Shown: positions 1 to 40,848, numbered from the stretch's first letter. The stretch: DNA of 40,848 nucleotides from Candidatus Hydrothermarchaeales archaeon (GCA_036446635.1 JAZFTJ010000110.1:1-40848), one strand, 5' to 3'. Notes: a model not told the origin generated them from the letters alone. A program made the numbers and translations.

Positions 1-1686
1 AATAGCCACCTTCATGGAACCCGTGACAGAATCCGCATACATCAAAACCCGACCATTAACGTTTCTTGACGCCCTCCCGATGGTCTGAATAAGAGAATTC
101 TGAGACCTAAGAAAACCCTCGTGGTCTGCATCCAAAATAGCCACAAGAGACACCTCAGGAATGTCCAAACCCTCCCTCAGAAGATTTATACCTACTAGGA
201 CATCGAAAACACCCATCCTCAGATCCCTTATAATCTCCACCCTCTCAAGAGTATCAATCTCGGAATGAAGATACCTAACCTTAAACCCAATGTCAGCAAG
301 ATACTCGCTGAGGTTCTCAGCCATCTTCTTAGTAAGAGTGGTAACAAGCACCCTCTCATGTCTTGAGACAACCTCCCTAACCTCACCTATTAGATCATCC
401 ACCTGACCGGCTGCGGGCTTTACAACAACCACGGGATCAACAAGACCCGTAGGCCGAATGATCTGCTCCACCACCCTAGAGCTATTCTTAAACTCATAAG
501 TCTCAGGCGTGGCCGACGCAAACAACACCTGATCGAGTCTTTCCTCGAACTCATCAAATCTCAAAGGCCTATTATCCAGAGCAGAGGGGAGCCTGAAGCC
601 ATATTCCACAAGACTCAGCTTACGAGACCTATCACCCTCATACATACCCCGAGTCTGAGGGATGGTCCTGTGGGACTCGTCAATAATCATCAGATAATCC
701 TCAGGAAAATAATCAAGAAGAGTATAGGGCGGATCACCCTCTTTCCTCCCGCTAAAAAGCCTTGAATAATTCTCTATGCCCTGACAATACCCGATCTCTC
801 GCAACATCTCCAGGTCATAGCGTGTCCGCTGCTCAAGGCGCTGAGCCTCCAGTAGTCTTCCCTCCTGCTTGAACCAACCAACCCGATCTTCCAACTCATC
901 CTCAATGGCCACAAACGCCTTCTCCATCTTACTACTGCTTATAACAAAGTGTTTCGCAGGATAAATCACCACCTGATCCAACTCTGAAACACCGGTACCT
1001 CTTAGAGGATCCACCTCCCGTATCCTCTCGATCTCATCTCCAAAAAACTCAACCCTTATGGGGGTGTTGCTGTAAGATGGGAATATCTCCACAACATCGC
1101 CCCTGACCCTAATCTTGCCCCGAGTGAAATCGATGTCGTTTCTCTCATATTGCATCTCAACAAGACTCGACAAAACATCGCTCCGGCCCTTAGTATCACC
1201 TACCTTCAAAGACACAACCATCTCACTATAATCCTCCGGAGAGCCAAGGCCATAAATACAGGACACAGTGGCTACCACGATCACATCGTCTCTGGACATA
1301 AGAGACGAGGTGGCAGAGAGCCGCAGCTTCTCGATCTCCTCGTTCCTCGATACCTCCTTTCCGATGTATGTGTCAGTTTTGGGAATATAAGCCTCGGGCT
1401 GATAATAGTCATAGTAGCTTACAAAATACTCCACCCGGTTCTCGCCGAAGAGGTCTCTAAACTCGTTGTAGAGCTGTGCCGCGAGGGTCTTGTTATGGGA
1501 GAGAACAAGCGTCGGCTTCTGCAGCCCCTCGATGACATGGGCCATGGTGAATGTCTTGCCAGAGCCTGTCACACCCAGAAGGGTTTGCCGGTCCAACCCC
1601 TCTTTAAAGCCTTCGACAAGCTCCCTTATAGCCTTTGGCTGATCTCCTTTGGGCGTTAGATCTGTTGTAAGCTTGAATCTTGGCAT
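1..1686 (-). CDS. uvrB: Excinuclease ABC subunit B (UvrB); the 3' end runs off the left window edge
   Basis: Absent from the ORF track because it is truncated. Hand translation from the ATG at 1686 (minus) gives [53 protein letters not shown]. This is the canonical UvrB N-terminus with a GSGKT Walker A. I translated only the first ~55 codons. No competing long minus-strand ORF is listed for 1-1686. Confidence 0.85.
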
Positions 1687-1692
1687 ACTGAT

Positions 1693-3504
1693 TCACCCTT
1701 CGGCTTTTTCATGAAAAAACCCAAAGACATCCTTGGCAACATTTTTTGTTATCTTCGAAACTTCTATGAGGTCTTCCAACGTGGCCTTTTTTATCTTTTC
1801 CACCGAGCCGAACCTTTCAAGGAGCAACTTTTTCCGCTTCTCCCCGACACCAGGGATATCATCCAATATCGAGCCTTCCAGTGCTTTTTTTCTCAATTTC
1901 TTATGATATGAGAGGGCAAACCTATGGGCTTCATCCCTAATCCTCTGAAGCAGTTTCAAGGCTTCAGAGTCAGAAGGCAAAACAAGCGGATCACTTCTTT
2001 CAGGCATAAAGACGTGTTCATATTCTTTGGCAATGCCGATGACAGGGACAGTGTCTTTTCCAAGCCCCTTCAGCACATCCATGGTAGCGTTGACCTGCCC
2101 TTTTCCACCGTCGACAAGTATAAGGTCTGGAAGTACATCGGCCTTGGAGTACCTTCTTAAAACAACCTCTCTTATCATCCCGACATCATCCGGGCCTTTG
2201 GTCTTTATTTTGAAGCGCCGATAGTCCTTCTTACTCGCCAACCCATCCTTGAAGACTACAAGAGAGCCCACAGCGTGTCTCCCTCCGATATTCGATATGT
2301 CAATGGCCTCAATATGTCTGGATGGGGAAGGCAGGTCCAACTCCTTCTGAAGCTCTTCGACAGCCCGGTTTTTTTCTTCTTTTATCTTCTCTTTGATAAC
2401 CTGCTGTCCAAGCTCAAACTCGGCGTTCTTCTTCGCCATCTCAAGAAGTTTTCTCTTCCCCCCTCTCTTCGGGGTTTTAATCAAAACTTTGCTCTTCCTC
2501 TTTTCTCCAAGCCATACTGAGATGGTAGTGGCGTCTTTGAGATCGTGCTGGATTATGACCTCTTTTGGAATATCATGGGTAGAGGAGTAGTACTGTCTTA
2601 AAAACGAGGAGACCACCTCATCGGTGGACGTGTTTTCAACTCCGTCTAGAAAGAAGCGCTTTCTTCCAACTATCCTCTTTTCCCGCACGAAGAACACCTG
2701 TGCACATGCAAGGTTATTTTTGACGCTGACGCCTATTATGTCTTGGTCGTGTCTTGACGACGGCACTGCTTCCCGCCCAGTATGGGTCTTTTTTATCACT
2801 TTCAATTGATCCCGTATCCTCCCTGCTCTTTCAAAGTCAAGATTAAAAGATGCCTTTTTCATCTTCTCCTCAAGGCGTCTTGCAAGATCCTTGTGATGGC
2901 CGCCTAAAAACGCGACAACCTCACCGACGAGTTCATCATACTCATGCTTTTCCACATCCTGATCGCATGGTGCAAGACACATCTTAATCTGATAGTAAAG
3001 ACAGGGCTTCGACCTTTTTCCCCCGACTTCCCGTTTGCAGCTTCGAATGGGAAAAACCCTTCTTACAAAGTCCAGGGTCTTCCTTGCCGAGCCAGCTTCA
3101 GTAAATGGGCCGAAATACCGCCCGTTATACTCTAATATCTCTCTTGTAAGCACGATCCTCGGCCATTCCTCAGACGTGATCTTAAGATAGAGCCATTTTT
3201 TGTCATCCTTTAACCTGACGTTGAATCTCGGCTTATGGATCTTAACCAGGTCCGCCTCTAGAATAAGCGCCTCTTTTTCTGATCCCGTGATGATGTAGTC
3301 AAGGTCAGAAGCCCTCTCTTTTAAAGCATCGGTCTTGGCATCCGTAGCCGCGGACATGCTAAGGTATGAGGATACACGTCGTTTAAGAGACGATGCCTTA
3401 CCTATATAGATGATCTTACCTGTCTTATCCTTTATCAGATAAACGCCGGGAGAATCGGGCGGCGGCGCAATATCGCCTCTCTCGATCAAAACATTACCCC
3501 CCAA
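1693..3504 (-). CDS. uvrC: Excinuclease ABC subunit C (UvrC)
   Basis: 603 aa. N-terminal GIY-YIG motif ([28 protein letters not shown]) and C-terminal helix-hairpin-helix ([18 protein letters not shown]). It lies 6 nt upstream of uvrB and overlaps the uvrA stop by 11 nt. Confidence 0.95.
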
Positions 3505-6313
3505 GAGATTTTTTCAGAAACATTCCAGTATAAGAATGCCCTACCCTAGATATCTCTTCTGGCGTGCCCTCAGCCACAATAAACCCTCCCAGGTCTCCGC
3601 CTTCAGGCCCCAAGTCTATGATATGATCGGCAGTCTTGATCACATCCAGGTTGTGCTCAACCACCACCACAGTGTTACCAGCATCTGTAAGCCTAGAAAG
3701 GACATCTAAAAGCTTCTGAATATCCGCGAAATGAAGACCCGTAGTGGGCTCGTCAAGAATATAAAGTGTCTTTCCAGTACTCCGCTTGCTAAGCTCCGTG
3801 GAGAGCTTAACCCGCTGGGCCTCACCACCTGAAAGGGTTGTGGCAGGTTGTCCAAGCTTGATATAACCCAAGCCAACGTCGCTTAGCGTCTGTAGCTTAT
3901 TTTTTATAACAGGTATGTCTTTGAAAAACTCAAGAGCTTCCTCAACCGTCATCTCCAGAACATCCGAGATATTCTTGCCCTTGTAACTTACCTGTAGGGT
4001 TTCCCTGCCATATCTTTTTCCTTTGCAAACCTCGCATGGCACATAAACATCCGGCAGGAAATGCATCTCTATCTTTATGATACCGTTTCCATGGCAGGCC
4101 TCGCATCTGCCGCCCTTAACATTGAAGCTGAACCTGCCAGGCTTATAGCCCCGTTTCCGGGACTCAGGTGTTTTGGCAAAAAGCTCTCTTAGGGGTGTAA
4201 AGACCCCGGTATATGTCGCGGGATTTGACCTCGGCGTCCTGCCAATAGGGGATTGATCAATCTCTATTACCTTGTCAATGTATTCAACTCCATCGATACC
4301 TTCATGGATGCCGGGCTTAATCTTCGATCGATAGAATCTTTGACAGAGAGCAGGATAAAGAGTGTCGCTGACAAGGGAGGATTTTCCCGAGCCTGATACG
4401 CCGGTGATACATGTGAAGACCTTAAGAGGGATCTTCACGTCAATGCATTTGAGGTTGTTCTGCCCAGCCCCTTTTATAGTTAAGAAGGTCCCGTTATGAC
4501 GCCTCCTCTCGGTTGGCACTGGTATAACCTTTTTATGAGAAAGATAAAGGCCTGTGAGGGATTTTTCATTCATCATAATATCCTCAGGAGTCCCGACCGC
4601 CACCAACTGGCCGCCATGATCTCCGGCGCCAGGCCCCATGTCTATAACATAGTCTGCTGCTTTGATGGTAGCCTCGTCATGTTCAACAACCAGGATGGTG
4701 TTTCCAAGATCCCTTAGTTTTAAAAGAGTTGATATCAGCCTTTCGTTGTCTCTTTGATGAAGCCCTATGCTGGGCTCATCAAGTATGTAAAGAACGCCCA
4801 CAAGCCCTGATCCAATCTGTGTTGCAAGACGGATCCTCTGTGACTCGCCTCCAGAGAGAGTCCTTGAGCCCCTGTCAAGGGTGAGATAGCCAAGACCCAC
4901 GTTGACCATGAACCCTAGCCTCTTCTTTATCTCTTTTAATATCTCAGTGGCGATGAGAGCATCGTTTTTCTTAAGCTTTATCGCTTCAAAGAATTCTAGA
5001 AGGCCTACCACAGACATCTTGGTCAACTCAGATATGGACTTACCTTCTACATTCACAGAGAGACTTAGAGGTTTTAGGCGGGCCCCATGGCAGCTGGGGC
5101 AATGGATTATCGCCACGAATCGCTCCATCTCCTCACGTCTGTACTGGGACTCGGTCTGTTTGTAAAGACGCTCAAGGTTGGGTATGACTCCCTCAAATGT
5201 CCCCTTGTAGGAATAATGTGAGGTTGCATCCCTTGATTTGAAGTGGAAGTCTATCTCGTCGTCGGTGCCGTAGAGTATGACCTCAAGATGCTCTGGTTTT
5301 AGGTCTTTTATGGGCGTATCGAGGTCGAATCCAAGGTAATCTCCAAGAGACCTCAAGGCCTGCCCCCGGTATCCCCAAATCTGTGTGCTCCACGGTGCTA
5401 TCCCACCCTCTGATATAGTCTTTCTCTTATCCGGGATTATAAGGTCGGGGTCAAACTCTGTTTTAGTACCCAGACCCTGGCAGTCGGGGCAAGCTCCATG
5501 GGGGCTGTTAAAGGAGAACATCCTCGGTGCAAGCTCTCCAAGGCTTACGCCGCAATCAGGACATGCGAACTGTTCACTGTAGTTCTTCTTCTCACCCTTG
5601 GCGGCTATGACTACAATGCCCTCTGCAAGATTTATGGCCGTTTCTATTGAGTCAGCAAGCCTATCTCTTATTTCAGGTTTTATCTTGAGCCTGTCCACAA
5701 CAACTTCTATGGTGTGTTTCACATATCTTTCAAGAACTATCTTCTCATCAAGATCCATGGTCTCCCCATCCACAACAGCCCTAACATATCCCTCTTTTTT
5801 CATCTCTTCAAAAAGCGCCTGATACTCTCCTTTTCTGTCACGCACCACAGGAGATAGGATTTGTATCTTTGTTCCTTCAGGCAGTTTCATCACTTGGTCT
5901 GTTATCTGTTGCACTGTCTGTTTCTCAATCCGCTTCCCGCAGCTGGGGCAGTGCGGCACACCGATCCTGGCATAAAGGAGTCGTAGATAGTCATAAATCT
6001 CGGTAACAGTGCCCACTGTAGACCTGGGGTTCTTGCTCCGTGTCTTCTGGTCTATAGATATCGCCGGGGAAAGACCCTCTATACTCTCTACTTTGGGTTT
6101 TTTCATAAGGCCAAGAAACTGCCGAGCATATGCAGAGAGAGACTCAACGTATCTCCTCTGTCCCTCAGAGTAAATAGTGTCAAAGGCAAGCGAGGATTTG
6201 CCTGAGCCTGAGAGGCCGGTTATCACGACGAACTTGTTTCTAGGTATTTCAAGATCTATATTCTTGAGATTATGCTCTGAAGCTCCTTTTATTATGATGG
6301 AGTCAAGGCCCAT
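3494..6313 (-). CDS. uvrA: Excinuclease ABC subunit A (UvrA)
   Basis: 939 aa. Two ABC ATPase P-loops ([18 protein letters not shown]), two LSGGE signature motifs and CxxC zinc modules (CPSCG, CPDCG, CEACHG, CEVCKG). Confidence 0.97.
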
Positions 6314-6518
6314 AGGTTATATCCTCCGACAAAGATTGGGATCATTAATGATGGATGGTTAAACTTAGAAAAAACAATTAATTTTAAGATAAAGAATCTC
6401 TTAACTACGCTTAGGATTTCAAAAGCAACCATCTTCCTACATCAGACAGTAAGATAATCTCTCTAAAAAAGGTGAATAAAAACCTGAGGGGTAGGAGTCT
6501 AGAGAAATCCATATGTTT

Positions 6519-7157
6519 CTAAAGATATCTCCTCCTTGTAACATTTGAATCATTATGCAGGAAATATTCTGTTGCACCCTCTTGATATGCCAGTTGTGAT
6601 TGAACCTCTGTATGGCAGGTAAGGCAGAAGTAGAATCCCCTGGAATAGGGGGCGCCTGTCTCGTTATAATATGTTGAGTCTATGCCGCTTAGAGCGTCGA
6701 ATACTCTTTCATGCACATTTTTGGCGCCTAAAAGCGGGCTCATATTACCCACGGCATAACGTGTGTTATTGGTTGTCGCGTTGTTTCCGTGGCAGGCAAG
6801 ATCTGTACATGCCCTGACCACAGCCTTTGTATGGGTGCTTGTGCTTGCAAGCTGTGAAAGATGGCACATCTGGCAGACACCAAATTCAGTTGAATTATCT
6901 ATTGTAAGGTTTAACCAATCCTGGGTGTACGTGGTGTCATTAGCTGCGGCCCTGTGCTTGGCATAGACTGCTCGGGAGGCTTCAGTGGCATTCAACTCAT
7001 CTAAGATGTATTCATGACATTTAGTGCATTTAAGCCCTTCAGCTCCGGCTGTGCCCACTTCCATGGTATGCGAGCCAGCGAATCTTGCTGTAAGTTCTGG
7101 CATGATGAAAAGGCCAGCAACTATAGCTAATAATAGCAATAACACTCCTGTCTTCAT
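6519..7157 (-). CDS. Small secreted or membrane-anchored multihaem c-type cytochrome (3 CxxCH plus 1 CxxxxCH)
   Basis: N-terminal hydrophobic signal/anchor (MKTGVLLLLLAIVAGLFIM). Haem motifs are CTKCH, CQMCH, CLTCH and the variant CTDLACH. There are ten N-x-S/T sequons in 212 aa. Confidence 0.8.
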   Translation of the reverse strand: MKTGVLLLLLAIVAGLFIMPELTARFAGSHTMEVGTAGAEGLKCTKCHEYILDELNATEASRAVYAKHRAAANDTTYTQDWLNLTIDNSTEFGVCQMCHLSQLASTSTHTKAVVRACTDLACHGNNATTNNTRYAVGNMSPLLGAKNVHERVFDALSGIDSTYYNETGAPYSRGFYFCLTCHTEVQSQLAYQEGATEYFLHNDSNVTRRRYL

Positions 7158-7336
7158 GGGATGTTTCCTCGGATTTATTTATAATCAAGGATTAATAAGG
7201 ACATGATACCTTTTTTGATCTGATCATATGGCTCTTCCCTAATTCTGGGGTGAACCATAAAGAAACCTGGCAACCAATACTCATTCCATTACAAGTTACT
7301 ATCTTCAGGGGAAAAAATAAATAACTTTCTATGGAT

Positions 7337-8506
7337 TTAGGGATACCGCTCTATAATAGCTGCAAACGCGTTGTAAACCTTCTCGATCTCCTCGTTGTTT
7401 AAACCATATATCGAGAGTTTTATGTGTTTGCTCAATCCCTTATGAAGCCCGACAACGCCAGCCTTAAACATGTCTTTGGCCAAGAAGAAGCCTTTTCGCT
7501 TATGATTCTTCGATATCTCCCAGAACGCAGGCGTCTCAAAGTGCAAGAGATGGTGTCTATGCGGCCTCTCCCCCAGAAGCATCATATCACAAAGGTCTTC
7601 TAGGTCATCCACAAACTTCTCCATCTTCTTGACCTCATCCGGCCAGTTCTTAACCCTCTCCTTAACATAAGGGAACGAAAAAATAGAGCTAATAATAGGC
7701 AAGCCCCCTATACTGCAGCCGAAAATGTTCGGGATCTTCTTCCCAAAGCTCCTTCCCGTCCAATCTGGCTTTTCCTGCGACGTCATGAAAGCCTTCTTAC
7801 TCCACTCATAGGTGGTAACAAGAAAACCCAACGGCCCAACAGAGGCCATGGACTTATGGGCAGAAAGAGTCAGGAAATCAGCATTCATCTCCTTCATATT
7901 AATCGGCATCACGCCACCCGTATAGGCGGCGTTTACCAAATAGGGAACTTCATATTCTTGACAAATCTTACCAATCTCTGAGACCGGAGCTACATTGCCA
8001 TAATAAGGATCGGCATGCGTAGCCATAACCAAAGCTGGCTTGCCATACTCCTTTTTAACCTCTTCTATTTTGTCAATATAGCTATTGGCACTGACCTTAT
8101 ACTCCGGATAACCGCTATGAGGCGGCTCCACAACCTTGAGATTGCACATCTCCGCCGCGATGTTCGTGGAATAATGGCTGTTGGGATCTGCTATAACTAT
8201 CCGTCCACTCTCCTCTTCCTTGATAGACTCTGATATCGTCCGCATAACAGCATATTGTGCTGACCTGCAGCCAAAGGTGTGCTCGGCAACATCGCCCCCG
8301 AAAAATTTTGCAACATCGCTAAGAAACGTCTTCACAGGCGGCTTGGTAATAAGGCTGGATCTGCCCTCAATGCAGTCAAAGCAGAGATCATAACCAACCT
8401 CCATCCAACCCTCTTCATACAGATTTTTCTGAACGTCCTTGGGGACGATCCCCCCGCGCATCAAGGGATTTATTATGATCTTGTCCTTGTACCTGTAGGG
8501 GTTCAT
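7337..8506 (-). CDS. pscS: O-phosphoseryl-tRNA(Cys):Cys-tRNA synthase (SepCysS)
   Basis: 389 aa. INPLMRGGIVP N-terminus, CFDC cysteine pair, SAHKSMAS (PLP lysine), FGCS third cysteine. The C-terminus (FFLAKDMFKAGVVGLHKGLSKHIKLSIYGLNNEEIEKVYNAFAAIIERY) closely resembles the SepCysS sequences I remember from Methanocaldococcus and Archaeoglobus. Confidence 0.82.
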   Translation of the reverse strand: MNPYRYKDKIIINPLMRGGIVPKDVQKNLYEEGWMEVGYDLCFDCIEGRSSLITKPPVKTFLSDVAKFFGGDVAEHTFGCRSAQYAVMRTISESIKEEESGRIVIADPNSHYSTNIAAEMCNLKVVEPPHSGYPEYKVSANSYIDKIEEVKKEYGKPALVMATHADPYYGNVAPVSEIGKICQEYEVPYLVNAAYTGGVMPINMKEMNADFLTLSAHKSMASVGPLGFLVTTYEWSKKAFMTSQEKPDWTGRSFGKKIPNIFGCSIGGLPIISSIFSFPYVKERVKNWPDEVKKMEKFVDDLEDLCDMMLLGERPHRHHLLHFETPAFWEISKNHKRKGFFLAKDMFKAGVVGLHKGLSKHIKLSIYGLNNEEIEKVYNAFAAIIERYP

Positions 8507-9429
8507 GCCTCCACCTTACCGACAACGTCCTCTAAAAGCTCCGCTAGGCCTTTTCCAGTGTTAAGCTCCACACCGATCTCATCAAGCCTAACCACAACAG
8601 AGACATCAGTCCACTTGCCCCTTGTAGATTTTACAAAAGGCGGCTTAACCCGGACATCGCCCTTTATTGGGAGATGAACAGTCATATAATCAAGCTTGCC
8701 CTGAAAGTCCTTGTTAAGATAGACCCTGACGTTCTTCCCGTTTATCTTTCCGAAGAAATAATCCGTGCCCTTCTCGAAATCCAGCTTCTTGAAGGTTGTG
8801 ATAATCCTTGGAGAGATGTCAGTGACTTGGCATCCGCAGAGAGCGCCACCTGTGCCGCATGCTTTATCAAGCGCCTCGGCACGCTCGTTAATATCTTTAT
8901 AGGTCTCGGGAAGCGCCCCGAAGATAACCTCGCTGTCGGCATAGCCCGCGAACATCCTGGAGCCCCGGCATAGCAGAGTAAGATTCGGCTTCTTCTCCAT
9001 AATCGGTCTTGCTGTCGCCTCGCCGCAAACAGCAAGGCTGCCTGCAAAATGGGCTTCCATGCCATTTAGAAGAGTTGCAACATCCATCCCCTGCTTGGCC
9101 GTGAGGATCATAAGAAGCACATCAGGATCGGATACATCCTCAGCAGGACCTACCATGACAGCCTTGGTCTCACCAGGCATAATCCTGGGCTGAACGTCGA
9201 CGTATACAGGCTCTTCAAAACCAAGAGTGACCTCAGCATTGGGGCAGCTGATATCCTCCTGATAGGCAACAAACGCCTTTCCTTTTCCAGCCTCCCTTAC
9301 AAGCTGACAAAACCTCATCCTCTTCTTTGGCCTTTCAAAAGGAGGTTTGGGCTCAACCTTTTCTTTGAAGATCTTAACCCCGATCACGTTGTATTTATTC
9401 CCCAGATAGGCGCGGAGTCCGTCATACAT
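8503..9429 (-). CDS. DUF169-like protein with a C-terminal extension of about 100 aa
   Basis: The pattern VIGVKIF...RMRFCQLVREAGKGKAF...SCPNAEVTLGF, then PDVLLMILTAKQ and AVCGEA...LLCRGSRMF, matches my memory of the DUF169 (COG2043) consensus. Its stop overlaps the SepCysS start as ATGA (8503-8506). Confidence 0.55.
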   Translation of the reverse strand: MYDGLRAYLGNKYNVIGVKIFKEKVEPKPPFERPKKRMRFCQLVREAGKGKAFVAYQEDISCPNAEVTLGFEEPVYVDVQPRIMPGETKAVMVGPAEDVSDPDVLLMILTAKQGMDVATLLNGMEAHFAGSLAVCGEATARPIMEKKPNLTLLCRGSRMFAGYADSEVIFGALPETYKDINERAEALDKACGTGGALCGCQVTDISPRIITTFKKLDFEKGTDYFFGKINGKNVRVYLNKDFQGKLDYMTVHLPIKGDVRVKPPFVKSTRGKWTDVSVVVRLDEIGVELNTGKGLAELLEDVVGKVEA

Positions 9430-9444
9430 GATATTATCCCTAGT

Positions 9445-9702
9445 CTATTCTTCAACCGCTGGCGCCCTTAATAGAAGTTCGTATTCGTCACCGCCAACAT
9501 TCTTGACTTCCAAGACCTCATACCCTATCTTCTCATCCCTTAGACTTCGTGGTATATTCTCAGCAGCAGGCGGATAGTCCAATAGCACCTTCAACAATCC
9601 TCCGCCCTCATATGCTAACTCCTCAAGCTTTATCTTTGTATAGACAAAAGTATCTGGGCATTTCTCTCCATGTAAATCCAAAACTTCCGCTTCTTCACTC
9701 AT
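9445..9702 (-). CDS. TusA/SirA-like sulfur carrier protein
   Basis: I use the internal ATG at 9702 (MSEEAEVLDLHGEKCPDTFVYTKIKLEEL...). LDLxGxxCP is the TusA active-site cysteine context and ~85 aa is the typical size. The longer listed ORF (to 9804) would overlap the E1 gene by 110 nt. Confidence 0.65.
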   Translation of the reverse strand: MSEEAEVLDLHGEKCPDTFVYTKIKLEELAYEGGGLLKVLLDYPPAAENIPRSLRDEKIGYEVLEVKNVGGDEYELLLRAPAVEE

Positions 9703-10501
9703 TGGATCCACTCCTGGTCTCACAGACCTCTGCAACAGGTTTCGGGACGAATTTGTCACCGCATGCGGTGCAGTCCAATCTTCTCCGCAGAGTAATTCTG
9801 TCAAAGCTGCCTATATCTATGTTGATTACTAAAAGCCTGTTCTTTAATGATATCGGAAGGCCTGCAAGATATCTTATGGCTTCCATGGTCTGGATAGAGC
9901 CCACAAGCCCGGTCATGGCCCCGATAACCCCTGCCTCGCGGCATGTTGGCACGCTCCCTGCTGGGGGCGCCTCTGGAAATGTGCATCTGAAGCATGCGGT
10001 CTCTTTCGGGATGATGCTGGTCACCCTTCCCTCATACATCAGCACTGCTCCATGAAACAGTGGGACATCGTTTACCATGCACGCATCGTTTACTGCGTAT
10101 CTTACTGGGAAGTTGTCTGTGCCATCGACTACTGCGTCATATCCTTTTAACAAGTCGAAGGCATTGTCATAGGTTATCATCTCATTTATGCCCGTGACCT
10201 CTATCTCTGGGTTTATGGCGTTTAGTTTTTTTGCCGCTACTTCAGCTTTTAGCTTGCCGTTATCCTCTGGTGTATAGAGGAATTGTCTGTTCAGATTGGT
10301 AATGTCTGCCTTGTCCATGTCGATTATATCGATCTTCCCAACTCCTGAGAGAGTCAGATATGTGGATATGGGGCATCCCAGTCCTCCTGCTCCAGTAACA
10401 GCGACCTTCGCGTTTTTAAGTTTGTTCTGCTCTCTTGCCCCGAGGTCGGGAAGGACGAGCTGTCTGCTGTATCTTTTTATCTCGTTTAAAGAGAGAGTCA
10501 T
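9695..10501 (-). CDS. ThiF/MoeB/UbaA-family E1-like adenylyltransferase
   Basis: 268 aa. RYSRQL motif, nucleotide-binding VTGAGGLGC, NLNRQ, and two CxxC pairs (CFRC, CTAC) typical of the Zn site of MoeB/ThiF. Its stop overlaps the TusA-like start by 8 nt. Confidence 0.85.
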   Translation of the reverse strand: MTLSLNEIKRYSRQLVLPDLGAREQNKLKNAKVAVTGAGGLGCPISTYLTLSGVGKIDIIDMDKADITNLNRQFLYTPEDNGKLKAEVAAKKLNAINPEIEVTGINEMITYDNAFDLLKGYDAVVDGTDNFPVRYAVNDACMVNDVPLFHGAVLMYEGRVTSIIPKETACFRCTFPEAPPAGSVPTCREAGVIGAMTGLVGSIQTMEAIRYLAGLPISLKNRLLVINIDIGSFDRITLRRRLDCTACGDKFVPKPVAEVCETRSGSNE

Positions 10502-10827
10502 TCTTTCACATCCGGTCTTATTTCATCGTCTATGGTCCAAAAACATGGGCAATAATACCATCTATAGCTTTAATTGAACATCTCCTATTATTAAGTATCT
10601 CTAAACATTACAAATATTCTTCATATTTATATTTTTTGGATAAATCTATTACCCTTGGTAATAAAAATATTTGATTTCAATAGAATCAAATCAACAGATT
10701 AAACGAACTCATCAATCGAGACTGCTACAGGTTTTTATATTTACATCACCTATTTCACCCTGTATGAAAATAAGATTTATATGGAGTTATTTTTCAAAAA
10801 TAGATGAAGAAAAATAAAAAGAGAAAA

Positions 10828-10879
10828 TAGGGTCGATTTGAAGGATTGACCCTATGATAGTGGGAGGCCACAAGCCCAC
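10828..10879 (-). terminator. Two short hairpins followed on the minus strand by a T-rich tract, just downstream of the 10893 stop
   Basis: TAGGGTC(10828-10834)/GACCCTA(10848-10854) and GTGGG(10860-10864)/CCCAC(10875-10879). The plus strand to the left is A-rich (aaaataaaaagagaaaat), which gives oligo-T on the minus strand. Confidence 0.35.
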
Positions 10880-10892
10880 TTTGATTTACATT

Positions 10893-12362
10893 TTAGATTC
10901 TGCTTCTTTTTTTCTCTTCAGTCTTGGTCTCTGACTCATCTTTTTTTTCTGTCTCTTTTGGTATCTCTGTCTCAGCGGGTTTCACGGTTTCTTCTGGCGT
11001 TTCCTCTGTTTTCTTCTCTTCGACTTTTTCTGCTTCCTCAGGTTTTTCTGTTGTCGGGGGTGCTTCTGTCTCTACAGGTTTTTCAGAGTCATCTGTTTTT
11101 TCTTCTTCAGTTTTTGTTTCTGCTTCTTCTACTTTGGTTGCTGTTGGCTCTTCTTCCTTACGTGTTTCTTCTCTCTCTGCTTCTTCCTCCTCTTCCTTTC
11201 CTATATCGATTTTTCTGGCTTTTCTCTCTGACTTATTCCCGATCTCAAAGCTCTGTTTTCCACGAAGTTCCTTTTTTTCTTTAAATTTTATAACTTTTTC
11301 AACCTCCTCCATAGTCAAACCAGTTTTACTTGCTATCTCCGATACTATCTCGCCCCTGTTTGTCGTGTCGAGACTAAATTTCATCTCGTCATCGTCTAAT
11401 TCTACCTTCACCGTACTTTGATCATTTACTATCTTTACCGTTATCTCTATTTCCTGTTCTTCTTCCTCCACCTCTTCCAAATCTTCAGTTTCTCTTTCTA
11501 TTAATCTTTTGGCGTTTTTTGCCAAATGCTCAGTAGCAGTAGCTTGACCAAAACTTGCACCGTATTCCCCTTCCGCAAAGAGTCTTTCAGCGTCTTCCAA
11601 TTTAGATTCTGCTTCACTAAGCAACTGGTCTAAACCTGGTACATCTGTGATGTTCTTTTCCGATATCTCTTCCGTTACTTCTGCTATCTCCTCTCTGGCA
11701 TCTTCTATCTGGTCTTCAGCCCGCTCTTTTCTGAACTCCGTAAGCCCTTTCTTTTTCTCTATTTCCTTGATCTCATCTTCTATCTCTACGTCGCTTTTTC
11801 CTGTTTCTATCTTGATTTTCGTCTTTGTCCTTCCTTTTTTATTATCTATCTCTATTTTGACTTTTCCTGTTTGGTTTTCTAGACTGCCTAATATAGAATC
11901 GATCATGGCTTGCTGCTCTGCGGTGACATCTCCCTTGATCTTTATCTTGACTTTTAGCTCTCCTCTAATCATTTCAATTTTGGTCCGATGTTCCTCGAGC
12001 TTCTTTTCTATCTCTATTTCGTCTTCGATCTCTTCGGTTGAGTTCGCTCTTTCTAAACCTCTAACGGCAGATGTTACCGTGCCTAGAACATTCGAGTGCT
12101 CCCTTTGAGCCCTCTGCATCGCTTCTAGTTTGTTCTCTTCTGCCATCTTTTTTACTTCTAAAAGCCTCTCTTCTGCGATCTTCAATCCCTTCTTTGCCTT
12201 GGCTCCTCTGTCAAATGTCAAAAGGAGTGATATTTGATCTAAAGCAACGTCTAATCCATACAGAAAAGAATCAGGCGTGATTCCCGCCTCCGCCTCCTCC
12301 TGCGCATATACGGGCGCCATTGTCAACATCAAGATACAAAGCACAATTGCAATACTCTTCAT
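10893..12362 (-). CDS. Secreted Glu/Lys-rich protein with a DUF5667-like N-terminal domain
   Basis: Signal peptide MKSIAIVLCILMLTMAPVYAQE. The motif ITPDSFLYGLDVALDQI resembles the DUF5667 signature. The rest is highly charged coiled-coil or low-complexity sequence with an acidic PT/E-rich tail. Confidence 0.6.
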   Translation of the reverse strand: MKSIAIVLCILMLTMAPVYAQEEAEAGITPDSFLYGLDVALDQISLLLTFDRGAKAKKGLKIAEERLLEVKKMAEENKLEAMQRAQREHSNVLGTVTSAVRGLERANSTEEIEDEIEIEKKLEEHRTKIEMIRGELKVKIKIKGDVTAEQQAMIDSILGSLENQTGKVKIEIDNKKGRTKTKIKIETGKSDVEIEDEIKEIEKKKGLTEFRKERAEDQIEDAREEIAEVTEEISEKNITDVPGLDQLLSEAESKLEDAERLFAEGEYGASFGQATATEHLAKNAKRLIERETEDLEEVEEEEQEIEITVKIVNDQSTVKVELDDDEMKFSLDTTNRGEIVSEIASKTGLTMEEVEKVIKFKEKKELRGKQSFEIGNKSERKARKIDIGKEEEEEAEREETRKEEEPTATKVEEAETKTEEEKTDDSEKPVETEAPPTTEKPEEAEKVEEKKTEETPEETVKPAETEIPKETEKKDESETKTEEKKRSRI

Positions 12363-12432
12363 CTTTAATCACCTCGCAACAAATTATACGGTTTCAATAG
12401 CTTAAAATTACTGTGAAACTGTTATGAAACCG

Positions 12433-13278
12433 TTAGATCTTCAAAAAGAGCTTGTTCCTCTTACCATGTTTCTTTTTCTCGACCAATCCCTTCTCCTCCA
12501 ACTTTTGGACTATGCGCGTCATCTTTACCTTAGAGACATCTATCTCTCCCCGAATCTCGTGCTGATAAGCATCTTTTCGTTCTAAAAGAAGTTCAATGAC
12601 TTTCCGCTCACCCTTGCCAAGACCCCTTAAAAACAGGTCTCTCTTCCTTCTCTTCATATAAAATATATACAAAAGAGCTCCGAGGAGGATTATTAAAGAG
12701 ATCAAATATGGGAGGTAAGATCTCTTGGGCAAGCCATATGCAACTGAGTATGTGACTTCGTCTCCAGCTTTGAAATTATTTCGCTTCCAGAGAACATGGT
12801 ATCTATTGTCTTCGATGAATTGTCTATCTGGAGTGGGGAATATACTATAACCGTCCTCTGTGGAGATGGGCAAAGCATGCTCAGGTAAGACAGCTGAGAG
12901 GGAGAAATCTCTCACATCCACTGGAAACCGCAACTTAAACAGCGCCTCGGTCTCCCCGTCTTTCCTCAGAAGGGGAGAACTGGTAGAGAATGAGAGCTTC
13001 AAGTGACTCTTATCGGAGAGATTCGAGATCACGACATAGGATTGGGGTCCCTTTTGAACACTATACGCTACCATTCCGTCTCTCGAAGTGGGTGATACAT
13101 GGTCGATATGCCCATCCACGACATAAGTAAGATCCGATATCCCGGAAAGAGTGATCTCCACCTCCTCATGGACCACTTCCCCCATTATATCAGCTTTTAT
13201 ATGGTATGTATGGAACTCTTGGGCAGCTGCAGGGGGCGATAGTAGAATAAAGATGAGTACAAGGTAAAAAATTTTCAT
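12433..13278 (-). CDS. Membrane-associated winged-HTH transcriptional regulator (COG2512-like): signal peptide, ectodomain, one TM, cytoplasmic wHTH
   Basis: N-terminal signal (MKIFYLVLIFILLSPPAAAQE), a TM segment (YLPYLISLIILLGALLYIFYM) and a C-terminal MarR/ArsR-like wHTH (ERKVIELLLERKDAYQHEIRGEIDVSKVKMTRIVQKLEEKGLV). Confidence 0.65.
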   Translation of the reverse strand: MKIFYLVLIFILLSPPAAAQEFHTYHIKADIMGEVVHEEVEITLSGISDLTYVVDGHIDHVSPTSRDGMVAYSVQKGPQSYVVISNLSDKSHLKLSFSTSSPLLRKDGETEALFKLRFPVDVRDFSLSAVLPEHALPISTEDGYSIFPTPDRQFIEDNRYHVLWKRNNFKAGDEVTYSVAYGLPKRSYLPYLISLIILLGALLYIFYMKRRKRDLFLRGLGKGERKVIELLLERKDAYQHEIRGEIDVSKVKMTRIVQKLEEKGLVEKKKHGKRNKLFLKI

Positions 13279-13366
13279 CTTAACACCAGTAATAGACTTC
13301 TTCTTCAGATATTTGAGTCTTCGCCTCCATATCTTCCGATCAAAGCCACAAATGTGCAGTCCTAGA

Positions 13367-13385
13367 AGGAAAAGTTCTTTTATAT
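13367..13385 (+). promoter_or_regulatory. Archaeal BRE/TATA-like element upstream of argD
   Basis: Purine-rich AGGAAAAG followed by TTTTATAT (13378-13385). It lies ~30 nt upstream of the ATG at 13413, which implies a very short leader. Confidence 0.4.
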
Positions 13386-13412
13386 CTACTGTAATTTACA
13401 ATTTGAGCTATA

Positions 13413-14585
13413 ATGGAATTGGAAGAACTCAATACTTTGGAAAAAAAATATCTTGCAGGGACTTATGGTAGACAGCCCATAGCCCTAGTCGAAGGTAGGG
13501 GTGCTGTAGTTAAAGACTCTGAAGGAAAGGAGTACATTGACTGTTTTGCCGGAATTGCGGTCCTTAATGTTGGTCATTCCCATCCAAAGGTTGTGGCGGC
13601 AGTGTCGGATCAGGCAAAAAAGATCATGCACACTTCCAATATCTATCATATCATTCCTCAGTTGGAGCTCGCAAAACTGTTGTTCGATGTGTCAAACGGA
13701 TACAGATCCTTCTTCTGCAACAGCGGGTCTGAGGCCAACGAGGCTGCTATTAAGCTTGTTAGAAAACACACTGGCAAAAGCGAGATCATAGCTGCTGAGA
13801 ACTCGTTTCATGGCAGATCTATACTTACCTTGAGCGCTACTGGGCAGGAGAAGTACAAGAAGGGGTTTGAGCCTTTGTGCAAAGAGTTCAAGCATGTTAA
13901 ATTCGGCGATGCTGAAGAGATCCGGGATAGGATCAGCTCTAAAACTGCGGCGGTCTTTCTTGAACCGATCCAGGGAGAAGGTGGGGTCATAGTACCTGGA
14001 GACGATTACCTTGGGAAAGTTCAAAAGATATGTGAAGACAACGAAATACTCTTTGTCTTGGACGAGGTTCAGACAGGGTTTGGCAGGGTAGGTAAGATGT
14101 TTGCCTGGCAATTATATAATATTGAGCCAGACATTTTCACAGTGGCCAAAGCTCTGGGCGGAGGATTTCCCATAGGCGCGATGCTTGCAAAGCCGGAAGT
14201 CATGGATGCGTTTGAAAAAGGCGATCATGCCTCGACCTTTGGAGGGACCCATATCGCAACTGCCGCAGCGAAGGCATCCATTGAGGCAATTTTGGAGGAA
14301 GACCTATGTCAACAGGCGAGAGAACTGGGCGGATATTTGATAAAAGAACTTGAAGGACTTAAAGAGAAATATGGCTTTGTCAGGGAAGTTAGGGGCAGAG
14401 GATTGATGGTGGGTATGGAACTAGACTTTAGTGGTCAGGATATTGTTGATAAAGCAAGGGAGAGAGGGGTTTTGATAAACTGCACACATGACAATGTTTT
14501 AAGATTTATGCCCCCCTTGGTTATTGAAAAAGAACAGTTGAAGACAGCGGTTGATGTCTTAGATGAGATCTTTGAGGCGGTCTAA
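13413..14585 (+). CDS. argD: Acetylornithine (or LysJ-type) aminotransferase, class III PLP
   Basis: 390 aa. Motifs GHSHPKVV, NSGSEANEAAIKL, LDEVQTGFGRVGKMFA and TFGG. Confidence 0.85.
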   Translation: MELEELNTLEKKYLAGTYGRQPIALVEGRGAVVKDSEGKEYIDCFAGIAVLNVGHSHPKVVAAVSDQAKKIMHTSNIYHIIPQLELAKLLFDVSNGYRSFFCNSGSEANEAAIKLVRKHTGKSEIIAAENSFHGRSILTLSATGQEKYKKGFEPLCKEFKHVKFGDAEEIRDRISSKTAAVFLEPIQGEGGVIVPGDDYLGKVQKICEDNEILFVLDEVQTGFGRVGKMFAWQLYNIEPDIFTVAKALGGGFPIGAMLAKPEVMDAFEKGDHASTFGGTHIATAAAKASIEAILEEDLCQQARELGGYLIKELEGLKEKYGFVREVRGRGLMVGMELDFSGQDIVDKARERGVLINCTHDNVLRFMPPLVIEKEQLKTAVDVLDEIFEAV

Positions 14586-15679
14586 TGCTTGAGAGATTTT
14601 TAAGAGAAGAGGTAATGGAGATTCCCCCCTATGTTCCGGGAAGATCTAAGGAGGATATAGCCAGGGAATATTCTTTAGATGAGGAATTGATAATCAAGCT
14701 TGCCTCTAATGAAAATCCTTTGGGGCCATCTTCAAGGGCTATTGAAGATGCTGCGAAGTCTCTTGGGGAGATTTCTGTTTATCCTGATCCATTGGCCAAT
14801 GAGCTGAGGGAATTGATCTCAGGCTATATCGGGCTGGACAGGGATATGATCATTGTCGGCAACGGTTCTGACGAGATAATGGAGCTTGTCTTTAAGACCT
14901 TTTTAAACCCCGGTGAGGAGGTAGTTATACCCCTACCTACTTTTTCATTATATGAAAGCTTGGCAAAGCTGTACTCTGGAAATCCTGTGCTTGTCTCGAC
15001 AGGTGAAGATTTTCAGTTTGATTGTGACAGAATATTGGAGAGTATTAACAACAGGACAAAGCTTGTTTTCGTCTGCTCTCCGAACAATCCGACGGGCAGC
15101 ATTATTTCTGAAAAAGACTTGAGAAAGCTTCTAGATAAAGACATCGTCGTGGTTCTGGACGAGGCATATGCTGAGTTTGCAGACTTCTCGCTTGTAGGCT
15201 TAGTATGTGAGTTTGAAAATCTTGTCGTGCTTAGGACTTTTTCAAAGGCTTTTGGTCTGGCAGGCTTGAGGGTGGGGTATGGTGTTGCCAATAAAGAGAT
15301 CATTGACTATATGCTTAGGATAAAGCCCCCCTTTAATGTGGGGGTGGTTGGCCAGCGTGCTGCTATGGGCGCGCTTAAGGATAGAGAACATTTGAACCAG
15401 AGCATATCCACTGCTAAGGAAGGTAGAGAGTTTCTATCTAGAGAACTTTCAAGTATGAGCGGGATAAGGGTCTATCCTTCCAAGGCGAATTTTCTTCTTA
15501 TAAGGCTTCTTGGAGAGAAGACAGCGACTGAGGTTACTGAGAGAATGTTTGTACAAGGAGTGATTACAAGAAATTGTAAGCACTTCAAAGGAATGGGCGA
15601 TGACTTCATTAGGATAAGCGTTGGAACATCGGAAGAAAACAGAAGATTCTTGGAGTGCTTCAAAGAAGCTGTGAGTTGA
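14585..15679 (+). CDS. hisC: Histidinol-phosphate aminotransferase
   Basis: 364 aa. Motifs ASNENPLGPS and RTFSKAFGLAGLRVGY. Its start overlaps the argD stop (TAATG). Confidence 0.85.
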   Translation: MLERFLREEVMEIPPYVPGRSKEDIAREYSLDEELIIKLASNENPLGPSSRAIEDAAKSLGEISVYPDPLANELRELISGYIGLDRDMIIVGNGSDEIMELVFKTFLNPGEEVVIPLPTFSLYESLAKLYSGNPVLVSTGEDFQFDCDRILESINNRTKLVFVCSPNNPTGSIISEKDLRKLLDKDIVVVLDEAYAEFADFSLVGLVCEFENLVVLRTFSKAFGLAGLRVGYGVANKEIIDYMLRIKPPFNVGVVGQRAAMGALKDREHLNQSISTAKEGREFLSRELSSMSGIRVYPSKANFLLIRLLGEKTATEVTERMFVQGVITRNCKHFKGMGDDFIRISVGTSEENRRFLECFKEAVS

Positions 15680-15687
15680 TAATTCTC

Positions 15688-16293
15688 ATGGGGCCTTTGA
15701 TCTTACTTGCTATCTATATCTCTTTTTTTGGAGCGGTTCACAGTTTCATGGCCGCCAGATGGTTTAAAAGCAGAGTATATAGATTTGTAGATCCTCAGCA
15801 TTATCGATTGATCTATTCGGTCCTAAGCGTATTATTGTTTATACCGATTCTAGTGGTTTGGGGATCGGGCAGAGATTCTTCGCCCCTCATCTTTGTCGTT
15901 TCTTATCCTTTTCGTTTGATATCGTATCTTGTCATGATCTCAGCTGTAGCTTTGTTTTTTTTGACAGCTTTGCAGATAGACTTTCTTGAATTTCTGGGAT
16001 TGAACGGCTTTTTTGGGAAAAAAGAGGAAGACTCGAAATTGATAACAGACGGTTTTTACCGCATTTGCAGACATCCGATGTATCTTTTTGCAATAATTGC
16101 CCTATGGGCGTTTCCTATGCTGAAACAGATAGACATGGTCGGCAATGGTTTCATAACTTTATATTTCATCCTTGGTGCCTGGCTTGAAGAGCAGAAGATG
16201 AGGGAAGATTTTGGCAGCGAATATCAGGAGTACAGGCAGAAGGTATCCATGTTTATACCGTTTAAGTGGTTTAAAAGGAAGTTAAAGAGATAG
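15688..16293 (+). CDS. Membrane methyltransferase of the ICMT / phospholipid methyltransferase family
   Basis: Multi-TM protein with DGFYRICRHPMY and a C-terminal EE...FG..Y..Y motif. I prefer the ATG at 15688 over the listed 15655 start, which would overlap hisC. Confidence 0.65.
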   Translation: MGPLILLAIYISFFGAVHSFMAARWFKSRVYRFVDPQHYRLIYSVLSVLLFIPILVVWGSGRDSSPLIFVVSYPFRLISYLVMISAVALFFLTALQIDFLEFLGLNGFFGKKEEDSKLITDGFYRICRHPMYLFAIIALWAFPMLKQIDMVGNGFITLYFILGAWLEEQKMREDFGSEYQEYRQKVSMFIPFKWFKRKLKR

Positions 16294-16294
16294 A

Positions 16295-16888
16295 TTATTT
16301 GACCAACACCACACGATCCATGGATAGTATATCCTCTTTATTGACAGTGGTGTTGAACTCGCCCCTTCCGACCTCGATCTCTTTTACATCGTCATCAGGA
16401 CCTAAAATTACCTCTTTCACATATCCTAAAAACTCCCCTTTCTCAGTGTAGACCTCTTTCTCTACCAAAGAATGTCTCTTAGTCCTCTCCTCTTTTACCA
16501 GAACCACATCGTCCCCTGCCAAGACATCCTCCGTTAGTACCACCTCCTCACCTTCCTCCTCATCCACAACAAAGGATTCGATGGTGCCTTCGGGAGCCTT
16601 CACTCTTTTAACACGTCCAAGGAATCTTCCAGTCTCTGTGTAGACCTCATATTCTGGGACCTTGATCAGTTTCTTCTCTATAAGAATCAGGGCAGTGCCG
16701 CTGATTATAAGGCTTATAGACGGGATCCAAAGTAGAAGAGCGACAGTCCAAACAGCGCCCCACCCAAAGGGAGGCTGGATAGAGGAAGAGAAAATGGACC
16801 TAACCAAATTGAAGAATTTTATGGGCACAAATGCAAAAGCGACTCCTAAAACTACATTGACAATGCCAATAATCCGGATAACTCTCAT
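16295..16888 (-). CDS. Membrane protein with two PRC-barrel-like repeats
   Basis: Two N-terminal TM segments, then an internal repeat: YEVYTETGRFLGRVKRVKAPEGTIESFVV and KEVYTEKGEFLGYVKEVILGPDDDVKEIEV. Confidence 0.5.
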   Translation of the reverse strand: MRVIRIIGIVNVVLGVAFAFVPIKFFNLVRSIFSSSIQPPFGWGAVWTVALLLWIPSISLIISGTALILIEKKLIKVPEYEVYTETGRFLGRVKRVKAPEGTIESFVVDEEEGEEVVLTEDVLAGDDVVLVKEERTKRHSLVEKEVYTEKGEFLGYVKEVILGPDDDVKEIEVGRGEFNTTVNKEDILSMDRVVLVK

Positions 16889-16935
16889 ATCTATCGTATT
16901 GGACTGTGTCCTCGTTGGTATAAAAATTTAACCGA

Positions 16936-17802
16936 TTAGGCAATGCTCATCTTCTCAAGTCTTGCCACTCTCTCGGGTGTTGGTGGATGTGTGCTGAACA
17001 ACTTCTTCATCATTCCGCTTTTTAGGGGATTTACGATAAACATGTGAGCGGTTGATGGATTTGCGTCCATAGGAATTGCGACTGCGCCGCGTTCCAGTTT
17101 CTGAAGGGCAGTAGCAAGATGGTGAGGGTTTCCGCATATCTTTGCACCGGCCTCATCGGCCACATACTCTCTGGACCTGGAGATTGCGAGTTGGACTATC
17201 ATTGCGGCTATGGGGGCCAATATGGCCAGCGCTAAGAAGGTAATAATATTCGAACCACCGCTATCCCTATCTCCTCCGAAACCGCCAAAGATAGCTGCCC
17301 ACCTTGCCCACATTGCGAGCATTGTTATCACACCGGCTATAGTCGCTGCTATTGCACTTATAAGGGTGTCTCTGTTTTTGACATGTGCCAGCTCATGGCC
17401 GAGAACGCCTTCTAACTCCTCCTTTGTCAATAACCTGAGGATGCCTGTAGTGGCTGCTACTGCTGCGTGTTCAGGGTCTCTTCCGGTGGCAAAGGCGTTT
17501 GGGGAGTTGTCGTTTACGATGTAGACCTTTGGCTTTGGAATATCCGCTCTTGTGGCAAGGTTCTCCACGATCTCATGTAGCTCAGGTGCCTCTGAAGGCG
17601 ACACCTCCCTTGCCTTGTACATCTTCAAGACGATGGTGTCGCTGTACCAGTAGCTTCCGAAGTTCATGATTATTGCAAAGAAGAACGCCAGTATCATGCC
17701 GCTGGTTCCTCCCATAATCTGACCAACCAAGACTAAAATCCCTGTCAACATTCCAAGGAGCAGGGTTGTCTTCAGCATCTTCATAGTATCACCTCGCGTC
17801 AA
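16936..17802 (-). CDS. htpX: Zinc metalloprotease HtpX (M48)
   Basis: [10 protein letters not shown] (HExxH), four TM segments and typical HtpX architecture. Confidence 0.9.
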
Positions 17803-18190
17803 CTTCTTTATAATAAGGTTTGATATCTAAAATGGGTGTACCGTCAATGACATCAAGATATTTTACCTCTAGAGTATTCCCATTGATCTTTAAATTTTTA
17901 ACGTAAGAAATCCCAATTGGATTAGGCCTTCGGGGGCTTCGTGTGGTGAATATGTCTCTATTTTTGAGTTTTGACCAGAGCTGGGTTCTGTCTGACTGGT
18001 GCATCCAGTAGAGCACTATCAGATAATCATATTTCTTGATGCCCTCAAGGGCCTTGGTGTATTTGTCGAAGATTATGATCTTGGATGTCTTTTCGCTTTC
18101 AAAACCCTGCATCGGAGCGTTTTCTAAGCTGTATTCTGATCTGATAACTCCGATAGGTGTGAGTTTAAAAGAATTCCTCGCTCCAGTCAA
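17789..18190 (-). CDS. TsaA/TrmO-family tRNA (m6t6A37) methyltransferase-like protein
   Basis: [20 protein letters not shown] and [10 protein letters not shown] are the UPF0066/TsaA signatures. Confidence 0.8.
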
Positions 18191-18677
18191 ACTTTCCGGG
18201 TCTGAATTCGTCTGTTTTACCCCCTAAGATCTTGGTTATTGCTGTGGCTGTTTCTTCAGGGCTTTTTTCTGTTGTGTTTATTTCATATACCTCTCTATGG
18301 TTTTCCAAGGCCTCTATTAGACATACATCCAGTGCCTCTGCCTCAAGGTTTTCTTGGATCTTATCTTTTCCAAAGCCTCTTTCTTTCAATCTGCCTCTTA
18401 GTTCCTCTGGGTGTGTTCTTAGGACTATCACGATGTCTCCGAAGGGAAGTAGATGTGATAGATGCCCTTCTATGATTGTGTCCCCTTTTATCATATCCTG
18501 TAATTTATCCTGGAGTAGTTTCATATCCACTATATTGCTTCCTCTCTCTTCGTCCACCCCTGTATATATGCCTTCAAGGTCATTTATGGAGATAAGCTCT
18601 TTGTTGATCTTTTTCGAGAGAGATCTGACAGTGGAGGATTTCCCTGTCCCCGGGGTCCCTGTTATGAGGATTATCAT
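18165..18677 (-). CDS. Fap7/AK6-type adenylate kinase (ribosome maturation NTPase)
   Basis: MIILITGTPGTGKSS P-loop at the extreme N-terminus, and ~170 aa, typical of archaeal Fap7. Confidence 0.8.
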   Translation of the reverse strand: MIILITGTPGTGKSSTVRSLSKKINKELISINDLEGIYTGVDEERGSNIVDMKLLQDKLQDMIKGDTIIEGHLSHLLPFGDIVIVLRTHPEELRGRLKERGFGKDKIQENLEAEALDVCLIEALENHREVYEINTTEKSPEETATAITKILGGKTDEFRPGKFDWSEEFF

Positions 18678-19261
18678 TAAACCACAGGTGGGGGTTCTTC
18701 CTCTTTTAGCGCATGTCTCTGGTAGCCCATGACTTCCAAATCCCTGTAGATCATGGTCCTGGAGACACTGAATATATTAGCCACTCTGGCAACGTTTATT
18801 GATGAAGGATCGTCGTTGAACAACTCTAGGGCCTTCTTTATTCTTCGCCTCCTTAGTTCAGCGCTCTTGACCTCTTCTATGACATCCTCATTTATCGAGG
18901 CTACAATGGTTGTATACACTCTTCCTGGCAAAGGGCTGATGATGGATTTTACATATATGTCTGAGATCCTGCCATTTTTAGTCTTCATGATCTCGTTTAA
19001 TTTCTTTTCAGCTTTTTTCATTGAATGCTCTCTGCTCCAGCCTTTCTCGTTTACGCCGATTATCTCTTTGTGGAAAGGCTCGTCCCCATTTATTACCAGA
19101 GTGATGGTGACTGCTGCGCCTGATGGGCCGGCTGATATTTCACACTCTGTTTTGGTTATAAGCCCATCTATATTTTTGAGCTTCTCGTTCATTTCGGAGA
19201 TGATGGAGGTCAAAGCTTGGCCAACATCACTCTCGCTTTTTGATGTGCTAATAATCCTCAT
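18677..19261 (-). CDS. Conserved hypothetical protein with a C-terminal HTH
   Basis: 194 aa. The C-terminal INVARVANIFSVSRTMIYRDLEVMGY looks like an HTH. The stop abuts the Fap7 start. Confidence 0.5.
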   Translation of the reverse strand: MRIISTSKSESDVGQALTSIISEMNEKLKNIDGLITKTECEISAGPSGAAVTITLVINGDEPFHKEIIGVNEKGWSREHSMKKAEKKLNEIMKTKNGRISDIYVKSIISPLPGRVYTTIVASINEDVIEEVKSAELRRRRIKKALELFNDDPSSINVARVANIFSVSRTMIYRDLEVMGYQRHALKEEEPPPVV

Positions 19262-19307
19262 GGCTTTTATGCCCCTTGGGCCGATGTAGTATACTGTTAT
19301 TATGTAA

Positions 19308-19317
19308 TTATATATAA
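19308..19317. promoter_or_regulatory. AT-palindromic TATA-like element in a divergent intergenic region
   Basis: TTATATATAA lies between the minus-strand start at 19261 and the plus-strand start at 19375. Spacing is compatible with either direction. Confidence 0.35.
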
Positions 19318-19374
19318 TTGTGTTGTCTCATTCTTCTAGTTATATTCAAAGAATTGATTTTTGAAGGTGCTTTT

Positions 19375-20046
19375 ATGCTGGTAAGGCTGGGGCTATGCTT
19401 TGGATTATTGGTCTATGCGTCTTTTTTGGATTGGCGGTTTCGTGAGATAGATGATAAATCCTGGGTTTCGATGGTCGTTTTAGGCGTTCTTTTCCTTATC
19501 TTTGATTTTATCAGAACCGGGGGGGTCTCGCTTATATTGGGGTTCTTTATCTCTGTAGGTGTAGCAACGATATTTGCTGTTACCCTGAGTTACCTGAATA
19601 TAATGGGCGGTGGGGATGGGAAGATATTGATAGGAGTTGCTGCTTTAGTTCCGTCATTGAGCTATCCTACTATGACGGTCTTCCCGATTTTCATCTTTAG
19701 TGTCTACTTCGGAAACGCTGTTTTGCTGGCTGCTCTTTTTCCCGTTGTCTTTTTTATCTTGAATTTAGGGCATTTAAAGGGTGTCAAATCCTATAAGGGG
19801 TTTCTTGCGCTCTTTCTGGGCTATGAGAAAGATGCTGCGGATGTGGGAGAGTTTGAGGTCTTCTTGGGAAGAGATGGTTATTTTGAGTTGACACCGAACA
19901 AAGATGCTCTTGGTGAAAGAATAGAGGGTGAGGGAAGGGTCTGGGTTACTCCTGCCATCCCCTCTATTGTTTTGATAACTATTGGGTTTGTAATCTCTGT
20001 AGTTTACGGTGATATTTTGAGTCTTTTAATGCTCAGGTTGTTGTAG
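19375..20046 (+). CDS. A24-family prepilin/preflagellin peptidase (FlaK/PibD-like)
   Basis: First catalytic Asp context FLDWRFREIDDKSW and second in GGGDGK. Polytopic. The ATG at 19375 is preferred over the TTG at 19318, which sits inside the TATA element. Confidence 0.75.
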   Translation: MLVRLGLCFGLLVYASFLDWRFREIDDKSWVSMVVLGVLFLIFDFIRTGGVSLILGFFISVGVATIFAVTLSYLNIMGGGDGKILIGVAALVPSLSYPTMTVFPIFIFSVYFGNAVLLAALFPVVFFILNLGHLKGVKSYKGFLALFLGYEKDAADVGEFEVFLGRDGYFELTPNKDALGERIEGEGRVWVTPAIPSIVLITIGFVISVVYGDILSLLMLRLL

Positions 20047-20193
20047 CGAATTATTACTAGGTTAACATGAGCTTTTGATTGACTTTGAGGAATGTTTTGT
20101 CTTCACCATTCACCAATGCGGTAACAGCTATGTATCTGACTTCTAAGCTAAAAAAGCGCATCTAAATATGTTTCGGAATCTCTGAAGAATTAG

Positions 20194-20266
20194 TAGCCCG
20201 GAGCGGATTCGAACCGCTGTCTTCGGCTCCAAAGGCCGAAATGATTGACCGCTACACTACCGGGCT
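20194..20266 (-). tRNA. tRNA-Gln (anticodon UUG)
   Basis: Hand-folded cloverleaf: acceptor AGCCCGG/CCGGGCU, anticodon stem UCGGC/GCCGA, loop CUUUGGA, T-loop UUCGAAU. No encoded CCA. Confidence 0.9.
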
Positions 20267-20316
20267 TCACAAAGATTTATTACCCGAACCCGCCCATATA
20301 TGTTTTGAATAATTGG

Positions 20317-20389
20317 TAGCCCGGAGCGGATTCGAACCGCCGTCGCAGGATCCAGAGTCCCACATGATTGACCGCTACACTACCGGGCT
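20317..20389 (-). tRNA. tRNA-Gln (anticodon CUG)
   Basis: Same acceptor and T-arm as the neighbour. Anticodon loop CUCUGGA. CCA is encoded immediately 3' (20314-20316). Confidence 0.88.
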
Positions 20390-20430
20390 ATATTAAGAGA
20401 GCTTGTATTTGACGTGGATATATTAAATCT

Positions 20431-21264
20431 TTGGGTGATGAAGTGTATCAATATGGCAGGATTACAAGGCCGTTAAACTGTGCAATGGCAGGGCTTGCTG
20501 TCTTGATAGGTGCGAAAATAGCGACTGAAAATTTTTTGACACTCCCGGTGTTATTCGCTGTTATAGCCACTTTTCTCATATGTGGGGCGGGGAACACGAT
20601 AAACGACTACTATGACCACGAGATAGACAAGATAAACAGCCCCGGTAGGCCTATTCCAGCCGGAGAGATTTCTCTTATGCACGCATATTATTATGCTCTT
20701 GCCCTCTTTTCAACAGGCATCATCTTATCTGTTTTCATCAACAAACTGGCAATTCTTGTGGCAGTGTTCAACTCTGCTATGCTGTTTTTGTATGCGGGAA
20801 GGCTCAAAAACGAGGGGTTTGTCGGCAACCTCACAGTAAGCTATCTCGTTGCCTCGCCCTTCCTCTTCGGAGGCGTTGCTGTCGAGAGCATATCAGTCAC
20901 TTTGATCTTGGTTCTCTGCGCGGGATTAGCGAATGTAGGAAGAGAGATCATCAAGGATATAGAGGACTATGAGGGCGACAAGGCGTATGCAAAGACCCTG
21001 CCAACCAAAATAGGATTCAAATCCTCCGGAGAGGCCGCGTCCTTTTTCATCACCCTAGCTGTGTTGGCAAGCCCACTGCCATATCTTTTAAACCTTCTAA
21101 GCTTGGGTTATCTTGTCACCATTGCCGTTGCGGATATCATCTTTCTTTATGTGATGGCTGTGTTTTTAAAAGATATCACTGTCAAAAGCGCAGGTAAGAC
21201 TCAGCGGCTGATAAAGATCGGGATGGGCATAGCTCTTCTCGCATTCTTTTTAGGAAGCTTCTAA
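20431..21264 (+). CDS. UbiA-family digeranylgeranylglyceryl phosphate (DGGGP) synthase
   Basis: NTINDYYDHEIDKINSPGRPIPAG (first Asp-rich motif) and a second motif KDIEDYEGD. Polytopic, ~277 aa. The start is uncertain (TTG 20431 or GTG 20443). Confidence 0.8.
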   Translation: MGDEVYQYGRITRPLNCAMAGLAVLIGAKIATENFLTLPVLFAVIATFLICGAGNTINDYYDHEIDKINSPGRPIPAGEISLMHAYYYALALFSTGIILSVFINKLAILVAVFNSAMLFLYAGRLKNEGFVGNLTVSYLVASPFLFGGVAVESISVTLILVLCAGLANVGREIIKDIEDYEGDKAYAKTLPTKIGFKSSGEAASFFITLAVLASPLPYLLNLLSLGYLVTIAVADIIFLYVMAVFLKDITVKSAGKTQRLIKIGMGIALLAFFLGSF

Positions 21265-21998
21265 GGATTTGGTCTGAGGTCTTTTATAGTGCCCAGATAG
21301 GTGCCGTCCAAGAGGTATGCGTCAGCGCCTTCGAGGTCGACTACTTCTTTGTTGAAGAATGGCCCGAGCAGTTTTTGCCTGCTCAGGTTGTTAAAAGGTG
21401 ATCCAGTTAAAAGGTCGTTGAAGGCAGGCATTATTACAATCTCAGGTGTTTTTTTAAGATCGTAGAAATCGTTTATCTTCTCATTAAACCGGGCTCTTAT
21501 CCATGCCGGTTCTCTGCTTTTTCGTTCGAAGTGATCCACAAACTCTATACTGGGGTGGTTGTGGCCCATTATGATATGGTCATAATCAACGCTTAAAGGC
21601 CACATGTGGCCATGGATCAGCAGGGTGTTTTCCATCTCAAGATGCTTTACGACCTCTGCCCCTGGGAGTATGCGCTCTATCATCCCATCATGATTTCCTT
21701 TGACGATCACTACATCAAGATGCTCTAAGAGATCTTGGATGAGTCTTGGTATCTCCCTATACTCCTGAAGAGAGCTCCGTGGGATATTGTGTTTGAGATC
21801 ACCGAGTATGATAAGCTTATCCGCCTCTGCAGATTCTGATAAAGTCAGGATCCGGTCCCTCATTTTCTTGATCTGCGAAGGCATCTTAACACCTGCTTTG
21901 GAAAGCTGATGCTCAAGACCAATGTGAAGATCCGCGACAACCAGAGTGCGGTCTATCATAAGGGCCTTTTCATTGTAGACCGGTTCTATCTTCGACAT
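21261..21998 (-). CDS. Calcineurin-like metallophosphoesterase (SbcD/Mre11-related small archaeal family)
   Basis: Motifs DLHIG, GDLKH, GNHD and GHNHP. Its stop codon overlaps the convergent DGGGPS stop (21261-21264). Confidence 0.8.
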   Translation of the reverse strand: MSKIEPVYNEKALMIDRTLVVADLHIGLEHQLSKAGVKMPSQIKKMRDRILTLSESAEADKLIILGDLKHNIPRSSLQEYREIPRLIQDLLEHLDVVIVKGNHDGMIERILPGAEVVKHLEMENTLLIHGHMWPLSVDYDHIIMGHNHPSIEFVDHFERKSREPAWIRARFNEKINDFYDLKKTPEIVIMPAFNDLLTGSPFNNLSRQKLLGPFFNKEVVDLEGADAYLLDGTYLGTIKDLRPNP

Positions 21999-22068
21999 GG
22001 GGCAAGATTTTTATCGATTACGTTTAAATACCTTCTAGCACATCCCATATCCGTCTAGGAGGACTAAT

Positions 22069-22875
22069 ATGAAGGCGCAGATAAGCTTGACACCCACCGA
22101 ATCCAAAAGGCTGATAGCAAAGGCGGTAAAGGAAGAGCAAACAGTAAAGGATGCACTTAAAAACGGCATCGTCGCCATCGCTCTTGGCTCAACGAACGCC
22201 TTTGTGGTTGAGGAGATCTTGGGCAAGAAAATTGAGAAGGAGAGATATATTGCAGGGATAGTGGATGAAAAGGGTTCATGCGTTGTTCCGGCGAAGGAGA
22301 GGATAAAGGAGGTAGTGCTGGAAAAGGGCGAGGTGCAGGACTTGGTCCTTGAGGATGTGATAGACAGGATGGGTCCCAAGGACGTTGTTATCAAAGGGGG
22401 TAACGCCCTGGATTTTGATGGCATTGTCGGGGTGATGCTTGCAAGCGAGACCGGGGGCACTATAGGCCGGGTCTTGGGAACGTTGAAGGCAATGGGCATC
22501 CCCTTGGTTATACCGATAGGTTTGGAGAAGCTTGTGCCCTACCCGATAAACGATGTTTCAACGAAGACCGGCATATATAGTATGGATCTCTCGACAGGCA
22601 TACCTGTGGGGATAATGCCAGTTTCCGGAGAGGTCATAACCGAGATAGAGGCATTTGAGATCCTAACCGGGGTGGAGGCCTATCCCATGGGATCCGGCGG
22701 GATAGGTGGGGCTGAGGGCTCATATACGTTTCTTTTAGAGGGGCCAAAGGAAAATGTGGAAAAAGCCTTTGAGCTTGTGATAGGCATAAAGGGTGAAGCC
22801 TCTCTACCCTCATTACGCGGTGACTGTAGCTCTTGTGTTTATAAGCAGTGCCCGAAAAATATCAGACACGGTTAG
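22069..22875 (+). CDS. Conserved hypothetical protein
   Basis: 268-aa ORF preceded by a strong AGGAGG (22054-22059). Balanced composition, no family recognised. The overlapping minus ORF (22035-22499) is an S/T/P-rich shadow. Confidence 0.55.
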   Translation: MKAQISLTPTESKRLIAKAVKEEQTVKDALKNGIVAIALGSTNAFVVEEILGKKIEKERYIAGIVDEKGSCVVPAKERIKEVVLEKGEVQDLVLEDVIDRMGPKDVVIKGGNALDFDGIVGVMLASETGGTIGRVLGTLKAMGIPLVIPIGLEKLVPYPINDVSTKTGIYSMDLSTGIPVGIMPVSGEVITEIEAFEILTGVEAYPMGSGGIGGAEGSYTFLLEGPKENVEKAFELVIGIKGEASLPSLRGDCSSCVYKQCPKNIRHG

Positions 22876-22911
22876 AAAGCCGTAAGGCCCTTTATTATCC
22901 CCCCATTTATT

Positions 22912-25900
22912 TTAGTGGAAGCTTATTATCTTATGTTGGGGTGTGCCTCCATGCAGTTTCTTTATCAGAATTGATTCTTCCACGCCTCTACCGCTTATCA
23001 CCAGGACATTTTCGAATTTCTTCTCCATCTCCTCCAGTTGTTCGCTGGTTAAAAGGCTTGGATCCAGTGTGAGAATTGTTGTGCAGTTCCACTTTCTAAG
23101 GCCGTCCAATTGTTGGAATATAATTGTTGAAAGCTCGTCATAATGGAAATACTTCAACATGTCGGTATACACGTCAAGTATCACTCTTTTGTGGCTGTCT
23201 TTCGGATATCTTCTCACGGTCTTTACTATGCTTTGGCGAAGAAACACCGTGCTTGTCGGGATGACTATCCTGTTCTGCTTTTCAATGACATTGATCACTC
23301 TGTCAGGCGTGTGTATGTCTTGGTATAGGTCGATAATGGTCAGGTTTTTCAATGTTGGAAACTCTTTTCGCAGTTCGCCCTGGATGATTTCCGATGGTTC
23401 TTTGGATGTGGCGAATATTAGGTGGTCGCGGTCTTTTATCCCCTGTTTGACAAAGGACATCAGAACCTCCTTTTTGTGCCGTGTCTCTTCACAAAGAATC
23501 AGGGTTGATGTTTTTCTTTGTAGTCCTCCTTCTGTGATCTCGTCAAGCTTTTCAACCCCTGTGGGAACTAGGTCCAGCAGATCTTCAACGGAAAAACCGT
23601 ATTTTAGGATTTCTTCTTTAATCTCGCTTTTAATGGGCCCGTGGAGCAGAGTTTCCTCAAAGGGGAAAAGCTCTTCTAATGAATTTAGATATGATTTGAA
23701 ATATTCTATAAACTCGGCTCTTGAGAACCTCGTTTCTTCTGGAATCTGTATTTTTGTGCCGTCATACGTCGAATCTGCAAATATGGTGCTGATCCTAGAC
23801 AATTTGTCAAAGAGGATCTTGTGTTCTATCGATGGCACAAAGGTCTTTATCCGATCTGTTAAGTCGTTTACAAGCTTTTCAAACAATACAGGATAGTACA
23901 TGTCTTCGTCAAAGTCGGCTCTTAACTCTTCGGGCAGTAGCAAGATTTCCTCTTGCAGAATGTCTTCAATGTCCTTCGTCAATGTTTCAGAGAAATCATT
24001 TGCCGCAACTGCAACTTTATCCGTGGTGGAAAGACGATACATGCTGAAAAGCATCGCTGTTGATACAGTGTTCCTAGTCTCCTCATTCAGCTCGTTTATA
24101 TCAAACCTCCTAGTGGAGGCGTCAAACCTAGTCTTCCCGTGGTCTTCGGGGGCAACATATTTGTCCAATGTCTTCTCCCAAATCTCCGCTAGGTAATCAC
24201 TCCTTAGGAAATGGCTTGCAACAAAATTTAGAAGATCAGTAATGGCATATTCCTCCTCTTTCTCATATTTTGATCTGACACCCAGAGTGCTGATTGCATA
24301 GGTCTCAATTAAAAGAACAATAAAATAGCCTACAAAGAACATGCCATGTAGAGGAAATCTATATACTTTTGTCATCGATTTGTAGAGGATATATACAATA
24401 ATAAAGGCCATAAAACTGGAAAAATATGAAAGCTCGCTCCAGACGTTTTTCTGCATTATCTCCTCAAAACCTTTGTGGGTGACACTTAGATAGGATATAA
24501 AGATCAAGAGGAAGAAGGCGACGGAAAACAAGATAAACGGATACGATTCCAAGACGATTTCGCTAAACAACCCTAGGGGTCTATTGTACGTAAAAGAGAT
24601 TCCAAAAAAGATGATAAAAAATAGCGAGTATAAGGATACAATGTATCGAATAACGTCCAACTTATTAAAAGTGAATTTAAGGTTTAAATCAGAGATGACT
24701 ACTCTCATATCTAGTGCATAAAGATTATAAAACACAATAGCAAGCAACCCGAAAATAATGGACAGCGCTTTAGTTCTATTTGTAAAATTGCTCCATTCCA
24801 ATGCGATCAAACTGAAGACATAGAAGGTTGCTATGAAATGGATGGAGAGGCTAACTCGCAGGTAGTTCCAATATTTCAAATGAGTTCGGTCTGAGATTAG
24901 CCGTGTATATCCCAGAATATGTATTATCGCAATAATTATTACTAGCAGAAAGACGATCAAGGGACCATAAGAAACGTTCTGAAAGATGGCATAGGTCGGA
25001 TATTCTCTAACAGTATAATAGAGGGAGGAGGCTAAAAATGCGAGGGTTATTGAGGATGATGCTTTAACCAAGTCAAACGGCATTATTTCCTTCCATTTGG
25101 AATCTAGCAGACCGGGATATTCGAAGATAAAATGACTGAAATATGAGATGGTTAAAACGAACATTATCGCGTAAAGAGAAATGTTGTAATACAATGCAAA
25201 TTTAGTTTCTGGGCCAGTCAAATTAAACGCATAGAGAATAATCAAAACAGAAAGGGCATATGGGAGCATCCCCATACCCCCTATAAAAAACGGCTTGCTC
25301 ACAAATCCAATTTTAAAATAGGTCTTGGCAATGATTAAAATGTAATATATGAAATAGATAAGGATGCCCAAGTAAAAAATAACATAGATGTACACGAGGC
25401 CAAAATTTGAGGATCGGGGCAGTGTAAGGCCTAAAATTTTCCCAGTTATAAAGTACAAAGCAAATGCAGAAAAAACATAAATCCCCAAATATTCAGTTCT
25501 AAAGAAATTTATCTTATCTCTTACTATCTGTTTTATCAGTTGATAGACGAGCAAATTGGCGGCAAAATGAGTTAAAACATCAAAAACAGCTGCAAGGACA
25601 AGTAAGAAACTCGCTATGGTCGATGTATAATACAGTTTGTGTAACAGAAAAGCGGTCGAAAGTGTCAATGCAACTCCAGCGTAATTCCCATATGATACAT
25701 CGTTCCAAACCCTAGAGGGTGATATTCTCTGGATTTCCTTTATCATAATATACATCAGGGAATGATAAAGCGACATAAAAATTACAAAAACTTTAATAAA
25801 TGTGGGAATGGATTTTATTTCATTTGAAAATTGGGTTGCTGATACGGTTCTGGAATTAACTAGCAAGAATACGAGTATTGTAAATAATCCAAGAAGCAGT

Positions 25901-25956
25901 ATCTTATTTTCTCTTATGTGGAGGAATTTTGAAGTTTTTACTGTTTTTTCGGTCAT
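22912..25956 (-). CDS. Polytopic membrane protein (~560 aa of TM segments) with a cytoplasmic linker and a C-terminal KaiC/RecA-like domain that has a degenerate P-loop
   Basis: 1014 aa. By eye there are roughly 15-18 hydrophobic segments. The C-terminal 216 aa (22915-23562) aligns by eye with KaiC-like ATPases. TGVEKLDEITEGGLQRKTSTLILCEETRHKKEVLMSFV corresponds to TGIxGLDELLGGGLPRGSxTLIxGPPGTGKTTLALQF. The Walker-B-like strand is KRVILDVYTDML. Confidence 0.6.
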   Translation of the reverse strand: MTEKTVKTSKFLHIRENKILLLGLFTILVFLLVNSRTVSATQFSNEIKSIPTFIKVFVIFMSLYHSLMYIMIKEIQRISPSRVWNDVSYGNYAGVALTLSTAFLLHKLYYTSTIASFLLVLAAVFDVLTHFAANLLVYQLIKQIVRDKINFFRTEYLGIYVFSAFALYFITGKILGLTLPRSSNFGLVYIYVIFYLGILIYFIYYILIIAKTYFKIGFVSKPFFIGGMGMLPYALSVLIILYAFNLTGPETKFALYYNISLYAIMFVLTISYFSHFIFEYPGLLDSKWKEIMPFDLVKASSSITLAFLASSLYYTVREYPTYAIFQNVSYGPLIVFLLVIIIAIIHILGYTRLISDRTHLKYWNYLRVSLSIHFIATFYVFSLIALEWSNFTNRTKALSIIFGLLAIVFYNLYALDMRVVISDLNLKFTFNKLDVIRYIVSLYSLFFIIFFGISFTYNRPLGLFSEIVLESYPFILFSVAFFLLIFISYLSVTHKGFEEIMQKNVWSELSYFSSFMAFIIVYILYKSMTKVYRFPLHGMFFVGYFIVLLIETYAISTLGVRSKYEKEEEYAITDLLNFVASHFLRSDYLAEIWEKTLDKYVAPEDHGKTRFDASTRRFDINELNEETRNTVSTAMLFSMYRLSTTDKVAVAANDFSETLTKDIEDILQEEILLLPEELRADFDEDMYYPVLFEKLVNDLTDRIKTFVPSIEHKILFDKLSRISTIFADSTYDGTKIQIPEETRFSRAEFIEYFKSYLNSLEELFPFEETLLHGPIKSEIKEEILKYGFSVEDLLDLVPTGVEKLDEITEGGLQRKTSTLILCEETRHKKEVLMSFVKQGIKDRDHLIFATSKEPSEIIQGELRKEFPTLKNLTIIDLYQDIHTPDRVINVIEKQNRIVIPTSTVFLRQSIVKTVRRYPKDSHKRVILDVYTDMLKYFHYDELSTIIFQQLDGLRKWNCTTILTLDPSLLTSEQLEEMEKKFENVLVISGRGVEESILIKKLHGGTPQHKIISFH

Positions 25957-26061
25957 TAATAAAAGCCTCTAACTCGACATAACCATGACCAATGATTGTT
26001 TATTTGCATTAAAAAAGTGTATCGGGAGCCATATTTTAATTGGACTATCTGCGTCAAGACG

Positions 26062-27495
26062 TTATAAAGTAGCCGGCATAGCCTCTTTGATATCATTAAG
26101 CTTAGATTCAAGTATTTGATTAATTCCATTCAAACATCTTATATGTTCATCATATATCAGGTTTGCATCGGCCCGTTTTGTCGATGTGATGGGATTCGGG
26201 GGGAAAAAGTGCCACTCATCATAGTTGTTGTTAACTATCTCGATTCCAAATTTTTCGGGATTGTCACCAATCTCAGTACCTTTAAACGGGACAAAGAGAA
26301 ATGGTGCAGGGGTCTGAACTAATTCTTCGTTTAGCAACTTCCAAGTGAGGTTTGTTAATGCCCTCATGCTATCTACAGTGTCCTCAGGCAATCCAAAAAT
26401 AAGGCCTGCGTCCACATTAATACCGGCTTCCTTTGCATTTTTTAAACTACGCATAAGCACATCTGCAGTATAGCCCTTCTGAACCGAATCTAGAACAGAC
26501 TGTTCAGCTGACTCAATCCCGCAAAAAACCCCTTTGCAGTTCCCATCGCCTAAGGTTTTTAGATAAGACTTGCTGAAATCAGAGATCCTAAGTTCGCAAT
26601 CCCATGCAATATCTAACTTTTCCCTCTTAATACCCTCAACTATCTTGGTAACCCACTTCTTATTAGTTCCAAAATTTAAGTCATAGATATGAACAATCCT
26701 CCCACCAGAACTCTCAATAAATCTCAGTTCATCAACGACCTTTTCAGGATCTCTTTTTCTCCAACGCCTACCCCAATATGGTGGAGCATTGCAAAACGCG
26801 CAGTCATGTGGGCATCCCCTACTTGCATATAAAATATCAATCCCCCCATTTATCGAGTAGGCCTTCTCTAACGGATAGATCTCTCTATCAGGCAGTGGCA
26901 GTTCTTCCAGTTCCATAAATTCCCGTTTTTCAGTCCTGAATATCTGTCTTTTTTCCTGAAATGAGATGCCTTTAATCTGTTTAAATTCGCTTCTTTGATT
27001 GCTTAAGATCATCTTTGAAAGATCTAAAAATGTTAGCTCACCCTCACCCATCACAACGAAGTCAATGTCACTGTTTTTTAAAACCTCATAGAAAATCGCA
27101 GTAGCCTCAATCCCTCCGGTCACTGTCACTATATCTCTGTTGTATTCTTTTACTATTCTGGCGATCCTATACGCTCCACTCAGGAGGCAGGCTTCCATAC
27201 CATTTATCCCGACTATCTTAGGATCTTCTTTTTTCAGCCTTTCACGGAGAATGTGTTCCATATCCCCCCCACCATAACATTCAACAGTAAGGTCTAAAAA
27301 TGCAGTCGGGATGCTATTCTCCTTTAACAAAGCAGCAATGGACAGCATGGCAACGGGGGGCATTAAAGACCCTTGAGCCAGACCAACAAGCCCCTTTGCT
27401 TTCCCAAACTCAAACATTAACCGTTCATACAAGTCATATTCAGGCGAAACAGGAATATCCATCGTATTCGGATAAACCAATAACACATCTGCCAA
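26062..27495 (-). CDS. B12-binding-domain radical SAM enzyme (class B rSAM architecture)
   Basis: 477 aa. The N-terminal Rossmann-like region resembles a B12-binding domain. CPHDCAFC (CxxxCxxC, nt 26791-26814) and GIESAEQSVLDSVQKG (Elp3-type rSAM core). Confidence 0.85.
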   Translation of the reverse strand: MADVLLVYPNTMDIPVSPEYDLYERLMFEFGKAKGLVGLAQGSLMPPVAMLSIAALLKENSIPTAFLDLTVECYGGGDMEHILRERLKKEDPKIVGINGMEACLLSGAYRIARIVKEYNRDIVTVTGGIEATAIFYEVLKNSDIDFVVMGEGELTFLDLSKMILSNQRSEFKQIKGISFQEKRQIFRTEKREFMELEELPLPDREIYPLEKAYSINGGIDILYASRGCPHDCAFCNAPPYWGRRWRKRDPEKVVDELRFIESSGGRIVHIYDLNFGTNKKWVTKIVEGIKREKLDIAWDCELRISDFSKSYLKTLGDGNCKGVFCGIESAEQSVLDSVQKGYTADVLMRSLKNAKEAGINVDAGLIFGLPEDTVDSMRALTNLTWKLLNEELVQTPAPFLFVPFKGTEIGDNPEKFGIEIVNNNYDEWHFFPPNPITSTKRADANLIYDEHIRCLNGINQILESKLNDIKEAMPATL

Positions 27496-27532
27496 CAGAA
27501 TACACTCCCATGTCCAAAGTCCTATAAAGGCA

Positions 27533-28702
27533 TTAGTTTTTGTTCTCAGCTTCTAATCTCTTTTTCAGTGTAATATAATCCTCGTTCTTTAATCTATCTA
27601 TATCATTTAAAGAAAAAACATTTGCAGAAACCCCAAGGCGCAGCAGATGTTTTTTTCGATCCTTGATTAAACTTAGATCATACATGATGTCAGCAATTCT
27701 ATTTGACTCTTTAAATATGTCCCCGAGTTTATCCTGAACGTTCTTGACATAGTTTGAAAGCGACATATCCGATTTTATGTGTTGGGCGGCTACTTGTCCA
27801 GCAATGTCCCCGCAAATTATCCCTGGCAGAATTCCCTCAACAAACGGCTTGATATTCTGGGCAGCGGAATCCCCGACCAACAGAGTGTTTCCGTAGACCC
27901 AGCTATCGGTAATACATCGAAATGGCACACTGCCACTTTTCGACCGCACATTTATTCCATCTTGCAATTGTTTTTTCACATGAGGTATTTCCAGGAATTC
28001 CAAGTATTTTTCGTCCAGTTTCTCCTTTGAAAACAAGGTTCCCACACCGACATTTGCAGCGGTCCCTGATTTTGGAAAGATATAACCATAAGTCCCCGGA
28101 GCAAAATCTCCAATAAAAAGTTGATCCAACTGGGGCTTCTCTAATATGAGGTTCTTCATCTCAAAGCTTAGAATATGGCCGATATTCCCCTCTTCTTTAA
28201 CAGCAATGGGCAAACAATTTAAAACAGTCGATTTAACCCCATCTGCTGCAATAACCACCTTTGGATCAATTACTTTTTCCCCATCTAATGTTTTGACCAC
28301 GGCATTTTCTATTACTTCTTCATTTATTACTTTCAAATCGACCAATTCTGCACTAGTAAGAAGTTTTGCTCCAGCATCCACAGCAGTTTGAGCTAGCCAC
28401 CTGTCAAAATTTTTTCTATTTACAGCACAGGCTGACCAAAAGTCTCCCGTCTTTTCTACTAAACTGTCGTCCGCCCAAAACTGTATCCCTTCTGTTTCCC
28501 AAAGCAGTTGCTCACTGGGTATTTTAAAGGGTAGGAGGGGAATAAGATATTTACTGATACTTTCAGCGCATTGAACCGGTACCCCGATCTCCTTCTTCTT
28601 ATCAATGATAATAGTCTTTGCACCAGAAATTGCGGCCGCCCTTGCAGCACTAGATCCAGCAGGACCTGCACCCACTACAAGAACATCACATTTTAGGGTC
28701 AC
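27533..28702 (-). CDS. FAD-dependent geranylgeranyl reductase family protein
   Basis: 389 aa. N-terminal VLVVGAGPAGSSAARAAA dinucleotide fold, ADGVKS and LLVGDSA motifs typical of GGR-family flavoproteins. Confidence 0.85.
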   Translation of the reverse strand: MTLKCDVLVVGAGPAGSSAARAAAISGAKTIIIDKKKEIGVPVQCAESISKYLIPLLPFKIPSEQLLWETEGIQFWADDSLVEKTGDFWSACAVNRKNFDRWLAQTAVDAGAKLLTSAELVDLKVINEEVIENAVVKTLDGEKVIDPKVVIAADGVKSTVLNCLPIAVKEEGNIGHILSFEMKNLILEKPQLDQLFIGDFAPGTYGYIFPKSGTAANVGVGTLFSKEKLDEKYLEFLEIPHVKKQLQDGINVRSKSGSVPFRCITDSWVYGNTLLVGDSAAQNIKPFVEGILPGIICGDIAGQVAAQHIKSDMSLSNYVKNVQDKLGDIFKESNRIADIMYDLSLIKDRKKHLLRLGVSANVFSLNDIDRLKNEDYITLKKRLEAENKN

Positions 28703-28958
28703 GTAACCACTCTCTTTTGAACCTTATTGCTTCAGCAAAACCAGTATCAATGGAAAGTCCAAACCCTATTTAAACCTTTTCAAAATTCAAAAAATAGCTG
28801 TGTTAGAATAGGAGAACAAGGACCGAGAATATCAGACCCAAGTCTATGAGTATATTATAAAAGGCGGTTTTCTCTGCTCTCTGATGTTTCCAGCTCATGA
28901 GCTCCCACTCTCTATACTATATGGGAAACTGGGATATAAACCTATCGTTTCTCGGTTC

Positions 28959-29015
28959 TGTCGACTTTGCGGTGGTATTCTGTCGACTATAATTTTGATG
29001 GATTAAATGTCGACT
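28959..29015. repeat. Three copies of TGTCGACT (palindromic core GTCGAC) at 28959, 28981 and 29008
   Basis: Read directly. The first two copies share the extended TTCTGTCGACT. Start-to-start spacing is 22 bp and 27 bp. Confidence 0.9.
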
Positions 29016-29062
29016 GATTGGTGGTTGATTAAAAGAAAAGGAATAATCAGATATAAAAGTTG

Positions 29063-29293
29063 TTAATGTTCTAGAATTTTCATGTTTCTCTCTAGATTTT
29101 CCCTTCTTATCTTCCACAATTCACGGTTGCTTTGATTTTCCTTAAAGAAAATGTTCATATCTTCATTTTTGTTTTCTGTTTTAACCAAATATTTTTCATG
29201 AAGGGATGGGATATACCACCCATTTTCCAGCACAAATTCTTTGATGGATTCAACCCCACTAAACTTTGTCTTTATGGATTCTATTTGTTTCAC
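29063..29293 (-). CDS. Hypothetical small protein (76 aa)
   Basis: GTG start preceded by AAGGTGGTGGTAGG. No recognisable family. It lies in the AT-rich island. Confidence 0.3.
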   Translation of the reverse strand: MKQIESIKTKFSGVESIKEFVLENGWYIPSLHEKYLVKTENKNEDMNIFFKENQSNRELWKIRRENLERNMKILEH

Positions 29294-29611
29294 CCTACCA
29301 CCACCTTATCTTGACCCCTATTTAAGCATCCATATCTCTCTTGGATATAAGGCGTATCTTTCAATTTATGAAACTCGTTCTGAAAGAAATAGGGGGGACT
29401 ATTTTTACTCAGAATTGGATCCAAATAACGTTAAAATAGTAGGAGAAACAGGGGGACAGCCCTTTTGGCACGTCAAAGAAGCGTCCCACCCAAATTCATA
29501 CTGTTCGTGCTTATAGAATACAATTTATCTTTACTATAATATGAGTTTTTGTTCAAGAAAAATTGATATTCCTTTTTATGGTTTTGTTAAATCTCTCCCC
29601 CCAACCAAAAC

Positions 29612-29776
29612 CTATCTTTTTCTAAATTCACCCATTTCACAACTGGCACAGGGAGGTAGAGTATCATCATCGTTTTCTAGAAACACATCCTGACCGCAGG
29701 ATATACATTCATATCTACCTCTCCCAGGTTTTTCGCTGACCATATAGGTCATCTCTCTCATCTCTCCTTTTTGCAT
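29612..29776 (-). CDS. Small zinc-ribbon protein (54 aa, or shorter from an internal ATG)
   Basis: Below the ORF-track cutoff. Hand translation gives MQKGEMREMTYMVSEKPGRGRYECISCGQDVFLENDDDTLPPCASCEMGEFRKR. The two CxxC pairs form a classic zinc ribbon. GGAGAG precedes the internal ATGs. Confidence 0.4.
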   Translation of the reverse strand: MQKGEMREMTYMVSEKPGRGRYECISCGQDVFLENDDDTLPPCASCEMGEFRKR

Positions 29777-30083
29777 TATCCTTTCAAGGTGGTGTTATTT
29801 AAAATTAATGAAATTTGGCGTTGATTTCTAAAGAGTGTTAAATAGGTGTTGATAGGGACTTGTTTTGATTTTGGATTGGGGAGGGGACAGCCTACGGGAT
29901 AAAACAAAAAAGCATTTGCATTGTCCCATAGGCGCTCAAATCTAAATAACTAAGTGAGATATAAAGGTTTCTTTTTTAAAAAAATAGCTAATTACTATCT
30001 TCAATTTCATCCTTCGCATACTTAGACTGCATCCATATCCCAAAATAGAGGCAGAAGCCGTTTCTCGGCTCTTTTAGCACAGG

Positions 30084-30506
30084 TCATTTGCCCTTAGTCT
30101 TCTTGGCTGTTTTGGCCTTCTTCTTTTTGGCTGGTGTGGATTTGCCTTTCTTTTTTACATCTTTTTTAGATTGTGTCTTCTTTTTTTCAGATTTTTTTGA
30201 CTTTACAGCCTTAGTTGCGGGTTTGGTTTTCTGGGGTTTTTTCTTTATCTTGGGGGGAGTTGGCCTTTTTAATACAACTGCGTCTCCGACCGCGTCTCCC
30301 GGCAGGCCCTTGTCGAATTTTGTCAGGAGGCCTGTCTTTCCATGGGGTTTTAATACCTTTCCTGTGATGGTTTTTCCGGTCCTTGTCTTCCAGAATATTT
30401 TCTTGCCGATCAACTCATGGGGTTTTCCATCTGTGCATTCGATTATGGGGTGATGTGCATATGAGATTCCTCTTCCTCGTTTGAATCCTGTTATCCTTGC
30501 TTCCAT
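30084..30506 (-). CDS. rpl35ae: Ribosomal protein L35Ae (eL33) fused to a ~58-aa lysine-rich C-terminal tail
   Basis: The N-terminal ~80 aa (ITGFKRGRG...LIGKKIFWKTRTGKTITGKVLKPHGKTGLLTKFDKGLPGDAVGDAVVL) matches the L35Ae fold signature. The tail (about nt 30087-30260) contains 28 Lys. Confidence 0.8.
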   Translation of the reverse strand: MEARITGFKRGRGISYAHHPIIECTDGKPHELIGKKIFWKTRTGKTITGKVLKPHGKTGLLTKFDKGLPGDAVGDAVVLKRPTPPKIKKKPQKTKPATKAVKSKKSEKKKTQSKKDVKKKGKSTPAKKKKAKTAKKTKGK

Positions 30507-30620
30507 TTCTCATCCTCCATGTGAGCACTATCTATTTTAGATCTCTTTTTTTTTCTTTGTGGGAATGGGTAAAAGAAATATATATCATTAGTGGTGTATT
30601 AAAGCTCAAAACTATTGTTT

Positions 30621-30694
30621 GGGCCCATAGCTTAGCCTGGCAGAGCGCCCGGCTCATAACCGGGCGGTCAAGGGTTCAAATCCCTTTGGGCCCA
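30621..30694 (+). tRNA. tRNA with CAU anticodon (elongator Met, or Ile2 read via agmatidine)
   Basis: Hand-folded: acceptor GGGCCCA/UGGGCCC, anticodon stem CCCGG/CCGGG, loop CUCAUAA, T-loop UUCAAAU. The GGGCCC acceptor resembles archaeal tRNA-Ile, so Ile2 is plausible. Confidence 0.88.
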
Positions 30695-30850
30695 TGCTTT
30701 TTTTGTCCCAAGACTTTGTTAAGGGGCGGGTTGATTGTGCTTAATATTCTAATAATGTTTTAATAGTAAGAAGGTTCTAAATTGTTCTAAATGTATCCTA
30801 TTATAAACCTAGGATCATAGTAAAAAAATCTCTTAACATGGTGTTTAAAG

Positions 30851-31246
30851 ATGGATAATGGCGTGGTAGTCCTTAGGTCAAGTCAAAAAGAGGTGTTACT
30901 TGAGGAGATCACTGAGAAGCTTGATAAAAAAACCACAGAGGTTCATCTAAGCATTCGACCGACCATCAACATACTGGCATCAATTTTGACCTCAGCACCG
31001 AAGGTAGAAACCATCACATGCCCACCCAGCCTCTTTGAGCGAACCCCGAACAAGATCCGAGATGCTCTTGAAAAGATCGGTGTAAACTTCACCCCACTCC
31101 TACTGACTCCTGGAAGGCCGAGGTCGCATCCGAACTGGAAGATTGAGAAGGTCTATGAGCTGGATAAAAAAGGCCTCTCTGTTAAAGAGATATCCGAAGA
31201 GTTGGATATACCACTCACAACAGTCTACTATTATCTAAAAAAATAG
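30851..31246 (+). CDS. Small protein with a C-terminal HTH (possibly DUF1699-like)
   Basis: 131 aa. C-terminal KKGLSVKEISEELDIPLTTVYYYLKK is a resolvase/sigma-like HTH. The family assignment is tentative and from memory. Confidence 0.5.
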   Translation: MDNGVVVLRSSQKEVLLEEITEKLDKKTTEVHLSIRPTINILASILTSAPKVETITCPPSLFERTPNKIRDALEKIGVNFTPLLLTPGRPRSHPNWKIEKVYELDKKGLSVKEISEELDIPLTTVYYYLKK

Positions 31247-31384
31247 ATAGATCTGCAAGTTTTAAAGAAAAACACTATTTTTTTAATCTAAAACGATTCA
31301 ACAATTCTTTTGTTCAACATCAAATGATAACTTAAAGTCATATATGGAAAAAATATATATCATATAACGGTCTGAAAATTCTTT

Positions 31385-32719
31385 ATGAAGTTGAGGGTAA
31401 TCTTAGCGGTAACCCTAATTCTACTTTTAGCTACCCCTGCCCTAGCTCAAGAAGCCCCTCAAGGCATGAACATAGAAGAGGAGCTTGCCAAGTTTCCTTT
31501 CGCATCTCTTTTGACCATAAAGCAGGGGGGTGATCTTTCAAATGTGGTCCTTGATACGCCCTTGGTCATCGTGGGAAGTGATCTAGATCCGATGGAGAAG
31601 AGTGTTCTGGAACAGGTGATTGATACACTAGGAGGCGTAGGGGCGGATGTTGTAGAGGATGATACAATCAGAGAATTTGATGGCAGGTCCATCTGGAGCT
31701 ATGATCTTATCCTTATAGGCGGGCCAAAGCATAACCAGATCACAAAATGGCTGATGGAACAAGAATATTTTGAGATCAAAGGCAGAGACACCAACAGGCC
31801 CTCTTTTATTGTTGAAAGCGTCACAGGGCCTGAAGGCAAAACAGTCTTGGTGGCAGGTGGGGGTTATGGATATGAGTTTGATGAAAAGGACCTTCCTACA
31901 GAGCCCTTCATCCCTGAGTCGGCGGCTGCAACAGCGGCCGTTGTTACAGGCATTGGGGTTAGCGCAGCTGCAGCGGTAGTTACACAGACAGCAACGACCA
32001 CCGCTACCTCAGCAGCCTCTGGCCAGACTGGAGGCTTCCTAGGGAAGCTCAAAGACTTCATTAGAGGGGGGGGAGAGGAAGTTGCTGAGGAGATGATAAG
32101 TGAAAAGGATAGCATTAAAAAGGAAGAACCAGGGGATAGAGAGAAACCAGGAGGCCTATTTGGCTTTACAGTCAAAGAACTTGGAATAGGAATAGTAGCT
32201 GCCACATTATTCGGCCTAGCCTATGTTTGGGCGGACACACAATCCTTTTCCAATGCCTGGGTGTACATAGTAGCCGCAGGAATTGCAGTTATTGGACACG
32301 AGTTTGCCCACAATGTCATGGCCTTTAAATATAACATAGACGCCAAATTTGAAGTATGGGCTTCAGGGATGGGTATGGTATTATTGACCTCATATCTTTT
32401 TGGAAACGTCTTTGCAACCCCCGGGAGAAGCGTCTTAGATGCAGAGAATGTTGAAAAGAGAACTGCGGGCTTGATCTATTCCATGGGTCCCATTGTGAAC
32501 ATAATTCTTGCAATAATCCTTATTCCTTTCGCTAGTGCTTCAGGGTCTTTGGGCCTCATGGCCTCCGTGGGCATACCTATGAATCTTTTGATAGCTATCT
32601 ATAATTTGTTGCCGATTAAACCCATGGATGGGACGAGTATTAAGAACTGGAAGCTTAGTGTCTGGGTTTTGTTATTTTTCCCTACGTTTGCGGTGTATTT
32701 CTGGGGATATCTCCTTTAG
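31385..32719 (+). CDS. M50 site-2-protease-family metalloprotease with an N-terminal secreted domain and an Ala/Thr-rich linker
   Basis: Signal peptide, then HEFAHNVM (HExxH) and NLLPIKPMDG (the NxxPxxxLDG S2P motif) in the TM region. The ectodomain contains DLILIGGPKHNQIT, which resembles archaeal S-layer N-terminal domains. Confidence 0.78.
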   Translation: MKLRVILAVTLILLLATPALAQEAPQGMNIEEELAKFPFASLLTIKQGGDLSNVVLDTPLVIVGSDLDPMEKSVLEQVIDTLGGVGADVVEDDTIREFDGRSIWSYDLILIGGPKHNQITKWLMEQEYFEIKGRDTNRPSFIVESVTGPEGKTVLVAGGGYGYEFDEKDLPTEPFIPESAAATAAVVTGIGVSAAAAVVTQTATTTATSAASGQTGGFLGKLKDFIRGGGEEVAEEMISEKDSIKKEEPGDREKPGGLFGFTVKELGIGIVAATLFGLAYVWADTQSFSNAWVYIVAAGIAVIGHEFAHNVMAFKYNIDAKFEVWASGMGMVLLTSYLFGNVFATPGRSVLDAENVEKRTAGLIYSMGPIVNIILAIILIPFASASGSLGLMASVGIPMNLLIAIYNLLPIKPMDGTSIKNWKLSVWVLLFFPTFAVYFWGYLL

Positions 32720-32795
32720 GCGTGCGTCTCATCAATAATCTTTTTTTTGGTTACGTCAACGTTTTATAGTCGGAAATATCTCTTTATCTTTTGGA

Positions 32796-32868
32796 GCCGC
32801 CGTAGCTCAGTAGGTAGAGCACCTGGCTGTTAACCAGGTGGTCGTAGGTTCGAGTCCTGCCGGCGGCG
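32796..32868 (+). tRNA. tRNA-Asn (anticodon GUU)
   Basis: Hand-folded: acceptor GCCGCCG/CGGCGGC, anticodon stem CCUGG/CCAGG, loop CUGUUAA, T-loop UUCGAGU. Confidence 0.9.
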
Positions 32869-32972
32869 CTTTTTGTCGTTAAATATGAAATTTTTCAATG
32901 CTTATCCGGTAGCTTTTCTTTTGTCTTTTAACAGACTGAAAAGTAGATATACTACGAGGATGATAATTATTA

Positions 32973-33197
32973 TTGGGAATGGTTATGTCTATGGGTTCTT
33001 CTAAAAAGAAGAAGATTGATGATCTCAAGTCTGAGCTTGAAGAGATTAAGAAGGAGAATATTGATATAAGTGGTCTTGCAAGGTTGCTTGATGACGAGGT
33101 CAAGATGCTCAAGAAAGAGAATGAGAAGATAAAGAAAGAGAACCGGGGGCTAAAGGAAGAGATCGAGGCCGTGCAGAGTGTGTCAAAGGGATCTTGA
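32973..33197 (+). CDS. Small coiled-coil protein (hypothetical)
   Basis: 74 aa with heptad-like charged repeats (LKSELEEIKKENIDISGLARLLDDEVKMLKKENEKIKKENRGLKEEIE). A T-run follows the stop. The start is uncertain. Confidence 0.35.
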   Translation: MGMVMSMGSSKKKKIDDLKSELEEIKKENIDISGLARLLDDEVKMLKKENEKIKKENRGLKEEIEAVQSVSKGS

Positions 33198-33297
33198 AGC
33201 GTTGCGTCACTTTTTTTTCTGCGTAGCTCATTTTAAAATTATTTATATTCATTAGGTTCTTCTCTAAGAGAATATTATTATTTTCTAAACCGGAATT

Positions 33298-33939
33298 ATG
33301 GAAAAGAGGACTAGCATGGAACAAGATTACGAGACCCTACTGGATAAGGCTTATTCGGAGCTGCCTGATGTTCTTAAAGAGAAGGTCAGGTTCAAGATAC
33401 CTGAGGTTGCGTCTATAGTTCAGGGCAGGGTTACTGCGATTACAAACTTAGGGGATATGGCTAAGCAGCTGAACAGGGATGCGAGCATGCTCGCGAAATA
33501 CTTCATCAGCGAACTTGGGACAGGCGGCGAATACGACAGTCACCGCCTCACAATGAAGGGGGCATTCAGGCCGGTGCAGCTTCAGGAGAAATTCGAGAGC
33601 TTTGTCTCTCAATACGTGCTCTGCCCGGAGTGCGGGAGACCGGATACCAAGATACTGCATGAGCGGCGGATCCACTTCATCAAATGCGAGGCCTGCGGGT
33701 CAAGGCATCCAATTGGCAAGTTAAAGACGGTCACTACAAAAACAGGTAAAGAAGAGCCTAAGATTGGTGAGGAGATAACCGTCGAAATTACGAAAACAGG
33801 TAGAAAGGGCGATGGAATGGCCAGGCTGGGCGCTTATCTAATATTCGTGAAAGGCGCAAGAGAGGGTCAGAGGGCAAAGGTCAAGATCACAGGTATGCAG
33901 GGGAACATGCTATTTGCAGACCTTGTAACAGTTTTGTGA
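33298..33939 (+). CDS. eif2b: Translation initiation factor aIF2 beta subunit with a C-terminal TRAM domain
   Basis: aIF2-beta core with a zinc ribbon (CPECGRPDT...CEACGS). This is followed by GEEITVEITKTGRKGDGMARLGAYLIFVKGAREGQRAKVKITGMQGNMLFADLV, a TRAM/OB-like module. Confidence 0.85.
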   Translation: MEKRTSMEQDYETLLDKAYSELPDVLKEKVRFKIPEVASIVQGRVTAITNLGDMAKQLNRDASMLAKYFISELGTGGEYDSHRLTMKGAFRPVQLQEKFESFVSQYVLCPECGRPDTKILHERRIHFIKCEACGSRHPIGKLKTVTTKTGKEEPKIGEEITVEITKTGRKGDGMARLGAYLIFVKGAREGQRAKVKITGMQGNMLFADLVTVL

Positions 33940-34985
33940 TTGGAGATGCATGCTTGAAGATTCTAGCGATTGATGTTGGCATGGGGACCCAGGATACACT
34001 TTTGTATGATTCAGAGAAGAGTCAGGAGAATAACATAAAGCTGGTTTTTCCATCCCAGACTCAGATACTTAAGAATAAGGTTTTAAGGTCCAAGAAGAAC
34101 CTGGTAATAACGGGTGAGACCATGGGGGGCGGCCCGATCTCTTCTGCTATAATCAAACATATAAAGAAGGGCTTCAAGGTTGTTATGACCGAGACTTCCG
34201 CTAAAACCATCAACGACGATCTGGAAAAGGTCGTTGATATGGGGGGTGAAATTATAGGGGAAGAGGATGTTTCTGATTTTAAAGACTATGAGCATATAGT
34301 GACAAGGGATGTGAACTTTGATCTTTTGAACACAATACTGGATAACCTGGGTGTTTCAAGTGACGATATTGACTTTGTGGGGGTTGCTGTTCAGGACCAT
34401 GGATATTGCAAGGGAAAGTCGGACAGGACCTTCAGGTTTGAAAGGATAAAAGAGGTCTTAGAGAACGGTGGGACACTGAAGGATTTTGCATATTCAGATC
34501 CGCCCAGATATCTGACCCGGATGGCGTCTGTTAAAAGAGATGTTCAGAAATATTTTGAAAACTTCTTAATTTTTGACACCAAGTTCGCTGCAATTGAAGG
34601 CTCGTTGCATGAGGTAAATGAGCGGCCTATCATCTCGGTGGACGTGGGGAATGGCCATACCCTAGGCGCTGTGATAAGTAATAAGGGTATGGGACTGTTT
34701 GAACATCATACACATCAACTTTCAACGGGTAAGCTTGAGGATTTGCTTACAAGACTTGCTGATGGTGTGCTTAGAAACGAAGAGGTGTTCGATGATGGGG
34801 GTCATGGGTGCTATGTTCAAGAAGGTGTGGGAATGAAGAACATCTCCCGAGTCTTGGTTACCGGCCCCAACAGGGGTCTTTTAAAACAATCCCGGTTGCG
34901 GGTGGAGTTTGCGAATCCGATGGGCGATGTTATGATGACAGGACCTGTTGGCATGGTTGACTTAATCCTGGAGAATTTCGTCTGA
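33936..34985 (+). CDS. ASKHA-fold protein (DUF1786-like, often annotated as putative pyruvate formate-lyase activase)
   Basis: ILAIDVGMGTQD is a phosphate-1-type DxGxGT motif, and a second VDVGNGHT is present. The family name is from memory. The start is either GTG 33936 (GTGA overlap with the aIF2-beta stop) or TTG 33954. Confidence 0.5.
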   Translation: MIGDACLKILAIDVGMGTQDTLLYDSEKSQENNIKLVFPSQTQILKNKVLRSKKNLVITGETMGGGPISSAIIKHIKKGFKVVMTETSAKTINDDLEKVVDMGGEIIGEEDVSDFKDYEHIVTRDVNFDLLNTILDNLGVSSDDIDFVGVAVQDHGYCKGKSDRTFRFERIKEVLENGGTLKDFAYSDPPRYLTRMASVKRDVQKYFENFLIFDTKFAAIEGSLHEVNERPIISVDVGNGHTLGAVISNKGMGLFEHHTHQLSTGKLEDLLTRLADGVLRNEEVFDDGGHGCYVQEGVGMKNISRVLVTGPNRGLLKQSRLRVEFANPMGDVMMTGPVGMVDLILENFV

Positions 34986-35076
34986 GTCGACCCCTAACTT
35001 ATATTACTATGGGTAATATATTTGACCGCAAAATATAAATAAAAAGAATATTGCTTTTAGAGCCGAAGGTGATTGC

Positions 35077-36321
35077 GTGAGTTTTGTCAGCGGCTTAAAA
35101 TGCAGGAACTGCGGAAAGGAATATGAAGAAGGGCCCACCAGCATCTGCGAGGAATGTTTCGGCCCCTTGGAAGTCGTCTATGACTTTGAGGCTATCAAAA
35201 ACGTCACAACCAAAAAGAGTATAGCCTCAGGTCCGAAAGACATCTGGAGATATAAGAACCTTCTTCCTGTAAATGAGAATGTCATAAACATGTGCACAGG
35301 CTTTACACCACTACATAAAGCTGACAATCTCGCCGAGAAGCTTGGGCTAAAAGAGCTATATGTGAAAAACGATTCAGTCAACCCCACGTTCTCATTCAAA
35401 GACCGGGTTGTCTCTGTAGCAGTCTCTAAAGCAGTGGAGTTCGGATTTGACACTGTAGGATGCGCATCCACGGGCAATCTGGCAAACTCGGTAGCAGCCC
35501 ATGCCGCAAAGGCTAAACTTAACTGCTACATCCTCATCCCCCATGATCTGAACATAGGCAAAATCATACCAACCCTTGCATACGGACCGCATCTGGTAGG
35601 GGTTGAGGGCAATTATGATACGGTCAACAGGCTCTGTGCAGAAGTGGCCGGCTATTACAACTGGGCTTTTGTGAATATAAACCTAAGACCATATTACTCC
35701 GAGGGCTCGAAGACATTGGGCTATGAAGTTTCAGAGCAGCTCGGATGGGAAACCCCTGATAGAGCGATAGTGCCGGTTGGCTCTGGATCACTTTTAACAA
35801 AGATATGGAAGGGCTTTAACGAGATTCAGAGGCTTGGTTTTATTGACGAGGTCAATACAAAGATGACCGCGGCCCAGGCACAGGGATGCTCGCCTGTTAT
35901 TGAAGGATTTAAGACAGGGGAGATAAGGCCTATTAAGCCCAACACCATAGAGAAGAGCTTGGCGATTGGAAATCCTGCGGATGGAGATTACGCTATAAAG
36001 GTGCTGAAGGAGTCAGGTGGGAGCGCGGGCTCTGTAACTGATGAGGAGCTTATAGATGGGATATTGCTTCTGGCGAGGACCGAAGGCATCTTCACAGAGA
36101 CTGCGGGGGGGGTTGTAGTGGCAACCCTGAAGAAGCTTGTTGAGGAAGGGGAGATAGATACGGATGAGAGGACGGTTATCTATATAACCGGGAATGGTCT
36201 TAAAACTCAGGAAGTTCTGGTGGATTATCTCCCGAAGATTGTTACTATAAAACCCGACTTGAATGCTTTTAATGAGCACTTTAAGACGTTGGGGTCGGAG
36301 AAGATTAAGATACAGATATAG
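35077..36321 (+). CDS. thrC: Threonine synthase family PLP enzyme with an N-terminal zinc ribbon
   Basis: CRNCGKEY...CEECFGPLEVVYD N-terminal ribbon, FSFKDR (PLP lysine), ASTGN and GSGS motifs. 414 aa, GTG start. Confidence 0.82.
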   Translation: MSFVSGLKCRNCGKEYEEGPTSICEECFGPLEVVYDFEAIKNVTTKKSIASGPKDIWRYKNLLPVNENVINMCTGFTPLHKADNLAEKLGLKELYVKNDSVNPTFSFKDRVVSVAVSKAVEFGFDTVGCASTGNLANSVAAHAAKAKLNCYILIPHDLNIGKIIPTLAYGPHLVGVEGNYDTVNRLCAEVAGYYNWAFVNINLRPYYSEGSKTLGYEVSEQLGWETPDRAIVPVGSGSLLTKIWKGFNEIQRLGFIDEVNTKMTAAQAQGCSPVIEGFKTGEIRPIKPNTIEKSLAIGNPADGDYAIKVLKESGGSAGSVTDEELIDGILLLARTEGIFTETAGGVVVATLKKLVEEGEIDTDERTVIYITGNGLKTQEVLVDYLPKIVTIKPDLNAFNEHFKTLGSEKIKIQI

Positions 36322-36339
36322 ATTAGGAGGCAGAGATGT

Positions 36340-36609
36340 ATGGCTATAGTTAGATTATCAACACCACTTAGGAGGTTTACCGGGGGCAAACCAGAGGTAG
36401 AGACAGAGGGGTCTACGTTAAATGAGGCTCTTTTGGATCTTGAGAAAAAATATCCGGGAATATCTGAAAAGATTCTGGATGGGAACGAGATTCAGAGGTT
36501 TGTTAACATATATGTGAGTAATGAGGATGTGCGCTTGGGCGAGGGCTTGGAGACCAAGCTTGGCGAAAAGGATATAATATCTATATTGCCGGCTGTTTCT
36601 GGTGGATAG
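36340..36609 (+). CDS. MoaD/ThiS-family ubiquitin-like sulfur carrier (SAMP-like), C-terminal Gly-Gly
   Basis: 89 aa ending ILPAVSGG. FVNIYVSNEDVR is typical of the MoaD family. AGGAGG lies upstream, 18 nt after the thrC stop. Confidence 0.75.
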   Translation: MAIVRLSTPLRRFTGGKPEVETEGSTLNEALLDLEKKYPGISEKILDGNEIQRFVNIYVSNEDVRLGEGLETKLGEKDIISILPAVSGG

Positions 36610-36661
36610 TTTTATAATTCATATATGCGGATTATAGATATAGATGTAATGAGGTGGTAGA

Positions 36662-37492
36662 ATGGATGTTGGCGATGGTATTTCAGAAGCAGATGTTTCA
36701 AGAGCGATTATCGAGGGATTTACAAAGGATCTTTTAGAGTTCACAAGTACCGATGTCATAATTGTCGGCTCAGGGCCTGCGGGGATGACAGCGGCCAAGT
36801 TCTTGGCAGATGAGGGTGTTAAAACACTGATTATTGAGAGGAACATATATGCTGGTGGGGGTTTCTGGCAGGGCGGGTATCTCTTTCCTAAGACAGTTGT
36901 TGAAGCACCGGCAGACGAGCTTTTTGAGGATCTTGGTATCGAGATGGATGAAGTAAAACCCGGGCTTTTCATTGCCGACTCTTTTAAGATAGTTTCTAAG
37001 CTCTTGGCTTGTACTGCTGACTCAGGTGCAAAATTGCTGAACAGCACATATGTCGATGATGTCATTTATAAAAACGGGAGGGTGAGTGGCGTTGTTGTGA
37101 ACTGGTTCCCCATTACCCAAATGCCTAAATTCATTACCTGTATGGATCCGATAGCTCTTGAAGCCAAGGTGGTTATTGATGCTACAGGGCATGAGGCGAA
37201 TATTGCCACGCGGGTGAAGGAGATTCTTGATCTTGAGAAATTCGATGCTAAGATCGAGAGGCGCCATGGCGCCATGGACGTGCCTAAAGCTGAGCAGGCA
37301 GTGGTTGAGCATACGGAGGAGATTTATCCTGGACTCGTCATCTGTGGCATGGCGGTTGCTAATGTTTACAGAACTCCGAGAATGGGTCCGATCTTTGGTG
37401 GCATGCTGCTTTCAGGTAAAAAGGCGGCTGAGTTGACCTTGGAGATCTTGAAGGACATCAAGCCTGTTTCTGTGAATAAGACTGAGGATTAG
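36662..37492 (+). CDS. thi4: Thiazole synthase Thi4 (archaeal type)
   Basis: DVIIVGSGPAGMTAAKFLADEGVKTLIIERNIYAGGGFWQGGYLFPK, IDATGHEA and PRMGPIFGGMLLSGKKAA are Thi4 signatures. Confidence 0.9.
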   Translation: MDVGDGISEADVSRAIIEGFTKDLLEFTSTDVIIVGSGPAGMTAAKFLADEGVKTLIIERNIYAGGGFWQGGYLFPKTVVEAPADELFEDLGIEMDEVKPGLFIADSFKIVSKLLACTADSGAKLLNSTYVDDVIYKNGRVSGVVVNWFPITQMPKFITCMDPIALEAKVVIDATGHEANIATRVKEILDLEKFDAKIERRHGAMDVPKAEQAVVEHTEEIYPGLVICGMAVANVYRTPRMGPIFGGMLLSGKKAAELTLEILKDIKPVSVNKTED

Positions 37493-37500
37493 GATAGAAA

Positions 37501-37992
37501 ATGGTAATTGTCTACGGCAATCCTATTAAGAATTGGAAGTGCATCTTTAAGGAGTGCAAAGCCCTCTGCTGTCATGCGGCAAGAGAGGCTACGGGCAGAG
37601 ACCTTAAGAGGATATCTGAGGGAATGGGGTTAAAGCCTGAAGAATTTGCAGACCTAGATGAGAAGAGGGGGCTCTTTACACTTAAGGGCAAGGATGGAAG
37701 ATGCATTTTTGTCCAGGACGATTTTGGTTGTCAGCTGCATGCTAAAGGCATCAAGCCGATTCTATGCCAGATGTATCCTTTCAGGTTTGATGGTTTGATC
37801 TATTCAGATGATATCCTTTTGAAGATCAAGGTAAGGGAGGCTTGTCTAGGACTGGGTACTGGTAAAGACTTGGATGAGGATTTTGAGATCAGGATAGAGG
37901 AGTTGGGAAACAAGTTTGTTAAAGACATCAGGGATTATCTGAGGCTGAAGGCTGAGGGAAAAAGTTTTGACGAGATCCTAAAAGAGCTTTAA
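37501..37992 (+). CDS. YkgJ-like cysteine-cluster (putative Fe/Zn-chelating) protein
   Basis: N-terminal CIFKECKALCC cluster plus later Cys residues (CIFV, CQLH, CQMYPF). ~160 aa. The family call is tentative. Confidence 0.5.
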   Translation: MVIVYGNPIKNWKCIFKECKALCCHAAREATGRDLKRISEGMGLKPEEFADLDEKRGLFTLKGKDGRCIFVQDDFGCQLHAKGIKPILCQMYPFRFDGLIYSDDILLKIKVREACLGLGTGKDLDEDFEIRIEELGNKFVKDIRDYLRLKAEGKSFDEILKEL

Positions 37993-38017
37993 TGCCAAAT
38001 GGGGGGGTTATTATGAG

Positions 38018-38092
38018 CGCGCCCGGCGGGATTTGAACCCGCGGTCCCAAGCTTAGGAGGCTTGTGCCTTGTCCTGGCTAGGCTACGAGCGC
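38018..38092 (-). tRNA. tRNA-Arg (anticodon CCU)
   Basis: Hand-folded: acceptor GCGCUCG/CGGGCGC (one G-U), D-stem GCCU/AGGC, anticodon stem CAAGC/GCUUG, loop CUCCUAA, T-arm GCGGG-UUCAAAU-CCCGC. Confidence 0.85.
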
Positions 38093-38225
38093 ATACGTGT
38101 TTTGTAGAACTCTGGATCTTTATCTGTTTTATTATCATGTTTAAAAAATCAGAAAAACTTTTTTTGAGAAGCTAGCACCCGGTTTATTCGGGTTTGGCAC
38201 TGCATTTGTTTTTATTTGATGGGCT

Positions 38226-38636
38226 TCAGGATCCGTAGACTTTTTTAGGGTCGAATAATCTTTCGCCCACAATCTTCAGCTCTCCATCTTTTAGCTCTCT
38301 GAAGAAACAGGAATAATAGCCCTCGTGGCAGGCAGCGTTCTTTTGGTCGACTTTAAAGAGTATGGCATCTCCGTCGCAGTCTATATAGATCTCTTTTACG
38401 GTCTGCATATTGCCTGAGCTCTCGCCTTTTGTCCACAGCGTCTTTCTCGATGTTGAGTAATATGTCATCGTCCCTGTGCTCAGGGTCTTCCTCAATGCTT
38501 CTTCGTTCATAAAGGCGACCATTAGAACCTCCTGATTTTTGAAGTCTTGAACAATGGCTATGGCCAGATCTTCTCCACTCATTTTTATTCTGAAATTGAC
38601 CTTCTCGATGACATCTTGGAACAGTGGGTCATCCAT
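38226..38636 (-). CDS. hisI: Phosphoribosyl-AMP cyclohydrolase
   Basis: 136 aa. Motifs VLMVAFMNEEAL, YYSTSRKTLWTKGESSGN, IDCDGDAILFKV and CHEGYYSCF. Confidence 0.9.
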   Translation of the reverse strand: MDDPLFQDVIEKVNFRIKMSGEDLAIAIVQDFKNQEVLMVAFMNEEALRKTLSTGTMTYYSTSRKTLWTKGESSGNMQTVKEIYIDCDGDAILFKVDQKNAACHEGYYSCFFRELKDGELKIVGERLFDPKKVYGS

Positions 38637-38639
38637 TTA

Positions 38640-40848
38640 TCATTCCTCCTCGACAGACCTAGTGAGGATTAACACCCGGAACAATATGCCGAAGACGATC
38701 AATGTGAATATTATTGTGGCTATGACCTCTTTTTGGGTTAGCTCGATCTTCTTCCCCTCCGGTCCGAATGCTGAGACGTTCGGGAACGCTGTTGGCGTGG
38801 GATACGGTGTAATCGTCGGCGGTGAGGTAGTTGTCGGTGCGGGAGCGGTAGTTGTCGGTGGAGGTGTTGTCTCTGGGGGTTTTTCTCTTTCTTTGACCTT
38901 TAGGCTTATAATCTTGGATTCCTCTGAGTACGTGTTGCCTAGGATGTCTTCCCAATCGACCTTGGCTTTGCCGAGTGTGTAGTCCCCGCTTTTGTCGCTT
39001 TTTATCTGATATGATAGGGTTAAAACCTGTCCGGGTTCAAATACCGTCATGTTCTTGCGGGTTTCTCCGATGACATCAACTCCAGAGGGTGCTTCGTCTT
39101 CTATGAATACGTTGGTTGCGTTGGCCTCTCCGATGTTCTCTATTATCACTAATATGTTGATCTCTTCCCCCATCATGACCTCGGATTTTTCGATGGTTTT
39201 TGTCATTGTAAGGATGGCTCCTTTGACTTTGAAGTCCAATACCTCTGATATCTGTTTTCCATCATATGTCACGGTGTACGGTATCTTGTAGTGGCCTGAC
39301 TTTGATCCTGATAGGGTGAGATCCAGCGTTTTTTCCTCGTCCTTGTTTAGATTTCCACTCCATGAGATGTCGTCTGTGAATATGTACAGGATATCTGTTG
39401 GTCTTTTGATCTCTGCCTCTACTCTGCCGGTCCAGATGGTGTCGTTTGTGGAGATCTCCAGGTTTTTCGGCAGGGAGAGATTAAATGTCAGATTCTCGAG
39501 GGCTGCAAAGCCCTGATTTTTTAGCCTTATCTCCATCTTTGATGGCTCGTTTATGTCGCTCTCGTTGGCATAGTTTATGGTTGTAGACAGCTGGGTTCTT
39601 TCTACTCTCACGATTATGAAGGCCTCTAGGGCGGGATAGACGGTGACCGTGGTGGTTGTGTTTACTTCGTACTCCTCGTTGTAGAAATCCTTGTACTTGA
39701 CCGTTGTTTTTATGGGGAAGGAGGTTGTGTTCTCCACCGATGGGCTCCAAAGCACCAGGTTTTGGGTTATCTCCCCCCCATCATCCAGACTATCATAGTA
39801 TGTTTTTGTCTGTCCTTTGGTAAGGGTGAAGTTGCCGACGTCGATGCTGATTTCTAAATCATATGCCTTGTCGGTGCCTTTGTTATTGATGATCGGGGCA
39901 AAATCGAATCTTGAGTCTTCATAGACGCTGATGCTGCCGTTTTGAGTTATTTCTATGCTGGCGACTGCTAATGTAAATTCTCTGCTTAAGTCTTTTGTAA
40001 TGTTTATTAGGGTTTTAGTGCATGCACCTGGGAAGTATCCAGTGATGCTTTCATTTATGTCTAATGAGGCGCGGTCTACGTCTTGGTAGGATGTTTTGGT
40101 TGTGATGGAGATATTTTCGTGTGCGATGGGCATCACGGCATATCCGTAGGTAATGGTATCGCCGGGGTGTAACGCTCCTTGCCATGAGGTGTTGCCTGTA
40201 TAGTTTACTCCGCTTAAATCTTCGTAGACACTAAGGCCTGAGGCTATTGCATTACCGATGTTCTCAACCTTGATGGTTACGTCTGCCCCTGTTCTCTTGA
40301 TCCTCAGGGTTGTGTCTCCGTACTCTGTCCAGCTCATATTGCTGCCGGAGATGTCTGGTACGAGGATTATCTCTGCCTCGTTGAGGTCTGTGCTTGTTGG
40401 TGTTGACTTTGTTTTGAATGGATATTCAAAGGCGAGGGCATCGGACGGTCTGTCGGTGAATGTCTTAGTGATCCTTAAGGCAGGGGAGAAGATTAGATTG
40501 GTTCTTCCTGAGATTGTTGTGTATTGGTTTCCGAACTCGTCTTTGTAGGCGAGTTTTGACATGGTTATGCAGGATATGGGGTCGTTGGATACGACTGAGT
40601 ATGAGTATTCCTTCTTTTTTCCTGGGTCAAGGCGGCTTAGTGTTTTCGAGGTTGTTCCACTGACTACTTCTAGGTCTGGTGGTGGGGTGTCTTGTAGTTC
40701 AAGGTTGAATGCGGTTGTGGTTCCTGCGTTTTCTATGGTGTTTTTAACACTGAGTTCTCTTGTGGGGTTGGCTATGGACCAGCTGCCGCTTGTTTTGCTT
40801 AGATTGACGTTTAGGGTTTTGACAACTATATCCCGGGGTATTCTCTCT
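38640..40848 (-). CDS. Large cell-surface protein with CARDB/COG1361-like repeats, a Pro/Thr linker and a C-terminal TM anchor; the 5' end runs off the right window edge
   Basis: I translated the frame upstream of the listed ATG (40562) and it stays open to position 40848, so the gene is N-terminally truncated here. Repeated NxG-type beta-sandwich signatures are present (VENIGNAIASGLSV, IENIGEANATNVFI, IENAGTTTAFNLEL). The PT-rich PPETTPPPTTTAPAPTTTSPPTITPYPTPT is followed by the TM segment VIATIIFTLIVFGILFRVLIL. Confidence 0.7.
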   Translation of the reverse strand, partial: ERIPRDIVVKTLNVNLSKTSGSWSIANPTRELSVKNTIENAGTTTAFNLELQDTPPPDLEVVSGTTSKTLSRLDPGKKKEYSYSVVSNDPISCITMSKLAYKDEFGNQYTTISGRTNLIFSPALRITKTFTDRPSDALAFEYPFKTKSTPTSTDLNEAEIILVPDISGSNMSWTEYGDTTLRIKRTGADVTIKVENIGNAIASGLSVYEDLSGVNYTGNTSWQGALHPGDTITYGYAVMPIAHENISITTKTSYQDVDRASLDINESITGYFPGACTKTLINITKDLSREFTLAVASIEITQNGSISVYEDSRFDFAPIINNKGTDKAYDLEISIDVGNFTLTKGQTKTYYDSLDDGGEITQNLVLWSPSVENTTSFPIKTTVKYKDFYNEEYEVNTTTTVTVYPALEAFIIVRVERTQLSTTINYANESDINEPSKMEIRLKNQGFAALENLTFNLSLPKNLEISTNDTIWTGRVEAEIKRPTDILYIFTDDISWSGNLNKDEEKTLDLTLSGSKSGHYKIPYTVTYDGKQISEVLDFKVKGAILTMTKTIEKSEVMMGEEINILVIIENIGEANATNVFIEDEAPSGVDVIGETRKNMTVFEPGQVLTLSYQIKSDKSGDYTLGKAKVDWEDILGNTYSEESKIISLKVKEREKPPETTPPPTTTAPAPTTTSPPTITPYPTPTAFPNVSAFGPEGKKIELTQKEVIATIIFTLIVFGILFRVLILTRSVEEE

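Follow-up and report, generated by a model that had tools for sequence, protein, structure and literature searches.

[quoted passage not shown] The 5′ half, encoding an E1-like adenylyltransferase and a TusA-like carrier, probably forms the sulfur-activating part of a thiocarboxylate system. Because the pairing with DUF169x recurs across many phyla, the operon is a testable candidate for the sulfur donor of the SepCysS pathway. Judging from sequence, we consider the chances slightly better than even that the role of the operon is to provide activated sulfur for the tRNA-dependent synthesis of cysteine.

Organization of the Operon

The four co-directional genes of the original prediction are all present as minus-strand ORFs in the window, by which we mean the whole 40,848-nt stretch of DNA analyzed (Table 1), and the recorded gene calls of an identical contig (GCA_044232495.1 JAZHBU015368192.1) match each of them. 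The coupling signatures that had been described can be read in the sequence. E1 (TGA stop, 9697-9695) and TusA (ATG start, 9702-9700) overlap by 8 nt, TusA and DUF169x are 15 nt apart (actagggataatatc, between the stop of the one and the ATG of the other), and GCATGAAC gives the ATGA overlap of DUF169x and SepCysS (8506-8503). The TusA start at 9702 is backed by gene calls of 81-85 aa in loci L179, L185 and L186. The promoter presumably lies in the region 5′ of E1, where an ORF search found no ORF with homology, and the T-rich run past SepCysS is likely an archaeal oligo-T terminator. All four genes, from E1 through SepCysS, would be carried on a single transcript.

Table 1. Features of the operon and of the separated SAMP gene cluster in the window.
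Feature	Coordinates	Strand	Description
SepCysS	7337..8506	-	389 aa
DUF169x	8503..9429	-	308 aa; PF02596 core plus C-terminal domain
TusA/SirA-like sulfur carrier	9445..9702	-	85 aa counted from ATG at 9702
E1-like adenylyltransferase, ThiF/MoeB/UbaA type	9695..10501	-	268 aa, without rhodanese domain
A+T-rich intergenic region 5′ of E1	10502..10892	-	391 nt; sequence read; presumed promoter region
T-rich run TTATTTATTTTTT	7312..7324	-	13 nt past SepCysS stop; sequence read
ThrC-like fold-type II PLP enzyme	35077..36321	+	414 aa; zinc ribbon at N terminus; SAMP is the next gene
SAMP/ThiS/MoaD-like sulfur carrier	36340..36609	+	89 aa, ends ...AVSGG
Thi4-family thiazole synthase	36662..37492	+	276 aa, between SAMP and CxxCxxCC gene
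CxxCxxCC (YkgJ-like) type protein	37501..37992	+	163 aa, eight conserved Cys

Identity of SepCysS

SepCysS had been called genuine on the basis of its Cys pair, PLP-binding lysine and third Cys, and we found the corresponding C42, C45, K218 and C264 to be invariant in alignment A2. The protein passed the cut-off of the NCBIfam equivalog TIGR02539 by a margin of only 2 bits (367.4 vs 365.25 bits) and scored 396 bits against PRK09331 (cut-off 301). It aligned full-length, C-terminal region included, to the solved enzymes of M. jannaschii (3WKR, E 5e-85) and A. fulgidus (2E7I, E 1e-80). It also carries an 8-residue insertion, as has been reported for clades II-VII (Mukai 2017). One contig from Nitrospirae and a related metagenome contig (L075/L099 and L183) carry the pair together with SepRS in a single operon, in the order DUF169x-SepCysS-thioredoxin-like-SepRS; the SepCysS linked to DUF169x is thus the canonical one. 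SepRS and DUF169x-SepCysS also occur in the same assembly in JBHLPL01, MTLY02, CAYFTS01 and DRDE01, and assembly JBHLPJ01 has SepRS along with SepCysS and a mini-gene for the C-terminal domain of DUF169x. SepRS is present in MBG-E, and complete genomes without SepRS have no SepCysS (Mukai 2017).

The DUF169x Protein

Assignment of the gene upstream of SepCysS to DUF169 was upheld by a PF02596 match of 108.8 bits (cut-off 27), which covers residues 5-179 only. Four cysteines of this core (C41, C62, C135, and C154) are common to the whole DUF169 family, to which the subfamily adds an invariant L-C198-G-C200 (Cys-Gly-Cys, CGC) loop and a C-terminal alpha/beta domain of its own (about residues 205-308); invariant and near-invariant residues were taken from alignments A1, A3, and A5. 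The AlphaFold2 model has a pLDDT of 90.8 and falls below 50 only in loop 193-202, so that the invariant CGC sits in the sole low-confidence loop of the model, which is presumably mobile. The family-wide cysteines and the CGC loop fit a sulfur or redox role. Structure searches found no related solved structure. The C-terminal domain also exists as a stand-alone mini-gene directly 5′ of SepCysS in L071, as a remnant in L056, and as mini-genes P0274, P0288 and P0300 of the representative library. DUF169 genes have been noted occasionally within SepRS clusters (Mukai 2022), and our literature search, limited to the searchable library, found no published description of the DUF169x-SepCysS pairing.

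Conservation of the Linkage

The linkage is not unique to the genome of the window. We collected 46 distinct DUF169x genes, 44 of them informative, and a SepCysS gene lies within 400 nt of 42 of the 44, in 41 cases with both genes on one strand; as a rule the two overlap or have 0-90 nt between them. These records come from Hydrothermarchaeota, Altiarchaeota, Bathyarchaeia/Hecatella, Promethearchaeota (Asgard), Hadarchaeota, Caldisericum, Nitrospirae, and unclassified bacteria, and the adjacency exceeds chance. Distance matrices of 35 adjacent pairs correlate with r = 0.72, a value reached in 0 of 2000 permutations. Among the 46 genes, at least 28 have TusA within 1.5 kb and at least 28 have E1 within 3 kb (lower bounds, from tblastn), and pairs often occur with neither close by. 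The SepCysS-specific element is thus DUF169x and not E1.

The link is restricted to particular SepCysS clades. It was seen for 31 of 54 SepCysS genes of the window type and for none of the 13 below 40% identity, nearly all of which belong to SepRS-SepCysS operons of Dehalococcoidia and DPANN. No DUF169x was found near those operons or near the sampled methanogen SepRS loci, and DUF169x is therefore not a universal SepCysS requirement. In three Hydrothermarchaeota-type assemblies, SAMP-E1-TusA-DUF169x and SepCysS are on separate contigs (L016/L051, L014/L049, L006/L039); L016 has no SepCysS within 8 kb after DUF169x, and the L014 and L006 contigs end 233 and 79 nt past it, where separation is not certain. 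In Bathyarchaeia, the DUF169x-SepCysS pair is retained but E1 is not with it. What the two halves have in common is thus DUF169x.

Other sulfur genes surround related loci. L184 reads sulfite reductase-TusA-membrane protein-DUF169x-SepCysS-thioredoxin-like, with DsrE close by, and L180 reads PALP-ThiS-ThiF-TusA-ThiI-?-thioredoxin-DUF169x-SepCysS. In L181, JAB and TusA-ThiS:ThiF-PALP are divergent from SepCysS-DUF169x. A small thioredoxin-like gene follows DUF169x-SepCysS in Bathyarchaeia-type metagenome contigs and Nitrospirae-type operons.

The E1-TusA Half and Its Ancestral Cluster

The E1 matched PF00899 (ThiF, 262 bits, residues 11-244) in a profile search, and its top NCBIfam matches were MoeB and SAMP-activating E1 UbaA, all under their equivalog cut-offs. 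The expected GxGxxG fold (here GAGGLG) and two CxxC zinc pairs (170/173 and 244/247) were found and, like the crossover-loop C187, are kept in 30/30 orthologous matches. The TusA-like protein scored 54 bits against PF01206 (cut-off 28.6) and retains the predicted active-site Cys, the Cys15-Pro16 pair being kept in all 31 orthologous matches. Pairing of a rhodanese-less E1 with SirA/TusA, which replaces the rhodanese, was proposed for sulfur-assimilation operons (Iyer et al. 2006).

The Gly-Gly carrier that had been matched to this E1 at a distance is its cognate Ubl carrier. The protein scored 52.9 bits against PF02597 (ThiS) and 53.6 bits against NF041918 (SAMP1, cut-off 60), and its C-terminal GG is kept in 20/20 matches. 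Orthologues lie two genes upstream of E1 in L005/L179, L009, L008, L048, and others, and most Hydrothermarchaeota relatives have SAMP in the same cluster as E1. The adjacent ThrC-like enzyme (PF00291 236 bits, TIGR00260 thrC 304 bits) is a candidate MetM-type homocysteine synthase using SAMP thiocarboxylate; threonine synthase is a frequent misannotation of MetM (GapMind 2026 preprint), and the MetM/MetO/MoeZ thiocarboxylate route to homocysteine is established in the literature. Thi4 (PF01946, 240.6 bits) takes the same place in L002, L019 and L038. The CxxCxxCC-type protein had no Pfam match at E <= 1e-3 in the window, its JdFR-18 orthologue matches PF03692 (CxxCxxCC), and its eight Cys are all kept in 16-17 of 17 matches; in relatives its gene is directly upstream of E1.

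The gene order of relatives is ThrC-like-SAMP-(Thi4)-CxxCxxCC-E1-TusA-DUF169x-SepCysS. E1 and TusA are thus part of a larger ancestral cluster (ThrC-like, SAMP, CxxCxxCC, E1, TusA, DUF169x, SepCysS), which in the lineage of the window has split, leaving the SAMP half at 35-38 kb, 26 kb from the operon. Since E1, TusA, and SAMP are contiguous with the ThrC-like enzyme in relatives, they are probably a shared sulfur-activating module that also serves a MetM/MetO-like homocysteine route. The original prediction of a sulfur relay is supported as a candidate, which is more likely shared than dedicated.

Proposed Sulfur Route and Alternatives

In the route that we propose, Cys15 of TusA would hold sulfide-derived sulfur as a persulfide, and E1 would adenylate the C-terminal Gly-Gly of SAMP. 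TusA, as a stand-in for the rhodanese domain absent from E1, would convert the adenylate to SAMP-thiocarboxylate, which the ThrC-like enzyme would take for MetM/MetO-like homocysteine synthesis. DUF169x would receive the same activated sulfur, as TusA persulfide or SAMP-COSH, and its CGC loop, beside the four-Cys core, would load the three-Cys site of SepCysS (C42, C45, C264) through a putative physical contact between the two proteins. SepCysS would then swap the phosphate of Sep-tRNA(Cys) for that sulfur, yielding Cys-tRNA(Cys). A persulfide hand-off may be the wrong chemistry, because reviews citing Liu 2016 describe SepCysS as an Fe-S protein.

Alternatively, the cluster may be a sulfur-amino-acid supra-operon without a direct relay, a reading to which we give real but distinctly lower weight. 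E1, TusA, and SAMP would serve only the ThrC-like (MetM/MetO-type) homocysteine synthase, perhaps with Moco and tRNA thiolation, and a co-regulated DUF169x-SepCysS would use free sulfide. The relatives' gene order, the established thiocarboxylate route, the many pairs without nearby E1, TusA or SAMP, and the tolerated distance of SAMP and the ThrC-like gene from E1 in the window are all consistent with this. SepCysS reportedly works in vitro with sulfide, which also fits. However, E1-TusA-DUF169x-SepCysS has stayed tight, with its 8-nt and 4-nt overlaps, both in the window and in L001 and L186, the closest relatives, after a rearrangement that took SAMP and the ThrC-like gene out of the cluster. 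L089 and L090 both have another order, E1-TusA-SepCysS-DUF169x, and a SepCysS type of 43% identity, TusA alone is beside DUF169x-SepCysS in L184 and L020, a divergent TusA-like ORF is directly upstream of SepCysS in L057, and L181 has a second, independent SepCysS-like/ThiF/ThiS linkage. These arrangements weigh against the supra-operon reading.

DUF169x could instead be an assembly or scaffold factor, either a functional SepCysE/SepCysSn analogue that would dock on SepCysS and channel Sep-tRNA or an Fe-S carrier/maturase that would build or mend the cluster reported for the three cysteines of SepCysS. Its coupled slot directly upstream of SepCysS is the place of SepCysSn in other lineages (Mukai 2017), its C-terminal mini-gene suggests a docking module, and the four Cys kept family-wide would suit a metal or cluster site. 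The Fe-S description of SepCysS in those reviews and the occasional DUF169 genes in SepRS clusters (Mukai 2022) point the same way. We nevertheless think this unlikely as an alternative to sulfur donation, although the protein could have both roles. Profile-profile comparison (hhalign) of the C-terminal domain with SepCysE gave a probability of 0.3%. Sulfur or redox chemistry, as opposed to pure scaffolding, is suggested both by the invariant CGC in its presumably mobile loop and by the genes for TusA, thioredoxin-like proteins, DsrE, and sulfite reductase that recur nearby.

It is very improbable that the SepCysS clade of the window is tRNA-independent and resembles M. tuberculosis CysM, combining free O-phosphoserine with SAMP thiocarboxylate before a JAMM protease frees cysteine. 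CysO/MoeZ/CysM chemistry does use O-phosphoserine, genes for ThiS, ThiF, and in some cases JAB are found repeatedly around SepCysS (L181, L182, L183), and the TIGR02539 cut-off was barely passed. Against this stand the full-length alignment to solved SepCysS, C-terminal region included, and the SepRS genes in the same operon (L075, L183) or assembly. The window cluster has no JAB gene, its SAMP already ends in GG, and SepCysS is missing from complete genomes without SepRS (Mukai 2017). Finally, co-inherited or co-transferred neighbors can give synteny and mirror-tree correlation without interaction, but chance or hitch-hiking is a negligible explanation of adjacencies that persist in archaeal and bacterial phyla despite different flanking genes, in at least three gene orders (DUF169x upstream, downstream, and one divergent case), with start/stop overlaps retained.

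Comparison with Known Systems

The proposed relay recalls the CysO-MoeZ-CysM-Mec system of M. tuberculosis, where clustered genes encode an E1 that adenylates a ThiS/MoaD-like GG carrier and a PLP enzyme that puts activated sulfur in place of the phosphate of phosphoserine to give cysteine. The PLP enzyme here, SepCysS, differs in being of fold-type I and in using phosphoserine bound to tRNA, and the thiocarboxylate route to it is only putative. The archaeal E1 lacks a rhodanese domain and is overlapped by TusA, DUF169x is interposed, and the cluster has no JAMM protease.

With its ThrC-like PALP enzyme, ThiS-like carrier, rhodanese-less E1, and SirA/TusA, the extended cluster of relatives matches the gene content of the thiocarboxylate-dependent homocysteine systems of Wolinella (HcyS/HcyF/HcyD/MetY) and Streptomyces (MetO/MoeZ/Mec/MetM) and of the 'type 4e' operons that Iyer, Burroughs and Aravind (2006) described, in which ThiS/MoaD, an E1 lacking rhodanese, and SirA/TusA accompany sulfur-assimilation genes. 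Neither has SepCysS or DUF169, and the archaeal cluster adds the 8-Cys CxxCxxCC protein. Like the class I methanogen transsulfursome (SepRS-SepCysE-SepCysS) and SepCysSn, the operon couples an accessory gene directly upstream of SepCysS, and the mini-gene of some lineages parallels the small stand-alone SepCysSn peptides. SepCysE, however, is a helical adaptor for which no role in sulfur chemistry is known, whereas DUF169x, without detectable homology to it, has 300-350 aa and six conserved cysteines.

The TusA Cys-Pro carrier is shared with E. coli IscS-TusA-TusBCD-TusE-MnmA and with TusA-DsrE of sulfur oxidizers, and the proposed transfer from a Ubl thiocarboxylate to a Cys-rich or Fe-S acceptor acting on tRNA resembles tRNA thiolation by TtuB-COSH and [4Fe-4S]-TtuA. 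In contrast to those relays, a cysteine desulfurase is excluded as the sulfur source because cysteine is the product, and the acceptor is a PLP enzyme making the aminoacyl moiety instead of a nucleoside-thiolating PP-loop ATPase. COG1900 MA1821, NIL-ferredoxin MA1822, and ApbE-like MA1715 are said to belong to methanogen sulfide assimilation and to co-occur with SepCysS; they too are auxiliaries of sulfide-based cysteine and homocysteine synthesis found through SepRS/SepCysS association, and homologues lie beside the second SepCysS-like gene in L181. They belong to other families, none of which is in the window, and while their association is one of genome-level co-occurrence, DUF169x physically adjoins SepCysS.

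Organization of the operon

Reading the strand directly, we found open reading frames for the four genes at the positions and in the orientation first proposed for them, and the three junctions described at that stage also proved correct. The stop codon of E1 overlaps the start of the TusA-like gene by 8 nt (ATGAGTGA), the start of the DUF169 gene follows after a spacer of 15 nt, and the stop of the latter shares the sequence ATGA with the start of SepCysS. An A+T-rich gap of 391 nt is located 5′ of E1, and a T-run (TTATTTATTTTTT, 7324-7312) follows 3′ of the SepCysS stop codon; together with the junctions, these features would be compatible with a single transcription unit. An identical public contig (GCA_044232495.1) bears the same gene calls, and the nearest named relatives of the window are Candidatus Hydrothermarchaeales MAGs. 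Beyond the operon and a second cluster at a distance from it, the rest of the window contains no other sulfur-related genes, and SepRS, CysRS and tRNA-Cys are absent from its 40.8 kb.

Table. Location of the operon and of the separate cluster. DUF169x denotes the DUF169 subfamily defined here; SAMP denotes the ThiS/MoaD-like carrier.
Feature	Position	Strand	Basis or remark
E1 (ThiF/MoeB/UbaA-like)	9695-10501	-	ORF reading; 268 aa
TusA-like	9445-9702	-	ORF reading
DUF169x	8503-9429	-	ORF reading; 308 aa
SepCysS	7337-8506	-	ORF reading
ThrC-like PALP, SAMP, Thi4, 8-Cys CxxCxxCC protein	35077-37992	+	First four genes of the cluster of relatives
SAMP	36340-36609	+	PF02597 ThiS 52.9 bits; C-terminus AVSGG

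Directly downstream of SepCysS is a gene (6519-7157, minus strand) for a 212-aa secreted protein with three CxxCH motifs (CTKCH, CQMCH and CLTCH), one CxxxxCH motif (CTDLACH) and about ten N-glycosylation sequons. Its match to Cytochrome_C7 is weak (25.4 bits), and it looks like a small multihaem cytochrome; orthologues with 52-62% identity also occur 3′ of SepCysS at loci L036/L186, L037 and L084. On the upstream side, the presumed promoter region of the operon is adjoined by a gene (10893-12362, minus strand) for a secreted protein of 489 aa that carries a DUF5667 domain at its N-terminus, followed by a long low-complexity tail that is rich in Glu and Lys and highly charged.

Family membership of SepCysS, E1, TusA and the GG carrier

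Profile searches bore out the families assigned from the sequence alone (ThiF, TusA, DUF169 and SepCysS), as well as that of the distant ThiS-type carrier. SepCysS passed the TIGR02539 cut-off marginally (367.4 bits, cut-off 365.25) and scored 396.3 bits against the PRK09331 cut-off of 301. It aligned full-length to enzymes with solved structure and shown activity, those of M. jannaschii (3WKR/5X6B, E 5e-85, residues 8-386) and A. fulgidus (2E7I, E 1e-80, residues 6-388). The PLP-binding K218 and the three cysteines C42, C45 and C264 are invariant in our alignment, which includes the M. jannaschii enzyme, and are kept in 86-90 of 88-90 tblastn matches. It also has an insertion of 8 residues, a feature ascribed by Mukai et al. 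(2017) to clades II-VII. On these grounds the protein does appear to be a genuine SepCysS, as had been suspected, and is predicted to convert Sep-tRNA(Cys) to Cys-tRNA(Cys).

E1 matches PF00899 (ThiF, 262 bits, residues 11-244) and carries the expected GAGGLG nucleotide-binding loop and both zinc CxxC pairs; the latter (C170/C173 and C244/C247) are kept, together with C187 of the crossover loop, in 30/30 tblastn matches. Its scores fall below the equivalog cut-offs of the MoeB, ThiF and UbaA models (243.5 bits for UbaA, NF047750, cut-off 450), and the equivalog name UbaA is not justified, though it is predicted to be an E1 of that kind. At 268 aa it is essentially a ThiF domain alone, and it therefore does not have the rhodanese domain of MoeZ/Uba4-type enzymes. 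A classification as a MoeZ/MOCS3/Uba4-type protein with a fused rhodanese was rejected for the absence of this C-terminal domain; the MoeZ and MoeB-rhodanese models match through the E1 part only, below their cut-offs. The TusA-like protein (PF01206, 54 bits, cut-off 28.6) belongs to the TusA/SirA sulfur carrier family and is predicted to carry a persulfide. Its active-site cysteine is conserved as anticipated, Cys15-Pro16 being kept in 31/31 orthologous matches.

The GG carrier pointed out elsewhere in the window, SAMP, has a ThiS domain and a C-terminal GG that is kept in 20/20 matches, while its 53.6 bits against the SAMP1 equivalog NF041918 remain under the cut-off of 60 for that specific name. 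In most Hydrothermarchaeota relatives, such as Ca. Hydrothermarchaeum profundi JdFR-18 (L179), the genes for the ThrC-like PALP enzyme, SAMP, Thi4 (in some), the 8-Cys CxxCxxCC protein, E1, TusA, DUF169 and SepCysS are contiguous, all on one strand and with many stop/start overlaps. This contiguity indicates that the distant GG carrier of the window derives from an ancestral cluster and belongs to the half that became detached from it. The split is common to the window and its two closest relatives (L001 and L186), in both of which the E1-TusA-DUF169-SepCysS core is intact.

Anatomy of the DUF169x subfamily

Any doubt that the third gene of the operon encodes a DUF169 protein is contradicted by its PF02596 (DUF169, COG2043) score of 108.8 bits (cut-off 27), although the match covers residues 5-179 only. 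A profile search of 1.8 billion representatives returned 869 DUF169 clusters at E <= 1e-3 and only 53 at E <= 1e-30, with full-length matches of 300-370 aa. The next-best group comprises DUF169 proteins of about 200 aa that end after the DUF169 domain and have neither the CGC loop nor the C-terminal domain; it is to members of this group (P0253-P0289) that the DUF169x N-domain is most closely related (E 1e-33 to 1e-62). Four cysteines of the core (C41, C62, C135 and C154) align with cysteines even in distant DUF169 proteins. Specific to DUF169x are an L-C198-G-C200 motif, of which C198, G199 and C200 are invariant in 99 aligned sequences, and a C-terminal domain of about 100 residues (DYFFG...YLNKD...R.W.D). 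The window protein, which has the LCGC loop, the C-terminal domain and the SepCysS adjacency, is a member of this subfamily.

An AlphaFold2 model built with the 99 sequences was confident (pLDDT 90.8), with a single low-confidence stretch, the loop 193-202 that bears the CGC motif, and a pTM of 0.64, which is compatible with two domains. Searching PDB sequences with phmmer and hmmsearch, we found no solved structure akin to DUF169x below E 0.1. The only structural similarity that Foldseek detected in the PDB was weak and partial, to type III secretion chaperones (TM 0.51 by target, about 110 residues), and we discarded it as uninformative.

The C-terminal domain also occurs by itself directly upstream of SepCysS, as an 84-aa homologue of the last ~75 DUF169x residues in a Promethearchaeota MAG (L071, 787-1041) and as a truncated remnant in a Bathyarchaeia MAG (L056, ~7650-7950). 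Stand-alone versions are found among library representatives as well (P0274, P0288 and P0300). We also considered this domain as a SepCysE/SepCysSn adaptor and rejected the idea, as hhalign of the two profiles (A6 against A7) gave a probability of 0.3% and an E of 0.18; tblastn detected no MjSepCysE homologue in the window or the fetched loci.

Conservation of the DUF169x-SepCysS linkage

A scan that covered a single genome for each species, along with several metagenome contigs, gave 46 distinct homologues of the 308-aa DUF169x protein. Flanking DNA was sufficient for 44 of them; in 42 of these 44 a SepCysS gene is no more than 400 nt away, in 41 cases on the same strand, which contradicts the notion of a linkage unique to this genome. 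The records carry the names Hydrothermarchaeota, Altiarchaeota, Bathyarchaeia/Hecatella, Promethearchaeota, Hadarchaeota, Caldisericum, Nitrospirae and unclassified bacteria. At L003 the pair is interrupted by a small ORF, and L016 is the only DUF169x locus without SepCysS within 8 kb. E1 and TusA were each detected near 28 of the 46 DUF169x genes. These counts are based on tblastn at E <= 1e-5 with flanks of 6-10 kb and are therefore lower bounds for TusA, which is small and fast-evolving. The genome scans for DUF169x and SepCysS relied on a small number of peptide patterns and should be taken as samples rather than censuses, and since MAG contigs are short, "none nearby" does not equate to absence from a genome.

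Seen from SepCysS, the linkage depends on the type of enzyme. Among genes of the window type (~55-89% identity) with upstream DNA available, 31 of 54 have a DUF169 gene directly upstream, whereas 22 lack an adjacent one. A second type with 42-43% identity has it directly downstream in 3/3 loci, two of them with the order E1-TusA-SepCysS-DUF169; at the Hadarchaeota locus of this type, E1 and TusA are on the opposite strand. SepCysS genes below 40% identity, nearly all in SepRS-SepCysS operons of Dehalococcoidia, Parcubacteria and DPANN, have no DUF169x neighbor (0/13). The distance matrices of 35 adjacent DUF169x-SepCysS pairs were correlated (r = 0.72, with 0/2000 permutations as high), which shows co-inheritance and is by itself no proof of interaction.

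Sulfur and redox neighbors at other loci

Beyond E1, TusA and SAMP, the recurring neighbors of DUF169x-SepCysS are sulfur or redox proteins. A small thioredoxin-like gene is located directly 3′ of SepCysS at L075, L182, L183 and L184, and at L180 a thioredoxin gene precedes DUF169x and a ThiI-like gene is present. JAB peptidase genes occur at L181, L182 and L183, and L181 has a ThiS:ThiF fusion with a PALP enzyme. At L184, an assimilatory-type sulfite reductase, TusA and DsrE are near the pair: the region directly upstream of DUF169x-SepCysS-thioredoxin-like (4286-7943) encodes a Cons_hypoth698 membrane protein, a 510-aa NIR_SIR sulfite/nitrite reductase, TusA and a 202-aa polytopic membrane protein, with DsrE and a stand-alone tRNA-Thr_ED gene a few kb away.

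Besides its SepCysS-DUF169x pair, the L181 contig (GCA_012974985.1, JABAOH010004537.1) has, in the region 16543-21020, a second SepCysS-like gene of 404 aa flanked by DsrE, ThiF, ThiS, ApbE-like, NIL-ferredoxin and a 505-aa gene, an independent SepCysS-E1-Ubl linkage. The ApbE-like and NIL-ferredoxin families are those of the sulfide and homocysteine factors that Rauch and Perona reportedly described in methanogens. A divergent TusA-like ORF (...CIGLHCPEP...) at L057 (5027-5395), directly upstream of a SepCysS gene without DUF169x nearby, escaped tblastn with the window TusA.

A candidate route of sulfur delivery to SepCysS

To our knowledge, no in vivo sulfur donor has been established for SepCysS since the discovery of the pathway in 2005; in organisms with tRNA-only cysteine synthesis, cysteine desulfurases are unusable as a primary sulfur source. 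The conserved, coupled partner DUF169x, together with TusA, E1 and SAMP, now provides a short list of testable donor candidates. Iyer, Burroughs and Aravind (2006) noted that SirA/TusA is always encoded in those sulfur-assimilation operons that combine a ThiS/MoaD protein with an E1 lacking rhodanese, and predicted that it substitutes for the rhodanese. In the MetO/MoeZ/MetM route, O-phosphohomoserine and a carrier thiocarboxylate yield homocysteine, and MetM is routinely misannotated as threonine synthase (GapMind 2026 preprint). On the basis of these two precedents, we read E1, TusA, SAMP and the ThrC-like enzyme as a thiocarboxylate system that would be of the MetO/MoeZ/MetM kind; the ThrC-like gene beside the GG carrier resembles that homocysteine route. 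DUF169x would be the branch through which SepCysS is supplied with this same activated sulfur, passing from a TusA persulfide or SAMP-COSH to the CGC arm by the 4-Cys core and then to the three-Cys site of SepCysS. We infer every sulfur-transfer step of this path, while the gene order, coupling, conserved residues and conserved synteny are observed. As a tentative proposal that we regard as possible but somewhat doubtful, DUF169x may be the physiological sulfur-delivering partner of SepCysS; in many uncultured archaea, as in some bacteria, the two would make up a two-protein Cys-tRNA synthase. DUF169x may then represent a new type of sulfurtransferase with a 4-Cys core and a mobile Cys-Gly-Cys arm, which would insert sulfur from the TusA persulfide or SAMP thiocarboxylate at the SepCysS active site.

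Liu and coworkers reportedly described a disulfide/persulfide cycle for SepCysS in 2012, and the thioredoxin-like neighbors fit such a cycle. They fit a reductive step at an Fe-S site equally well, because passages in reviews describe SepCysS as an Fe-S protein. Alternatively, DUF169x may be a docking or Fe-S maturation factor instead of a donor, a role with which both the stand-alone C-terminal mini-genes and the 4-Cys core agree and which does not exclude sulfur delivery. It may also be that the genes are co-regulated without any relay, E1, TusA and SAMP serving only homocysteine, Moco and tRNA thiolation. The many DUF169x-SepCysS pairs with none of these genes nearby point in that direction. 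Two observations speak against it: the four-gene core kept its tight coupling when SAMP and the ThrC-like gene were relocated, and E1-TusA are found again beside another SepCysS type, in another gene order.

A tRNA-independent, CysM-like role of this SepCysS is unlikely in view of the SepRS operons. DUF169x, SepCysS, an MJ0307-type thioredoxin-like gene and SepRS, in that order, form an operon on a Nitrospirae contig (L075/L099) and likewise on a metagenome contig related to it (L183). Four other assemblies with DUF169x-SepCysS also encode SepRS, among them those of an Asgard MAG, of Hecatella JdFR-11 and of a Bathyarchaeia MAG, and a second Asgard MAG has it in an assembly with the C-terminal mini-gene and SepCysS. 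Of 524 genomic SepRS loci, the best 80 included none from Hydrothermarchaeota, and in these 80 the Nitrospirae contig was the only one with DUF169x within 6 kb, so that we abandoned the idea of a general DUF169x-SepRS proximity. For SepRS in the lineage of the window we rely on Mukai et al. (2017), who reported it in MBG-E of Juan de Fuca crustal fluids and found no SepCysS in complete genomes without SepRS. Lastly, the linkage counts make a chance adjacency of DUF169x and SepCysS very unlikely.

In the bacterial-type operons of L075 (9436-11352) and L183 (10415-12319), SepRS is fused to an N-terminal tRNA-Thr editing domain (~150 aa, PF08915), a kind of fusion of which one case has already been mentioned (Mukai et al., 2017); at L183 a Prok-JAB gene follows.

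Relation to known systems

Each component family is known, and E1/Ubl/TusA-kind sulfur systems that feed PLP enzymes include CysO/CysM, HcyS/MetY and MetO/MetM. New here are the physical coupling of such a system to a tRNA-dependent enzyme, the pairing between SepCysS and a defined subfamily of DUF169, which is near-obligatory and crosses phyla, and the anatomy of that subfamily. DUF169 has been noted "occasionally" in SepRS gene clusters by Mukai et al. (2022), the one paper found that names it together with SepCysS. The supplements of Mukai et al. (2017) do not mention DUF169, ThiF, MoeB, SirA or TusA. Our literature search, with most subscription journals outside its scope, returned no paper on SepCysS and TusA together, and the titles and abstracts of the 16 SepCysS papers since 2021 give no hint of a named sulfur-donor protein; an earlier description of the pairing in those journals is possible.

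If correct, the proposal would assign DUF169, which comprises at least about 870 representative clusters, its first function, and would explain the entry of sulfide into both cysteine and homocysteine in deep-branching archaea. The route would parallel the CysO/CysM thiocarboxylate route in tRNA-dependent form, with sulfide instead of cysteine as its starting point. It would also provide the accessory factors that efficient use of SepRS/SepCysS in engineered genetic-code systems may require.

Other genes in the window

On the minus strand, genes for a UvrC-like protein (603 aa) and UvrA (939 aa) overlap by 11 nt (1693-6313) and form part of a bacterial-type UvrABC excision repair system in this archaeon. 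Two tandem tRNA-Gln genes with anticodons TTG and CTG, 47 nt apart, are located at 20193-20389 on the same strand.
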